This document shows, piece by piece, positions 1 to 58,208 of a stretch of DNA of 58,208 nt (position 1 is its first letter; each line of letters opens with the position of its first letter). The stretch is from a virus. Its lineage: Duplodnaviria; Caudoviricetes. The stretch lies in IMG/VR virus record IMGVR_UViG_3300032323_003414, positions 1-58,208 of that record; one strand, written 5' to 3'. Below the pieces are notes generated by a model, which searched no databases, was not told where the DNA came from, and saw nothing but the letters and a program-made list of their open reading frames with translations. The position numbers were made by a program, and so were the translations under genes.

Positions 1-146
1 CAGACATGGGGCAAATGGACTCGGCATTCCGTCGTGTTGCTCCATTAGAAGGAGAACTCGAACAGAAACACAAGTCATTCAATCAGTTTGTTGCTGGCGA
101 TATACAACATGCTTTGTTTAGAGATTGGCCAGATACTAATCTATAA
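1..146 (+). CDS. 3' end of a hypothetical protein (partial)
   Basis: Frame 3 is open from the window edge (DMGQMDSAFRRVAPLEGELEQKHKSFNQFVAGDIQHALFRDWPDTNL) to TAA at 144-146. Confidence 0.6.
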   Translation, partial: DMGQMDSAFRRVAPLEGELEQKHKSFNQFVAGDIQHALFRDWPDTNL

Positions 147-155
147 CACACTTTG

Positions 156-227
156 AGAACTTCTACGAAGTTCTATTCATTTCGCTTACGCTCATGAATG
201 TATTATTAAGAGATGAGCGAAGCGAAA
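156..227. repeat. Inverted repeat / hairpin cluster
   Basis: AGAACTTC-TAC-GAAGTTCT at 156-174 is a perfect 8-bp stem; TTTCGCTTACGCTCAT (180-195) pairs with ATGAGCGAAGCGAAA (213-227) with one bulge. Confidence 0.8.
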
Positions 228-605
228 CAGTTATCATCCAGATACCATGGTCACACTTTGCCCGCACAGGGCAAAGTAAAAACTGTCATCATCCGAGTAC
301 GAACAGTCACTTAGCGTTACAGCATTACAGAGGCGGTTGTCCGGTACCTCGAGCTGTGTCTTTATCACAACGGCGGCTTACATAAAATACGCTAACATCT
401 TACGTAAACGTGTAGCATCACTGCTACGTCTTTTTCCCTTTATATTCTATTCAAACAATCAAACCGCAGGTGTTTGCGATCGTGGTCCTGTCAAGGATAC
501 TGATTGAGTGCTCGTTACAGCGACGAGACTTCGGATTTCTGCGACACTGGGTCCAGGTTTCTACTGTTCGGCACACGATGTTGACCTGTGCGAGTCTTTA
601 CTGTG
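228..605 (-). ncRNA. Candidate structured non-coding RNA (family unassigned)
   Basis: No convincing ORF. Stems at 255-263/269-277, 282-286/303-307, 412-417/422-427 (GUGA GNRA loop on the minus strand), 465-468/475-478, 486-489/494-497 and 511-515/523-527. Lies directly downstream of the minus-strand operon. Strand is tentative. Confidence 0.45.
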
Positions 606-615
606 TAATAAGAAG

Positions 616-1641
616 TTATTGTGCTTCTATAAAATTTAAAATAGTATCTTTGTATGCCTGATGTTGTTTAGGTCCAGGATGTATGTCGTCAGATCCTAAA
701 TCTAAAAACTTTTGTGATAGTTGAGAGTTTTTGTAATGAAGTTGATGGGGAATATGTATGTAATTTTTTTGTGACTGTAAAAATCCCAGCAGACTGAAGT
801 TGTTAGGAAATACGCCAACTATGAATAATTTTGAACTAATTTTTTTGCAATAATTTAAAACTTGTTGTATAGAGTAAAAATGATTGTAAAATGTCTGTTG
901 AGAAAGCAACTGATCAATGTCGATAATACTGTTGTATTCAGGATGTTCTTGATAGGTGGATGTGTTAATGCCTTGCAATAGTTTATTGTCGTGGACGTAA
1001 GTCAACCTGTTCCAAGACGTCAAACCCCATATAACCAGGTCGCCAGCTTGTATATCCGATCTTAAAATTTGATCAGCGGCCCAGTTGATAGCAGATCCAG
1101 GGCGAGTTAAAAAACTACATTCTAAGTTCAAAGCGTCAGCCAATAAAGCACCATAACGTTGTCTAGAAGTTACGCCAATTCCGTGACTGATACTACATCC
1201 TGCAATCCACAGCTGAGGTTTTTCTGTTTTACGACAGTCAACCAATGGTATTGGGTCATGATCCAATGGACTAAAAGGATCAAAGTTTTTTATTTCAATT
1301 GATTTTGGTAACAACAATAATAAAATTTCTGTAAAGCCGTGTGTGCTTTGATCAGGGTTTATGATATCAAAATTTTTGTTATCTGACCATGTCTCGGGTC
1401 GACAATAAAAAATTGTATCAGCCTGACAAAGAATATTATAAACAGTTTCTAAATTTTTTGGTAAATCGCCTAGTGATGTGTATACTGTTGTACTGGATTT
1501 CAGCGGAGACATTATTTTTTTATAATTGTGTTGATCTAACAGCCAAGCAGACTGATCATACTCTTTAGCAATCTCTGCAAGGTAAACAGAGACATCGCCT
1601 AAAAATATTGTTAGTTTGTTTTGAACTGAATGATCTTTCAT
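616..1641 (-). CDS. SGNH/GDSL hydrolase-fold protein with an extra N-terminal domain
   Basis: Block I-like IAGCSISHGIG, PGSAI, and C-terminal DDIHPG (DxxH) motif. Confidence 0.7.
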   Translation of the reverse strand: MKDHSVQNKLTIFLGDVSVYLAEIAKEYDQSAWLLDQHNYKKIMSPLKSSTTVYTSLGDLPKNLETVYNILCQADTIFYCRPETWSDNKNFDIINPDQSTHGFTEILLLLLPKSIEIKNFDPFSPLDHDPIPLVDCRKTEKPQLWIAGCSISHGIGVTSRQRYGALLADALNLECSFLTRPGSAINWAADQILRSDIQAGDLVIWGLTSWNRLTYVHDNKLLQGINTSTYQEHPEYNSIIDIDQLLSQQTFYNHFYSIQQVLNYCKKISSKLFIVGVFPNNFSLLGFLQSQKNYIHIPHQLHYKNSQLSQKFLDLGSDDIHPGPKQHQAYKDTILNFIEAQ

Positions 1642-2066
1642 ATTTTATTTTTAATGTGACTACCGTGTACACGCACTTGTATGTGCCCGTTGTAGTAATC
1701 ATCGCTTTCTAACACACGTCTTGAGAATTGTTCGCGAGCTTCTATGTAACTACATTCAGCCTTGGACCTACAGTAATACAAAATTTCGCGAGTGAAGTTT
1801 TCTGTGCCTAACAGTTCAACATCTCGAGATAACTCCGGAGAACTGCCATAATATGTTTGCCAATCTGAGTCTATGGTGCCACGAATTTTTTTACGTTTTT
1901 TGTTGCCGTTTTTGAGTTTGACTACTTTGTATGTTGTTCGTTTAAATTTTGCTAGTTTTTTGCCAATGTACATTCTGCCAGTTAGTTTATTTGTGATCAA
2001 ATAAACAAACCCTGCACAATCTTCGGGTAACTCCGTAATTTCTTGCGATTCGAAAAGCCATGCCAT
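1638..2066 (-). CDS. GIY-YIG endonuclease (T4 endonuclease II-like)
   Basis: GFVYLITNKLTGRMYIGKK, YYGSS, E...YYN; 142 aa. Confidence 0.8.
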   Translation of the reverse strand: MAWLFESQEITELPEDCAGFVYLITNKLTGRMYIGKKLAKFKRTTYKVVKLKNGNKKRKKIRGTIDSDWQTYYGSSPELSRDVELLGTENFTREILYYCRSKAECSYIEAREQFSRRVLESDDYYNGHIQVRVHGSHIKNKI

Positions 2067-2083
2067 GAATTGTAGTTACCATT

Positions 2084-3097
2084 TTACCACTCTGTTGCGT
2101 ATTTTTCATCTACCCTACTTGTATTACACTTTGTTTGGCATTCCTGCCACCCAAAACTTTTAAATGTTGTTTCCCAAAAATTATCAGTTACAGCATCGCT
2201 CAAATTACGTTGATTCAAATCAAACTTGTTAGCAATGCCTTTCCAATCAGAGTTGTGACTATAGCGATTAGCAACCCAACAGCAAGGAAACAGTCGACCA
2301 CGGGCATCAATGTATAGACCTTTGTTGCCAATTTCACACAACGGTCGTACACCGTTAACTTCGTTGACTGATTTATAAAGTTGAATATTTTTTGCATGCA
2401 CTTTGTTGTTCAACCCACGAGTGCTTAATAGTATAACATCTCTTTCAAATCTATGCGAGTTACTTACAAGTTTTTTACTAGGCTCAAGTGGGTCGTTAAC
2501 TCCGTAACTGGGATAGACTGTGCCAAACTTTGTGCTTTTAGTAATTTGTATAGCATCAAATCCTTGTTCTTGTGCCATGGTTACCATGTCAATCAAATGG
2601 TCTTCGTTGAACTTGAATGCAATAGCGTCCCATACTGTGCGACATCTGCTGGTTGATCGCAAACTTGCAACACCTGCCAGTATGCTGTTAAAATCACTGT
2701 TAACACGGTACAAGTTGTTGGACTCGTTGTTCCAGCCATCTATACTAAAGTGTACAGTGTCAGTGTCCGCTAATGTACAACCTAACTCTTTCCACCACTC
2801 TGACTTTTTGTGACTGCCATTGGTAACAATCACAATCTCAACTGGTTTGACACTTTTAATATATTTGATCACTGGTATAAGATCGTGTGCGTAGATAGGG
2901 TCACCATCGTCGCCGCAGAATGTGATCTTTTCTACATTGTTGATGATAAACTCTTTGGTAAAATTTTTTTTAAAAAATTCTAAATCTAGTTCAGTGTTGA
3001 CCAAACTGTCCGGAACTTCTTGCCGAGCACAACGAGGGCATCGCAAAGTACACTTGCTTGAAATCTCTATATGAAAATGCCAGGTTGCTAGACTCAT
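2084..3097 (-). CDS. Radical SAM protein with C-terminal SPASM/twitch domain
   Basis: CTLRCPRC (CxxxCxxC), GDDGDP, TNG; C-terminal C...IDARGRLFPCC...CQTKC. Confidence 0.9.
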   Translation of the reverse strand: MSLATWHFHIEISSKCTLRCPRCARQEVPDSLVNTELDLEFFKKNFTKEFIINNVEKITFCGDDGDPIYAHDLIPVIKYIKSVKPVEIVIVTNGSHKKSEWWKELGCTLADTDTVHFSIDGWNNESNNLYRVNSDFNSILAGVASLRSTSRCRTVWDAIAFKFNEDHLIDMVTMAQEQGFDAIQITKSTKFGTVYPSYGVNDPLEPSKKLVSNSHRFERDVILLSTRGLNNKVHAKNIQLYKSVNEVNGVRPLCEIGNKGLYIDARGRLFPCCWVANRYSHNSDWKGIANKFDLNQRNLSDAVTDNFWETTFKSFGWQECQTKCNTSRVDEKYATEW

Positions 3098-4857
3098 GTA
3101 ATTTCTACATCTGTGTTATAACTTGTAAAGCCATTTTCTTTGACTACTTTTAAAATGTTCTCTACACGACCAGCCAGTTCATCGCGATGCGATACTAGCC
3201 AAATTGATTTGTGACGCTCTCGACTCATCTTCTTCAGCAAGGCCAAACTATTTTCTACGCCCTGTGTGTCCATACCCGAGTCAACTAATTCGTCAATAAA
3301 CAGCAAGTTGATAGGTGAGTACAAACTTTCCCAAACATCGCGGAATGCCCAACTCATACTTAAAATAAGTCGATTGCGTTCGCCACGACTCAAGTTATCA
3401 AAATCAAGATCTCGGCCAAGTTCTGTGATTTCAACGTTGAGATCGTTTTGAAATATGACCTGATGCGGCAGTCCAATACGATCCAGGTAGTGAGTGAGTC
3501 GAGCATTCAAGTAACTTAAATTTTGTTCAATGATCTTCTTACGTATAAACGAATCTTTGTTGGTCAAAAGTTTAAGTAAAAAATCTTGGTGTTCCTGCAG
3601 TCTTGTGAGCTCGTTGAGAGTATCATAGGTTACTACTTGCAAAGCCTGACCGGTCATTTCTTCAATTTGTTCGCCGTATGGATCAGTTTCAGCAGATTTT
3701 TCGGCAATTTGTTTTTCTAAATTGGTCAATGTTGCCTGGTGATGTACAGCATCGGCTTCGTTGTCATAGAACATCTTAGGTGGTTTACCTAACGTGCCCA
3801 GGGAGTCGTGGGCAGCCTGTAGTTCTGATAAGAGGTTGCTGTGTTCCTGGCTTGCCGCTCTTGCACCTGCCAAATCTTTCTGTTTCGCTTCCATAACTTG
3901 TTGGTGCTTATTGTCGTGGAACGGTTGACCACATGTGTGACAGGTGTGAGACTCAAGTGTTGCAATCTCTTTGCTAAGTTTTTCAACGCTTTTGTTTTCT
4001 CGATCCACATCAAGTTTCGTGCGGGAGATCTGGCCAGATAAGTCGTTGATATCCTTGCGTTTCTGATCCCAAATTTTGTACGCCTTGTGCGCTTCAATCT
4101 CCGCTTCAATGTCGATCTTCTTAAGCTCTTCCAGCGCCGTTTGCAACTTTTCAATCTCTTCATCATGTTTTATTATCCACATTGTTTGTCGCCGACGTAG
4201 ATTTTCGATTTGTTCCTCAATGCGTTTGTTGGCTTCCTGTACTGCACGAATACGCATTTCTTCTTGTGTAATGCCGTCTTTGGTTTCTCTGTTGAGTTCT
4301 TTGATGCGTTCAGCACGTTCGCTGAGCAAGGTAATTCCAAGAAGTTGTTCAATGATAGCTCTTTGATCATTGGCCTTAAGACTCAAAAACGGTTCAGTGT
4401 ATGTGTTTAATGCCAGCACATGTTTGAACATGTCATGCGTCATACCCAAGGCTGCCTCTATAGCATCTTGTGTTTCACGACTGTCACCCTGGCTGTTGTC
4501 ATCTGCGGCTTGTTCTTCGTTGTTGACATAAAACTTTAACACATTGGGTTTACGACCGCGTTCAATCTTGTAGTCTCGGCCGTTAATATTAAAGTCCAGG
4601 CTGACCAACATGTTTTTGCCATTGGTTTTGTTGATTAGATTGTCTCTGCGAATGTTGGTAAGAGCTTGGCCATACAACGCATAACTCAAGGCATTGATAA
4701 TTGTAGTCTTGCCTGTGCCGTTGCGACTACCGTCTCCTCCAAGATCCAAATTTTCACCCAACACCAGTGTGAGGTCTCTGCGGTCAAAGTTAATGGCCTG
4801 TGTGGCATTGCCCACACTCATAAAGTTTTTAACGGTGAGATCTTTTATTTGGATCAT
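3094..4857 (-). CDS. gp46: Recombination nuclease ATPase subunit (SbcC/Rad50-like, T4 gp46)
   Basis: Walker A NGTGKTT, coiled coil with zinc hook CHTC, signature LSRGE, Walker B LLFIDE, SH switch. Confidence 0.95.
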   Translation of the reverse strand: MIQIKDLTVKNFMSVGNATQAINFDRRDLTLVLGENLDLGGDGSRNGTGKTTIINALSYALYGQALTNIRRDNLINKTNGKNMLVSLDFNINGRDYKIERGRKPNVLKFYVNNEEQAADDNSQGDSRETQDAIEAALGMTHDMFKHVLALNTYTEPFLSLKANDQRAIIEQLLGITLLSERAERIKELNRETKDGITQEEMRIRAVQEANKRIEEQIENLRRRQTMWIIKHDEEIEKLQTALEELKKIDIEAEIEAHKAYKIWDQKRKDINDLSGQISRTKLDVDRENKSVEKLSKEIATLESHTCHTCGQPFHDNKHQQVMEAKQKDLAGARAASQEHSNLLSELQAAHDSLGTLGKPPKMFYDNEADAVHHQATLTNLEKQIAEKSAETDPYGEQIEEMTGQALQVVTYDTLNELTRLQEHQDFLLKLLTNKDSFIRKKIIEQNLSYLNARLTHYLDRIGLPHQVIFQNDLNVEITELGRDLDFDNLSRGERNRLILSMSWAFRDVWESLYSPINLLFIDELVDSGMDTQGVENSLALLKKMSRERHKSIWLVSHRDELAGRVENILKVVKENGFTSYNTDVEIT

Positions 4858-6374
4858 ATGTTATTATAAACAATCTTTCGGTAGTTGTCTAGCTCGGGCA
4901 GATAATCTTTGAGTTCAATATCTCTAGATTGGTCGAGCTTGTTGTTGATGTTGTAAAACTGAGCCAAAGAAGCAAAGTCAATTACATGTTGATTCTCAAA
5001 GTGGTTGATATAACCATTGATGCTACTGGCCAGCAACGGGTCGTTGGCATAGCACATCAGCGTTTGTGCTCGGTGCAATGATTCTAACGCTTGATCTTTG
5101 AATGGATAAACAAACGGAGACATCCACTGTGGACCTTCGGCCAACTGACAATGTACCAAGGTGTTAGGAAATTCACTGTCAATAAATGCCAGTAACTTGT
5201 CCAAACTTGAAATGTTATAAATTGAAACAGTAACATTAACAGTGACTCGATGGTGCTGTTCTCTCAAGTATCTAATGTTTTCAACAATGGTATTCCAATC
5301 AGCAGGCCATCGTATGTAATAGTTAAGATCTTGAAATCCATCTATACTAAAAACAAACTGAAAATTAGAAAAGTTTTTTAGTTGATTTTTAAAACGAGCA
5401 CTGAGTTTGGTGCCATTAGTATTAACCAGCATCTCAAAATCTGTGTTAGCATTGTTGATGCAGTCATCAAGAAACTGGTAGAATGCAGGCATTACCATGG
5501 GCTCGCCACCGGCTACATAGAGTTTTTTAAGATTATCGAACTTAATAATTTCAAAGCCAGATGTGTGTCTTTTTGGCAGCAGGTCAACTACTCCAATATT
5601 GAGTTTTTTATACTCTCGGGCAATAAGGTGACTGTTAAGGGGATTACAAGTTCTGCACTGTAGATTACACTTGTTGTCTGGACGTACTTCATAATATGCT
5701 GGTGCAACAATCTCATCAAGATCTTCAAGACTGTTAATATTCAAAATATTAGCCCACTCCACAGTTTCTTGTTGTCTAGCACTGAGGATACCTTTGTTTT
5801 CAAGACGATAACAAGAATCACAATGCTCGGGCAACAGTTCTCCAGCAATCATCTTTTGTCTAATAGCAACATAGTTTGGGTCAGTTTTAAAATCTTTAAG
5901 CTCTGACAGTTTCACAATTGGAGTATCCGACCTACAACATACTGTGGTAGAATCAAAATTTGTCAACATCTCAATAAAGGGGAATATACAAAAACTTTTG
6001 TTTTTCTTGACAAGGTCTTCAAAAAACTCAATGTTGTCTTTGTATGTTACATTTAGAAATTTTATTTTAGTTTTAAGACTGTTAAGTAGTCGAACTGTGA
6101 GATAAAAAGAATTAGGATGCTCCCATTGAGTTTTAGGTTGATCCAGCATGATTACCAGATCAAACTCTTCGCAAAGATTTTTCAGTTTCCCAAAAGCCAC
6201 ATCGTACACACTAGAATGATAGTACCCATTTTCTAGATACTGTGCTGAGGTAATTGGACGGTCGAGCTCACTTAGCAGTCCGTGGCATGGCATGTCAGCA
6301 TCGGCGGAGAGCTTTCGTGTTTTAGTATCTGTATCTACAGTATTGTTACCAAGGCATAATACTTTTTTTATCAT
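4854..6374 (-). CDS. Radical SAM protein with twitch domain N-terminal to the core, plus an extra N-terminal domain
   Basis: FCIFPF...VCC...CDSC followed by CNLQCRTC, AGGEP, NTNG, SIDG. Confidence 0.9.
   Translation of the reverse strand: MIKKVLCLGNNTVDTDTKTRKLSADADMPCHGLLSELDRPITSAQYLENGYYHSSVYDVAFGKLKNLCEEFDLVIMLDQPKTQWEHPNSFYLTVRLLNSLKTKIKFLNVTYKDNIEFFEDLVKKNKSFCIFPFIEMLTNFDSTTVCCRSDTPIVKLSELKDFKTDPNYVAIRQKMIAGELLPEHCDSCYRLENKGILSARQQETVEWANILNINSLEDLDEIVAPAYYEVRPDNKCNLQCRTCNPLNSHLIAREYKKLNIGVVDLLPKRHTSGFEIIKFDNLKKLYVAGGEPMVMPAFYQFLDDCINNANTDFEMLVNTNGTKLSARFKNQLKNFSNFQFVFSIDGFQDLNYYIRWPADWNTIVENIRYLREQHHRVTVNVTVSIYNISSLDKLLAFIDSEFPNTLVHCQLAEGPQWMSPFVYPFKDQALESLHRAQTLMCYANDPLLASSINGYINHFENQHVIDFASLAQFYNINNKLDQSRDIELKDYLPELDNYRKIVYNNI
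4863..4891 (-). promoter_or_regulatory. Sigma70-type promoter for gp46 (probably leaderless)
   Basis: Minus strand TAGACA-17 nt-TATAAT ending 5 nt before the gp46 ATG. Confidence 0.6.
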
Positions 6375-7387
6375 AGCGCCTGATATATTTGTAATAGCAA
6401 TTTAGGATCGTAAAATTCTGATTCAATCTTGGTGATCTGATCTGTGACAATCTGATCCACAGACTCAAATCGAATTTCGCCTGGGGCTAAGTCCTCTTCC
6501 AGGGCTGACCGCTTGTTGGGCATCAATGCCATTTCTCTAAGATTGTGTTTGGTTATAAACGTATCCTTGATAAACCCAGCCTCTTCGTAGCTAATTTCAA
6601 TGTCTAACTGCACACGCACATGCATGTTGGGTCGAAGCAGTTGATCTCCGCGATCGATAAGAGTTGAAAGATCAAACACATTGTACAATGGTTGATCGGC
6701 CCAGGCATGATACCTGGGTTCTTGACCCCATTCTAATATCATGCACCCGCGCTGGTCGTCTCCGGCATCGGCAAAGTTATGAGGAAATGCATTACCAATG
6801 TAGTTGATGTTGTTTTTGTGTTGTCGTAAGTGGAAGTGCCCAGAGAACACTTTGTCATAGTGCCCAAAGTGTGCGGCTTGTATTTCTCCATGGTCGGGCA
6901 TTTCTACCATAGCATTCATTTTGAAATGTGGAAGTTCAAAGTGTCCAAACATATACTTGCTGGACATTTTTTGTATGCGCTTATGATCATCGCCCACCAG
7001 CCAAGGAGCAATTATGACATCACCTTCGTGGAACCAATCGTTGCACACATGTATGTTGGGCAAGTGTCGAGCCCAGGCAGCACCGTGAATGTCACGCTTG
7101 TCTCTGTAGTAGAGATCATGATTGCCAGGAATAAAAAAGAATTGACTGAATGCTGCCGACAGCTTTTCCAGCGCCTGCAAGCTAAAGTTCAAAGTCTGTA
7201 GATTGATTGAAGCACGGTGATGGTGCCAGTCGCCCAAAAACATTCCAGTCTCACAGCCCTGCTCTCGAGCAGTTGCAATGATCCAATCTACAAACTTTTC
7301 GCAATCCTGATTGTGTATGAGGCTATTCGATTTCAGTCCAAAATGGATGTCAGTGAAAACGATAGCCTTCTTGAATAAGTTGGCCAT
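6371..7387 (-). CDS. gp47: Recombination nuclease subunit (SbcD/Mre11-like, T4 gp47)
   Basis: Metallophosphoesterase motifs DIHFG, GDWHH, GNHD, GHFH; near gp46 and gp55. Confidence 0.95.
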   Translation of the reverse strand: MANLFKKAIVFTDIHFGLKSNSLIHNQDCEKFVDWIIATAREQGCETGMFLGDWHHHRASINLQTLNFSLQALEKLSAAFSQFFFIPGNHDLYYRDKRDIHGAAWARHLPNIHVCNDWFHEGDVIIAPWLVGDDHKRIQKMSSKYMFGHFELPHFKMNAMVEMPDHGEIQAAHFGHYDKVFSGHFHLRQHKNNINYIGNAFPHNFADAGDDQRGCMILEWGQEPRYHAWADQPLYNVFDLSTLIDRGDQLLRPNMHVRVQLDIEISYEEAGFIKDTFITKHNLREMALMPNKRSALEEDLAPGEIRFESVDQIVTDQITKIESEFYDPKLLLQIYQAL

Positions 7388-7395
7388 AGAGTAGC

Positions 7396-7424
7396 AGTAT
7401 ACTATTCTTCGGGACTGTTTGCAA
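7396..7424 (-). promoter_or_regulatory. Sigma70-type promoter for gp47
   Basis: Minus strand TTGCAA-17 nt-TATACT, 8 nt before the ATG; no Shine-Dalgarno. Confidence 0.55.
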
Positions 7425-8295
7425 CCGCTTCGGCTGCTTTGTTATGACTTTCGGAAAATTGTCGTGTCCAGCTAGGATTGAGTCCGTTTAATTCTAAGAT
7501 ATCATCACGAATATTTTGCATCTTCTTTTCAATGTTTAACACACGAGTAAAGCTGTTAGTGATAGCGGCAGTATAATACGCAAAAGGGTTCTGCGATTTT
7601 GATTCATCGAACTGCAAGCCAATTTGGCTGAGTTGTAGCAAGGCTTGTCCCCGCATTTCTTCGTTGTATGTGTATCCACGCCAGTTACTCCTTGTAGCAT
7701 ATCTTTCGCACAATTTGATAAACATGTGAGCCAATTTATTGGTCATTTTGCCATGATCTCTGCAGAACTCGCCCCCATCTAAGGTACCCTTCCAGTGCGA
7801 TTTGCCCACCAAAAACGGCTGTTTTTCTTCGTCCAAACGATAGTGATAGAAGGGAGGAAAGTTCAATCTCACATAGTTCATGTCCAGCACAGGTACTTCT
7901 ACCAATTCCTCTAAACCGTCAGATTCGATAGAATCATCAAGCTCTAACAGCTCTTCCATCTTGCTTTTTTTGGCTTGTGCTTTGGTTTGTTTTTTAGGAG
8001 CCATGGGTATATGCTCCCAGCAAGTGATGCGAAACACAAGATCTGTGTGCGGAATTTTTTTGTCGTTAACAACCTCGCCGGTTTCGCGTTTGATACGGTC
8101 AGCACGATTTCTACGTGCTTCGGCAACAGTGCGTTGATTGATTTTTTCCAGCGATGGCAAAATAATATCATACTGGTGATCCAGCACAGGATCGCGATAT
8201 GAACAGTAGGTGTTTTTGCTGAAATGTATTTCTTTTAAGATATCTCTATTGTTGAGATAATTGACTTTTTTAGGTGTTGCGGGCGTAGTAGCCAT
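7402..8295 (-). CDS. gp55: Late-transcription sigma factor (T4 gp55-like)
   Basis: NYLNN N-terminus and NWRGYTYNEEM...FDESKSQNPFAYYT...F...LNIEKK; synteny with gp47/gp46. Confidence 0.88.
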   Translation of the reverse strand: MATTPATPKKVNYLNNRDILKEIHFSKNTYCSYRDPVLDHQYDIILPSLEKINQRTVAEARRNRADRIKRETGEVVNDKKIPHTDLVFRITCWEHIPMAPKKQTKAQAKKSKMEELLELDDSIESDGLEELVEVPVLDMNYVRLNFPPFYHYRLDEEKQPFLVGKSHWKGTLDGGEFCRDHGKMTNKLAHMFIKLCERYATRSNWRGYTYNEEMRGQALLQLSQIGLQFDESKSQNPFAYYTAAITNSFTRVLNIEKKMQNIRDDILELNGLNPSWTRQFSESHNKAAEAVANSPEE

Positions 8296-8323
8296 GAGTG
8301 GAAGTTCTCCTTGTAATGTAGTT

Positions 8324-8351
8324 ATTATACAACACTCTCACCGTTTGTCAA
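8324..8351 (-). promoter_or_regulatory. Consensus sigma70 promoter for gp55
   Basis: Minus strand TTGACA-16 nt-TATAAT, followed by an AAGGAG RBS (8307-8312). Confidence 0.75.
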
Positions 8352-8366
8352 ACCTTTTGTGCGATT

Positions 8367-8396
8367 AACTTAGCCGTTTTTGTTGTCGGTAAATAC
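8367..8396 (+). promoter_or_regulatory. Putative late promoter
   Basis: TAAATA at 8390-8395 (T4 late TATAAATA-like) with upstream AACTTAGCCGTT; precedes the first structural gene. Confidence 0.55.
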
Positions 8397-8411
8397 AACA
8401 AGGGAATTACT

Positions 8412-10103
8412 ATGGCCACACAAGCACAACTAAAACAGCAGATCCAGAGTTTTGATGCAGGTATAGCACAACTCAGGTCTCAACTTCAGCGGCCTAGTTT
8501 TAGACCGGGAGAAACCACGGCCATTGAACAAGCAATCCAGCAGTTAGAAAGATCTCGTGCGCAAGCTCAAACACAGTTGACCAGTTTAACCAGGGCCACC
8601 AATCCTCCCAATCCGCAAGTTCCCAGACCTCCTATTCCTCAGAGAGCTGATTCCAACGACGGTGTGAACACAGTGACCAACGATCCGCAAGCTGGCACAG
8701 GCACACCTGCGCCAATTATTCCACCACCTATTGTTGTTAGTCCACCAGCAGTTAATGATCCTCCAGATCCTGCTGCCGCTGATGCAGAAAGAAGAGAAGC
8801 TCAAGACGAAGATGGGGCAGGAAATCGAGTGGCTGTTGGACTCGATGGCCAGCCCAGCCCTGCTCCTAATCCCTATCCTGTAAATGTACAACAGGCACAG
8901 GCCTTGGCCAGTCCTCCGCAAAACGTAGCACCAGCACCCGTTGGCGGCAACTACGCGGCCGCTTACGATCCTGCAACAGGCAAGTGGGATGTAGTAAATC
9001 TTGCTGATGGGCAAATAGTTCAATCTGGACTCACTCAACAACAAGCCACACTTGATGCACAAAATCTTTCTGTGGGCGACCCTGCTTACGGCAACAAACC
9101 TCCAGCATTCACAGGAGTGGCCTATGACGAAGACGGTTTCTTGTTACCAGGCTATACCTTAAACGAAAATGGAGACCCTGTGTTTGTGGGTGGCGATTTT
9201 GTTGAACCTGCCACTCGTGCCAGTGCAGAAGCATCTCGAGAACAAGCCGCGCTGGCACAGGCTCGACAACAGGCATCAGTGTCAGCCTTGCGAAAAGCCG
9301 CAGGCAAAGCAGTGGGCGATGGTGACTGGCGTGTTCGATTAAGACTAGCTCCTAGTGCAGATTATCTTTATAAAACTCCTGGCATTGGTACAGCTGGTAT
9401 CATGGAGCCATTGCGCAACACAGATGGCGTGGTATTTCCGTATACTCCTCGCATAGACATGGCCTATACAGCAGAATACAATGCCTATGACCTGGTACAT
9501 TCCAACTATCGCGGATATTTCTACAAAGGTAGTAACCCGGGCGAAGTAACACTGAATGCCGACTTCACAGCTCAAGATTCCACAGAAGCTGACTATCTAT
9601 TGGCTACCATACACTTTTTAAGATCATGCACTAAAATGTTTTATGGACAAGACAAGAATCGCGGTACACCGCCACCATTGGTATTTCTCAGTGGCCTGGG
9701 AGATTTTCAATTCAACGAGCATCCTTGTGTGATAAAACAATTCAACTACAATCTACCCAGTGATGTAGATTATATTCGTGCTCGAGGCCGTCAATCAACT
9801 TCTGCCGGTGTCACTCAAGGTGGCAACGGTTTGATGTTCCGTAGAGCATTATCCAGCACTACCACTGCGTCATACAGTCTTAGTAATATATGGAGTCGAC
9901 TCACTGGAGCAAATTTACCACAAGGTGGCATGAACATTCCGCCGGCACCGCCCAATCTTGGCACTAATTCGCCGACTTATGTACCAACTAAAATTAGTAT
10001 AGCGTTGACCTTGCTACCAATGCCAACACGCAGTCAGGTCAGCCAGCAGTTTAGTTTAGAAAAATATGCCAATGGCAACTTGTTAAGAGGAGGGTTCTGG
10101 TAA
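8412..10103 (+). CDS. Baseplate/tail-tube initiator-like protein (gp48/gp54-like) with a long Pro/Gln/Ala-rich N-terminus
   Basis: C-terminal GVVFPYTP...PPPLVFLSG...PCVIKQFNYNLP tube-like domain; sits directly before gp53. Confidence 0.6.
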   Translation: MATQAQLKQQIQSFDAGIAQLRSQLQRPSFRPGETTAIEQAIQQLERSRAQAQTQLTSLTRATNPPNPQVPRPPIPQRADSNDGVNTVTNDPQAGTGTPAPIIPPPIVVSPPAVNDPPDPAAADAERREAQDEDGAGNRVAVGLDGQPSPAPNPYPVNVQQAQALASPPQNVAPAPVGGNYAAAYDPATGKWDVVNLADGQIVQSGLTQQQATLDAQNLSVGDPAYGNKPPAFTGVAYDEDGFLLPGYTLNENGDPVFVGGDFVEPATRASAEASREQAALAQARQQASVSALRKAAGKAVGDGDWRVRLRLAPSADYLYKTPGIGTAGIMEPLRNTDGVVFPYTPRIDMAYTAEYNAYDLVHSNYRGYFYKGSNPGEVTLNADFTAQDSTEADYLLATIHFLRSCTKMFYGQDKNRGTPPPLVFLSGLGDFQFNEHPCVIKQFNYNLPSDVDYIRARGRQSTSAGVTQGGNGLMFRRALSSTTTASYSLSNIWSRLTGANLPQGGMNIPPAPPNLGTNSPTYVPTKISIALTLLPMPTRSQVSQQFSLEKYANGNLLRGGFW

Positions 10104-10402
10104 TGGCTGTGTATGCTCCAACCAGTGCTTACTTTAGCACACCAAAAAACAATATCTATCTTGGATTTATGACCAATCGCCCCATACCCAAACAGGCCGA
10201 CGACATTTTTTTCAAGATCAATACTACCTACAATCTACGCCCTGACCTACTGGCCTATGACCTATATGGCGATGCTGGACTTTGGTGGGTGTTTGCTCAG
10301 CGAAACCCCAACACACTGACAGATCCTCTAGGTAGTTTTCGAGAAGGTGTAGAAATTTACATTCCCAAGATTGACACACTCAAAGCCGCCCTGGGATTCT
10401 AA
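10103..10402 (+). CDS. gp53: Baseplate wedge protein (gp53/LysM-like)
   Basis: RPDLLAYDLYGDAGLWWVFAQRNP motif; 99 aa. Confidence 0.8.
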   Translation: MAVYAPTSAYFSTPKNNIYLGFMTNRPIPKQADDIFFKINTTYNLRPDLLAYDLYGDAGLWWVFAQRNPNTLTDPLGSFREGVEIYIPKIDTLKAALGF

Positions 10403-10405
10403 CAC

Positions 10406-13400
10406 ATGGCACAGACATTTGTACTAAGTCAGCGACAGGCAGAAGGCTACCTCAATCAGGCTCAAAAACAACTAGACACCGCAGAAAATCTCAACGGTCA
10501 ACTGGCAGCATCTGTGGCTGTGCAAAACGTACCTAGAGCAGAAAGTCTTTATGGGCAGGTCAATACTTTTCTAGGTCTGGCACAAACCAACAACAGCAAA
10601 GCCGGCACTGAAATTTCAGCCATGGCCACACAGGCCACAGTGGAACCAGAACGACAACTGGTACAGGCATACACCACTGTGCAAAAAAACATACAAGATG
10701 GTATAAATTCTGTACGTAGATCCTCGCAAAATTTGTTAACACGGCTAAATGAAACACGCTACAACCAAGCCAACAATGTGCCAATACCACCAGGGGATTC
10801 CTCAGGTGAAGAAGTCATTGCGGCTAGACAGGCTCGTTTAGAAGATGCAGTGGTGTCAAATCCGCCACCACCTTTGATTGTCAATGATGATGAAGGAAAC
10901 CCACTACCTGACCCCAATGTAGTTTCGGCACAAACTAATGTACAAAGACCGCCGTTGGAAAACAATGAAGACCTGGGTGCCAATGACGGCGCATCATCGA
11001 TTGTAGGTGGTAATAGAAATGTTAGAAATTTAATAGCCACACAAAACAACGGTGTTTATGCGCCCAATGATGATAACATAGTACAAGCTTCATCTGTGAT
11101 AACGTCGGGGTCAACTTCCGATGGAAGGCCCCAAATTGCTCCAGAGTTTTTGGCACCAATCATTGCTCAGCCCAATCCTTTGGCCAAGTTGGCGTCAATG
11201 ACCTACACCATCAGCATCTATATCATGAACATAGAAGAATATCAACGCTTGTTGGTCAGCCAGAAAAAAGTATTACCCACACAGCAGTTGATTATACAAA
11301 GTGGAGGCATCGATCAAGGGCTAGGGTTTGGAACAGGTCAACGAAACAAATTTTTTGACGTAGATTTTTATCTTGACAATCTAGTGATTGAAAGCGCAGT
11401 AGGAACACAGGCTGGCACCAGAGCGCACAATGCAACAGATTTAAAATTCACTGTGGTTGAGCCCACAGGAATAACATTTATTGACCGATTGAGAAAAGCA
11501 GTCAGACAACATCAGTCCGACAAAGGCTCCACAGTGAGTGAAGGCAATCAGAATTTTCTCATGATAGTGAGATTCTATGGGTATGATGCGCAAGGCAAAA
11601 TGGTAAATGGCAGCCAACTTGGTATCACAGAAGTTGGCAGCGACAGCAACACAATATTGGAAAAATGGTTCCCTTTTCAAATAGCAGATATCAGATATAA
11701 AATATCAGCCAAAACCGTGGAGTACCAAATTGCAGCCACCGTACCACAAACCAACATTGCATTCAGTGATGCTACAGCTACTATTCCTTTTGATTTTGAA
11801 TTGTCAGCGCCTGATGTTAAAACTCTGCTGAATGGTCGCGCTGTGCTAGGATCGTCGAGCATCAACGGAGCAGATGCACTGGGCAATAGTATAGGCATTC
11901 CAGTGTATGCCGAAGATGGATCAGCATCTAACTTGAGGCGTAACCCCGAAACTGGTGAACTCTACGATCCAGGAACCAATGCCAGCGCACCGCCCAAGGC
12001 GTCGTCGTTGAGCAATGCTAAACTGTATACTCAAGGACTGTGCGAAGCTCTTAACCAACATCAACTTGATTTGGTCAGCAAAGGACAACAAGAAGTTGCT
12101 GATCAGTATGAGATTATTTTAGAAAATGTTCCAGGGTTGGCAGACGCTAAAATGGCTAGACCGGGCAAACAAGACAAACTGCGTTCTACCATGCCGGTGG
12201 CTACCACTGCCGCTGAAGCCTTGTTGCCGGGCAAAACACGTTATGACAATCAAAGTAAAAACTGGTCAGTCACACGAGGCACACAGATAGTTCAGTTGAT
12301 TGATTTGGTCATGCGCAATAGCAGTTATATCACTAGCCAACAAAACATTGTGTTTGACGAAGTAACTTTGAAACCTCGACCACAAACACCGGTGGCCACA
12401 GTGCAATGGTACAGAATTCGTAGCAGAGTGACTCCATTGAAATACGACAACATACGAAGAACCATTGCGTATAAAATTACCTATACTGTGAGCAGGTATC
12501 AAATCAATGATCCTCGTGTGCCAGTGTTTCCTCGAGCTCGATATCGTGGAGCACACAAAATTTATAATTATTGGTTCACAGGACAAAACAGCGAAGTGTT
12601 GGACCTAGATATCACAGTGAACTACAACTATACACTGTCATTTGGCAACAGCCAGGGCGGGTCCAGTTTAAATGATTTAACAGCTGATGGTCGACTGTAT
12701 GAAAAAAGATATTTTCAAAACAAGCCCAATTCAGAAGGCACCGGAGGGCAGGGTGATACCACAACTCCTGCGGCACAATTATCTGAAAGACTGTACAGTG
12801 ATTCTGACATAGAAAAAGCTCAGCTGACCATTGTGGGTGATCCAGACTGGCTGGTACAAAGCGATATATTTTATAATCGCGGTATAGACCTCAAACCATT
12901 CATGCCCGACGGATCAGTGAACACAGACGCCAGTGAAACTTTGTATGAAATTAGAGTTAACCCTGTGGCAGACTATAACATCACCAATGGCCTAGCCGAA
13001 GTTAATGCTAAAAATCAATCTTACAGTCAGGCCACTGGCGAAAACAATCTAGCGTCAGTGAGTACTGTTTTTACAGCACTGAAAGTGCAGAGTACGTTTA
13101 GACAAGGTAGATTTACACAAAAATTAGAAGGTGCTGTGAGACGATTTGATCCAAGAAACGCAGACCAAACAGCACAGGACATAGCTCGACAGTCAGGCGC
13201 TCAAGTTATAGCATCCAGAGCTGATCAAATAATAGCAGTCGATGTAGCAAGAGCACCAGAAAACGAAATTGATGCTATAAGAGAACAATTTCGCACAGCC
13301 ACCCCGGCAGCACCATTATATAATAGTACTAGAAGTAGCGTTGATAGTGGCAGAAGAGGAACAGCAGTGGCCAGCCAGGTTAGAGGCAACAATGGGCAGG

Positions 13401-13447
13401 CCCCTGGAGATGATGCGGCCCAGATTAGCGATATTATAGCACCATAA
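10406..13447 (+). CDS. Putative baseplate hub protein
   Basis: Position between gp53 and gp5; C-terminal LTIVGDP...F...GRFTQKL hub-like segment. Confidence 0.5.
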   Translation: MAQTFVLSQRQAEGYLNQAQKQLDTAENLNGQLAASVAVQNVPRAESLYGQVNTFLGLAQTNNSKAGTEISAMATQATVEPERQLVQAYTTVQKNIQDGINSVRRSSQNLLTRLNETRYNQANNVPIPPGDSSGEEVIAARQARLEDAVVSNPPPPLIVNDDEGNPLPDPNVVSAQTNVQRPPLENNEDLGANDGASSIVGGNRNVRNLIATQNNGVYAPNDDNIVQASSVITSGSTSDGRPQIAPEFLAPIIAQPNPLAKLASMTYTISIYIMNIEEYQRLLVSQKKVLPTQQLIIQSGGIDQGLGFGTGQRNKFFDVDFYLDNLVIESAVGTQAGTRAHNATDLKFTVVEPTGITFIDRLRKAVRQHQSDKGSTVSEGNQNFLMIVRFYGYDAQGKMVNGSQLGITEVGSDSNTILEKWFPFQIADIRYKISAKTVEYQIAATVPQTNIAFSDATATIPFDFELSAPDVKTLLNGRAVLGSSSINGADALGNSIGIPVYAEDGSASNLRRNPETGELYDPGTNASAPPKASSLSNAKLYTQGLCEALNQHQLDLVSKGQQEVADQYEIILENVPGLADAKMARPGKQDKLRSTMPVATTAAEALLPGKTRYDNQSKNWSVTRGTQIVQLIDLVMRNSSYITSQQNIVFDEVTLKPRPQTPVATVQWYRIRSRVTPLKYDNIRRTIAYKITYTVSRYQINDPRVPVFPRARYRGAHKIYNYWFTGQNSEVLDLDITVNYNYTLSFGNSQGGSSLNDLTADGRLYEKRYFQNKPNSEGTGGQGDTTTPAAQLSERLYSDSDIEKAQLTIVGDPDWLVQSDIFYNRGIDLKPFMPDGSVNTDASETLYEIRVNPVADYNITNGLAEVNAKNQSYSQATGENNLASVSTVFTALKVQSTFRQGRFTQKLEGAVRRFDPRNADQTAQDIARQSGAQVIASRADQIIAVDVARAPENEIDAIREQFRTATPAAPLYNSTRSSVDSGRRGTAVASQVRGNNGQAPGDDAAQISDIIAP

Positions 13448-13457
13448 GAGGACATAG

Positions 13458-15890
13458 ATGGCAGAGAATATGCAACGAAGCTCGGGCGTACCCGGTGCTT
13501 ATAAACTAGATCGAGGCAATGCACCCACACAGGTGGGCATGTACATTGGCGAAGTACGTCAGGTTGTTGACAACACTCGAAGCGGTCGTGTCAAAGTATG
13601 GATCGAAGACTTTGCTGGCCCAGATAAAAATAATCCAGATCTTTGGAGAACAGTGGCGCCGGTAAGTCCGTTTTATGGGGCAACTAACCCGCCAACAGAT
13701 CAGCAAACTGGCGAAGGTAACTATGTTTTAAACAAACAAAGTTATGGTATGTGGTTTACTCCTCCTGACATTGGCACAACTTTGGTTTGTTTCTTTGCGT
13801 CAGGCGACTCAAACTATGGCTACTATCTTGGTGCAGTGATTGATCCAGGTGTGACGCACATGCTGCCTGCCATTGGAGCCACACGTAATTTTAAATTAGA
13901 TAACAGTGCTCAAGCACCGTACTTTGAAGGCGCACCTCAGTTGCCAGTGGTTGAATTAAACATCAACAATAAAACATTGGACGAGAACCCTAGATTTTTT
14001 GACAGCAAAAAACCTGTGCATTCTGTAGTAGCCGCAGTGTTATTACAGCAAGGATTGATCAAAGATCCTGTGCGTGGTCCCATTGGTTCCAATGCCCAAC
14101 GTGAAAGCCCCAGCGCAGCCTATGGTATTTCAACTCCAGGTAGACCAATCTATCAAGGTGGTATGAGCGACCAGGATGTCAAACAAAGAGTTGAAGCAGG
14201 CGCAATACAGCCACAAGATGCCGCAGTGATAGCACGTCGCGGCGGGCATAGTTTTGTCATGGACGACGGTGATCTTGTAGGTGCTGACCAGCTAGTTCGT
14301 CTACGCACAGCCAAAGGTCATCAGATTACTATGAGTGATTCAGGTGATTGTTTTTACATCATACATGCCAACGGACAAACTTGGATGGAATTTGGCAGTC
14401 AAGGCACGGTAGATGTGTATTCAACCAACTCTATCAATCTACGTAGCAATGGGGATATCAATATACATGCAGATCGTAATATCAACATGAATGCCAAAGG
14501 TTCAGTGAACATTCGTGGAGAACGAACAGTGGCCATTGAAGCAGATCTGACGCAGATCAGTGCATCCAAGGCCATGCTACTGTACAGTGACAGCTACGTA
14601 GGTATAAAGAGCGACGGCACTTTGAGTCTCAAAGCCAGCAAAAGTGGCACATTTAACGGTGGCAATCAAATGTCACTGTCGGCAGGATGTATTGCACTCA
14701 ACAGTGGCGATGCGCCCGACGTTGCCAAGCCTAGCAGTATATTGAAACAAAGTTTACCAGATGTTAAGTTTGAACAAAATCGTGGCTGGGTAGTACAAGG
14801 TGGAGCCTTGCAGTCCATTGTCACGCGAGCACCCACACACGAACCTTACCCATTCCATGGTAGAGGAATATCGGCCACATCAGCTTTACAGACTGCAGAA
14901 GTAAGCACAGCAGTGTCTGGGGAAATTGATCAAAAATATGCCGAGATTCAAGATACTGAGTTTACTCCAATTGAAGCGGAACAATACGAAACACAGGATC
15001 CAGCCACAGTAAGCGTGGGATCTATTGAACCTGAACAGGTCACTGGCATGCTGGCACAGGTCAAGCTGGAGTCTGGTCAAGATTCAAATGTTGTCAGCGA
15101 CGAAGGTGTAGGAGCTTACAAACTCACACCTAAACAATTAGAAGATGCAGGATACCTAAAACCAGGCACAGTTGAGTTTTACCTTACAGATGGCACAGCC
15201 ACACCCACAGAGATTTTAACAAGTCCCAGTGTGTGGACTGGACAAGCAGGTGTTACCAACGTCAATGTATTGTTGACAGACCCTAAACTGCAAGCCGCTG
15301 TGCAGACAGATCTATATCAAAGTTCATTACAGCAATTGAGATCTGCAGGCATAGTCACTGGCAATGAGGAACCTGCTAAATTGGCAGGACTGGTACAGGC
15401 CGGATCCAAATATGGTCCTACTGTGGTAAAATCCTGGGTGCAAGGCACACTGGACAATACTACAACAGTGACCAATGTTAACCAGCTGGTACGTGGTGCG
15501 CAGTATGCAGTGGAACTTAGCAATCAAAAAATCAGTGATGCACTCAAAGGTTTTAGCACAGTGCAACCAGGGTCTACTGTTACAACTGATCGAGGAGCCG
15601 TCGACGATGCAGTACGAGCAGTAATCGGCAACGACAAAGTAACTACTCCAAACTACAGTGGATTTGTCAACACCAACACAGAAGTTTCCAACACAGCGTT
15701 ATTGGAAGCTCAACTATCTCAGGTAAATGCAGAAATAGCCAGTGTAGAATCGCAAATTGCATCCCTAAATTCTGCTACTCAGAGTCGATCATCGGGTGCA
15801 ACAACCAATCAAAACCGTGTTAGATTGTTTGCTAAACTTGAAGAGCTTAGAGCTCAACAAGCAGATCTAAGAAATCAACTTTTCATTTAA
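13458..15890 (+). CDS. gp5: Baseplate central spike (gp5/VgrG-like) with a possible lysozyme-like C-terminal domain
   Basis: N-terminal OB fold (D...GRVKVWI, GMWFTPPDIG), GHSFVMDD/GHQITMSD and beta-helix repeats, GAYKLTPKQLEDAGY segment. Confidence 0.75.
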   Translation: MAENMQRSSGVPGAYKLDRGNAPTQVGMYIGEVRQVVDNTRSGRVKVWIEDFAGPDKNNPDLWRTVAPVSPFYGATNPPTDQQTGEGNYVLNKQSYGMWFTPPDIGTTLVCFFASGDSNYGYYLGAVIDPGVTHMLPAIGATRNFKLDNSAQAPYFEGAPQLPVVELNINNKTLDENPRFFDSKKPVHSVVAAVLLQQGLIKDPVRGPIGSNAQRESPSAAYGISTPGRPIYQGGMSDQDVKQRVEAGAIQPQDAAVIARRGGHSFVMDDGDLVGADQLVRLRTAKGHQITMSDSGDCFYIIHANGQTWMEFGSQGTVDVYSTNSINLRSNGDINIHADRNINMNAKGSVNIRGERTVAIEADLTQISASKAMLLYSDSYVGIKSDGTLSLKASKSGTFNGGNQMSLSAGCIALNSGDAPDVAKPSSILKQSLPDVKFEQNRGWVVQGGALQSIVTRAPTHEPYPFHGRGISATSALQTAEVSTAVSGEIDQKYAEIQDTEFTPIEAEQYETQDPATVSVGSIEPEQVTGMLAQVKLESGQDSNVVSDEGVGAYKLTPKQLEDAGYLKPGTVEFYLTDGTATPTEILTSPSVWTGQAGVTNVNVLLTDPKLQAAVQTDLYQSSLQQLRSAGIVTGNEEPAKLAGLVQAGSKYGPTVVKSWVQGTLDNTTTVTNVNQLVRGAQYAVELSNQKISDALKGFSTVQPGSTVTTDRGAVDDAVRAVIGNDKVTTPNYSGFVNTNTEVSNTALLEAQLSQVNAEIASVESQIASLNSATQSRSSGATTNQNRVRLFAKLEELRAQQADLRNQLFI

Positions 15891-15900
15891 ATACATTACT

Positions 15901-16271
15901 ATGCCTACATTTATTGGATTTAACACTATTAACCAGTACAAGAAATTTACTCTTGTGGATTTTGAGCTGATCAAACGTGATCTCTTGAACTACTTTAACA
16001 TACGACAAGGTAAGTGGGCCGACCTGACGTGGGCACCACAATGTGGAATTTGATATTTGAGCCTCAAACAGAACAGACTGCCAGTTTAATCATAGAAGAA
16101 ATGCAAAGAATAGTAGGACAAGATCCTAGAATATATCTTACCACGGCTGATGCTTACCCGCAGATCAATGGTATCCTGGTTGAACTAGAAATACAAACAG
16201 TGCAAGGCACCAACGCTGAAAGACTGGCAGTGTTTTTTGACCAACAAACACGCACAGCCAGCTACATCTAA
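15901..16271 (+). pseudogene. gp25: Baseplate wedge gp25 split by a frameshift near 16011-16013
   Basis: ATG at 15901 gives MPTFIGF...IKRDLLNYFNIRQG, then stops at 16053. VGRPDVGTTMWNLIFEP...DPRI continues in another frame to 16271. Confidence 0.75.
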
Positions 16272-16301
16272 AACTGAGCCGTTAATCTAAACCATAAATA
16301 C
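16272..16301 (+). promoter_or_regulatory. Putative late promoter
   Basis: AACTGAGCCGTT-11 nt-TAAATAC, same spacing as the site at 8367-8396. Confidence 0.55.
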
Positions 16302-16316
16302 TTCACGGAAGGTATT

Positions 16317-19300
16317 ATGGCCAAAACTACAAGACAAACAGCGATATTCGGAGTAGAGGACTGGAAAAGAATCTACCAAACTTACCGCGAAGCTGACTTT
16401 CAAAGTTACGATTTTGAAACGCTACGCAAGAGTTTCATAGACTACATCAGACTGTACTATCCAGAAAACTTCAACGACTACATTGAGTCCAGCGAGTTCG
16501 TGGCCTTGCTTGATGTCATGGCATTCATGGGACAGTCTCTGTCATTCCGCAATGACCTAAACATACGTGAAAATTTCTTAGACACAGCAGAACGTAGAGA
16601 TTCTGTTGTGCAACTGGCCAACTTGGTTAGCTACACCCCTAAACGCAACCAAGAAGCACAGGGGTACCTTAAAGTATTCAACATATCAACCACAGAGAAT
16701 GTGATAGACTTCAACGGTCAAAATCTCAGCGGAGTCACAGTAAACTGGAATGACGTGACCAATGTCAACTGGCAAGAACAATTCACGGTTATACTCAACG
16801 CTGCCTTGGTTGACAGTCAACGCTTTGGAAAACCAGGTGCCACTAAAAACATCCTAGGCATAGAAACACAAGAGTACAGCCTCAATTTAGTGCCTGGCTA
16901 TTTGCCAGTGGTACCGTTTACATCAACCATTGATGGCACATCAATGACCTTTGAAGCAGTGAGCTCAACCTTCCAGGACGAGGACTATGTATATGAACCA
17001 GCACCTAAACCTTCAGGCATATTCAATGTGTTGTTCCGCACTGATCAATTAGGGTTTGGCAGTCCCAACACAGGATTCTTCTTTTATTTCAAACAAGGTA
17101 CACTGCAAAATCAAGATTTCAATCTTGGCGAGCGTATCAGTAATCGAGTTGTAGCAATCAACATTGACGGCATCAACAATGAAGACGTTTGGTTGTATCA
17201 ACTTGACGACGTGGGCAACGTTCAAGCCGAATGGATCAAAGTTCCTAGCCTATACTCAGCCGCAGTTGAACAGTTAGCCCCTGATGCTCGTAAATTTTTT
17301 GCTGTTACCAGCAGAACTAACGATCAAATTAACTTGAACTTTGGCGATGGTGTGTTCACAGAAATACCCGTAGGCACATTCCGTTCTTATGTACGTGCTT
17401 CCAATGGACTGCAATACATCATTAACCCTGAAGAGATGCAGGCCATACAGATCAGTATTGGTTATGTAAGTCGCACAGGACGTCTTGAAACAGTTACATT
17501 TACTTGTGGCCTCAGCCAGCCTGTGTCTAATGCGTCATCTAGAGAAAGCCTGGCCGACATCAAGAGTCGCGCTCCTGCTAGGTACTATACACAAAACCGT
17601 ATGGTCAACGGTGAAGACTACAACAACTTCCCGTACACTTTGTTTGGTACAATCATCAAGTCAAAAGCAGTGAACCGCAGTTCTATTGGAACCAGTCGTT
17701 ATCTTGATTTAGTTGACATCACAGGCAAATATTCATCAACTAATATTTTTGCCAGCGACGGACTAGTTTGGGAAAATACCGCAAGCCCAAGTTTTACTTT
17801 TACATTTGTTGATAAAAACGACATATCCAATGTCATTGTCAACGCAGTGGAACCTGTGCTGTCCAGCAGGGGAATGTTGGAATTTTACTATCAAAATTTC
17901 CTTCGTCCTGATCTACTCACCCTTGGAATTAGATGGCAACAAAGTACCACTGCGCTCAATGAGACCACAGGTTATTTTGAATTTATATCGTCGGGAGCAC
18001 CTGCACCCATTGGTCCGCAATCCAGTGACAACAAACAATACATGGCGCAAGGGTCGTTGATTAAATTTGTAGCTCCCACTGGTTACTACTTTGACGAAAA
18101 CAACAGACTCAAACTGGGTCTTCCTACCCTGCCCAATGACAAGCTAGTGTTATGGGCCACAGTGAGTGCATTGATTTTAGATGGTACCAACTTTGGTACA
18201 GGCAATTTGCCCGATGGTCAAGGGCCGGTTATATTGAACAATTTTATACCAACTGGTGCTATACCCACACAGGTAATACCTAAATTTATCACAGACTTGC
18301 CAGTCACACTAGAGCAGTCAATGATTGATCAGATTGAACTCTACAGAAATTTTGGACTAGGGTTTGACAACCTCACAGGCGAATGGTATTTGATAACCAG
18401 TCAAAATTTAAATCCAGCAACCACATTTAGCTTGGCCAATGCACAAGATCAATCTGGGCAAGGCCTTGATAATTCTTGGTTAGTGGCCTTTGAAACTGAC
18501 GGAGTTACCTACACAGTTAGCTCTCGCGCACTGCAGAGATTCTGGGGCAGTATTTTGCAAACTCGCTTTTTCTATGATGGCTCGCAGGCAGTGTATGATC
18601 CTCGCACAGGATCAGTAATCAATGATTTTATCAATTGCCTTAAAACCAACAATCGCCCAGACGTGTCTCTTCCATTGAACAGCGACATTATTATGGACAT
18701 CATTGGTCAGCCTATACAAGCAGACGGTTATATTGATGATTTCCAAGTACAGATCAGTTTCAAAGATTCTGACAACGATGGAGTAGCTGACGATCCAGAT
18801 TATTTTGAAACTTTAGTGGCACCTGAGGTAAACCCTACCACCAAATATGTTTTCTTTGAGCGCACAGTAGATTTTGACAATCTTGAACGTTATCTGCCTT
18901 TGTCCAAAGGCAAGGTAGTCAGCGAATATGCCACTCTAGATCAAATTGAGCTGGCCAAAGCAGAATACTCTGACGGTCAATATTTTTACGCCTACAACGA
19001 CTTGGTATTTTACGAACTTGACATAGCTTTCAACGGTGTAAGAACTTTGAAAGAATTGTCAGGACTTATAGCAAGAGTTGGCCGCCAGGATTTGTATTTC
19101 CAATACAGACACAATGCTCCATTGAGTCGACGCATTGATCCAGGTTCTTCAAATATTATTGATATCTATCTAGTGACCACAGCTTACTACAATGCTTATC
19201 AAAACTACATCAAAGACTCAACAGGCACAGTGCCTGAACCAAGCCCGCCTACCATTGACGAACTAGGAACAGCATACAATAGTTTACAACGATATAAAAT

Positions 19301-19724
19301 GATATCAGACAACATGATTTTAAATTCTGTAGTGTTCAAGCCTTTGTTTGGTGACAAATCGTCGCCTGAACTTCGAGCCACTCTCAAAGTTGTACGCAGT
19401 TCATCTGCTGTGGTCAGCGTGAGTGAAATTAAGAGTCGCATGGTTGCCGCTGTCAATGAATACTTTACCATTGACAAATGGGACTTTGGATTGACTTTCT
19501 TCTTCTCAGAGCTAGCGGCCTACTTACACAAAGAACTAGGCGATATTATTTCTACTGTGGTATTAGTGCCGCAGGATCCATTGAAGAGCTTTGGTGACTT
19601 GTATGAAATACGTTGCCAACCCAATGAGATATTTGTAAATGCAGCCACGGTCAACGACATTGAAGTCATTGATGCATTGACCAGCAGTGAATTGAGAACC
19701 GCACCAAACAGCGGGGTAGTATAA
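16317..19724 (+). CDS. gp6: Baseplate wedge subunit (gp6-like)
   Basis: DFETLRKS, FLDTAERRDSV..LA..VSY.P, FGDG, TQNRMVNGEDY motifs. Confidence 0.85.
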   Translation: MAKTTRQTAIFGVEDWKRIYQTYREADFQSYDFETLRKSFIDYIRLYYPENFNDYIESSEFVALLDVMAFMGQSLSFRNDLNIRENFLDTAERRDSVVQLANLVSYTPKRNQEAQGYLKVFNISTTENVIDFNGQNLSGVTVNWNDVTNVNWQEQFTVILNAALVDSQRFGKPGATKNILGIETQEYSLNLVPGYLPVVPFTSTIDGTSMTFEAVSSTFQDEDYVYEPAPKPSGIFNVLFRTDQLGFGSPNTGFFFYFKQGTLQNQDFNLGERISNRVVAINIDGINNEDVWLYQLDDVGNVQAEWIKVPSLYSAAVEQLAPDARKFFAVTSRTNDQINLNFGDGVFTEIPVGTFRSYVRASNGLQYIINPEEMQAIQISIGYVSRTGRLETVTFTCGLSQPVSNASSRESLADIKSRAPARYYTQNRMVNGEDYNNFPYTLFGTIIKSKAVNRSSIGTSRYLDLVDITGKYSSTNIFASDGLVWENTASPSFTFTFVDKNDISNVIVNAVEPVLSSRGMLEFYYQNFLRPDLLTLGIRWQQSTTALNETTGYFEFISSGAPAPIGPQSSDNKQYMAQGSLIKFVAPTGYYFDENNRLKLGLPTLPNDKLVLWATVSALILDGTNFGTGNLPDGQGPVILNNFIPTGAIPTQVIPKFITDLPVTLEQSMIDQIELYRNFGLGFDNLTGEWYLITSQNLNPATTFSLANAQDQSGQGLDNSWLVAFETDGVTYTVSSRALQRFWGSILQTRFFYDGSQAVYDPRTGSVINDFINCLKTNNRPDVSLPLNSDIIMDIIGQPIQADGYIDDFQVQISFKDSDNDGVADDPDYFETLVAPEVNPTTKYVFFERTVDFDNLERYLPLSKGKVVSEYATLDQIELAKAEYSDGQYFYAYNDLVFYELDIAFNGVRTLKELSGLIARVGRQDLYFQYRHNAPLSRRIDPGSSNIIDIYLVTTAYYNAYQNYIKDSTGTVPEPSPPTIDELGTAYNSLQRYKMISDNMILNSVVFKPLFGDKSSPELRATLKVVRSSSAVVSVSEIKSRMVAAVNEYFTIDKWDFGLTFFFSELAAYLHKELGDIISTVVLVPQDPLKSFGDLYEIRCQPNEIFVNAATVNDIEVIDALTSSELRTAPNSGVV

Positions 19725-19726
19725 CA

Positions 19727-22700
19727 ATGGCACAAACAAGAATTCGTACAGTAGATTTTCTACCAGAGATTTTCCGCACACCAACCAACAGACAATTCTT
19801 GTCTGCTACGTTGGATCAATTGGTGCAGGATCCTAAACTCAAACCCACACAAGGTTTTATTGGTCGACGTGTTGGCCCTGGAGTCAATCCCAAAGAAAGC
19901 TATGTACTTGAGCCTACTAAAACTCGTACAGATTATCAGCTTGAGCCAGGCGTAGTTTTCCTTAAACCCAACACCAACACAGTTGAAACAGCAGTGACCT
20001 ATCCTGGTCTGGTTGATTCAATCAAAGTCAAAGGCGGTACAACAACAAGACAAGATCGCTTATGGGAAAGTGAATATTACAGCTGGGATCCTTTTGTTGA
20101 TCTTGACAAATTTATAAATTTTAGTCAATACTATTGGTTACCAGCCGGTCCTGATTCGGTTGACGTGTTTGCTGACCCTGTGCCACTCACTGATGATTTC
20201 ACAGTGACTCGCAACAGCAACAATTATACATTCAGCGGAGTTCCTGGCACAAACCCAACCATCACGTTGGTGCGTCAAGGTAGCTACGACTTCAATGTAC
20301 AACAGAATGGGCATCGATTCTGGATACAAGCAGTACCCGGTACCTCAGGAGTACTGCCACAGACCCCAAATCAAAGCAGTCGAGAAGTGTTGGGTGTAAC
20401 CAACAACGGTGAAGACAACGGTACCATTACTTTTAATGTTCCTGCCAAAAGCGCACAGAATTTTTACTATCAACTTGAGGATGCCGGCACAGTAGACTTT
20501 GCTACCAGTATCCAATTTGATGATATCAACAATATCTATGTCAGCGAATTCATTGAAAGATATGGTGGCATCGACGGAGTCAAAGATCTTAATGGTCGTA
20601 CTGTAATTTTCTTGTCCAATGCTGGATGGTTTTTTACAGGACTGTATGACAGTGCCGGCCAACCTTATGACTCTGTGCCCTTTGACGAAACAGTGGAAAT
20701 TTCTCTGGATAGCCAACGCTACAGCGTGTGGAGAATCAACTATGTGTTTGACGATTCACTCAATCCCTACATACGACTCACAGTAGATCGTCCAGTTAAC
20801 AATCTCAGCCGACTGTTGACTCTCTATGGCAATCAATATGCCAACATTAGTTTTTACAAAAATTCCAGTGGATTGTTTGAACAAATTCCTTTGATCACAG
20901 CCAACCTCGACATATTGTACTATCAAGATGCAGACAATCCAGAGTTGTTTGGAATTATCAAACTAGTAGATCAGTCCGGCGATCAAGATATAGACATTGA
21001 TGAAATTGTTGGACAAAAGAACTATACAAGTCCCAACGGAGTAACTTTCTCTAACGGCCTAAAGATTCAGTTCCAAGGCCCAACCACTCCGCCTAGCTAT
21101 GAACAAAAAGAATACTATGTAGAAGGAGTAGGCACAGCCATTGAACTAGTGCCAGTGACCAGTTTGATCACTCCAGAAACATATACTCGTTCTAGCACTG
21201 TTCCTTATGATTCAACACCCTATGATGCAACTCCATTTGATGACACATTAAATGCTCCTGTTGATCAAGACTACATAACAATCAATCGTGCCAGCAAAGA
21301 TCTAAATGCTTGGACTCGTAGTAATCGTTGGTTCCACGTGGACATTATCAATGCCACTGCACAATACAACAACACTGTGCCTTTTCTTGATAATAATGCT
21401 CGTGCTAAACGACCAGTGTTAGAGTTTGTGCCAGGACTTAAACTTTTTGATTTTGGTACTCAAGGAATTGAGCCAATCAACATTATCGATTTCCGTGAAA
21501 CTGATGCCATGAGCAATATCAATGGCAGCATTGGATATAGTGTTGACGGATATGCATTTGCCACAGGCTCACGTGTGATATTTGCCGCGGACCGAGACCC
21601 TGAAGTTAGAAACAAAATTTATCAAGTAACGTTTATTGAACCATCTGGTGGCGGAACACCTATCATTGATTTGCAACCAGCCAACCTCAACAAGCCAGAT
21701 GAGCCATTTGATGTGGTGGCAGTGTGTTTAAGCGGTGTTACGTTACAGGGACAGAGCTTTTGGTTTAACAATGAAACATGGATCCCAGCACAACAAAAAA
21801 GTGGAGTAAATCAGCCTCCGTTGTTTGATGTCTACGATGCGGCTGGATACAGTTTCAGCGACGGTTTGATTTATCCTAGCACTTCATTCCGTGGAACAAA
21901 ATTGTTTAGCTATGCTCCAGGCGAAGGTGTCACAGACAAAATCATTGGCCAACCACTCAAGTATCTCACAATCAACAATGTGGGAGACATTGTATTTGAC
22001 ACCAATTTGTATATGGACACGTTTGTGTATGTAGAAGATACTATCAGTGTTGAAAAACCAATTGGTGAAGGTTTTGTTCGACAATATGCTGACCGTACAA
22101 ATTTTAGAAAATTGATTGGTTGGGAAACAGCTGAATCCACAGTGATGTCTCGTCAGAGTTTTTCTTTTACATACAACAACGAGCCATTGATCATTGACAT
22201 TCCAGTGAGTCAAGACAGCGCAACTGTGCCAGTCAAAGTGTATGTAAATGCTGTGTTCCTTACCACAGACAATTACACCTATGAAATAACATCAAACAGC
22301 ACAATTATTACTTTTATAAATCCACCACCAGTTGACGCCAGCATTGAAGTCACAGTGGTCAGTGATGTGGCCAGCCCCACAGGTTTCTACACTGTGCCAT
22401 TGAATCTTGAAAACAATCCTCTCAATGATCAGGTTACTACACTGACCTTGGGAACCATAAGAAATTATTACAACGGGATCTGTCAAAACATATCAGCATT
22501 CACTGGTGAAATCAACGGTATCAACAACACACGAGATCTTGGAAACCTAATTCCTTACGGTGATCAAATCATACAAAACAGTGCGCCAGTGTTGATGACT
22601 GCTGTGTTTACCAACAACACAGAATATGACTTTTTCCAGTCTTTGGAGTTTACATCGTATCAATATCAAAAGTTTAAAAACGTATTAGTTGACACAGTGA

Positions 22701-25700
22701 TCAAAAATGATTTCCAAAATATGACTGTGGCTGAAATATTGGATGCTTGTGTCACACAAATCAATTTTGGAAAAACAGAACTGTCTCCATTTTACTGGAG
22801 CGACATGTTGCCTTCAGGGGAAACATATCAAGAAACAGTGTATACAGTTACTCCTATTACCACAGACACATTTGATACACTGTACTCCTACGATCTTGAC
22901 TCAGCCAACTACCAAGCTATTTTGATTTATCTAAACAATGAATTGCTGATCAACGGAGTGGAATATGAAGTTGCTGTAGATGGACCGCGAGTGACAATAT
23001 TGGTTCCTCTAGCTGTGGGTGATGTAGTTTCTATTAGAGAATACGAAAACACTTTTGGAAACTATGTTCCAACTACTCCAACCAAGATGGGCATGTATCC
23101 ATCATTTATTCCAGAAAAATTTGTAGATACAACTTATATTACTCCTACAGAAGTAATAAGAGGGCATGATGGTAGCATAACTGTGGCCTATCAAGATATT
23201 AGAGATGATATTCTGTTGGAATTTGAAAAACGCATCTATGACAATCTCAAAGTAGACCAACTAGATATTCCGTTGACCTATGCAGATGTTGCCCCTGGTC
23301 AGTTCCGCACCACAGATTACACACAACAAGAAATTACCACAATCATGGGCACCAGTTTCTTGGCCTGGGTTGGTGCTAACAACTTACCCTACAAAGATCA
23401 AGAATACAATGCTGCCAACCAATTTACGTGGAACTATAGTGCAAGTTTAAACAAACTCAACAATGAAACATTGTTAGGAGCCTGGAGAGGAATATACAAC
23501 TATTTCTACGACACAGATGCTCCAAATACTCGCCCTTGGGAAATGTTAGGATTTAGCAAACGTCCTACATGGTGGGAACAAGAATATGGTCCTGCCCCAT
23601 ATACCTCAGGCAACTTGGTACTATGGGAAGATTTAGAAGCTGGCCGAGTAATGGATCCAGCGGCACCATATATCATACCAAAATATCGTCGCCCAGGTTT
23701 GACCGCAGTTATTCCTAGTGACAGCGAAGGTAACTTGTTGCCTCCGTACGCAGTCATGGTTGGAGAATATGATCCGGGCAGTTTCCGTAAGAGTTGGACA
23801 GTAGGTGATGACGGGCCAGTTGAAAACGCCTGGCGCACTTCCAGTGCATGGCCTTTTGCTGTGCAAAGATTATTGGCACTGACCAAACCAGCCAAGTACT
23901 TCTCATATTACATTGATAGAGATGCTTATAGATTCAACGAGGAACTTGGACAATGGGTTTATTTTGATAGAACTCGTACATTGGACGCTGGTACAATTCA
24001 AGTATACGGCACTGGAATTTCTAAAAACAGTTACTTGAACTGGGTAGTTGATTACAACAAAGTCATTGGTAAAGAAACTACTACAGCACTCAGCAATATT
24101 TTAGACAATCTGGATGTGCGTCTTTGCTATCGTATGGCAGCATTCTCTGACAAGCAGTATATCAAACTGTTTACAGAAAAATCAAGCCCTAATAGCTTGA
24201 ACACCAGTTTGTTGTTACCCGATGAAAGCTATCAGTTATTGCTGTATAAAAATCCAACCATAGCATCGTTGACCTGGAGTTCGGTGATTATACAAAAATC
24301 TGATTTGGGTTATACTGTGTACGGGTACAGCACCACTAAACCGTATTTTGAAATACGTGCCAGCATACCAAACGGCAATTATAGAACTATCACAGTAGCG
24401 GACACTGTGGTGCGAGTGCCCGACGACTACAGTGATACAGTAGTTCAGGTCCCCTACGGATATGAATTTGTTGGCGTAAATTCAGTGGTTGACTTTTTGT
24501 TGAGCTATGGAGCATTTATGGATGCCCAGGGTATGACCTTTGAGGATCAAGAGCGCGGTCGTATTCTTAACTGGAGCCAAATGGCTCAAGAATTTGTGTA
24601 TTGGAGCAAGCAGGGATGGGCAGTGGGCAGTTTAATCAACATCAACCCTGTGGCCAATGTATTGCAGATTGTCAAACCAGGTTTGATTGCTGAACCTCTC
24701 AGCACCACAGCACCAGAAGACATTTTGCTTAACCAAAACAAACAACCTCTTCAAGGGTTAGATTATGTAGTCGACAGATACGAAAATGCTTTCCAACTCA
24801 CAGCAGTAAACAACAACACATTCAGTTACCTCAATGCCAAATTCACTGCCTACGAGAACTTGATTGTGCTTGATAACACCAGTATATTCAATGATCTAAT
24901 CTATAATCCTACCACCGGTGCTCGCCAAAGCAGATTACTGTTCACAGGATATACCACCTATGAATGGAACGGTAGCTTGGATGCACAAGGATTTATTTTA
25001 AATCAAGATAACATTCAAGATTGGATACCAAACAAGAGCTATACCAAAGGACAAATAGTCAAGTACAAAGATGCTTATTGGTCAGCAGTAAAAATTATTC
25101 CTCCTCAGGAAAAATTTGATTTCCAGTTTTGGCTCAAGAGCGACTACGCTGAAATACAAAAAGGACTATTGCCCAACGCTGCCACTAAAGCACAATTTAT
25201 ACGTGGGTTCTACGACACCAACCAGGTCAACCAAGAGAGAGACGCAGATCTACTGGCATTTGGATTGATTGGATTCCGTCCACGTCGTTACATGCAGAAT
25301 TTAAATCTTGACGACATCAGTCAAGTTAACCTATATCAACAATTTTTGGGAATCAAAGGTACCACACAGGCCACAGACATATTCACCAAGGCCAATCTTG
25401 GCAAAGAAGTGGCCGAGTACGAGATTTTTGAAAACTGGGCAATCCAGCGAGCAATATACGGAGCCAATGCTAATCGTAGCTACTATGAACTACGCCTAAA
25501 TCAGGCCTTGTTGCAAGGTAATCCTTCTACCATTCAAGTGATTGAGCCACAGCAATACAGCATTGCTGATCAGACAGTGCAAGTAAATCACTTATGGAAG
25601 GAAAGTTATCCAATTACATCTCCAGATATTTTGCCAACCAGTTTCTTAAATGCCACTGATGTGCAACTGCCAACCGCAGGCTATGTAAATTGGGATGATG

Positions 25701-28700
25701 CTGACATTAAACTGTTTGATTTTGCTGAACTCACTGCACTGATCAACGACATTGAAAATATTCAGGTAGGGACCAGTGTATGGGTAGCCAAAGACAACAG
25801 CTACGATTGGAACATCTACAGAAATAATCTTGTGCTGTACAACATTGTACAAGTGAGAGACAATCTCAACGGCACATGTACGCTAAGATTTGCCAACCAA
25901 CACGGACTAACCAAAGATCAACATATTGTTGTGAAATATTTTGGTCAGGGGGTTGATGGTACATATCAAGTTTTATCAGTACCGTCACTTGATACTATCA
26001 CAGTGGCACTGACACTAGGCGGTGCTGTTACACAACTCACAGGTATTGGTGTTTGCTTTGTGCTTGAAAGCATGCGTGTTAGACAGGCAGCCGATGTTTC
26101 AAATCTTGTGTATGCCAATAGCTTATTGCCTGGCAATCGTGCCTGGGTCGATGATGATGGCACAGGACACTGGGTAGTTTACGAAAAAATAAATCCGTTT
26201 ACTCCAGCGTTGGCATTGTCTCCATTGGAGCCAGTGATCAATTCTAGATACGGCAGTGCTATTACTCAAGGATTTGGTGGCTTTGGTGCATTGGTCGGTG
26301 CTCCTGGGTTAAACAACGAAGTTGGTGGCGTATATGGATTCACCAAGGGTGGATCTTTAGACTATGTAGAAACATTATTGTTGCAACCTGGTGCCAACAA
26401 CTTTGAAAATTTTGGTAGCGCAGTTACATCAGGCGGAAATCAATGGGGTGCAGTTGGAGCCGCTAACAGTTGGGCCAAACAAGGTTATGCAGTAACAGTC
26501 AATAGAAATATTAACTCTGGTGATTATTTGCAGAGTCAACTGTTGACAGAAATACCTTATCGTATAGATCAAATTACCAGCACTGGTGCGTCTACATATT
26601 CAGTGACTGGAGTTACATTGACTGATACATCTAAGGTTAGTGTTGTGGTAAATGATGTAGTTTTACCTCAAGGCACTGCTTGGATTATTTCTGGGTCTAA
26701 TATAGTGTTCCAGTCAGGATACATACCGACCGCTGGCAAAACAATCAATGTGTTCAACTATGATGAATATTCCTACAGCATAAATGTCAGCAACGATGAA
26801 CGTTGGTTGTACATTGGTGCTCCAGCAGGCAACAGAGTATATGCTTATAATCGCGTGGATGTTCAGTCCCAGGTTAAAAACTTTGTTGGCGACGGAACAA
26901 GGACAGATTTTTTTGTAGCAGATGTAATTATAGTTGATGACGACTCTTCATCAGGCGGCATTGGCAGCACACAGATTGGTGTCACTGTAAACAACATTCC
27001 TAAAACAGCAGGTGTTGATTTTGACTATGTTAATGGCACTGTGATATTTGACACAGCACCTAACACCGACGACAAAGTACGTGTGATACGTTTGTTGAGT
27101 AAAACATATTTCCCAGCTGAGATTACAGCCGGCAACTTTATACCTGGAAAACAATATCAAATAGCAACCTCGGGCTCTACCAACTTCACATTGATCGGAG
27201 CTTCATCAAACGCTGTTGGAACAGTGTTTACAGCCACTGGTGCAGGCACAGGCACTGGCACGGCTGCAATAATGAATTTTGATATAGACATGATATACCC
27301 TGTGACAGATATCTATAGTTTCAGCGTGTATGTCAACAGTGTGTTACAGCGTCCAAACATGGACTACTCATTTAACAGCACAACAAAAACAATTACTTTT
27401 GTTAACACCGCACCATTGGGCACTGTGTTAATAAATTGTGCAACACATTTCAAATATGTTGATTATATTGATTCTGCCGTAGTTGGGACATTGACTGCTG
27501 GTGCTAGATTTGGACACAGTTTAACATCAACCACAGATGGGCGTCAGTTTACTGCTGGAGCGCCAAATGCCACAGCTGACAACAAATTACTGGCTGGTCA
27601 GGTGTTTCAAGTTGATCGAAGCGTAGAAAGATTCACAGTGACCAATACTGCTCAAACTCAGTATTCAACTTTGAGAAATTTCAATGGCCCAGCCACTGTC
27701 AAAGTTAACGCCACTTTCTTAATTCCTGATGCCTACAACAACAATGGTCAATTCACTGAAGTGGATGCCAACACTGTAAACATCACAGCATCATTGAATA
27801 TTGGCGACATCATTGAAATAGAAACAAACACATTCAAGTTGATGCAGGCTGTTTCGTCAAATGCACCTCAAGCAGGTGCAGTGTTTGGTACAGCAATTGA
27901 TCAGTGCCCAAATAATTGTAGTTTATACATTGGTCAGCCCAACGACTCTGCTGTGGTTCCTGAAGCAGGCAGTGTGGAAAGATTTGTCAATCAGAGCAGA
28001 TTGTATGGTATCATAACAGGTACCAGCCAGTCTCCTACGTTAACCCCCGGTGACACTATTCGAATTAACCAGGTAGATGTTGCTGTTCCGACGCCATCTA
28101 CTTGGTCTAGTGGCGTTACTTGGTCTGCCGGATCATATGTGATTTATAGTTCTGCCATTTACAAAGCATTGAGAGCAGTACCTGTGTCAGTGAGCATTTC
28201 AGACACCACATACTGGATTCAATCTAGTTGGCTTGAGTTGTATGCAAGCACTATCAATGCGGCAGCAGAGCCAAACAACATTGGACTAATTGAAGTTCCT
28301 AATGCTCAAGCTACTGTTAGCAATGGTTACTTAACAATTTCTGTATTGAATTCCAATGCGGCTACACCATTTACACAGTTGACTGTTCTTCCTGGGCTCG
28401 GTGACGCATTCTACGACATTGGGTTTGACACACAGTACTATACACAAACCATTCAAGCACCTGGGCAACTGGCCTATGCGCACTTTGGTGCATCCGTGGA
28501 TGTCAGTGATGATGCGTTGACATTGATTGTTGGATCTCCACAAGGTACAGCATTTACACCAACTACATTTGACAATGGCACCACTTACTTTGATAGCAGA
28601 TCAACAGAATACTTTGATCCTCTCAACGAAAGCGGAGTGGCATATACCTATGATTTCTTGGCAGCAGCCAACGAGTCGATTTATAATCCAGGTAAGTTTG

Positions 28701-31700
28701 TATTTGGCCAACAAATATATGATGATACTCTAGCATCTTTAGATGAGTTTGGCACAGCAGTGAGCTATTCCAATGGTATCATGCTTGTTGGTGCACCGCA
28801 AGATGACCTCAATGATAGTTCTGGAGACTACGGACGAGTTGCCAAACTCAACAACGCAGACAGATCGCCAGCGTGGAAACCTGTGTATATACAGACTCCA
28901 ATTGTTGATGTCAATTTGATCAACTCTGTGTTCATGTATGACAGGTTAGAATCAAAAGTTACTCAGTATCTTGATTTCATTGACCCATTGCAGGGCAAGA
29001 TACTTGGTGCGGCAAAACAAAACATTGATTATTTGGGAGCAGTTGATCCTGCAGCCTACAACACTGGTGACATCAACAACTATGGCGACACTTGGGTAGA
29101 AAATCATCTTGGAGAAATCTGGTGGGATCTTTCGACTGTGAGATTTATTGACTACCATCAAGGTGACATTGACTATGCTAGTCGTCGCTGGGGACAACTA
29201 TTCCCAGGTTCCACTGTGGATGTGTATCAATGGATTGAAAGTCCAACTCCTCCTGCCACATACCAAGGACCGGGCACAGTTTACAGCACTACCAGTTACA
29301 CAGTGTCTAGCAAGTTAGATGCTCTGGGCATGTTTACTGCTCGCTACTACTTCTGGGTCAAAGGAATTCCAGAAGTAGCATCCAGACTGAAAAAAACTTT
29401 GAGTGTACAGGCCATTGCACAGTACATTGAAAATCCACGTAGTTCAGGAATTTCGTACGTGGCTTTCATAAATCCAAGTACCACTGCAATTTACAACGCT
29501 AGAAATTATATCAGCGCACAGGACACTATATTACACATTGAGTTTGATAAAATAGCTAACAATGACAATGTTCACGTTGAATATGATTTAATTTCTGCCG
29601 GTAACCCTGACAGCTTCTTAGAAGCCAATTTGTATCGCAAGATGCTTGACTCTTTCTGCGGAGAAGACACACTGGGAAATAAAGTTCCTGACACAACCTT
29701 AAGTCCAGCAGATTTATATGGTGTGCAGTTCAGACCACGTCAGAGTTTCTTTGTTGATCGCTTTTTGGCTTTGCAAAACTATTTAGAACGAGCCAATGCT
29801 ATCATGGCACAGTACCCACTCAGCGACAGCAGATCATTTGCATTGCTCAATAGTTCTGAACCTGAACCTACATCTGCGTCAGGAGAGTGGAACAAACGTG
29901 TGCTTACCTATCAAGAGCTTACTTTCCAAGACCTCAGCGAAGTTCCTGTGGGATACAAGTATCTTGTGGCGTCAGATTCTACCAATAACGGACTGTGGAC
30001 CATCTACTCAGTGACCCTAGGCAATGCGTTGCTAGGTGCTCCCAAAGAGCTGTTGCTTACTCGTGTGCAAAATTACGATACCAAGCTGTACTGGGAATAC
30101 ATTGACTGGATACAGCCAGGATACAACGCTGGAATTAAACCAGTGGCTGAAGTAGCAACCTACAACGAACTGCTGAGATTGACCATACCCAATGGATCCA
30201 GCGCCAAAGTCACACGTAACAGTTTTGGTAAATTTGAAATTTATCAATACCTTGATGGTCAGTGGATTCGAGTAGTGCTTGAAGACGGCACTGTTCGCAT
30301 CAAAGAAACTATCTGGGACTATGCCGCTGGCAAGTTTGGATTTGACGTAGAAACATTTGACAGTCAATACTTTGATCAATTCCCAGGGGCAGAAACACGA
30401 CAAATCATCAAGGCTATCAACGAGCAACTGTTGATCGACGAGTTGGCAATATTCCGTAACTCCTTGTTGTTGTTGGTATTTGAATTTATTCTTACCGAAC
30501 AGATTGCACCAGATTGGTTGTTTAAGACCAGTTTGATTGATGTCAACCACAAGATTCGTGATTTGTTGCCGTACCAAATTTTCCGACAGGATAACCAAGA
30601 CTTTGTGCTGGATTACATCCGAGAAGTCAAACCGTATCATGTCAAGATCAAAGAATTTAACCTTCGCTATGAAGGTATTGACACCTATGATGGAAATGTC
30701 ACAGACTTTGATTGCCCAGCATATTATGATACTGATTTACAAGAATTCCTAGCACCAGCACTGGATGATACAGTTCCGCCAAAATACAGCAATAGTGTGC
30801 CATCTAGCAGTCCTATCTGGTATCAAACACCATGGAATCAATGGTATCAAAATTACACTTTGCAGTTGCAAGGTGCAGATGTCATTGAACCAGGTATAGG
30901 CTACACTGTTCCGCCAGAAATCACAGTGGGAGTAGAATGGCAACCGTCAACTGCTGTGACCAATGGTGAACAACTATTCTATCAAAATTATTTGTACACT
31001 GTTTTGGATTCGGGAACCACAGGCACAGTTGCTCCTACGTTTACCAGCGGTACAGCTACCAATGGTACTGCAACATTGGGATTTGCTGGAACTCGTGCCA
31101 AGGCCGTGGCTCGTGTTAACACAGCTGGCCAACTGGTTGAGGTCATAGTTGTTGTTCCTGGTTCAGGATATATTGTCACTCCAACCATGACAGTGAGTGG
31201 TGGTAACGGCACAGGCGCCCGTGCGGTGCCAGTACTAGGCAATGAATTAGCTCGACACATACTAACAGTTATCAAGTATGATCGTTACAATTATGTCAGC
31301 CAAGTTGTTGATTGGCAGACAAATACCAACTACACACAAGGTCAGTTGATTCGTTTCCAAAACAATGTTTACAGTGCTAACCAAGCACTCAACAGCGGAA
31401 CAATATTTGATCCTACAGAGTACACCATAGTTGACGAGTCTACTTTAGACGCCGCGGATCGAGTGATTGGATTGTATACTCCAACACCAAACGAACCAGG
31501 TCGTGAATTAGCACAAGTAATCACCGGAATTGACTACCCAGGTGTGCAAGTCATGGGACCCAACTTCAACCAAAACACTGGGTATGATGTTGGAAACTTT
31601 GACATTAACCCTTACGATAACATTGACTTTGGCCCAGAAGGCCGTCCAACATACTCAGAATCAATATTGGATGCTGTTTATGAAAGCGCCTTTACTGACA

Positions 31701-34342
31701 CCTATCTTGGAACAAGACCTACAGATATCAACATCGATGGCGGTGCATTTATTGACACCTATTCAAGTCATGCTCCTGAAGAGTTGGTACCAGGAACAAC
31801 GTTTGACACATTGGATTTCCGTGTGTACACTCGTCCAGGAGCAGATTGGGAAGGCAATGGGCATGGGTTTAACATCAAGTCTGTTAATCTTGACTACACC
31901 ACTTCTACCAACACTGTGAGTTTCACTGATGCCATGGCACATGCCGTAGCAGTAAGAGTGGTCAACGTAGACAACAGAGTTTCGTTGACTCCAGAGGTAG
32001 ATTACACAGTGGACTGGCCAACACAGACAGTCACAGTTACCAATGGGGCTAGTGATGGCGATCTTATTGAAATCAATGTTTATGGCATTGGTGGCGGTAG
32101 CCAACTGTACAAAGAAAGCTACCCTGGAGAAGTTGTAGAAAACAACTTGACTATTCCAGTAATAACTGCGGTCAATTGGCAACCTTCTACTACCTATACC
32201 AAAGGTAGCTATGTACGATATCTAAACAATGTGTATCGAACACTTGAGTCAATCTTCAGTGGGTCAACTTTCAACCCAGCATTCTATTTGTTGGTTGACG
32301 CAGGTAGTGTGTTAAATGAATTGTTGGTGGTGGTCAACGGTGAAATTGTGACCAATTATACCTATGCACCATCGGCCAACAAGTACGAAACAGTTATAAC
32401 ATTTGATGATACTTACTCCAGCTCAGACTGGGTAGTAATAACAGTATTGGGACAAACTACACCAGCACAAAGCTGGAGTTATCCATTGACTGAATATTTG
32501 CCATATATTGGCAGCACCTATATTTTATCCAACAGTTTGCAAGGTACCAACGATATCAATCTCATAGTTGAACGAAATGGTCAAAGATTGCGTCCACCTG
32601 AAAGCATTGAGTACATCGGTAATGGCACTTCAGTTGGACCATATTACTTGCCAACCCGTGGTGAAACTCCACAGGGGCTGATTGCAGACAACGATGTAGT
32701 GGTTTATGTCAACCAAATTCGTCAAAATCTCAGTGTTGATTACACTGTGAGTCCTTGGGACGGCAGCAGTGATCGATATGTAGAATTTAACACAGCGCCT
32801 GCAGAAGATGCAACCATTGTAATAGCAGTCACAACTGATGCCAATTACACAGTCAACAATGACGAGCTGACACTTAGGGTTGGTGCTGCCGGTGATGCTG
32901 TGATTGCAGTGACCACATGGAACGATACCAACGAGCAAAATATATTGACTCAAGTGTTCCAAGGGCCCACACAAACAGGCGTCACAGTAGGTCAACCTTA
33001 CGATACCACAGATTTTGACGTTGGCACAGTCACAGGAGCCCCTGGATCTTTTGATTACACTGCAGGAACAGTGGTTCAAACCAATGACTTTGACACTGGC
33101 AGACCTATTGTCAATGCAGAAAGACTGTGGGTAACCTTGAACGGTTGGAGATTGGTTGCAGGCCAAGACTTTACAGTCAGTGGCAGTGTTGTTACCATTG
33201 GAGGTAGCACAATCAGCCCTGGAGATGTGGTAGTAATTACATCATTCACAATGAGCGTGGTTCCTGAGGCTATTTCGTTCCGCATATTCCAAGACATGCT
33301 GGGCAATCAAAAGATATATCGTATTATCAGAGACAATACCACAGTGCTGACACAAGCACTGTCTGAATCAGCCGATGTAATTCATGTTGAGAATGCCAGC
33401 CGTCTTAGCCAACCAAACACCGCAGCCAATATATTTGGTCAGCTTACTATAAACGGCGAAAGAATCACTTATCGCAATAGAGATATTGTGGCCAACACTG
33501 TTTCTGGTCTGAGACGTGGTACAGCTGGTACAGCCATTGACTCGCACAGTGTAGGTAGTGTGGTAACAGACATTGGCCGTGGAGACATGCTGCCAACCCG
33601 TTATCAAAAGACCACACTGACAGCTCCATTCATTGGCGATGATATTACCACTACCTATGTCACAGAACTAACCTATAATAACAATGTAGTGACCACAGAT
33701 GCTGGCACGGTACAAGTTTACATAGGCACCACACTGGGGACTCTATCTGAATTGCCGCAGAGTTCGTACACTGTAACATCCATAGAACCAGTGGCTGTGA
33801 CATTAAATTTTGTTCCAGTGGCTGGATTGATTGTCAGAGTACAGTACATTTCTCCAACCAGCGTGGTTACAAATACTGATATTTCAACCACAGGATCCAG
33901 TGCAACCTTTGAAACACTCACAATAGCCAGCTCAGAAATCATTGACCCTGCTGATTATACAGTGAGCACAGTGAGCCCAGTCACAGTGATATTTGATACT
34001 GCGCCTGCAGCCAAACAGATTATACAAATTGGAGACAGCAACAGTTTGACTTTCTTTGTGGGCAACGGTACTACATCAACTTACGTAACTGATATAGAGC
34101 TTGGAAGAGCAGTACAAGTCAAAGTGGGCGGCACGTTATTGGATCAATCTCAGTATGATGTACTTTCGGTAAATCCAGTAACAGTTGAATTGGCAACAGC
34201 ACCCGCTGCCACACTGGAAATTGACATCTTTATTCAGCAGGCGTTGGTAATGTATGCTCAAGGCGATGGTACACCAAGCAATGGTCGCCCATTGCAGGAA
34301 CAGCCCACACTAGCCGCCTGGTTTATTGAAGGTCGGGTTTAA
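19727..34342 (+). CDS. Giant 4871-aa baseplate/adsorption protein (gp7-like position) with FG-GAP-like, CBM-like and Ig-like repeats
   Basis: Follows gp6; N-terminal FLPEIFRT..N..FL; VKPYHVKI motif; repeated beta-rich modules. Confidence 0.65.
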   Translation: MAQTRIRTVDFLPEIFRTPTNRQFLSATLDQLVQDPKLKPTQGFIGRRVGPGVNPKESYVLEPTKTRTDYQLEPGVVFLKPNTNTVETAVTYPGLVDSIKVKGGTTTRQDRLWESEYYSWDPFVDLDKFINFSQYYWLPAGPDSVDVFADPVPLTDDFTVTRNSNNYTFSGVPGTNPTITLVRQGSYDFNVQQNGHRFWIQAVPGTSGVLPQTPNQSSREVLGVTNNGEDNGTITFNVPAKSAQNFYYQLEDAGTVDFATSIQFDDINNIYVSEFIERYGGIDGVKDLNGRTVIFLSNAGWFFTGLYDSAGQPYDSVPFDETVEISLDSQRYSVWRINYVFDDSLNPYIRLTVDRPVNNLSRLLTLYGNQYANISFYKNSSGLFEQIPLITANLDILYYQDADNPELFGIIKLVDQSGDQDIDIDEIVGQKNYTSPNGVTFSNGLKIQFQGPTTPPSYEQKEYYVEGVGTAIELVPVTSLITPETYTRSSTVPYDSTPYDATPFDDTLNAPVDQDYITINRASKDLNAWTRSNRWFHVDIINATAQYNNTVPFLDNNARAKRPVLEFVPGLKLFDFGTQGIEPINIIDFRETDAMSNINGSIGYSVDGYAFATGSRVIFAADRDPEVRNKIYQVTFIEPSGGGTPIIDLQPANLNKPDEPFDVVAVCLSGVTLQGQSFWFNNETWIPAQQKSGVNQPPLFDVYDAAGYSFSDGLIYPSTSFRGTKLFSYAPGEGVTDKIIGQPLKYLTINNVGDIVFDTNLYMDTFVYVEDTISVEKPIGEGFVRQYADRTNFRKLIGWETAESTVMSRQSFSFTYNNEPLIIDIPVSQDSATVPVKVYVNAVFLTTDNYTYEITSNSTIITFINPPPVDASIEVTVVSDVASPTGFYTVPLNLENNPLNDQVTTLTLGTIRNYYNGICQNISAFTGEINGINNTRDLGNLIPYGDQIIQNSAPVLMTAVFTNNTEYDFFQSLEFTSYQYQKFKNVLVDTVIKNDFQNMTVAEILDACVTQINFGKTELSPFYWSDMLPSGETYQETVYTVTPITTDTFDTLYSYDLDSANYQAILIYLNNELLINGVEYEVAVDGPRVTILVPLAVGDVVSIREYENTFGNYVPTTPTKMGMYPSFIPEKFVDTTYITPTEVIRGHDGSITVAYQDIRDDILLEFEKRIYDNLKVDQLDIPLTYADVAPGQFRTTDYTQQEITTIMGTSFLAWVGANNLPYKDQEYNAANQFTWNYSASLNKLNNETLLGAWRGIYNYFYDTDAPNTRPWEMLGFSKRPTWWEQEYGPAPYTSGNLVLWEDLEAGRVMDPAAPYIIPKYRRPGLTAVIPSDSEGNLLPPYAVMVGEYDPGSFRKSWTVGDDGPVENAWRTSSAWPFAVQRLLALTKPAKYFSYYIDRDAYRFNEELGQWVYFDRTRTLDAGTIQVYGTGISKNSYLNWVVDYNKVIGKETTTALSNILDNLDVRLCYRMAAFSDKQYIKLFTEKSSPNSLNTSLLLPDESYQLLLYKNPTIASLTWSSVIIQKSDLGYTVYGYSTTKPYFEIRASIPNGNYRTITVADTVVRVPDDYSDTVVQVPYGYEFVGVNSVVDFLLSYGAFMDAQGMTFEDQERGRILNWSQMAQEFVYWSKQGWAVGSLININPVANVLQIVKPGLIAEPLSTTAPEDILLNQNKQPLQGLDYVVDRYENAFQLTAVNNNTFSYLNAKFTAYENLIVLDNTSIFNDLIYNPTTGARQSRLLFTGYTTYEWNGSLDAQGFILNQDNIQDWIPNKSYTKGQIVKYKDAYWSAVKIIPPQEKFDFQFWLKSDYAEIQKGLLPNAATKAQFIRGFYDTNQVNQERDADLLAFGLIGFRPRRYMQNLNLDDISQVNLYQQFLGIKGTTQATDIFTKANLGKEVAEYEIFENWAIQRAIYGANANRSYYELRLNQALLQGNPSTIQVIEPQQYSIADQTVQVNHLWKESYPITSPDILPTSFLNATDVQLPTAGYVNWDDADIKLFDFAELTALINDIENIQVGTSVWVAKDNSYDWNIYRNNLVLYNIVQVRDNLNGTCTLRFANQHGLTKDQHIVVKYFGQGVDGTYQVLSVPSLDTITVALTLGGAVTQLTGIGVCFVLESMRVRQAADVSNLVYANSLLPGNRAWVDDDGTGHWVVYEKINPFTPALALSPLEPVINSRYGSAITQGFGGFGALVGAPGLNNEVGGVYGFTKGGSLDYVETLLLQPGANNFENFGSAVTSGGNQWGAVGAANSWAKQGYAVTVNRNINSGDYLQSQLLTEIPYRIDQITSTGASTYSVTGVTLTDTSKVSVVVNDVVLPQGTAWIISGSNIVFQSGYIPTAGKTINVFNYDEYSYSINVSNDERWLYIGAPAGNRVYAYNRVDVQSQVKNFVGDGTRTDFFVADVIIVDDDSSSGGIGSTQIGVTVNNIPKTAGVDFDYVNGTVIFDTAPNTDDKVRVIRLLSKTYFPAEITAGNFIPGKQYQIATSGSTNFTLIGASSNAVGTVFTATGAGTGTGTAAIMNFDIDMIYPVTDIYSFSVYVNSVLQRPNMDYSFNSTTKTITFVNTAPLGTVLINCATHFKYVDYIDSAVVGTLTAGARFGHSLTSTTDGRQFTAGAPNATADNKLLAGQVFQVDRSVERFTVTNTAQTQYSTLRNFNGPATVKVNATFLIPDAYNNNGQFTEVDANTVNITASLNIGDIIEIETNTFKLMQAVSSNAPQAGAVFGTAIDQCPNNCSLYIGQPNDSAVVPEAGSVERFVNQSRLYGIITGTSQSPTLTPGDTIRINQVDVAVPTPSTWSSGVTWSAGSYVIYSSAIYKALRAVPVSVSISDTTYWIQSSWLELYASTINAAAEPNNIGLIEVPNAQATVSNGYLTISVLNSNAATPFTQLTVLPGLGDAFYDIGFDTQYYTQTIQAPGQLAYAHFGASVDVSDDALTLIVGSPQGTAFTPTTFDNGTTYFDSRSTEYFDPLNESGVAYTYDFLAAANESIYNPGKFVFGQQIYDDTLASLDEFGTAVSYSNGIMLVGAPQDDLNDSSGDYGRVAKLNNADRSPAWKPVYIQTPIVDVNLINSVFMYDRLESKVTQYLDFIDPLQGKILGAAKQNIDYLGAVDPAAYNTGDINNYGDTWVENHLGEIWWDLSTVRFIDYHQGDIDYASRRWGQLFPGSTVDVYQWIESPTPPATYQGPGTVYSTTSYTVSSKLDALGMFTARYYFWVKGIPEVASRLKKTLSVQAIAQYIENPRSSGISYVAFINPSTTAIYNARNYISAQDTILHIEFDKIANNDNVHVEYDLISAGNPDSFLEANLYRKMLDSFCGEDTLGNKVPDTTLSPADLYGVQFRPRQSFFVDRFLALQNYLERANAIMAQYPLSDSRSFALLNSSEPEPTSASGEWNKRVLTYQELTFQDLSEVPVGYKYLVASDSTNNGLWTIYSVTLGNALLGAPKELLLTRVQNYDTKLYWEYIDWIQPGYNAGIKPVAEVATYNELLRLTIPNGSSAKVTRNSFGKFEIYQYLDGQWIRVVLEDGTVRIKETIWDYAAGKFGFDVETFDSQYFDQFPGAETRQIIKAINEQLLIDELAIFRNSLLLLVFEFILTEQIAPDWLFKTSLIDVNHKIRDLLPYQIFRQDNQDFVLDYIREVKPYHVKIKEFNLRYEGIDTYDGNVTDFDCPAYYDTDLQEFLAPALDDTVPPKYSNSVPSSSPIWYQTPWNQWYQNYTLQLQGADVIEPGIGYTVPPEITVGVEWQPSTAVTNGEQLFYQNYLYTVLDSGTTGTVAPTFTSGTATNGTATLGFAGTRAKAVARVNTAGQLVEVIVVVPGSGYIVTPTMTVSGGNGTGARAVPVLGNELARHILTVIKYDRYNYVSQVVDWQTNTNYTQGQLIRFQNNVYSANQALNSGTIFDPTEYTIVDESTLDAADRVIGLYTPTPNEPGRELAQVITGIDYPGVQVMGPNFNQNTGYDVGNFDINPYDNIDFGPEGRPTYSESILDAVYESAFTDTYLGTRPTDINIDGGAFIDTYSSHAPEELVPGTTFDTLDFRVYTRPGADWEGNGHGFNIKSVNLDYTTSTNTVSFTDAMAHAVAVRVVNVDNRVSLTPEVDYTVDWPTQTVTVTNGASDGDLIEINVYGIGGGSQLYKESYPGEVVENNLTIPVITAVNWQPSTTYTKGSYVRYLNNVYRTLESIFSGSTFNPAFYLLVDAGSVLNELLVVVNGEIVTNYTYAPSANKYETVITFDDTYSSSDWVVITVLGQTTPAQSWSYPLTEYLPYIGSTYILSNSLQGTNDINLIVERNGQRLRPPESIEYIGNGTSVGPYYLPTRGETPQGLIADNDVVVYVNQIRQNLSVDYTVSPWDGSSDRYVEFNTAPAEDATIVIAVTTDANYTVNNDELTLRVGAAGDAVIAVTTWNDTNEQNILTQVFQGPTQTGVTVGQPYDTTDFDVGTVTGAPGSFDYTAGTVVQTNDFDTGRPIVNAERLWVTLNGWRLVAGQDFTVSGSVVTIGGSTISPGDVVVITSFTMSVVPEAISFRIFQDMLGNQKIYRIIRDNTTVLTQALSESADVIHVENASRLSQPNTAANIFGQLTINGERITYRNRDIVANTVSGLRRGTAGTAIDSHSVGSVVTDIGRGDMLPTRYQKTTLTAPFIGDDITTTYVTELTYNNNVVTTDAGTVQVYIGTTLGTLSELPQSSYTVTSIEPVAVTLNFVPVAGLIVRVQYISPTSVVTNTDISTTGSSATFETLTIASSEIIDPADYTVSTVSPVTVIFDTAPAAKQIIQIGDSNSLTFFVGNGTTSTYVTDIELGRAVQVKVGGTLLDQSQYDVLSVNPVTVELATAPAATLEIDIFIQQALVMYAQGDGTPSNGRPLQEQPTLAAWFIEGRV

Positions 34343-34362
34343 TTTTTAAGGTAAATAATTTC

Positions 34363-34518
34363 ATGCAAGAAAACACTGATAAAATACAATCTCAGCAAGA
34401 ATCTCAAAAATCCAAACCTACGACCAAGCCCAACGAACGTGCTGGTGTTGCAGTCATGGGACATGTCAGAATATTTGATCCTAATTCTCAAGAAGTAATA
34501 TTGGAGACACGAGCATGA
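34363..34518 (+). CDS. 51-aa small protein (not in the ORF track)
   Basis: MQENTDKIQSQQESQKSKPTTKPNERAGVAVMGHVRIFDPNSQEVILETRA; TAAATA at 34352 upstream; ATGA overlap with the next gene. Confidence 0.7.
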   Translation: MQENTDKIQSQQESQKSKPTTKPNERAGVAVMGHVRIFDPNSQEVILETRA

Positions 34519-35117
34519 TGCAAGTACCTGTAAAAATTGAGGGATTTGTCAAGATATTTGACCCAATTACCAAAGAGATATTTGTAGATAAAAAGAACGC
34601 TATTCATTATGAAAATATTTCCATAAGCATGGCCAACACTTTGGCCAATAAGAACATAGGTCAAATTTATGTTATGGCATTTGGCAACGGCGGTAGCTCA
34701 GTTGATCCCACTGGTGTGATCACATATTTGCCACCCAATACTGTAGGGCAAAATGCCGATCTTTATAATCCTACCTACGCCAAGGTAGTTGACAACAACT
34801 CATCATTGAACACAGATCCTAGTCGTAACAATCTCACTGTGTTGCATACCACAGGAACTGTGTACACAGACATTTTGGTCACTTGTTTGCTGGATTACGG
34901 CGAACCTGCTGGACAACAAGCATTTGACAACTCTACCAATTTCAATGGTGAGTATGTATTTGACGAGCTAGGGTTAAAAACCTGGAACGGAAGCCCTGAT
35001 GATTTACGCTTGATCACCCATGTGATTTTTCACCCAGTGCAAAAGAGCTTAAATCGCCAGATTCAAATTGATTACACTGTGCGGATACAAACACTTACTA
35101 ATTTGAGTGCCGCATAA
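34515..35117 (+). CDS. Virion structural protein (baseplate/fibre attachment-like)
   Basis: Context in the tail module; MAFGNGG, FDELGL, IDYTVRI beta-rich pattern. Confidence 0.5.
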   Translation: MMQVPVKIEGFVKIFDPITKEIFVDKKNAIHYENISISMANTLANKNIGQIYVMAFGNGGSSVDPTGVITYLPPNTVGQNADLYNPTYAKVVDNNSSLNTDPSRNNLTVLHTTGTVYTDILVTCLLDYGEPAGQQAFDNSTNFNGEYVFDELGLKTWNGSPDDLRLITHVIFHPVQKSLNRQIQIDYTVRIQTLTNLSAA

Positions 35118-35167
35118 ATATGTGTAGATTACGATATGATAAATATCTCTAAAGCGGAGTAGAACAG

Positions 35168-36595
35168 ATGGCATATACAATTAACCTTACTGATGGTACC
35201 ATTTTTGCTGTTATAGCAGACGGTACTATTAACACCGATTCTAGCATGACCCTTGTGGGCAAAAACTATGCTGGCTACGGTGAATTCTTGGATGAAAACT
35301 TCATTCACTTATTGGAAAACAGTGCTAATACCACTGCACCAGGGGACCCATTGGTTGGTCAACTTTGGTGGGATAAAACCAATGGTGTAATGAAAGTCTA
35401 TAACGGTACTACATTTAAAGTAGTATCAGCGGCCACAGCCAGTTCTTCAACTCCATCCAGCAACGTTATTGGCGACCTTTGGTTTGATACTACAAACGCT
35501 CAGTTGAAAGTATTCAATGGGTCGGGCTTTATTTTAGTTGGACCTGCATTTACAGCAGGTACTGGTACTTCAGGCGCCATTGTTGACACAGTTACAGACA
35601 ATTCACCAGGATCAGATCACGTTGTTGTAAAAATATTTGTCAACAACACTATTGTTGCTATATTTTCCAAAGATGCTACCTTTACTCCAGCGGCCGCACT
35701 AAGCGGATTTGCAACTATCTCACCAGGTTTGAACATGAGCACACTGTATCCAGACATGCTGGGTACTGCATCAAACGCTGACAGACTTGACACATTGAAC
35801 AGCACTCAGTTCATGCGTTCAGATGCAAACACATCAACATCTGGTACATTGAGCGTTCTCAATGACACAGGTCTTTATGTTGGTGGCGACAGCGACGGAC
35901 GTTTGTTTGTTACAGGCACAGATGTATATCTGCGCAACCAAACATCAGATGGCGATATAATATTCCAAGTCAATGACGGCGGATCAACAACTACTTGCAT
36001 GACCATTGACGGAGCAACATCCAACGTTAATATCAATACCAATTTGGTAGTGTCAGGCTTGATTGCTGCCACAGGAAACTCAGTAAATTTTGGTACAGCC
36101 GCAGTTTCAGTTGGTAGTCTTGTTAACAACAACGCCAACGGAGTTGGTAACATTGGTAGCTCAAGCAAGTTTTTCAATACTATATTTGCCAAAGCAACAT
36201 CAGCAGAATACGCTGACTTGGCTGAAAGATTTGCGGCAGATGCTGTATATCCAGCAGGAACAGTGGTCATGCTTGGTGGCGAAAAAGAAATTACCATAGC
36301 CACAGATGAGTTATCAGACGATGTATTTGGAGTTATCAGTACACGAGCAGCCTACACAATGAACGGGGCCGCCGGTGACGATGACACTCATCCACCTATT
36401 GCGATGACAGGTCGTGTTCCAGTGTTAGTAACAGGCACTGTACGTAAGGGCGATCGACTAGTGGCAGCAGGCATGGGCCTGGCCAGAGCCGCAAAGAAAG
36501 ATGAAATCACTGCATTGAATGTGATTGGTCGTGCGCTTGAGAATAAAACATCAACTGGCGAAGGCACAGTTGAAGCAGTTGTAACGATCAACTAA
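35168..36595 (+). CDS. Tail fibre protein with a probable intramolecular chaperone/autocleavage C-terminal domain
   Basis: GQLWWDK/GDLWFDT repeats, NADRLD, YADLAE...GTVV...GVIS...GRVPV...KGDRLV. Confidence 0.7.
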   Translation: MAYTINLTDGTIFAVIADGTINTDSSMTLVGKNYAGYGEFLDENFIHLLENSANTTAPGDPLVGQLWWDKTNGVMKVYNGTTFKVVSAATASSSTPSSNVIGDLWFDTTNAQLKVFNGSGFILVGPAFTAGTGTSGAIVDTVTDNSPGSDHVVVKIFVNNTIVAIFSKDATFTPAAALSGFATISPGLNMSTLYPDMLGTASNADRLDTLNSTQFMRSDANTSTSGTLSVLNDTGLYVGGDSDGRLFVTGTDVYLRNQTSDGDIIFQVNDGGSTTTCMTIDGATSNVNINTNLVVSGLIAATGNSVNFGTAAVSVGSLVNNNANGVGNIGSSSKFFNTIFAKATSAEYADLAERFAADAVYPAGTVVMLGGEKEITIATDELSDDVFGVISTRAAYTMNGAAGDDDTHPPIAMTGRVPVLVTGTVRKGDRLVAAGMGLARAAKKDEITALNVIGRALENKTSTGEGTVEAVVTIN

Positions 36596-36735
36596 GAAAG
36601 GATTTGATTTATAGACCCAGCTATAATGTTTTAACAACGACGCTTGTGGTGAACAACCACTTTACTATTGTAAGCAATAGAACGCCGTTAATTATAGCGT
36701 TGATATAATTCAACTAATACAAAGGGAACAACAGA

Positions 36736-37713
36736 ATGGCATATTCACTTGGATCAGTAATACTAGCCGACGATTATAATATTTTCGCGCAAGGCGGGGC
36801 GGCTAGCCCAGACAATAACGTAGCCAATATCAACTCGGTATGGGGGATAGGTAACGGCGACAGGGGATATGGTCAAACAGTTCTACCTATAGTTCCTACA
36901 GTTTCAGCCGGTGCAAACGTGGTTACAGCCACTCAATGGACTACACTGTTAAACCGTATTTCTAGTGCAGCCACACATCAAAGTTCTAGTATTACACCAA
37001 TTACCAGCCCTACAGTTGGCAATACTATTTCAGCTTTTGCGGCTCTGTCTACAAATATCACCACAATCTACAACAACAGATTGAATTGTGTTTCTTCAGG
37101 AACTTCTATTACGTCTGGTGGTAGTGTCGATCGTACTACCGGCTGGGGAACCAGCGTTACATTTACACAAACCATCACATTTGCATCTGGTGACGCCGCA
37201 CGTTATTTCTTCAACGCAGGTGGTAGAGTTACATTGAGCTACAGCCGTTCAGGCGGATCTGTAAATTCACAAAACACTGCAATTACAGATTTGTGTACAG
37301 CAGTTGGCACAATCACTATCACAGGTGGGTCAGGTACTGCTACAATCGCTGGTGGTACATTCACTGGTACTAACAAAACTGGCGGATCAGGATCTCCAAC
37401 TATTGCATCTACTACAGGTTATTACGACCTTACCACGTCTAACGTACAAGTGTTTACACAGAGTGCAAGTTCCTACTATGGTTACGAAGGTAACTCATTG
37501 ACCATTAACGTAAGATCCAATGGAGCACAAGGCTCAAATGCTGACACAGGTTCTGTGATTACAGTTGCAACTACTATTTCTAAACCGGGTGGATTGACCA
37601 CTGTTGATGGCACGCTAAATGCCACAATGACCTTGTTACCTAGCGAAACAACCAATCTAACAACAACCAGCTGGGGAACACCAACTATGTCTGGTAGCCA
37701 AACTGGATCATAA
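36736..37713 (+). CDS. Ser/Thr/Gly-rich virion structural protein
   Basis: Composition, ARYFFNAGG motif, last gene before the terminator; AAAGGGA RBS-like site. Confidence 0.55.
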   Translation: MAYSLGSVILADDYNIFAQGGAASPDNNVANINSVWGIGNGDRGYGQTVLPIVPTVSAGANVVTATQWTTLLNRISSAATHQSSSITPITSPTVGNTISAFAALSTNITTIYNNRLNCVSSGTSITSGGSVDRTTGWGTSVTFTQTITFASGDAARYFFNAGGRVTLSYSRSGGSVNSQNTAITDLCTAVGTITITGGSGTATIAGGTFTGTNKTGGSGSPTIASTTGYYDLTTSNVQVFTQSASSYYGYEGNSLTINVRSNGAQGSNADTGSVITVATTISKPGGLTTVDGTLNATMTLLPSETTNLTTTSWGTPTMSGSQTGS

Positions 37714-37733
37714 TAGGTAATATTGACAAAGAA

Positions 37734-37759
37734 AAAGGACCTTCGGGTCCTTTACTTTT
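37734..37759 (+). terminator. Rho-independent terminator (possibly bidirectional)
   Basis: AAAGGACC-TTCG-GGTCCTTT stem with cUUCGg loop, T-rich tail and upstream A-run. Confidence 0.85.
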
Positions 37760-37779
37760 GGTACATACTTTGTTATAAT
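37751..37779 (+). promoter_or_regulatory. Sigma70-type promoter of the modification cluster
   Basis: TTTACT-17 nt-TATAAT with extended -10 TG; ends 5 nt before ATG 37785. Confidence 0.6.
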
Positions 37780-37784
37780 GGAGT

Positions 37785-38096
37785 ATGACCATGGACCCAA
37801 ATCAACTAACACAAGAGATCAAAAATCGTTTTGATCATGCTACCCAAAAAAAACTTCTACGAGAAAAATATCAAAGCAAGCTGACCTTTGCCGCACAGGG
37901 CGGTATGTGGCGAGCAGGACCAGAACTACTTGCTCTATTAAAATCTCAGCCCAAAGAAGAAATTGTCATTGAGGATCTTTACGGCACACCCGTCAAAGTA
38001 AATGCCCTGGCTCTTGAGAATCTAGCCCACAGTTATTGGCAAGAACAAATGAACGCCTGGCTAATTGAACATACAGAACTGTCAAGACAACGATGA
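37785..38096 (+). CDS. Hypothetical protein
   Basis: 103-aa ORF with ATGA overlap to the next gene. Confidence 0.7.
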   Translation: MTMDPNQLTQEIKNRFDHATQKKLLREKYQSKLTFAAQGGMWRAGPELLALLKSQPKEEIVIEDLYGTPVKVNALALENLAHSYWQEQMNAWLIEHTELSRQR

Positions 38097-38914
38097 GTCG
38101 CGGCGCTGTTCTCTTTGCTTTTAACAACGATAGAGTCGACTATATTAGCCAGGCGCAATGGTCAGCTCCTCGTATAAATCGACACCTTGGCATACCTGTG
38201 ACACTGGTCACAGACACAGCACCTGAAGACACATCAATGTTTGATCAAGTAATCATACGTGAAAGTCGCAGTGGAGGCACTAGAAAATTTGATCATATGA
38301 ATGCAGATTCCTCGGCAACATGGTTCAATCGTGGACGTTGCCGTGCATACGATGTCACACCCTATGATGAAACTTTGGTACTGGACACAGATTATATTGT
38401 GTCCAGCGATAGATTAAAAGTGTTGTTTGACAGCAATCAAGATCTGCTGTGTCATAGGTATGTGCTAGATGTCACTGATCGACGAAACTTTGCTCACGAC
38501 ACACGATTTGGTGAAGTAGAAATGCCCATGTGGTGGGCTACTGTTTTGTTTTTTCGTCGAAGCCGCCTGGCAGAGAGTGTATTTGACATGATGGCCATGA
38601 TTGAAGATAACTGGTATCACTACAGTCGTCTTTATAAATTCAATGAAGAGCCATATCGCAATGATTATGCAATCAGCATAGCCTTGCATACAGTGTATGG
38701 GCATGTGTTGGATGCAGTACCTGACATTCCATGGCCGTTGTTTACCAGCTTTTATGATGTGTACTTAAATCAACTGGCCGATGATTCGTTTCAGTTAAAC
38801 TATGTTCGCATGGTAGACAATCAAGCCCGACATCAGCGCATGATCTTAAAAAATTGTGACTTGCATGTCATGAACAAACCTGACTTGGGAAAAATCTGTG
38901 GCAGTAGAATTTGA
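38093..38914 (+). CDS. GT-A fold glycosyltransferase-like protein
   Basis: GAVLFAFN, TPYDETLVLDTD (DxD), RND.A, HVMNK. Confidence 0.6.
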   Translation: MSRGAVLFAFNNDRVDYISQAQWSAPRINRHLGIPVTLVTDTAPEDTSMFDQVIIRESRSGGTRKFDHMNADSSATWFNRGRCRAYDVTPYDETLVLDTDYIVSSDRLKVLFDSNQDLLCHRYVLDVTDRRNFAHDTRFGEVEMPMWWATVLFFRRSRLAESVFDMMAMIEDNWYHYSRLYKFNEEPYRNDYAISIALHTVYGHVLDAVPDIPWPLFTSFYDVYLNQLADDSFQLNYVRMVDNQARHQRMILKNCDLHVMNKPDLGKICGSRI

Positions 38915-39731
38915 ACGTGGATATTTAATCCTAGCACACAACAACGGGCAAGACGACTACGTGGCTTGTGCTCGAGCACTGGCTAAAAGCCTACGTTGGT
39001 GGATGCCTAATTGTAAAATTTGTTTGGTCACAGATGTCAACGAAACAGATCCTGTGTTTGACATTGTAAAGCCATTTCCCTACGGAGACCAAGATCCCAC
39101 AGGTACTTGGAAGCTGGCCAACGATTGGCAAGCATTTCATGCCTCGCCGTTTCGCGAAACAATCAAACTAGAAGCAGACATGGTCATCACCGGAGATATT
39201 TCTCATTGGTGGTCATGGTTTGAACATCGTGATGTTGTTGTAAGTCAAGGCATGCGTAACTATCTCAATGAGATTAGTGATTGTCGAGCCTATCGTAGAC
39301 TGTTTGACGACAACGAATTACCAGATGTGTACAATGCTATTACCTACTGGAGATTGAGTAGAACAGCTTCTGAATTTTTTCAATTGATCAAACAGTTTTT
39401 TGAAAATTGGTCAGCAGTAAGACAAACATTGAAATACTGCGACTCAATTGCCGCTAACACTGACATGATCTATGCCATCGCAGCCAAGTGCATGGGCGTG
39501 GAACGAGTAACTCTACCCGATGCTTGGCCCAGCATGATTCATATGAAGCCGGCGGTGAACTATCTTAAAACAGATGCTCGCCCTTGGACTGATGAATTTG
39601 TTTGGGAATTGGTCAACGGTCAAGTTAGAATTAACACAGTAGCGCAACAGTGGCCAGTGCATTACCACGAAAAAACATTTGCACATGAATTGGAGAAACA
39701 CTATGGACAGCTTTTGGCAAGCCGTATCTGA
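38898..39731 (+). CDS. GT-A fold glycosyltransferase-like protein (paralog of the preceding gene)
   Basis: RGYLILA, SPFRETIKLEADM, HMKP, HYHEK; GTG start. Confidence 0.6.
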   Translation: MAVEFERGYLILAHNNGQDDYVACARALAKSLRWWMPNCKICLVTDVNETDPVFDIVKPFPYGDQDPTGTWKLANDWQAFHASPFRETIKLEADMVITGDISHWWSWFEHRDVVVSQGMRNYLNEISDCRAYRRLFDDNELPDVYNAITYWRLSRTASEFFQLIKQFFENWSAVRQTLKYCDSIAANTDMIYAIAAKCMGVERVTLPDAWPSMIHMKPAVNYLKTDARPWTDEFVWELVNGQVRINTVAQQWPVHYHEKTFAHELEKHYGQLLASRI

Positions 39732-40053
39732 ACACAACTGGGAACAGCCCGAAGTAAAAATAGAATTTCGTTTGTATTATGACGAGCACGGCAATGTTGT
39801 TTGCTACAGCATGGAAGACTTGCCGGGCAATTACATAGCAATTGATAGAGTTACTTTTGAACAAACTCGATTTGATATAAAAGTCAAAGATGGCAAGATA
39901 ATCAAAGTAAGTAATCCAGCCAGTTGGAAATTGTTTTCCACTGATGCAGAAACAATGCATAGATGTCACCCCGATGACATCTGCATTGTAGTTCCTAAAG
40001 ACTACGCAACACCACACTATTGGGAAGTGAAAACAACACATGACGCAGATTGA
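39703..40053 (+). CDS. Hypothetical protein
   Basis: ORF in a tightly coupled operon; ATG 39703 preferred over the track start 39679. Confidence 0.6.
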   Translation: MDSFWQAVSEHNWEQPEVKIEFRLYYDEHGNVVCYSMEDLPGNYIAIDRVTFEQTRFDIKVKDGKIIKVSNPASWKLFSTDAETMHRCHPDDICIVVPKDYATPHYWEVKTTHDAD

Positions 40054-40969
40054 CATAGCAGATTTAGATTGCATTTATCTTTCGTACGACGAACCACAGA
40101 AGGAAGAATTCTGGGTACGAATTAAAAACATGGTGCCCTGGGCAAAACGTGTAGACGGAGTCAAAGGGTCAGATGCCGCACACAAAGCAGCCGCAGACGC
40201 CAGCGACACCGAACGGTTCATCTTGATTGACGGTGATAACTTACCACAAGAAAACTTTTTTAATTTAACTCTTGAATACCCAGACGACAATTGGGAAAAA
40301 GCTGTATTCCGTTGGCGAGCACGTAATCATGTCAACGGGCTAATGTACGGCAATGGTGGACTCAGTAGTTGGACTCGTGAATTTGTATGGAATATGAAAA
40401 CCCACGAAGCCACAGATGGCCGAACAGAAACTGAAGTAGAGTTTTGTTTTGATCCCTTGTACTGGCCCATGCATGATTGTTATTCAACTACATACCCCAA
40501 CGGATCTCCTTTTCATGCCTGGAGAGCAGGCTTCCGCGAAGGTGTTAAGATGTGCTTAGATCGTGGACGTAAACCCACTGTCAGTGAATTTAAAGACAGT
40601 GTACATAAACGAAACTTTGATCATCTCTCTATCTGGCACAACGTAGGTTGTGATGTTGAAAATGGGTTCTGGGCTATTGCTGGAGCCCGTCAAGGTACAT
40701 ACATGACCATGCTCAGTGAGTGGGATCATAAAGAAGTACAAAATTTTGACTGCTTAAAAAATATTTGGGAAGCAGTGGCAGCCCCTAGAGAACCTGGCGA
40801 TTTAATCGATCAATACCACGAGCCGTTAAACACACAGCTGGGCTTGCCTATGGCATTTATGCCTCCTTTCCAGAGTGCATTCTTCAAAGATCACTATCGT
40901 AGTAATTGGCATAATCGTGGTGTAATGACCAGAGAGATTGATGTCATTCGGAGTCAAGAAGGATGGTAA
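40040..40969 (+). CDS. GT-A/GT2-like glycosyltransferase-like protein
   Basis: YLSYDEP, RVDGVKG..AAH.AAA, FILIDGD, AWRAGFREG. Confidence 0.55.
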   Translation: MTQIDIADLDCIYLSYDEPQKEEFWVRIKNMVPWAKRVDGVKGSDAAHKAAADASDTERFILIDGDNLPQENFFNLTLEYPDDNWEKAVFRWRARNHVNGLMYGNGGLSSWTREFVWNMKTHEATDGRTETEVEFCFDPLYWPMHDCYSTTYPNGSPFHAWRAGFREGVKMCLDRGRKPTVSEFKDSVHKRNFDHLSIWHNVGCDVENGFWAIAGARQGTYMTMLSEWDHKEVQNFDCLKNIWEAVAAPREPGDLIDQYHEPLNTQLGLPMAFMPPFQSAFFKDHYRSNWHNRGVMTREIDVIRSQEGW

Positions 40970-42390
40970 ACAACAAAGGCGATGAAATAACATCAGACTT
41001 TAAATCTAAGTTTCTCAGTGATGCCGAAATCATAAAAGAAAAATTAGATTCAGTAAGTCCCAGTCTTTGTTTGGCCAAATGGAAACAGGTCAGTCTGCAC
41101 CTAACCACAGGGCACACAAACTCCTGCTATCATCCACCTCTGCATAAAATTCGTATAGAAGACATTCAACGTTCACCATCGGGTATACACAACACTGAAC
41201 ACAAAAAACAACAACGTCGGTTGATGCTCGAAGGCACACGGCCCAGCGAGTGCAGTTATTGTTGGACCATGGAAGACAATGGCAAACTCAGCGACAGACA
41301 TTACCGTAGTGGTGAGCCCTGGGCCGCACGTGATTTTGAAAAGATTGTTCAAACGCCTTGGAATCAAGATGCTATTCCTAGCTATGTTGAAGTTAACTTT
41401 AACTCGGCATGCAATCTAAAATGCAGTTATTGTAGTCCTCAGTTTAGTTCTAGCTGGATGGATGAAGCCGAGCGTGAGGGTGCATTTCCTACATCAACTC
41501 CGCACAACGATCCTGCATACTTTACAGGCGAGCGCAGGCCTATTCCCAACAGAGAACAGAATCCTTATGTAGATGCTTTCTGGGCCTGGTGGCCTACATT
41601 GTATCCAGAGTTAGAACATTTCCGCATGACTGGTGGCGAGCCAATGATGGATAAAAATACCTACAGAGTGTTTGACTATGTGTTGGCCAATCATAATCCT
41701 CGGTTACACTTAAACGTCACATCAAACTTTAGTGTAGAAGAAAAGTTATGGCAACGTTACAAAGATTATGTCAAACAGTTATGTGAAGGCGAGCGAATTG
41801 AACACTTTATGCAGTATGTCAGTGTAGATGCCTGGGGAGCTCGTTCAGAGTACATTCGCGATGGTTTAAATTTTGATTTACTATGGAAGCGTGTTAATGA
41901 GTTTCTTACAGAAATTCCTGGACGTAGTTCAATAACTTTTATCGTGACCATGAATAACTTGTCAGTGACTAGCTTGCAAGAACTTATGACCGGAATACTC
42001 GAGTTAAGACGAACTCACTCAAAGACGTATCAACGTGTTTGGTTTGACACTCCTGTGTTACGCACTCCTGCCTGGCAAAGCCTACAGTTGTTACCTGAGA
42101 GTTACGCAGATAAGCTACAAGAAACATTGACTTGGATGTCAACTAACCTTGAAACAGAAGCCACAAGATTCAAAGGCTTTAAGGACTACGAGTTAAACAG
42201 ACTGGATAGAGATATTGCCTGGATGAGAAACGGACAACAATTAGATTCTGTGTATGTTGTAAAACAAAAAGCTGATTTCTATCGCTTTTTCAGCGAACAC
42301 GATCGTAGACGCAACACAGATTTTTTAAAAACATTTCCTGAAATGTCTGCCTGGTGGCAAGAATGTGCGTATCATGCCAATAATAGTTGA
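40963..42390 (+). CDS. N-terminal twitch radical SAM protein
   Basis: CLAKW...SCYHP...CSYC, then CNLKCSYC and TGGEP. Confidence 0.9.
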   Translation: MVNNKGDEITSDFKSKFLSDAEIIKEKLDSVSPSLCLAKWKQVSLHLTTGHTNSCYHPPLHKIRIEDIQRSPSGIHNTEHKKQQRRLMLEGTRPSECSYCWTMEDNGKLSDRHYRSGEPWAARDFEKIVQTPWNQDAIPSYVEVNFNSACNLKCSYCSPQFSSSWMDEAEREGAFPTSTPHNDPAYFTGERRPIPNREQNPYVDAFWAWWPTLYPELEHFRMTGGEPMMDKNTYRVFDYVLANHNPRLHLNVTSNFSVEEKLWQRYKDYVKQLCEGERIEHFMQYVSVDAWGARSEYIRDGLNFDLLWKRVNEFLTEIPGRSSITFIVTMNNLSVTSLQELMTGILELRRTHSKTYQRVWFDTPVLRTPAWQSLQLLPESYADKLQETLTWMSTNLETEATRFKGFKDYELNRLDRDIAWMRNGQQLDSVYVVKQKADFYRFFSEHDRRRNTDFLKTFPEMSAWWQECAYHANNS

Positions 42391-43390
42391 GCCTGGCCTA
42401 GCACTCAATTATTTAAAACAAGACCCAGATATTCAAATTGACCGTCTAGGCAACTGTCAATCAACTCATTATATTATCAGTCTAGCTACATTTACTCAGC
42501 AGTGGCCGCAAGTACTAGACCTACTAACTCAAGGCAGTATTATTGCTGTTGAAAAAACTGATGAAAGTGTTGTGACACAATGGCATATAGTCAAACATCA
42601 AGATTACAATCCCTGGATTAAATCTGGGCAGTTGAGATTTATCACAGGAGGTGCCGCTCCTGTTGAGGTAAGGAATTTAAACAGCGAGCATTTTTTGGCA
42701 GCAACCATTGGCAGTCAGGCCTATGGTATGCCACTCTTGGACTACAAACATTGTCGTAAACCTTACAATTTTTTGTTTACCAATCGCAAGGTACGCCCAC
42801 ATCGCAGATATCTTATTCACCGTTTAGAACAAGAAGGGCTGTTCAAAAATGCACTATGGTGCAATCACGAAGGACACAGTACCTGGGGGCATCCAGAATT
42901 TAATATCAACTATACCAATGAAAACATTCCAGTGCAGTCTTTACCGCCAGGGTACGACCCAGATCAACTGCCAGACTGGGTAGATGGTATTGTGGTAAAA
43001 GAACAATATCTTGACACATGGTTTAGTTTGGTGTCTGAAACAGTGTTTGAATCTCCGGCTAGTTTTAGAACTGAAAAATTCTATAAACCCATAATAGCAG
43101 GACATCCATTTGTGGTCTGTGCCAACACAGGTTTCTATCAAGATTTACACAATCTTGGGTTTCGATCATTTAATCACTTGATTGATGAATCATTTGATGT
43201 TACAATAAATGGTAAAGACCGTATTGATCGCCTAGTAGACACTGTAAAATGGTTGTGCCAACAAGACTTAGCAGAATTTTGGCAAGCCGCTAGAGAAGTA
43301 TGTTTATACAACCAGCACCGAGCTTTAGAACTACATAATAGCCAGCACCAATATTTTACGCAACAATTGAAAGATTTCATGCATGCCTAG
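42374..43390 (+). CDS. GT-B/GT10-like (TEK motif) glycosyltransferase-like protein
   Basis: RPHR, FSLVSET...FRTEKFYKPI..HPF, GF.SF..LIDESFD. Confidence 0.5.
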   Translation: MPIIVEPGLALNYLKQDPDIQIDRLGNCQSTHYIISLATFTQQWPQVLDLLTQGSIIAVEKTDESVVTQWHIVKHQDYNPWIKSGQLRFITGGAAPVEVRNLNSEHFLAATIGSQAYGMPLLDYKHCRKPYNFLFTNRKVRPHRRYLIHRLEQEGLFKNALWCNHEGHSTWGHPEFNINYTNENIPVQSLPPGYDPDQLPDWVDGIVVKEQYLDTWFSLVSETVFESPASFRTEKFYKPIIAGHPFVVCANTGFYQDLHNLGFRSFNHLIDESFDVTINGKDRIDRLVDTVKWLCQQDLAEFWQAAREVCLYNQHRALELHNSQHQYFTQQLKDFMHA

Positions 43391-44735
43391 ATTAAACAAC
43401 GAAACAGATCTTGAATACAAACGCAGAGTAATTGACATCAAGTCAGAGTCATTCTGCGGAGCCAAGTGGTACAACGCTACTATATGGTTGGGATCTGGTA
43501 TGACCACAAGTTGTCATCATCCGTTGCCGCATAAAGTTGAAATAGCAGATGTTGAGGCCAACCCTAAAGCATTGCATAACACTCCTAAAAAGAAACAGGA
43601 ACGTGAGCAAATGCAACAAGGAGAACGCCCACGTGGATGCGAATATTGTTGGAAAATTGAAGACATAGGTCGCGACAATGTGTCAGACCGTGTGTACAAA
43701 ACTGTGCTGTATTCAGATGAGGATTTAGATCATGCATTCAATTTACCCGCAGGCCAAGATGTGGATTTACAAACACTGGAAATTGCTTTTGACCGTACTT
43801 GCCAATTCGCTTGTTCTTATTGCAATCCGGCATTCTCAAGCACATGGGTGCGTGATATCAAACAACACGGAGCATATCAAGGACTTGTAAGTGACGGACG
43901 TAATCATTTTACTCACCCACACGACTCTGCACAGCTTTATACAATCAATGATGTGAATCCCTATGTGGAAGCGTTCTTTGCCTGGTGGGAGTCAGACCTA
44001 CACCGTACTCTCAAAGAACTACGCATCACAGGTGGTGAACCGTTGATGTCAGGCTACACCTGGAAGTTGTTAGATTGGTTCAAAGACAATCGTGGTAAAA
44101 GTTCCACACGCTTGGCAATCAATTCAAATCTTGGAATGTCAACAGAAGATGTTGTTAAGCTATTAGATCGGGCTGATGGTATTGCATTGGACTTGTATAC
44201 TTCAAACGAAAGCATGTCTGGTCATGCAGAATACATCCGAGATGGCCTGGATTGGAAGCAATGGATCGCCAACATGCATATGCTGGCTAATAGCGGTCGC
44301 CTGCGAGGACTGCATGTGATGTGTACTATCAACGCACTGTGCCTTGAATCATTGCCAGAGTTTTTGGATCACATGTTAGAATTCAAACAACAATATGGCA
44401 GAGACTTTCCAACTTTTACATTGAATATCTTACGCTTTCCAAGTTTTCAATCACCATTGGTATTGCCCGACGACCTACGTCAAGAACGTGGCAATAGATT
44501 GCAAAAGTGGTATGATGCTAACAAAGATAGCTCACTGTTACATCAGATGGAAATCAATCAAGTTCAAAGATTGATAGACTATCTTGACGTTGTTAAAACG
44601 CCTCACTCAGACACATTTGATCGTGCAAGTCTACACAATGATTTTAAACGGTTTCACGAACAGTATGATCAACGTCGTGGAAAAGACTTTACAAAAACAT
44701 TTCCTGCCTTGGCAGATTGGTACAACACATTATGA
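43383..44735 (+). CDS. N-terminal twitch radical SAM protein
   Basis: CGAKW...SCHHP...CEYC, then CQFACSYC and TGGEP. Confidence 0.9.
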   Translation: MPRLNNETDLEYKRRVIDIKSESFCGAKWYNATIWLGSGMTTSCHHPLPHKVEIADVEANPKALHNTPKKKQEREQMQQGERPRGCEYCWKIEDIGRDNVSDRVYKTVLYSDEDLDHAFNLPAGQDVDLQTLEIAFDRTCQFACSYCNPAFSSTWVRDIKQHGAYQGLVSDGRNHFTHPHDSAQLYTINDVNPYVEAFFAWWESDLHRTLKELRITGGEPLMSGYTWKLLDWFKDNRGKSSTRLAINSNLGMSTEDVVKLLDRADGIALDLYTSNESMSGHAEYIRDGLDWKQWIANMHMLANSGRLRGLHVMCTINALCLESLPEFLDHMLEFKQQYGRDFPTFTLNILRFPSFQSPLVLPDDLRQERGNRLQKWYDANKDSSLLHQMEINQVQRLIDYLDVVKTPHSDTFDRASLHNDFKRFHEQYDQRRGKDFTKTFPALADWYNTL

Positions 44736-46057
44736 CTAGTCCAGAAAGAAAATTAAGCAATTACAATTGGAACGAGCGCAAGCCAGTGTATATCGATGTG
44801 GAAGAATTATCAGATATTCAACAACACCGACTCATGGAAAGTCGACATTTTTGTATGATTCCTTGGATACACATGCATGGCTACCCTGACGGTCGTGCAT
44901 ATCCTTGCTGTCTCGGAGAAGAAACACATCCAGTAGGGGATCTTAAACAACATACAATCAAAGAAATCTGGAACCAAGAAGACTATCGAGAGATGCGACG
45001 AAACATGCTGGCAGACAAACCTAGTCGTCAGTGTGTGCGTTGCTATGAGCAAGAAGATGCTGGATTTGCCAGCATGCGCAATAACTCCAATCGACACTTT
45101 GGCCACCATATCAAAGACGTTGACATTACCTTGCCTGACGGCACACATCCTGAATTTGAAATACGTTACTGGGATGTAAGATTCAGTAACATTTGCAATC
45201 TCAAATGTCGTAGTTGTGGAAGTATATTCTCTAGTCGATGGTATGATGATGATGTTAAATTGCACGGCAAACCATTCCGTCCTCGTGTGCAGTATGCTGG
45301 CAAAACAGAACTGGACATTTGGGAACAGATGCAAGAGCACATTCCGCACTTAGAACAAATTTACTTTGCTGGTGGCGAACCTTTGATTATGGAAGAGCAC
45401 AATCGCATTTTAAAAATGTTAATCGAAACAGGTAATACTGGAGTTCGTCTAATATACAACACCAATCTAACTGAGCTTAAATTTAAAAAAGAAAGTGTAC
45501 TTGATCTATGGAAGCAGTTCCCACAAGTGTGTGTTGCGGCCAGCCTTGATGACATGGGAGAACGTGCTGGAATTATACGCTCAGGCACAGTGTGGGAAGA
45601 AGTAGAACAAAACATACGAGATCTAAAACGAGAATGTCCACACATTGATTTTATGATTAGTCCTACTCTTAGTGTGTTAAACATTTGGAACTTTTGTGAA
45701 TTCCATCGATACATGGTTGATCAAGGATTTATTCGTCCGTGCGATATGAATTTAAACATACTGCAAGGCCCTCGCGAATATCGCATTGATATCTTGCCAC
45801 AAGACATCAAGCTAGAACTCAAAGCCAAATTTGAACGTCATTTAGAATGGCTACGACCGCTTGATCACTTGAATCGTGCCACTGGCGGATTTGAAGCAGC
45901 CATACAGTTTATGATGGCACAAGATTGCACTGATATGTTGGCGAAATTTTGGAAAATTACCACAGACTTGGACTGGAGTCGTAACGAAAGTATTTTACAA
46001 GTTGTTCCTGAACTCAAACAAATATCAAAATATAAACCCGAAGGATTAAGAGAATGA
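44732..46057 (+). CDS. N-terminal twitch radical SAM protein
   Basis: FCMIPW...PCC...CVRC, then CNLKCRSC and AGGEP; ATGA overlap start. Confidence 0.9.
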   Translation: MTSPERKLSNYNWNERKPVYIDVEELSDIQQHRLMESRHFCMIPWIHMHGYPDGRAYPCCLGEETHPVGDLKQHTIKEIWNQEDYREMRRNMLADKPSRQCVRCYEQEDAGFASMRNNSNRHFGHHIKDVDITLPDGTHPEFEIRYWDVRFSNICNLKCRSCGSIFSSRWYDDDVKLHGKPFRPRVQYAGKTELDIWEQMQEHIPHLEQIYFAGGEPLIMEEHNRILKMLIETGNTGVRLIYNTNLTELKFKKESVLDLWKQFPQVCVAASLDDMGERAGIIRSGTVWEEVEQNIRDLKRECPHIDFMISPTLSVLNIWNFCEFHRYMVDQGFIRPCDMNLNILQGPREYRIDILPQDIKLELKAKFERHLEWLRPLDHLNRATGGFEAAIQFMMAQDCTDMLAKFWKITTDLDWSRNESILQVVPELKQISKYKPEGLRE

Positions 46058-47274
46058 ATATTCCACACGACTCATTTTGTGTGCTACCTTGGCTGAGTCT
46101 TGAGGCCAGTCCTATTGGCACTGTGCGTCCTTGCTGTCTAGCACTAGATGAAATTAAAGACAATGACGGCAACAAGTTCAAATTACAGCAAAGTACTTTC
46201 ATTGAAATACAAAACAGCGATCACATGAAAAAACTTCGCAACGAATTTTTAGATGGTAAAAAACCACAGACATGTAAACGTTGCTGGGATGAAGAAAGAT
46301 CTGGACGTACCAGCAAACGTATGCACACACTAGACAGACTCAAAGGAATGGTTGATCACAATATTTCTTGGAGTGCTGATGCTAAACCTTTGCTGTTTTT
46401 AGATCTCAAGCTGGGAAATATTTGCAATCTCAAATGTCGCATTTGCGGTTCCTGGTCATCCAGTACCTATGCCGCTGAAGATTTGAATTTCTTTACTACC
46501 CCCGAGCTAAAGAAAAGTAGTTTTAGTTATCAAATGCTACGAGATGGAGCTTGGCCCAGAGAGAATAGTCAATTTTGGACAGAACTAGAGAATACACTAA
46601 CAGACATACGTTACATAGAGTTTACCGGCGGCGAGCCTTTTATGATTCAAGAGCACTTTGATTTGTTGAAACGCCTGGTAGAAAAAGGCCTGGCTGGACA
46701 AATTGAAATACACTACAACACCAATGGTACACAATGGCCCGAAGGCGCTGAAGAAATTTGGCAGCACTTCAAAAATGTAGAAATAGCATTTAGCATTGAT
46801 GATGTAGGAGAAAGATTTGAATACCAACGATCAAATGCTATCTGGACAGAAGTACAAAACAACATTGCTAGATTTATTGCATTACGACACAAGCTATCAA
46901 ATATTAGATTACAAATATGTTGTACTGTGAATGTGTTTAATGTGTATTATCTTAATGACGTAGCTCGTTGGATCTACGACTTGACATTTGATTTTGTATA
47001 TTGGAATGTGCTACACGACCAATTCTACTTCAGCATTGGTACATTGCCGGCAACAGCCAAAGAAGCCATTGAACGTCATTTAAGATCACAGACATGGCCA
47101 GAAAAATGTCGTTCAGAAATTGATGGCATCATTGATTTCATGAACAAAGGCACCAGCCTGGATGGAAATTTATTAAGAATGCATGCCAAAGAATTAGACT
47201 TTAAACGAAATCAAAGTCTATCAACAGTGTCACCAGAGTTTGCCGCATTGATTGGATATGAGGTTAATGAATAA
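46054..47274 (+). CDS. N-terminal twitch radical SAM protein
   Basis: FCVLPW...PCC...CKRC, then CNLKCRIC and TGGEP. Confidence 0.9.
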   Translation: MNIPHDSFCVLPWLSLEASPIGTVRPCCLALDEIKDNDGNKFKLQQSTFIEIQNSDHMKKLRNEFLDGKKPQTCKRCWDEERSGRTSKRMHTLDRLKGMVDHNISWSADAKPLLFLDLKLGNICNLKCRICGSWSSSTYAAEDLNFFTTPELKKSSFSYQMLRDGAWPRENSQFWTELENTLTDIRYIEFTGGEPFMIQEHFDLLKRLVEKGLAGQIEIHYNTNGTQWPEGAEEIWQHFKNVEIAFSIDDVGERFEYQRSNAIWTEVQNNIARFIALRHKLSNIRLQICCTVNVFNVYYLNDVARWIYDLTFDFVYWNVLHDQFYFSIGTLPATAKEAIERHLRSQTWPEKCRSEIDGIIDFMNKGTSLDGNLLRMHAKELDFKRNQSLSTVSPEFAALIGYEVNE

Positions 47275-48175
47275 AATAACCCTTGTGATGCTACCGGAGT
47301 ACGTGAGTGCATTCGCTATGAAGCACCTACGTTCAGTATTTTCTCAATGGTTTGAATTTACCAACTATGAATCAGGAAAAGCCTACGGTCGTGAGTGTGT
47401 GTTTATTACGCATCACGATAAAGATCAAGTTCTAGCCGATCATCTTTGGCAACAGGGTTGCAAAGTGGCAGTAGAAGAGCTATGGGAATATCCTAGAACA
47501 CACCCTCGTTATTATACTATCAATTGTTCCAAATGGTTTTGGTTTAACGAAGCATTTTGGTACATGTCTTTGGGCTACGATCGTTATTACCCAACAAGAA
47601 AATTTTCCAAATTGGCGTTGATGCCAATGGGCAGGCGCCGTCCGTTTAGAGATCAGATTGTTGAACAGTTGGGTCCTATGTTGGATTTATTTGTATGGAG
47701 TTACTACGATCGCATGTTGCCCAATGATCTACCACTGGAACAAAGAGAGCCCGGCGACAAAATGGCCTGGACACGACATTTCAATCCAGACTGGTACGAC
47801 AACACTAGTTTTAGTTTAGTGGTAGAGACTCAAGTCACTGGCGTAGACTTTGTCACAGAAAAAACCTGGAAGCCCATTGCATACATGCACCCATTTTTGA
47901 TTCTTGGCCCAAATGGCACATTAAAAAATCTACGATCCTGGGGGTTCGAGACCTATGATAACTTGTTTGACGAAAGCTATGATTTGGTAGACTTTGACAA
48001 AGGCAAACTAGACATCATCATTGACAATGTTAAAAATTTTCAACCTTCCACCTACGACGATGAAACAAGAGATAGAGTGGCTTTTAATAAAAATAGATTT
48101 TTTAGCACACACATTATTAAAACGCAAATAAAGAAAGACATCGTAGATCCGTTGCAGGAGTTTATCAATGAGTAA
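47267..48175 (+). CDS. GT-B/GT10-like (TEK motif) glycosyltransferase-like protein
   Basis: RPFR, FSLVVET...FVTEKTWKPI..HPF, GFETY..LFDESYD. Confidence 0.5.
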   Translation: MNKITLVMLPEYVSAFAMKHLRSVFSQWFEFTNYESGKAYGRECVFITHHDKDQVLADHLWQQGCKVAVEELWEYPRTHPRYYTINCSKWFWFNEAFWYMSLGYDRYYPTRKFSKLALMPMGRRRPFRDQIVEQLGPMLDLFVWSYYDRMLPNDLPLEQREPGDKMAWTRHFNPDWYDNTSFSLVVETQVTGVDFVTEKTWKPIAYMHPFLILGPNGTLKNLRSWGFETYDNLFDESYDLVDFDKGKLDIIIDNVKNFQPSTYDDETRDRVAFNKNRFFSTHIIKTQIKKDIVDPLQEFINE

Positions 48176-49469
48176 ACCCGATACATTATGCATGGCACCG
48201 TGGACTCACACCTACCTGAGCCCGCAAACAGAACGTCGGTTGTGCTGTGCATCAAGAGAACCTGCACAAAATTTTGAACAGTATATTGACACTGCTGCCG
48301 GCACTGGAAAATATATTCCGATCACACTAGAAGATCATTGGAACAGTGAACACATGAAGTCGGTGCGTCGACGCATGATGGCAGGAGAAACTTTGCCAGA
48401 ATGTGCAGTGTGCAACGAAAAGTTATTAAATACTGACGTCTATCGCAGTTATTTTTGGGGATTGTTTGGTCACAAGTATGATCAAGTCATGCAAGAAACC
48501 ACACCAGACGGCGTCACTACAATGAAACCTGTGAGTTGGGACTATAGATTTTCCAACTTGTGTAATTTTAAATGTCGTATGTGTGGCGACATGCTTTCAA
48601 GTTCGTGGGAAAGCGAACAACGCAAGCATGACATGGTTGACTGGACTAATCCCAAAAACAACTGGATGCGTCCTGAAGTCAAACGTGAAATCACAAAGTT
48701 TCAAGACACACAGATAGAAGCAGAGTTTGCCCAAGCAGTTGAAGAACACCGTGTTGAAGAGATTTATTGGGTAGGCGGAGAACCGCTGATGTACGAACAG
48801 CATTGGCGTTATATGAAAAGAATTATTGAACTAGGTGACGGACCAAAACTTTATGCAAGATACAATACCAACCTTAGCCGCGTGGATTATAATGGGATTA
48901 GTCTTTATCGTGATTTGTTATCAAATATACGTGACTTCCAAATCTGTGCAAGCATCGACGGAACAGGACAAATCGGAGAATACATCAGAACCGGTCTGGC
49001 CTGGCCCGTATTTTTAGAAAATTTCAAACGTGGTTTAGAGATAGCACGTCATCGTAGACAAATGCGACTGGACTTTACGTTGACTCTGCCCGGCTTGTTT
49101 GAAGTAGAAAACATGCAACGCATTGCCAATGAACTAGGAGTTGATATCTTGGCCAAAGTAGTATTTGCGTTTACTCCAGACATTGTAATGAGCCCGTTAG
49201 CACTGCCCAGAGAGCTATTGAATCGCACTGTTGATCGTTTGATTCCTACCACACATGGTGCTTTAACAGATGTGCTACTACAACTTAAGAATCGCCCTAA
49301 CTTTGAAGAACAATGGCCAGATCAATATCAGGCAGGCCTTGCAAAAGGCAAGACACGTGTGTTAAAATTAGAACAGATAAGGAATGATTCGTTCACTATG
49401 AACGACATATTAAAACAAGATGCAGACATATATGCCTGGTGGCAAGACATTAGACCAAGTAACAATTGA
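48168..49469 (+). CDS. N-terminal twitch radical SAM protein
   Basis: LCMAPW...LCC...CAVC, then CNFKCRMC and VGGEP. Confidence 0.9.
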   Translation: MSKPDTLCMAPWTHTYLSPQTERRLCCASREPAQNFEQYIDTAAGTGKYIPITLEDHWNSEHMKSVRRRMMAGETLPECAVCNEKLLNTDVYRSYFWGLFGHKYDQVMQETTPDGVTTMKPVSWDYRFSNLCNFKCRMCGDMLSSSWESEQRKHDMVDWTNPKNNWMRPEVKREITKFQDTQIEAEFAQAVEEHRVEEIYWVGGEPLMYEQHWRYMKRIIELGDGPKLYARYNTNLSRVDYNGISLYRDLLSNIRDFQICASIDGTGQIGEYIRTGLAWPVFLENFKRGLEIARHRRQMRLDFTLTLPGLFEVENMQRIANELGVDILAKVVFAFTPDIVMSPLALPRELLNRTVDRLIPTTHGALTDVLLQLKNRPNFEEQWPDQYQAGLAKGKTRVLKLEQIRNDSFTMNDILKQDADIYAWWQDIRPSNN

Positions 49470-50520
49470 GCTTAAGAACAGAGAAACACAAGAACTGTTT
49501 CCTGTGCGTGTCAATGTGTTCGACAACTCACTGAGTCGTAAATGGCTCACAGCTCTCAATGAACTGTTACAACAAAACTATCATTTAGAAAAAAACTATT
49601 GTTTCTTTGGCTTTGTTGATCATAAAAGAAACGGTTGGCACATACTCAATGAAGTAAATCGTAGCATTGACGCTATTAACCGCGCTGAGCTTGGATACCA
49701 TATCGACGATTACTTTGATATGAACAACACTATCACAGACGATCCCATAGATGGTCGCGCAGTGGGTCGCAATGTACGTCAGGAAAAGCTCAACTGGTTA
49801 CACAGATACTTTGAAGATTTGCAAGGTGTCAGCGGAGCTCCTAAAGAATATTATCTGCGAGCAGACTCTGCCACACGTTGGCATATACGTCAGCTTAACT
49901 TGTTGTGTCACGAATTTGAATCCTGGGCACTGAGTTATCGTAAACAAATAGAAGCACCTGAATGGCAACGTCCTAGTCAATTGATGTGTTGGCTAAATGC
50001 TCCACGCTTTGTGTTAGATGAGGCTGACTATGAACTGTTTGGTATAGAAACAATCAATAGACCTCTGGGTGGAGTGTTTGTTGGAGTAAACAAAGCAGTA
50101 GGAAAACATCATTGGGAAGTATTTCAGGACGAGGGCAGAGACAGTAGAGTTGGCGAGTTAGTATCAACCACCCTACGCAGTCAAACTGAAGCCGCTGGTG
50201 ACTTTGATATAGAGTGGGCCAATAACCCAGGCAACTATGAATGGCAAAAGATACGATTGAAAGAATTTCGTGAATGGCTTGCGGTGAATGGGTTTAATCC
50301 TGACGATCCTGCACTGACCATCGGCCATCCACAAATTGGACAAGTCGACCTAATAGATACATTCTGGACAAATGATTATCAAGCTATTTGGAAACGCCTA
50401 AATACACATCTTGATGTGTACAGTGTGCGTACCACGGATGCTCGCGCAGTCTACGACTATTGCTGGAGCGATCCAGACCATGCACAACGTCAGATCAATA
50501 TTATAGGAAGCAACAAATGA
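49420..50520 (+). CDS. Hypothetical protein
   Basis: 366-aa ORF in the operon; LNWLHRYFE and LNLLCHEFE His/Glu helices; start uncertain. Confidence 0.7.
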   Translation: MQTYMPGGKTLDQVTIELKNRETQELFPVRVNVFDNSLSRKWLTALNELLQQNYHLEKNYCFFGFVDHKRNGWHILNEVNRSIDAINRAELGYHIDDYFDMNNTITDDPIDGRAVGRNVRQEKLNWLHRYFEDLQGVSGAPKEYYLRADSATRWHIRQLNLLCHEFESWALSYRKQIEAPEWQRPSQLMCWLNAPRFVLDEADYELFGIETINRPLGGVFVGVNKAVGKHHWEVFQDEGRDSRVGELVSTTLRSQTEAAGDFDIEWANNPGNYEWQKIRLKEFREWLAVNGFNPDDPALTIGHPQIGQVDLIDTFWTNDYQAIWKRLNTHLDVYSVRTTDARAVYDYCWSDPDHAQRQINIIGSNK

Positions 50521-50618
50521 AATGGTTACGCAACTTGATCAATAGGATCAAACTTGAAATACGTTATCGTAAAAAATTAAAAGAACTTCGCAAACGAGAT
50601 CCTTTCATCTACAAATGA
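50517..50618 (+). CDS. 33-aa basic peptide (not in the ORF track)
   Basis: MKWLRNLINRIKLEIRYRKKLKELRKRDPFIYK; ATGA overlaps with both neighbours; AGGAAG upstream. Confidence 0.75.
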   Translation: MKWLRNLINRIKLEIRYRKKLKELRKRDPFIYK

Positions 50619-52099
50619 AACACATACTTGGTATCAGTGCAGGGTTCCACGATGCGGCAGCCACAGTCATCAACTCAGATGGTGAAATAGTTTTTGCCGG
50701 CCACTCAGAACGCTACAGCAAAGTCAAGAATGATTCTAACTTATGTGATGCACTGTTGTCTGAATTGTGCAAGTGGCAGTACAATACTGTGGCCTGGTAC
50801 GAACGGCCTTGGCTACATAATTTACGGCAGTTATATTCTGGACAACAGATCACAGAGCCCTGGACTACACGTGGCGCACTTCGCAAGCACCTAGGTGCAT
50901 GGTATCAACACCCTGCAAAAAATGAAGTCAGCTACCCACATCATCTAAGTCATGCTGCCGCAGGATTTCAAACAAGTCCGTACACCAAGGCCACAGTGAT
51001 TGTAATTGATGCCATTGGTGAATGGGACACTATCAGTATTTGGGGTGCGCATTATGTTGATGGCAAGGCCAAGTATCATCGGCTATGGGGACAACGATAC
51101 CCACACAGCATTGGATTATTTTATACAGCAATCACGCAACGTGTTGGCCTACGTCCACTAGACGAAGAATACATTACCATGGGCATGGCTGCCTACGGTG
51201 AACGTGGATTCAGTGAGCTACTTAAACACGATTTTGTCGACAATGATTGGGACATGACATTTAAACAAAATCTACATGCTGGTGTAGATCCTAAATATTT
51301 AGACTATATCAGCAACTATGACTTGGCCGCAGGCGCACAAGATCTAGTTGAAACCTTGATATATAATGTAATGCAACGTGCCAGAGACTTTGGCTGGTCA
51401 CGCAATTTGGTTTACATGGGCGGTGTTGCTTTAAATTGTTTGGCAAATAGAAACCTAGGAAATTATTTTGATAACATTTGGATTATGCCTAATCCTGGCG
51501 ATGCTGGCAGTAGTCTGGGCAGTGCGGCGCTGGCTTACGGAAAACAGATACATTGGAAAAACGCCTTTCTTGGTCATGACATTCCTGGTGCTTATCCTGT
51601 CGATAATATTATCGACGAGCTTTTGGTCAATAAAATTGTTGGTGTGGCCAGTGGTCGTGCAGAGTTTGGCCCCAGAGCCTTGGGAAACAGAAGTCTGCTT
51701 GCAGACCCCCGCGGCCCAGAAATAAAAGATCGTGTAAATGAAATCAAACGTCGCCAACAATTTAGACCGTTCGCTCCAGTAATACTAGAAGAGTGTGTCA
51801 ACGATTATTTTGACATGCCTCAAAACTACACAAGCAGTCCGTACATGCAGGTAGTAGCACATTGCCGTCATCCTGACCAGTTTCCAGCAATTATACATGT
51901 AGATGGTACTAGCCGTGTACAAACTGTGAGCAAAGATTGTGGATCGGGCATTAGACAACTGCTAGAGAGGTGGTATGTGGAAACAGGATGTCCCATGTTG
52001 CTTAACACCAGTTTAAACATACGTGGTGAACCCATGGTCAACGATCGAGCAGATGCCGATCGCTTTGAACAACTGTATGGAGTAAAGGTCTGTAGTTAA
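50615..52099 (+). CDS. O-carbamoyltransferase (NodU/CmcH/TobZ family)
   Basis: HDAAA, ERYS.VKND, HHLSHAA, DAIGE, GGVALNC, EFGPRALGNRS, FRPFAP, LNTSLN. Confidence 0.95.
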   Translation: MKHILGISAGFHDAAATVINSDGEIVFAGHSERYSKVKNDSNLCDALLSELCKWQYNTVAWYERPWLHNLRQLYSGQQITEPWTTRGALRKHLGAWYQHPAKNEVSYPHHLSHAAAGFQTSPYTKATVIVIDAIGEWDTISIWGAHYVDGKAKYHRLWGQRYPHSIGLFYTAITQRVGLRPLDEEYITMGMAAYGERGFSELLKHDFVDNDWDMTFKQNLHAGVDPKYLDYISNYDLAAGAQDLVETLIYNVMQRARDFGWSRNLVYMGGVALNCLANRNLGNYFDNIWIMPNPGDAGSSLGSAALAYGKQIHWKNAFLGHDIPGAYPVDNIIDELLVNKIVGVASGRAEFGPRALGNRSLLADPRGPEIKDRVNEIKRRQQFRPFAPVILEECVNDYFDMPQNYTSSPYMQVVAHCRHPDQFPAIIHVDGTSRVQTVSKDCGSGIRQLLERWYVETGCPMLLNTSLNIRGEPMVNDRADADRFEQLYGVKVCS

Positions 52100-52680
52100 T
52101 GAATCAACCTCATTGCTATGTAATTGCACACCCAACATCACGAGTTGTCAATGATTGCATAGCAAGTCTTAAAAAACATGGATGGGCATTTGAAGTCTTT
52201 CCAGCAGTAAATGGTCATACAGTCACAGAACAAACTTGGAAGTCCGTTGGGGTACAAATGTCAAGTAACGGAAAAATGCCACGTAGACCAGGAGCACAAG
52301 GTTGTTGGATAAGTCACTGGCGTTTGTGGAATCGCTGTGTAGACACTGACCGACCCATAGTTATCTTGGAACATGATGCCGTAGTAACAGCACCTTGGCC
52401 CACTGATCTAGATATTGAATCAACTCTAGTAAAACTTTATACAACTGCAGAATGCAAAGTTAATCCAGCATTTGGTCTTTGGAGTAAAGGGTCGTATGCT
52501 TATACATTAACACCTGCACAAGCGCAACGTTTGATTGACTATGCTCGCACCAACGGTGCGCAAGCAGTAGACAAACATCTAGGAGAGCAAGTGTTGCCTT
52601 GGAGATTTCATTCCAAAGATTTGATTGTGCTCAACCCGCATAGAGGTAAAAGCACAACTTCATCAAAGATAAGTTTCTAA
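52099..52680 (+). CDS. Glycosyltransferase family 25-like protein
   Basis: FPAVNG, PGAQGCWISHWRLW, IVILEHDA, AY.LTP..A. Confidence 0.75.
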   Translation: MNQPHCYVIAHPTSRVVNDCIASLKKHGWAFEVFPAVNGHTVTEQTWKSVGVQMSSNGKMPRRPGAQGCWISHWRLWNRCVDTDRPIVILEHDAVVTAPWPTDLDIESTLVKLYTTAECKVNPAFGLWSKGSYAYTLTPAQAQRLIDYARTNGAQAVDKHLGEQVLPWRFHSKDLIVLNPHRGKSTTSSKISF

Positions 52681-53691
52681 TCCGCCACGACGGCGTATGT
52701 CTTGAGTACAGCAACTTACTCCACCGTCCCAGAAATAACTGTGTCGTAGTTCGGCAATGATAGGATTGATCTTATGCTTGGTACAAAAATCAAATACCTG
52801 TTTGTTGTAGGCACTAAAAATAACATTTTCTTCGTCTAGTACCAGGCAGTTTACATCAAACACAGTTTCACTGACAAAACCAGTCCACTTATTCAGGTAG
52901 TCGTCAACAAAGGTTGAAAACTCTGGAGTAGGTGTTTGACCTTGAACATACCAACGTCCATTAAAATTTTCTTCCTTGAACTTGCCAACTTCCATGGCTG
53001 CCCAAATTGAGCTGTCCCAAACCTTGCAAACTTCCCAATTGGGAAAGTCTCTTTCAAAATTTAAATTCTGATCGTGTTTACTTGATAGTATCACACCAGG
53101 TTTTAATATAGCAAATACAGCATCGCCATGTCCATCTGTGACTGCTTCATGTATGCGATATTCAGGACCCAATACAGTGTCTACAATCCAACGGGTCTGT
53201 TCAGGTTTTAAGAAGTCACTGTTATCAAAAAATACATCACGCCCTACACGCACAATACAACTGGCCGAAGCTCCGTTTAAAATGCAATCGTCTTTCCAAG
53301 TACCACCGTGCGGATCAATTACTTGATTGCCATATAGCCGACAAATATTGTCAAGTTCGTTGATTGGTAACACTCTTAGCAATTTTTGTCCCAATGAAAT
53401 TTGCCAATCTCTAGGTGTGAGTGGCGGTAACGGCGCACCAAACCCTTGTGTTTGTGCTAATTGAAATATGTCTTTGTTAGGCAATTCAGGACGACGCACT
53501 GTGGCGCCATAGGTTTCAATGATCTTTTGTAGATTATCTAAATCTTCTTTGGTCTCAGATAAGATTTGTTGTAATTGATTGCGTACCTGCGGGCTTTCAA
53601 TAAAATCAAAATATTCAGGGTCATAGGCCCGCCCTACAATAACTTCTTCTAAGGGTTGCCAACTAGTATAACTGTTTACTAAGGGTTGCAT
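52663..53691 (-). CDS. Amidinotransferase (glycine/inosamine-phosphate amidinotransferase family)
   Basis: VNSYTSWQPLEEVIVG, TPRD, GHGD, DGGVSCCTQDIRR with the catalytic Cys position. Confidence 0.85.
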   Translation of the reverse strand: MQPLVNSYTSWQPLEEVIVGRAYDPEYFDFIESPQVRNQLQQILSETKEDLDNLQKIIETYGATVRRPELPNKDIFQLAQTQGFGAPLPPLTPRDWQISLGQKLLRVLPINELDNICRLYGNQVIDPHGGTWKDDCILNGASASCIVRVGRDVFFDNSDFLKPEQTRWIVDTVLGPEYRIHEAVTDGHGDAVFAILKPGVILSSKHDQNLNFERDFPNWEVCKVWDSSIWAAMEVGKFKEENFNGRWYVQGQTPTPEFSTFVDDYLNKWTGFVSETVFDVNCLVLDEENVIFSAYNKQVFDFCTKHKINPIIAELRHSYFWDGGVSCCTQDIRRRGGLETYL

Positions 53692-54868
53692 ATTGTTGAG
53701 TTCTTTCAAGTAGGGTATTTAAACGGTCCGTCTTGGGAGCTAAAAATAACTGCTGATTGTGTAGTAAGTCCTGTTGACAGTCAATGTACATCTGATGCAA
53801 ATCAATTGACATCAACCTTTCAAATTCTTTAAACGCACGGTCCCAACGCTGGGTATTGTCTTCTATAGAATCGTAACTGTGATCAATCACATGATCAAAA
53901 GTACGATAGCCCATTTGTTGTAATTTTGCAATGGTACCCACAGCGCCAAATATAATAAAAGGTTGGCTGTGTTTGATTGGCTTAAATGTTTTTTCTGTTA
54001 GAAATACGCCACCACTTTGATCGCAGTCAAGATGTGTTTCCAATACAACATTGAGGTAGCTGTCTTCAAAGTGTTCTTTCACAGTTGATGAATATAAATT
54101 GTGTTGAGCACTATCTAATTCATCGGCAATAAACGGGCATTGAGATAGAAAATTGTTTACTTTGTCGAATAACCCAACAAAGTTTAAAATACGCACAGGG
54201 GACTCACGCCAGTGTTCTCCGGTGCTTAGATCGCTGTTGTAAGAAAAGTACCCGTCCTGATGAAGCCCTTGATCCCAGATTCTTGCCATTGTGGCTGCTC
54301 GCCACCACTTGTGTGTTCTTACTAACGCTGTAAATTTTTTTGATCTAGGGCGAGTGTGAAACTCAATAGGTGCATCTTTATTTCTTAATTGATACAAACA
54401 TTCATCATCAGCAAAGTAATGAAATCTAGGAATACCATCAGCTGAGCTATTTGCACTGGTAAACTGTACGCATTCCATGGGTACTTCATGCTTGGCTGCA
54501 AGTTGTCTCAGATGCTGTTGTATCTTTTGGGGGTTATCAGCTTCACTGTAAAAGAACCATATGGTCATACTTTTAGATCTTAATTTTTCTCTAATGATTG
54601 ATGGAATAATAGCAAACCAATCAACTCCAAAGTCAAAATAACTAATACTTATAGGGTACAATGTTTGTTTTGTTGCCTGGGTCCAAGGAACAAACTTATA
54701 ATCAATGCCATTGCTATCTAGATATTCAAAAAAATGCACAGGTTCACTGTAAGGCCAATTTGTGCTAAATTGTCTCCACTCCGGAGTGTATGGTTGGGCC
54801 TGCCAGGTTGCGGCATTGGGATACGGTTTTCCGTTGATAATGTTATCTATACAAAATGTCAAAGCCAT
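53663..54868 (-). CDS. GT-B/GT10-like (TEK motif) glycosyltransferase-like protein
   Basis: LNVVLET...FLTEKTFKPI..QPF, GYRTF..IDHSYD. Confidence 0.5.
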   Translation of the reverse strand: MALTFCIDNIINGKPYPNAATWQAQPYTPEWRQFSTNWPYSEPVHFFEYLDSNGIDYKFVPWTQATKQTLYPISISYFDFGVDWFAIIPSIIREKLRSKSMTIWFFYSEADNPQKIQQHLRQLAAKHEVPMECVQFTSANSSADGIPRFHYFADDECLYQLRNKDAPIEFHTRPRSKKFTALVRTHKWWRAATMARIWDQGLHQDGYFSYNSDLSTGEHWRESPVRILNFVGLFDKVNNFLSQCPFIADELDSAQHNLYSSTVKEHFEDSYLNVVLETHLDCDQSGGVFLTEKTFKPIKHSQPFIIFGAVGTIAKLQQMGYRTFDHVIDHSYDSIEDNTQRWDRAFKEFERLMSIDLHQMYIDCQQDLLHNQQLFLAPKTDRLNTLLERTQQYATLSKQLY

Positions 54869-55908
54869 GATTTCATCATTGTGGTTAATTCAGACCATAA
54901 TAAGTTTTCAAAATTTTGACTGTAGAACCAATTAAAGTTATGTTCCACTACAGGAATCAATGCCTGCTGTAACTGCTGTTTTTCTTTCATTGAAAGATTA
55001 TCAAGTTCTTTTAAAAGTTTTCCAATCTTTAAGATTCTAGTATCATCATTAGACTCATCGTAGGATTCATCCCAGAAGTTGCTGAATGTTTTAAATCCGT
55101 ATCTTTTGAGATATTCTAAACTGCCCTGTGTTGACACCAGTACAAACGGTTGTTGCATTACAATAGGTTTAAATGTTTTTTCGGTTAAGTGAAGTTTTTT
55201 TCCGTAATAGGCAGTTTCAGTTATCACATGTAACAACGTTTGATCAGCCAACGACCACATGTCAATGGCATGGCTATTCTTGGCGTAGTCGGTTCCTGTG
55301 TCAATTTTCAAAGGAAGGTCAACGCTGGCCAAATTTATATTGTATTCTTTGCATAATTCTGCCACTGTTTTGTTTTCGTATGGGCATTGATCAGGAAAAC
55401 TTACTAAATTGTTATAAACTAATTCTCGATCAACCAGCTCGCTTAATAGTTCAAGTCGGTGACGCCGTTTCCCTCCAATGATGTTGTTTGGGCATAAAAA
55501 TGTTTTGTTAATGTTTCTATGCCTAAATGGAGTGTACAAGCAAGTGCGATCATACCCACGATACCAATCCAATGCGGCCCAGCCATGAAAGAAATAATAT
55601 GAGCTGTCAAAACCATAAGTATTACACACCCATTTAACTGAATCGCTTTCGGCTTCAGATGTTACTATGGTGTATGGCCCGTTTTTATAAACAGACAAAT
55701 ACTGATCAAAAAAACTTGAAATCAATTCGTGCTGTAATAGCTCCTGATCCCAAAATAACATTCTTCTTTTTGCAAAAACTTCCGAGTTGCACAAGTCAGA
55801 AAATGCGCTGGATCCAAAAGGGTCAAACCATTGTATATCTAAATTGAGAGAATTTGATTGCGAAAATTTAACAAAGATGTTATAATAAATTTCATCGATA
55901 CGAATCAT
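54859..55908 (-). CDS. GT-B/GT10-like (TEK motif) glycosyltransferase-like protein
   Basis: RRHR, LHVITET...HLTEKTFKPI..QPF, GFKTF..FWDESYD. Confidence 0.5.
   Translation of the reverse strand: MIRIDEIYYNIFVKFSQSNSLNLDIQWFDPFGSSAFSDLCNSEVFAKRRMLFWDQELLQHELISSFFDQYLSVYKNGPYTIVTSEAESDSVKWVCNTYGFDSSYYFFHGWAALDWYRGYDRTCLYTPFRHRNINKTFLCPNNIIGGKRRHRLELLSELVDRELVYNNLVSFPDQCPYENKTVAELCKEYNINLASVDLPLKIDTGTDYAKNSHAIDMWSLADQTLLHVITETAYYGKKLHLTEKTFKPIVMQQPFVLVSTQGSLEYLKRYGFKTFSNFWDESYDESNDDTRILKIGKLLKELDNLSMKEKQQLQQALIPVVEHNFNWFYSQNFENLLWSELTTMMKSWL
55858..55886 (+). promoter_or_regulatory. Sigma70 promoter for the gene at 55907, embedded antisense in the neighbouring gene
   Basis: TTGCGA-17 nt-TATAAT with extended -10 TG. 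Confidence 0.6.
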
Positions 55909-57511
55909 GTTTGATATTTTTTACCTAAACTATCCCACTCATTTATTTCCGCACGAACGAAAAGCAGATTCTTTGGCACATGCACGTGAAATGAGTCGCA
56001 CGAGATACTTATGGATTGTTGACGGCCACAATGATTATTCAGACTTTGACTGGTCTTGGGAACCAGTGCCTTGGGAGTCGGCCCAGATACATGTATGGCC
56101 CAGTCAGCATCAAGACAACGGCGGAACATATTTGGTACCAAAAGTGGCCACAGAAGAAGTCAATAGGAATCATCCAGAAATACGAAAAATTGGCGCCCAC
56201 CCACGCATTGGTATTGATCATGGTAATGGGTTGTCAATCATGTGCAGAGAAAAAACAAGATACATTTCAGACTATCTTGGCACACTGAGACGCATACTAT
56301 CCAAAACAACACATGAATATGTGTGGGTTGTGAGTAGCGTGTGCGACTACAGTAAGTTTGATTTTACCTGGCATCCTAGTGAATGGCAACAAGACATGTT
56401 GCATGTGTTTGCCAGCAATGAACAAAAGTTTGGGGACACGTTCTATATTCACGTGCCCAGCTTTATGCAAAAAACGTCCGAACTGGCCTTGTTGGAATGG
56501 TTTGATACCATACACTTTGTTCCTGATGTTTCTGTGCCAAGACGCCCTGTACCGGTGGTCCAGCATGACAATGACAGTCAGGTTCCTGCTGTATGGAAAC
56601 ACGATTTCCAAGATCCAGTGGTGCAATTTGTTCGAAACACTCCTGTAGAAAATCCCCCTGCTATTAACTTGTGGCGCGAGAAGATGAAAACTATAGTTCC
56701 GTTGACTCCGGGCGCAGGGTCTGTATTAGTTCCTAGAGAAGCTAAAAATTATCTTAAAAAGCAACTGTATGATTATCCTAACATTGACAAAACACATCGT
56801 ATGTTGAGCAATGATTGTCCTTTGGACATAGTGTTCATCAGCAACGGCGAGCCCAACGCTGAAAGCAACTGGACCAGTCTACTAGAATCAATATACATGA
56901 AGCCAAACAATGTGGTGCGTAGTGATGGTGTAAATGGTCGGGCGGCTGCTTATCATGCGGCAGCTCAAGCCAGTGAAACTGATTGGTTTTTTGCTGTATT
57001 TGCTAAACTAAGAGTCAAGTCAGACTTTGATTGGTCGTGGCAACCTGACCGTATGCAACAGGCCAAGCACTATATCTTCCATGCAAAGAATCCTGTCAAT
57101 GGGTTAGAATATGGCCACCAAGCTATGATTGCCTACAATAAACGATTAGTGTTGGCCAATCCAGGACGTGGACTGGACTTTACCTTGGATGATGAACATG
57201 AAGTGGTACCGTTGTTATCAGGAACAGCAGAGTATGCTCATAGTAAATGGTCAGCGTGGCGTACAGCATTCCGTGAGTGTTTGAAACTCAAAGGTCAAAC
57301 AGATGTAGAGAGCCAGTATAGATTGAATCGTTGGCTAGGACCAATATCCGAAGCTGTAATAAACTCAGAATGGAGCCGATGGGGCGCAGAGGATGCTGTG
57401 GATTACTATGAATCTGTTAATGGTGAATTTGATGAGCTCAAAAAGAGCTATGAGTGGGCGTGGTTGGCCAGTTATGCCTTGCTCAAGCGCAATCTAACAC
57501 CTGATCAATAA
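55907..57511 (+). CDS. Multi-repeat GT-A-like protein, paralog of 40040-40969
   Basis: C-terminal DIVFISNGEP...DGVNGRAAAYHAAA...AWRTAFRE matches the 40040 gene; three FD(W/F)(S/T)W.P repeats. Confidence 0.55.
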   Translation: MFDIFYLNYPTHLFPHERKADSLAHAREMSRTRYLWIVDGHNDYSDFDWSWEPVPWESAQIHVWPSQHQDNGGTYLVPKVATEEVNRNHPEIRKIGAHPRIGIDHGNGLSIMCREKTRYISDYLGTLRRILSKTTHEYVWVVSSVCDYSKFDFTWHPSEWQQDMLHVFASNEQKFGDTFYIHVPSFMQKTSELALLEWFDTIHFVPDVSVPRRPVPVVQHDNDSQVPAVWKHDFQDPVVQFVRNTPVENPPAINLWREKMKTIVPLTPGAGSVLVPREAKNYLKKQLYDYPNIDKTHRMLSNDCPLDIVFISNGEPNAESNWTSLLESIYMKPNNVVRSDGVNGRAAAYHAAAQASETDWFFAVFAKLRVKSDFDWSWQPDRMQQAKHYIFHAKNPVNGLEYGHQAMIAYNKRLVLANPGRGLDFTLDDEHEVVPLLSGTAEYAHSKWSAWRTAFRECLKLKGQTDVESQYRLNRWLGPISEAVINSEWSRWGAEDAVDYYESVNGEFDELKKSYEWAWLASYALLKRNLTPDQ

Positions 57512-58208
57512 CATACTCAACTTCTAGATCTGACAGCTCGGGATACAACGGTAAAGTCAACACACGTCTACTCAGTGCTGATGCACAGCTCAAAATGTCT
57601 GGACCTTGATACTGTCTAAAAGTTCCAAGTTCGTGAAGCGGCTGGACATAGTGTATCTTGGTTTCAATCTTGCGTATGGCAAGATTTTTTTGTAGTATAT
57701 CTCTGTTGTTGATATCTATCACAAACTTATGGTAAGCATGATCATGATAATTGTCTTGATCAATCAGACAACGTATATCTGATTTTTTTAATCGTTCACG
57801 CCAATAGCCAGCAATCTTAGATCTACGTAACTGCCATGTGTCAATGTGTCGCGATTTGACCAACATATGAGCACAATCTAGTTCGCTCATGCGACTATTA
57901 GTTCCTGTTTCGTTGTGTGTGCTTTTACCGTTGTCTCTCCAGGAACGAACAAAATGTAATATATCACTGTCATTTGTTACTACAGCACCACCATTGCCAT
58001 AGGCTGGCAAGTTCTTCATGGGATCAAAACTAATGGCAGCGGCTTTACCAATACGTTGGCAGTCGGCAGCCAACCAATGCTGTGCGGCATCCTCAATAAT
58101 GAGCTTGTCGTTGAGCATCCATTGACGCCATGTAGCTATATCGCCCATGTGTGTGATACTGGCACCATACAATCCAACCAACACCACGGCTTGATAACTG
58201 ACATTGGG
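57483..58208 (-). CDS. DegT/DnrJ/EryC1/StrS PLP-dependent sugar aminotransferase (5' partial)
   Basis: IIEDAAQ, SFDPMKNL..GNGG (PLP lysine), GTNSRM, LTLPLYP; frame open to the window edge. Confidence 0.93.
   Translation of the reverse strand, partial: PNVSYQAVVLVGLYGASITHMGDIATWRQWMLNDKLIIEDAAQHWLAADCQRIGKAAAISFDPMKNLPAYGNGGAVVTNDSDILHFVRSWRDNGKSTHNETGTNSRMSELDCAHMLVKSRHIDTWQLRRSKIAGYWRERLKKSDIRCLIDQDNYHDHAYHKFVIDINNRDILQKNLAIRKIETKIHYVQPLHELGTFRQYQGPDILSCASALSRRVLTLPLYPELSDLEVEYVIDQVLDCA

Follow-up and report, generated by a model that had tools for sequence, protein, structure and literature searches.

A predicted large structured RNA with twin heptamer boxes, extending the Polynucleobacter-1 motif, in T4-like phages and Polynucleobacter

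Locus and extent of the candidate RNA gene

The window, that is, the whole stretch of viral DNA analysed (58,208 nucleotides), contains a gap at 147-615 between the end of a plus-strand ORF (146) and the end of a minus-strand ORF (616). Only ORFs of at most 63 aa are found in it, in agreement with the original prediction that the region holds no credible ORF. The assignment of the gp55-gp47-gp46 operon, and the position of the RNA at its end, were likewise confirmed. The RNA lies on the same strand as this operon and its GIY-YIG gene, and starts about 10 nt past the stop codon of the gene upstream. The elements of the locus are as follows:

150-606, minus strand, read from 606 to about 150: the whole candidate RNA gene, about 450 nt, delimited by conservation and structure
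616-1641, minus strand: upstream gene of 341 aa, of no assigned family, between the GIY-YIG gene and the RNA and not part of the latter
1638-2066, strand of the RNA: GIY-YIG gene of 142 aa, with PF19835 matching residues 3-129 (catalytic domain only)

The feature had been placed at 228-605. It proved to be real, but these coordinates cut its 3' end too short, since conservation and structure on the minus strand reach about 150. Compared with a related 94-kb phage record (G002), the segment 148-603 is the best-conserved stretch, at 83.5% over 461 nt, with genes ranging between 65 and 78%. The 5' lead of the RNA, CAGUWAAGRC, is kept across relatives. The higher GC content relative to the adjacent gene was also reproduced in 100-nt windows, with values of 0.43-0.51 across 201-600 versus 0.24-0.37 across 601-950.

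The distance from the GIY-YIG stop codon to the start of the RNA is 5-60 nt in most relatives; in the window and four other loci, a further gene lies between them. The next downstream gene converges on the RNA, both in the window and in four phage loci found by pattern search. Among the 44 upstream regions, none contains the T4 late promoter consensus, TATAAATA, as an exact motif and two contain it with a single mismatch, and no sigma-70-like site was detected on the minus strand ahead of the RNA in the window. The RNA might be made by read-through of the gp55-gp47-gp46-GIY-YIG operon, possibly followed by processing, and would end at its own hairpin.

Rfam identity and fold

The supported elements of the fold, from 5' to 3', are listed below:

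453-596, minus strand: 5' domain, Rfam RF01718 (Polynucleobacter-1), model positions 1-141 of 141 (full-length)
594-596 (GAC) with 583-585 (GUC), minus strand: pseudoknot of the 5' domain, resting on column pair 21/32 (GC 27, AU 16)
412-427, minus strand: hairpin P5 with a GNRA-type loop (GUGA), 4 of 4 pairs changed on both sides
376-409, minus strand: long hairpin P6, double changes in 11 of 12 pairs
390-393 (AGCG, apical loop of P6) with 313-316 (CGCU), minus strand: pseudoknot PK1, 97.7% paired, double changes in 4 of 4 pairs
319-371, minus strand: knotted core P7-P9, in which P7 crosses both P8 and P9
367-371 (GUUGU) with 336-340 (ACAAC), minus strand: P7, 100% paired, 3 of 5 pairs compensatory (UA 32/CG 12; GC 36/AU 8)
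353-357 (ACAGC) with 319-323 (GCUGU), minus strand: P8, 5 of 5 pairs compensatory
330-350, minus strand: P9, holding invariant GGUACCGGACAACCGCC, 97.3% paired
256-276, minus strand: hairpin P11 (CUUUGCCC/GGGCAAAG), 97.2% paired, columns 423/439 being UA 25, AU 14, GC 2
250-255, minus strand: conserved UGUGAC after P11
205-214, minus strand: CGCUUCGCUC box, with complementarity to the terminal-hairpin loop
175-199, minus strand: terminal hairpin, with a 6-bp covarying stem (AUUCAU/AUGAAU) and a conserved loop, GAGCGUAAGCGAA (181-193)
156-174, minus strand: terminator-like hairpin ending the RNA, listed as a terminator for the plus strand and with a weak U-run on the minus strand

The match to RF01718, obtained with cmscan, one of the checks put forward for the candidate (81.7 bits, E 8e-16, gathering score 37; 144 nt), is the sole gathering-level Rfam match in all 58,208 bases. 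The earlier suggestion that the RNA may be undescribed is therefore only partly right, since 596-453 fully matches a known family; it holds for the other ~300 nt, which match no Rfam family at gathering score. The RNA had not been assignable to tRNA, tmRNA, RNase P or an intron family, and the searches agree, with no ARAGORN gene in the whole window and no gathering-score match to RNase P or an intron family, nor to GOLLD, ROOL or riboswitches. Weinberg et al. (2010, Genome Biol 11:R31; PMC2864571) catalogued Polynucleobacter-1, an orphan motif, and their Table 1 gives Burkholderiales and fresh water/estuary as its distribution. A literature search for the name returned only that paper and nothing on an extended RNA, although its additional files may describe more. 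The window RNA matches the entire 141-position model, with the same helices covarying; however, the model ends after about a third of the RNA, which continues for 300-420 nt in the window, in phage relatives and in chromosomal copies.

Within the 5' domain, helices P1-P4b are 74-98% paired with double changes in relatives; compensatory examples are pair 97/108 (GC 17, AU 8, CG 7, UA 7) and pair 120/181 (CG 21, UA 19). Beyond this domain, the stem-loops reported earlier are real, including the GUGA-loop hairpin on the minus strand (CA-GUGA-UG), identified here as P5, whose loop is GCGA, GAAA or GUAA in relatives. As judged from covariation, the 3' part contains at least two further pseudoknots.

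On 44 distinct copies, the proposed 92-pair structure is 90.7% paired, compared with 76.4 +/- 0.4% in shuffles (none of 500 reaching 90.7%) and 36.5-42.7% with partners slid, the slid control being flattered, since these 44 sequences had in part served to build the structure. Double changes were found in 64 of the 92 pairs, and the covariation score was 0.409 versus 0.164 shuffled and 0.057-0.105 slid. RNAalifold predicted 57 pairs, 37 of them compensatory. Several G-U pairs are invariant or nearly so (142/178 and 309/321 in 44 of 44 sequences, 256/264 in 38), pointing to the minus strand as the RNA strand, since these pairs would be A-C mismatches on the other. Folding energy, another check put forward for the candidate, gave a signal that is modest alone: the minus strand of 147-615 folds at -138.6 kcal/mol (z -2.75; one of 100 shuffles did equally well), hardly below the plus strand (z -2.53). 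The case rests mainly on covariation. Homologues and covariation together back the description as a large structured non-coding RNA.

The RNA closes with a conserved 3' module. The GAGCGUAAGCGAA loop motif is present in 33 of the 44 sequences, in 25 of them with a stem of at least 5 bp whose sequence differs between phages. Complementarity between the CGCUUCGCUC box and this loop averages 6.0 nt versus 4.43 +/- 0.18 shuffled, and reaches at least 6 nt in 17 of 33 sequences (6.15 expected). The terminal hairpin is also found in the Polynucleobacter chromosomal copies, and a strong hairpin follows the module in homologues. In the window, the hairpin at 156-174 probably also terminates the converging plus-strand gene.

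A weak alignment of the 3' core (308-409, 22.9 bits) was obtained with cow-rumen-2 (RF02947), sharing GCCGCC ... ACNGGANNACC ... GUAA. The equivalent place was matched in 1 of 12 relatives (22.8 bits), far from the gathering score of 66, and the consensus helices of that family differ from the supported ones. This likeness is a lead only.

Overall, we put at roughly 80% the probability that the minus strand from ~606 to ~150 is one non-coding RNA gene of about 450 nt, the phage copy of an extended Polynucleobacter-1 RNA. It would act as a free-standing folded RNA, neither the leader of a downstream gene nor the guide of the neighboring nuclease.

Occurrence in phages and Polynucleobacter

Eighty related loci were collected through the neighboring GIY-YIG protein alone, independently of the RNA. 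The RNA was detected in 77 of them, all matches being on the strand of the gene. First-pass HMMs found both domains in 46 loci, only the 5' domain in 2, only the 3' domain in 12 and neither in 20; with HMMs built from 44 copies, these figures became 54 (both), 2 (5' only, both truncated loci), 21 (3' only) and 3 (none, two of them truncated). RF01718 was matched with 69.5-121 bits at the same relative place in all 4 pattern-found loci and in all 12 further loci tested.

Among isolated phages, blastn of 147-615 against 50,697 records gave no match. The GIY-YIG protein family is present in 494 isolated-phage records, and of four isolate records retrieved, the three that are annotated show the gene in other surroundings, with no large gap behind it. 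RF01718 was found in none of five phages, comprising four whole isolate phages with a GIY-YIG homologue and one complete phage (G001). Nevertheless, the improved 3'-domain HMM matched the corresponding locus of G001 (L035), indicating that the Rfam model misses diverged 5' domains.

The RF01718 family was found in 17 of the 151 Polynucleobacter genomes searched, with the same extended architecture and other heptamers in the boxes described below, and the RNA family was also located on a contig of a Polynucleobacter MAG. A pattern scan of genome contigs yielded 6 true cases among the 120 matches listed, the rest being mostly chance in GC-rich genomes. A short tyrosine recombinase of 188-198 aa, which matches only PF00589 (Phage_integrase catalytic domain), is encoded one to three genes away from the chromosomal copies. 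At one locus (L227), the RNA is followed on its own strand by the short integrase gene, and at two other Polynucleobacter loci, the downstream genes differ in kind and strand. No tRNA adjoins the chromosomal copies. The RNA occurs without the GIY-YIG nuclease in Polynucleobacter, and its neighbors are DNA-transaction genes in both phages and islands.

Twin heptamer boxes and the possible role of the RNA

The imperfect internal repeat noticed in the sequence was recovered by a mechanical search (225-239 vs 280-294, 87%) and is conserved in relatives. It corresponds to two copies of one heptamer, each with its own prefix:

282-307, minus strand: hairpin P12, whose loop contains box 1 (prefix ACUC 295-298, heptamer GGAUGAU 288-294)
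233-243, minus strand: box 2 (prefix AUCU 240-243, heptamer GGAUGAU 233-239), single-stranded and identical to box 1

The flanks of box 1 pair within each sequence, with a mean longest helix of 5.50 versus 4.57 +/- 0.14 in the cross-sequence control (z 6.9); the poor fixed-column pairing of P12 (48.9%) is due to a badly aligned stem. No hairpin was detected around box 2 (z -0.5), which is followed by a variable A/U-rich spacer. The two boxes are identical in 41 of 44 sequences, and eight different heptamers occur among those 41. Column by column, identity holds in 42-44 of the 44, and each copy has changed at least 19 times on the tree. Further look-ups gave identical boxes in 58 of 62 and 17 of 21 cases. 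Mismatches fall at an end position and are mostly A against G. The rule is also kept with the unrelated heptamers of chromosomal copies (AGCGAAA, AUCAAAA, AGAGAAA, AACAAAA); heptamers are purine-rich in both phage and chromosomal copies. Sign tests on independent pairs across the tree lacked power (p 0.06-0.25 with 5, 3 and 4 starred pairs), although every pair went in the same direction.

A search for a partner of the boxes was negative at each level. Mutual information revealed no complementary column inside the RNA; no consistent complementary heptamer was found within +/-2.5 kb at 44 loci, and no covarying third site in the ~23 kb alignable between the window and G002. In five Polynucleobacter genomes, one pattern of complementary sites returned only the antisense sites of the gene itself and control-level matches. 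Two candidates within the RNA were rejected. A U-rich strand (columns 181-187) pairs foreign heptamers equally well (36 vs 35 of 44) and is absent as a conserved element from chromosomal copies. A helix joining box 1 to the prefix of box 2 ("P10") is 96.6% paired in phages, with just two pairs showing one double change each; locus L065 breaks two of its pairs, yet the boxes stay identical, and the pairing is impossible in chromosomal copies.

Since the boxes change often, stay identical, and no third partner was found, we favor, with some reserve, a direct two-body requirement, a like-with-like rule by which box 1 must equal box 2. Such a rule could take two forms. In one, the boxes would pair base for identical base, in parallel, inside the fold. 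In the other, a strand complementary to one box would re-pair with the other; this strand might be a nascent one that crosses P11 or, within an R-loop, the template DNA. A concrete version of the first form, in which the heptamers make a parallel homo-duplex of trans Watson-Crick A-A, G-G, U-U and C-C pairs zipping the P12 loop to the strand after P11, is in our judgment unlikely. Parallel homo-pairing is, however, the only RNA-only reading considered that would give identity by two mutations per change without a third sequence. We know of no natural-RNA precedent for parallel like-with-like pairing over 7 nt.

A separate partner, whether a phage or host RNA or a DNA site, that pairs with both boxes would make them a bivalent address, a three-body arrangement that we regard as unlikely. 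The boxes are purine-rich and sit in a hairpin loop and a single strand, the A/G differences at their end position would be tolerable to a U in an RNA partner, and the prefixes ACUC and AUCU could both be matched, with the help of G-U pairs, by a partner whose end is GGGU. Against it, the searches within the RNA, in the flanks of the 44 loci, along the ~23 kb shared with G002 and in the five Polynucleobacter genomes gave no consistent partner site, and each of the at least 19 concerted changes on the 44-tip tree would call for matching mutations at three places. Template DNA would be the partner if the transcript marked an RNA-primed or R-loop start of replication, the loop heptamer annealing to the template at the other copy and holding the transcript on DNA. 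Models for this are ColE1 RNA II and T4 oriF/oriG, folded transcripts whose fate is decided by downstream contact with template DNA. Identity would then be explained without a third sequence, and both the A/U-rich spacer behind box 2 and the DNA-transaction neighbors suit such a start. However, unlike in those systems, no promoter was found ahead of the RNA, a 7-bp RNA:DNA contact is short, and an elaborate conserved fold with a terminal terminator resembles a released RNA more; we consider this quite unlikely. Another similarity within T4-like phages is the translational bypass of T4 gene 60, which uses matching take-off and landing codons in a translated frame; there, too, some 50 nt separate a pair of identical short sequences, and a hairpin lies at or between them. 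Both boxes can be read, in the 41 main-family copies, as a sense codon followed by UGA or UAA. Nevertheless, bypassing was rejected because no conserved frame reaches the boxes (median 7 and 11 open codons in 44 homologues), and the boxes of the L002-L004 subfamily and of the chromosomal copies have no stop codon.

Other readings concern the neighbors of the RNA or its DNA. A role as guide or specificity subunit for an enzyme devoid of its own DNA-binding domain, namely the GIY-YIG nuclease in phages and the tyrosine recombinase in islands, is suggested by the presence of the RNA just downstream and on the same strand in 77 of 80 GIY-YIG loci, by the catalytic-domain-only nuclease and by the short integrase near chromosomal copies. 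It appears very improbable, as co-occurrence is not obligate (the isolate phages inspected have the enzyme without the RNA, Polynucleobacter the RNA without the nuclease), another gene separates nuclease and RNA in the window and four other loci, and no target complementary to the boxes was found in the flanks, the G002 pair or the five Polynucleobacter genomes. Still less probable is a cis-regulatory leader or riboswitch. Table 1 of the original description tentatively marks Polynucleobacter-1 as cis-regulatory ("y"), with "?" for switch (PMC2864571), a label rather than a structural trait that defines the family, and at L227 the integrase gene lies downstream on the same strand; yet the window RNA does not occupy such a position, being at the 3' end of an operon with a conserved hairpin and terminator module and facing a converging gene, and downstream genes vary in kind and strand at two other Polynucleobacter loci. 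The least probable reading attributes conservation to the DNA (recombination sites, iterons, slippage-promoting direct repeats on either side of a hairpin) or to small proteins. Slippage is classically favored where direct repeats flank a palindrome, tyrosine-recombinase sites have inverted binding arms around a 6-8-bp overlap identical in both partners, and integrases lie near the chromosomal copies. However, strand-specific G-U pairs and 64 of 92 compensatory pairs fit a folded single strand, inverted flanks exist only at box 1 (13-15-nt spacer) and not at box 2, no copy without the 55-nt between-box segment was seen among the loci examined, and no ORFs are conserved.

Large size, a highly structured fold and the lack of an assigned function are shared with GOLLD, ROOL and OLE, for which homo-oligomer formation has been reported by Kretsch et al. 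(2025; PMC12286853). The RNA studied here is smaller, at about 450 nt, and has no gathering-score match to them. GOLLD and ROOL occur in phages and prophages, and to our knowledge, twin identical boxes are not a feature of any of the three.

The analysis indicates that the ~140-nt motif described in 2010 as a probable leader forms the initial domain of an RNA of 450-560 nt that contains several pseudoknots and would join the few large, ribozyme-sized bacterial and phage RNAs without known function. It is common to a large clade of uncultured T4-like phages and to Polynucleobacter mobile islands, and is better conserved than the proteins of the phage. Since Polynucleobacter strains bearing chromosomal copies can be grown in culture, the matter is accessible to experiment. 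A rule of identity rather than complementarity would imply either an unusual tertiary pairing or a complementary strand moving between the boxes, and either would be a new principle. Should the parallel homo-duplex be true, its seven pairs would represent like-with-like covariation in a natural RNA, invisible to standard covariation tools.

The gene-free stretch and its Rfam match

The window (58,208 bases) comes from a record, about 17% complete (CheckV), of an uncultured virus and carries the following genes at its left end:

7402-8295, minus, gp55, late sigma factor, left-end operon
6371-7387, minus, gp47, SbcD-like, left-end operon
4854-6374, minus, radical-SAM gene, left-end operon
3094-4857, minus, gp46, SbcC-like, left-end operon
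2084-3097, minus, second radical-SAM gene, left-end operon
1638-2066, minus, GIY-YIG protein of 142 aa, catalytic domain only (PF19835, phrog_447), left-end operon
616-1641, minus, 341-aa ORF without Pfam or PHROG family, after the GIY-YIG gene and before the RNA, left-end operon
3-146, plus, C-terminal 47 aa of a DUF6614 protein (PF20319, E 1.6e-7)

The gp47 and gp46 genes are interleaved here with the two radical-SAM genes, which are missing at that position in two related loci (L002 and L005), and a single ORF of 4871 aa occupies 19727-34342 on the plus strand. The observation of a gene-free stretch at the end of the operon was confirmed. The longest ORF within 147-615 has at most 63 aa, GC content is 0.43-0.51 compared with 0.24-0.37 over the next 350 bases, and the internal repeat was recovered mechanically (225-239 vs 280-294).

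When the whole window was searched with cmscan against Rfam 15, a single match reached gathering level. It is to Polynucleobacter-1 RNA (RF01718), spans 453-596 (minus), scores 81.7 bits (cut-off, 37 bits) and covers model positions 1-141 of 141; ARAGORN found no tRNA or tmRNA genes in the window. The RNA can therefore be assigned to RF01718 through its 5' domain, so that the original suggestion of an undescribed RNA is only partly right; the rest of it is without an Rfam match at gathering level. The motif stems from Weinberg et al. (2010; PMC2864571), the only paper returned by a full-text literature search for its name, where Table 1 gives both its RNA status and its cis-regulatory role as probable, marks switch with "?" and names Burkholderiales and fresh water/estuary as sources. 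Rfam and what this table reports include neither the 3' two-thirds nor the phage context, nor the twin boxes described below. The 3' core also shows a sub-threshold similarity to the Rfam family cow-rumen-2 (window 308-409, minus, 22.9 bits; gathering score, 66), seen likewise below threshold in a related locus (L056, 3115-3218, 22.8 bits). The shared elements are GCCGCC, ACNGGANNACC and GUAA, and the similarity may reflect distant relationship or chance.

Extent, fold and covariation of the RNA

The extent originally predicted (228-605) captured the core but not the 3' end, as nearly all copies continue beyond it into an extension with these elements:

205-214, minus, optional box CGCUUCGCUC
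175-199, minus, hairpin whose 6-bp stem covaries, with the conserved loop GAGCGNNAGCGAA
156-174, minus, strong terminator-like hairpin

The loop motif occurs in 33 of 44 copies, the stem reaching at least 5 bp in 25 of these, and box-loop complementarity is above chance (mean 6.0 nt vs 4.43 +/- 0.18 after shuffling). When the window was compared with a related 94-kb record, the best-conserved stretch was 148-603 (83.5% over 461 nt), the genes being 65-78% identical. The 5' lead, CAGUWAAGRC, is conserved as well and starts no more than about 25 nt after the upstream stop codon. Because of this conservation at both ends, the RNA is taken to extend from ~606 to ~150. An exact late-promoter consensus was found in none of the 44 upstream regions, nor was a sigma-70-like site detected on the minus strand; the RNA would be made by operon read-through and ended at its own hairpin.

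RNAalifold, applied to an alignment of 44 distinct full-length copies (A3; 365-408 nt), yielded 57 pairs, of which 37 show compensatory changes. Long-range Watson-Crick covariation, which this program cannot draw, was added by mutual information and comprises three pseudoknots: the apical loop of hairpin P6 (AGCG, 390-393) with CGCU (313-316), a strand 100 nt downstream; GUUGU (367-371) with ACAAC (336-340), a helix that crosses two others; and the 5' GAC (594-596) with GUC (583-585) inside the P1 loop. The resulting structure, counted on the 44 copies, has 92 pairs in 18 helices, pseudoknots included. Paired cells amounted to 90.7%, compared with 76.4 +/- 0.4% in 500 shuffles, none of which reached the observed value, and with 36.5-42.7% after sliding partners by 1-3 columns, a control in which the structure is favoured by having been partly derived from the same 44 sequences. 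Likewise, 64 of the 92 pairs change on both sides (shuffles, 45.2; slid, 24-40), and the covariation score was 0.409 (shuffles, 0.164; slid, 0.057-0.105). Invariant G-U pairs, such as 142/178 and 309/321 in 44/44 copies, place the RNA on the minus strand. Single-sequence folding energy was better than that of shuffled sequences, but only modestly so (z -2.75).

Distribution in phages and Polynucleobacter chromosomes

Related loci were ascertained in two ways. A DNA pattern from the Rfam alignment led to four virus contigs, all scoring 92-101 bits with RF01718, in which the RNA directly follows a 141-aa GIY-YIG homologue on the same strand, itself located after gp46. Some 400 bases free of ORFs follow, and then converging genes; in an alignment, conservation extends ~230 nt further 3' than the Rfam model does. 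Independently of the RNA, the best 80 of at least 578 relatives were fetched by the GIY-YIG protein alone. HMMs from the first five sequences detected both parts of the RNA in 46 of these loci, the 5' part only in 2, the 3' part only in 12 and neither in 20; with HMMs from the 44 copies, the figures were 54, 2, 21 and 3, both 5'-only cases and two of the three "neither" cases being truncated loci. The RNA is thus present in 77 of the 80 loci, each time on the strand of the GIY-YIG gene, which, together with the double-sided changes, supports the prediction of a large structured RNA. Twelve of 12 further loci passed RF01718 in an Rfam scan (69.5-121 bits). In the window and four other loci, the GIY-YIG gene is separated from the RNA by an additional gene of 0.8-1 kb.

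Among isolated phages, the GIY-YIG family comprises 494 records, all below 60% identity (best, Methylophilales phage Melnitz, 50.7%), with different gene contexts in the annotated records inspected; RF01718 was found in 0 of 4 whole isolate genomes searched. It was also not found in a complete 346,856-bp relative with terminal repeats (G001), where a clear match to the 3'-domain HMM lies behind the GIY-YIG gene (locus L035, 3114-3268, E 6.4e-14). The Rfam model therefore fails to detect a subgroup, 21 of the 80 loci, in which the 5' domain is diverged or replaced.

Of 151 Polynucleobacter genomes sampled, 17 gave RF01718 matches that pass the cut-off, many of these matches sitting within megabase contigs. 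The phage 3' HMM did not match these chromosomal copies. An alignment of 12 revealed a conserved 3' extension of ~420 nt with a phage-like plan: a core containing ACCGCC, a hairpin followed by UGUAGG, twin boxes, and a terminal GAGCGNNAGCGAA hairpin plus terminator. An HMM of this extension gave weak matches in 13 phage loci, within the 3' part of the RNA (E 4e-5 to 9e-3). The copies lie within integrated islands, where their neighbours are an AAA ATPase, a short tyrosine recombinase (188-198 aa) and a DUF6641 gene in divergent orientation. A module of AAA ATPase, short tyrosine recombinase, small ORFs, RNA and divergent DUF6641 gene recurs in L227 and in two further loci:

G034:C1:2009000-2028999, locus L232
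G121:C1:398000-417999, locus L233

In genome G034, the module adjoins both an HpaII restriction-methylase pair and a long integrase. Species-representative genomes gave at least six further matches, on short MAG contigs and with the phage form of the RNA.

The twin boxes and their possible working

The RNA contains two boxes with the same heptamer:

298-288, minus, box 1, ACUC+GGAUGAU, in the loop of hairpin P12
243-233, minus, box 2, AUCU+GGAUGAU, single-stranded, after hairpin P11

The flanks of box 1 pair within each sequence (z 6.9). Both heptamers are identical in 41 of the 44 copies, among which eight different heptamers occur, and the other three copies have a common shifted GGUCAA or AGUCAA; by column, identity is 43, 44, 42 and 42 of 44. 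With the box columns excluded from tree building, at least 19 heptamer changes were counted in each box, a frequency similar to that of ordinary covarying base pairs. Independent pairs on the tree all point in the same direction, the sign tests, with 3-5 starred pairs, falling short of 0.05. Further loci (58/62 and 17/21 with identical boxes) added the heptamers GCAUAAU and ACAUGAA. The boxes covary by identity, not by complementarity.

In chromosomal copies, the boxes read AACUC+N7 and AAUCU+N7, where N7 is AGCGAAA, AUCAAAA, AGAGAAA or AACAAAA and equal in both boxes, except for G vs A at its first position in two copies. Since boxes with these other heptamers also match each other, the identity rule spans very different heptamers and hosts. 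A tentative helix between box 1 and the box 2 prefix was rejected because it cannot form in chromosomal copies. In five loci (L222, L223, L225, L228 and L229), GAGCGNNAGCGAA plus A likewise ends in AGCGAAA, which is therefore present three times per RNA; in L224, the boxes are AUCAAAA with the terminal loop unchanged, so this loop does not covary with the boxes.

We favour a two-body rule between the boxes (probability about 0.6), since with a third partner every change would take three matching mutations, and no such partner was found: the variable box positions have no complementary column within the RNA, no heptamer complementary to the boxes recurs within 2.5 kb, and no third site covaries in the ~23 kb alignable between two phages with different heptamers. 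A U-rich strand was considered as partner; it could pair with any variant, but equally well with foreign heptamers. Under the two-body rule, the box strands might pair in parallel, each base with an identical base, or a strand complementary to one box would have to re-pair with the other; this strand might be a nascent one that crosses hairpin P11 or, in an R-loop, the template DNA. A partner encoded far away or by the host seems unlikely, and an origin or R-loop primer, which overlaps with the re-pairing form of the two-body rule, less likely still.

That the RNA guides the neighbouring nuclease or recombinase is improbable. Slightly more so is a role as cis-regulator, the function listed as probable in Table 1 of Weinberg et al. 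(2010): as the next gene converges in the window and the RNA carries its own terminator, we infer that the RNA is released and free-standing instead of being a leader. Least credible is a DNA-level or coding element, no conserved ORF reading into the boxes having been found. What the sequence comparisons show is a conserved RNA gene that belongs to the Polynucleobacter-1 family, is strand-specific, has several pseudoknots and keeps two heptamers under an identity rule.
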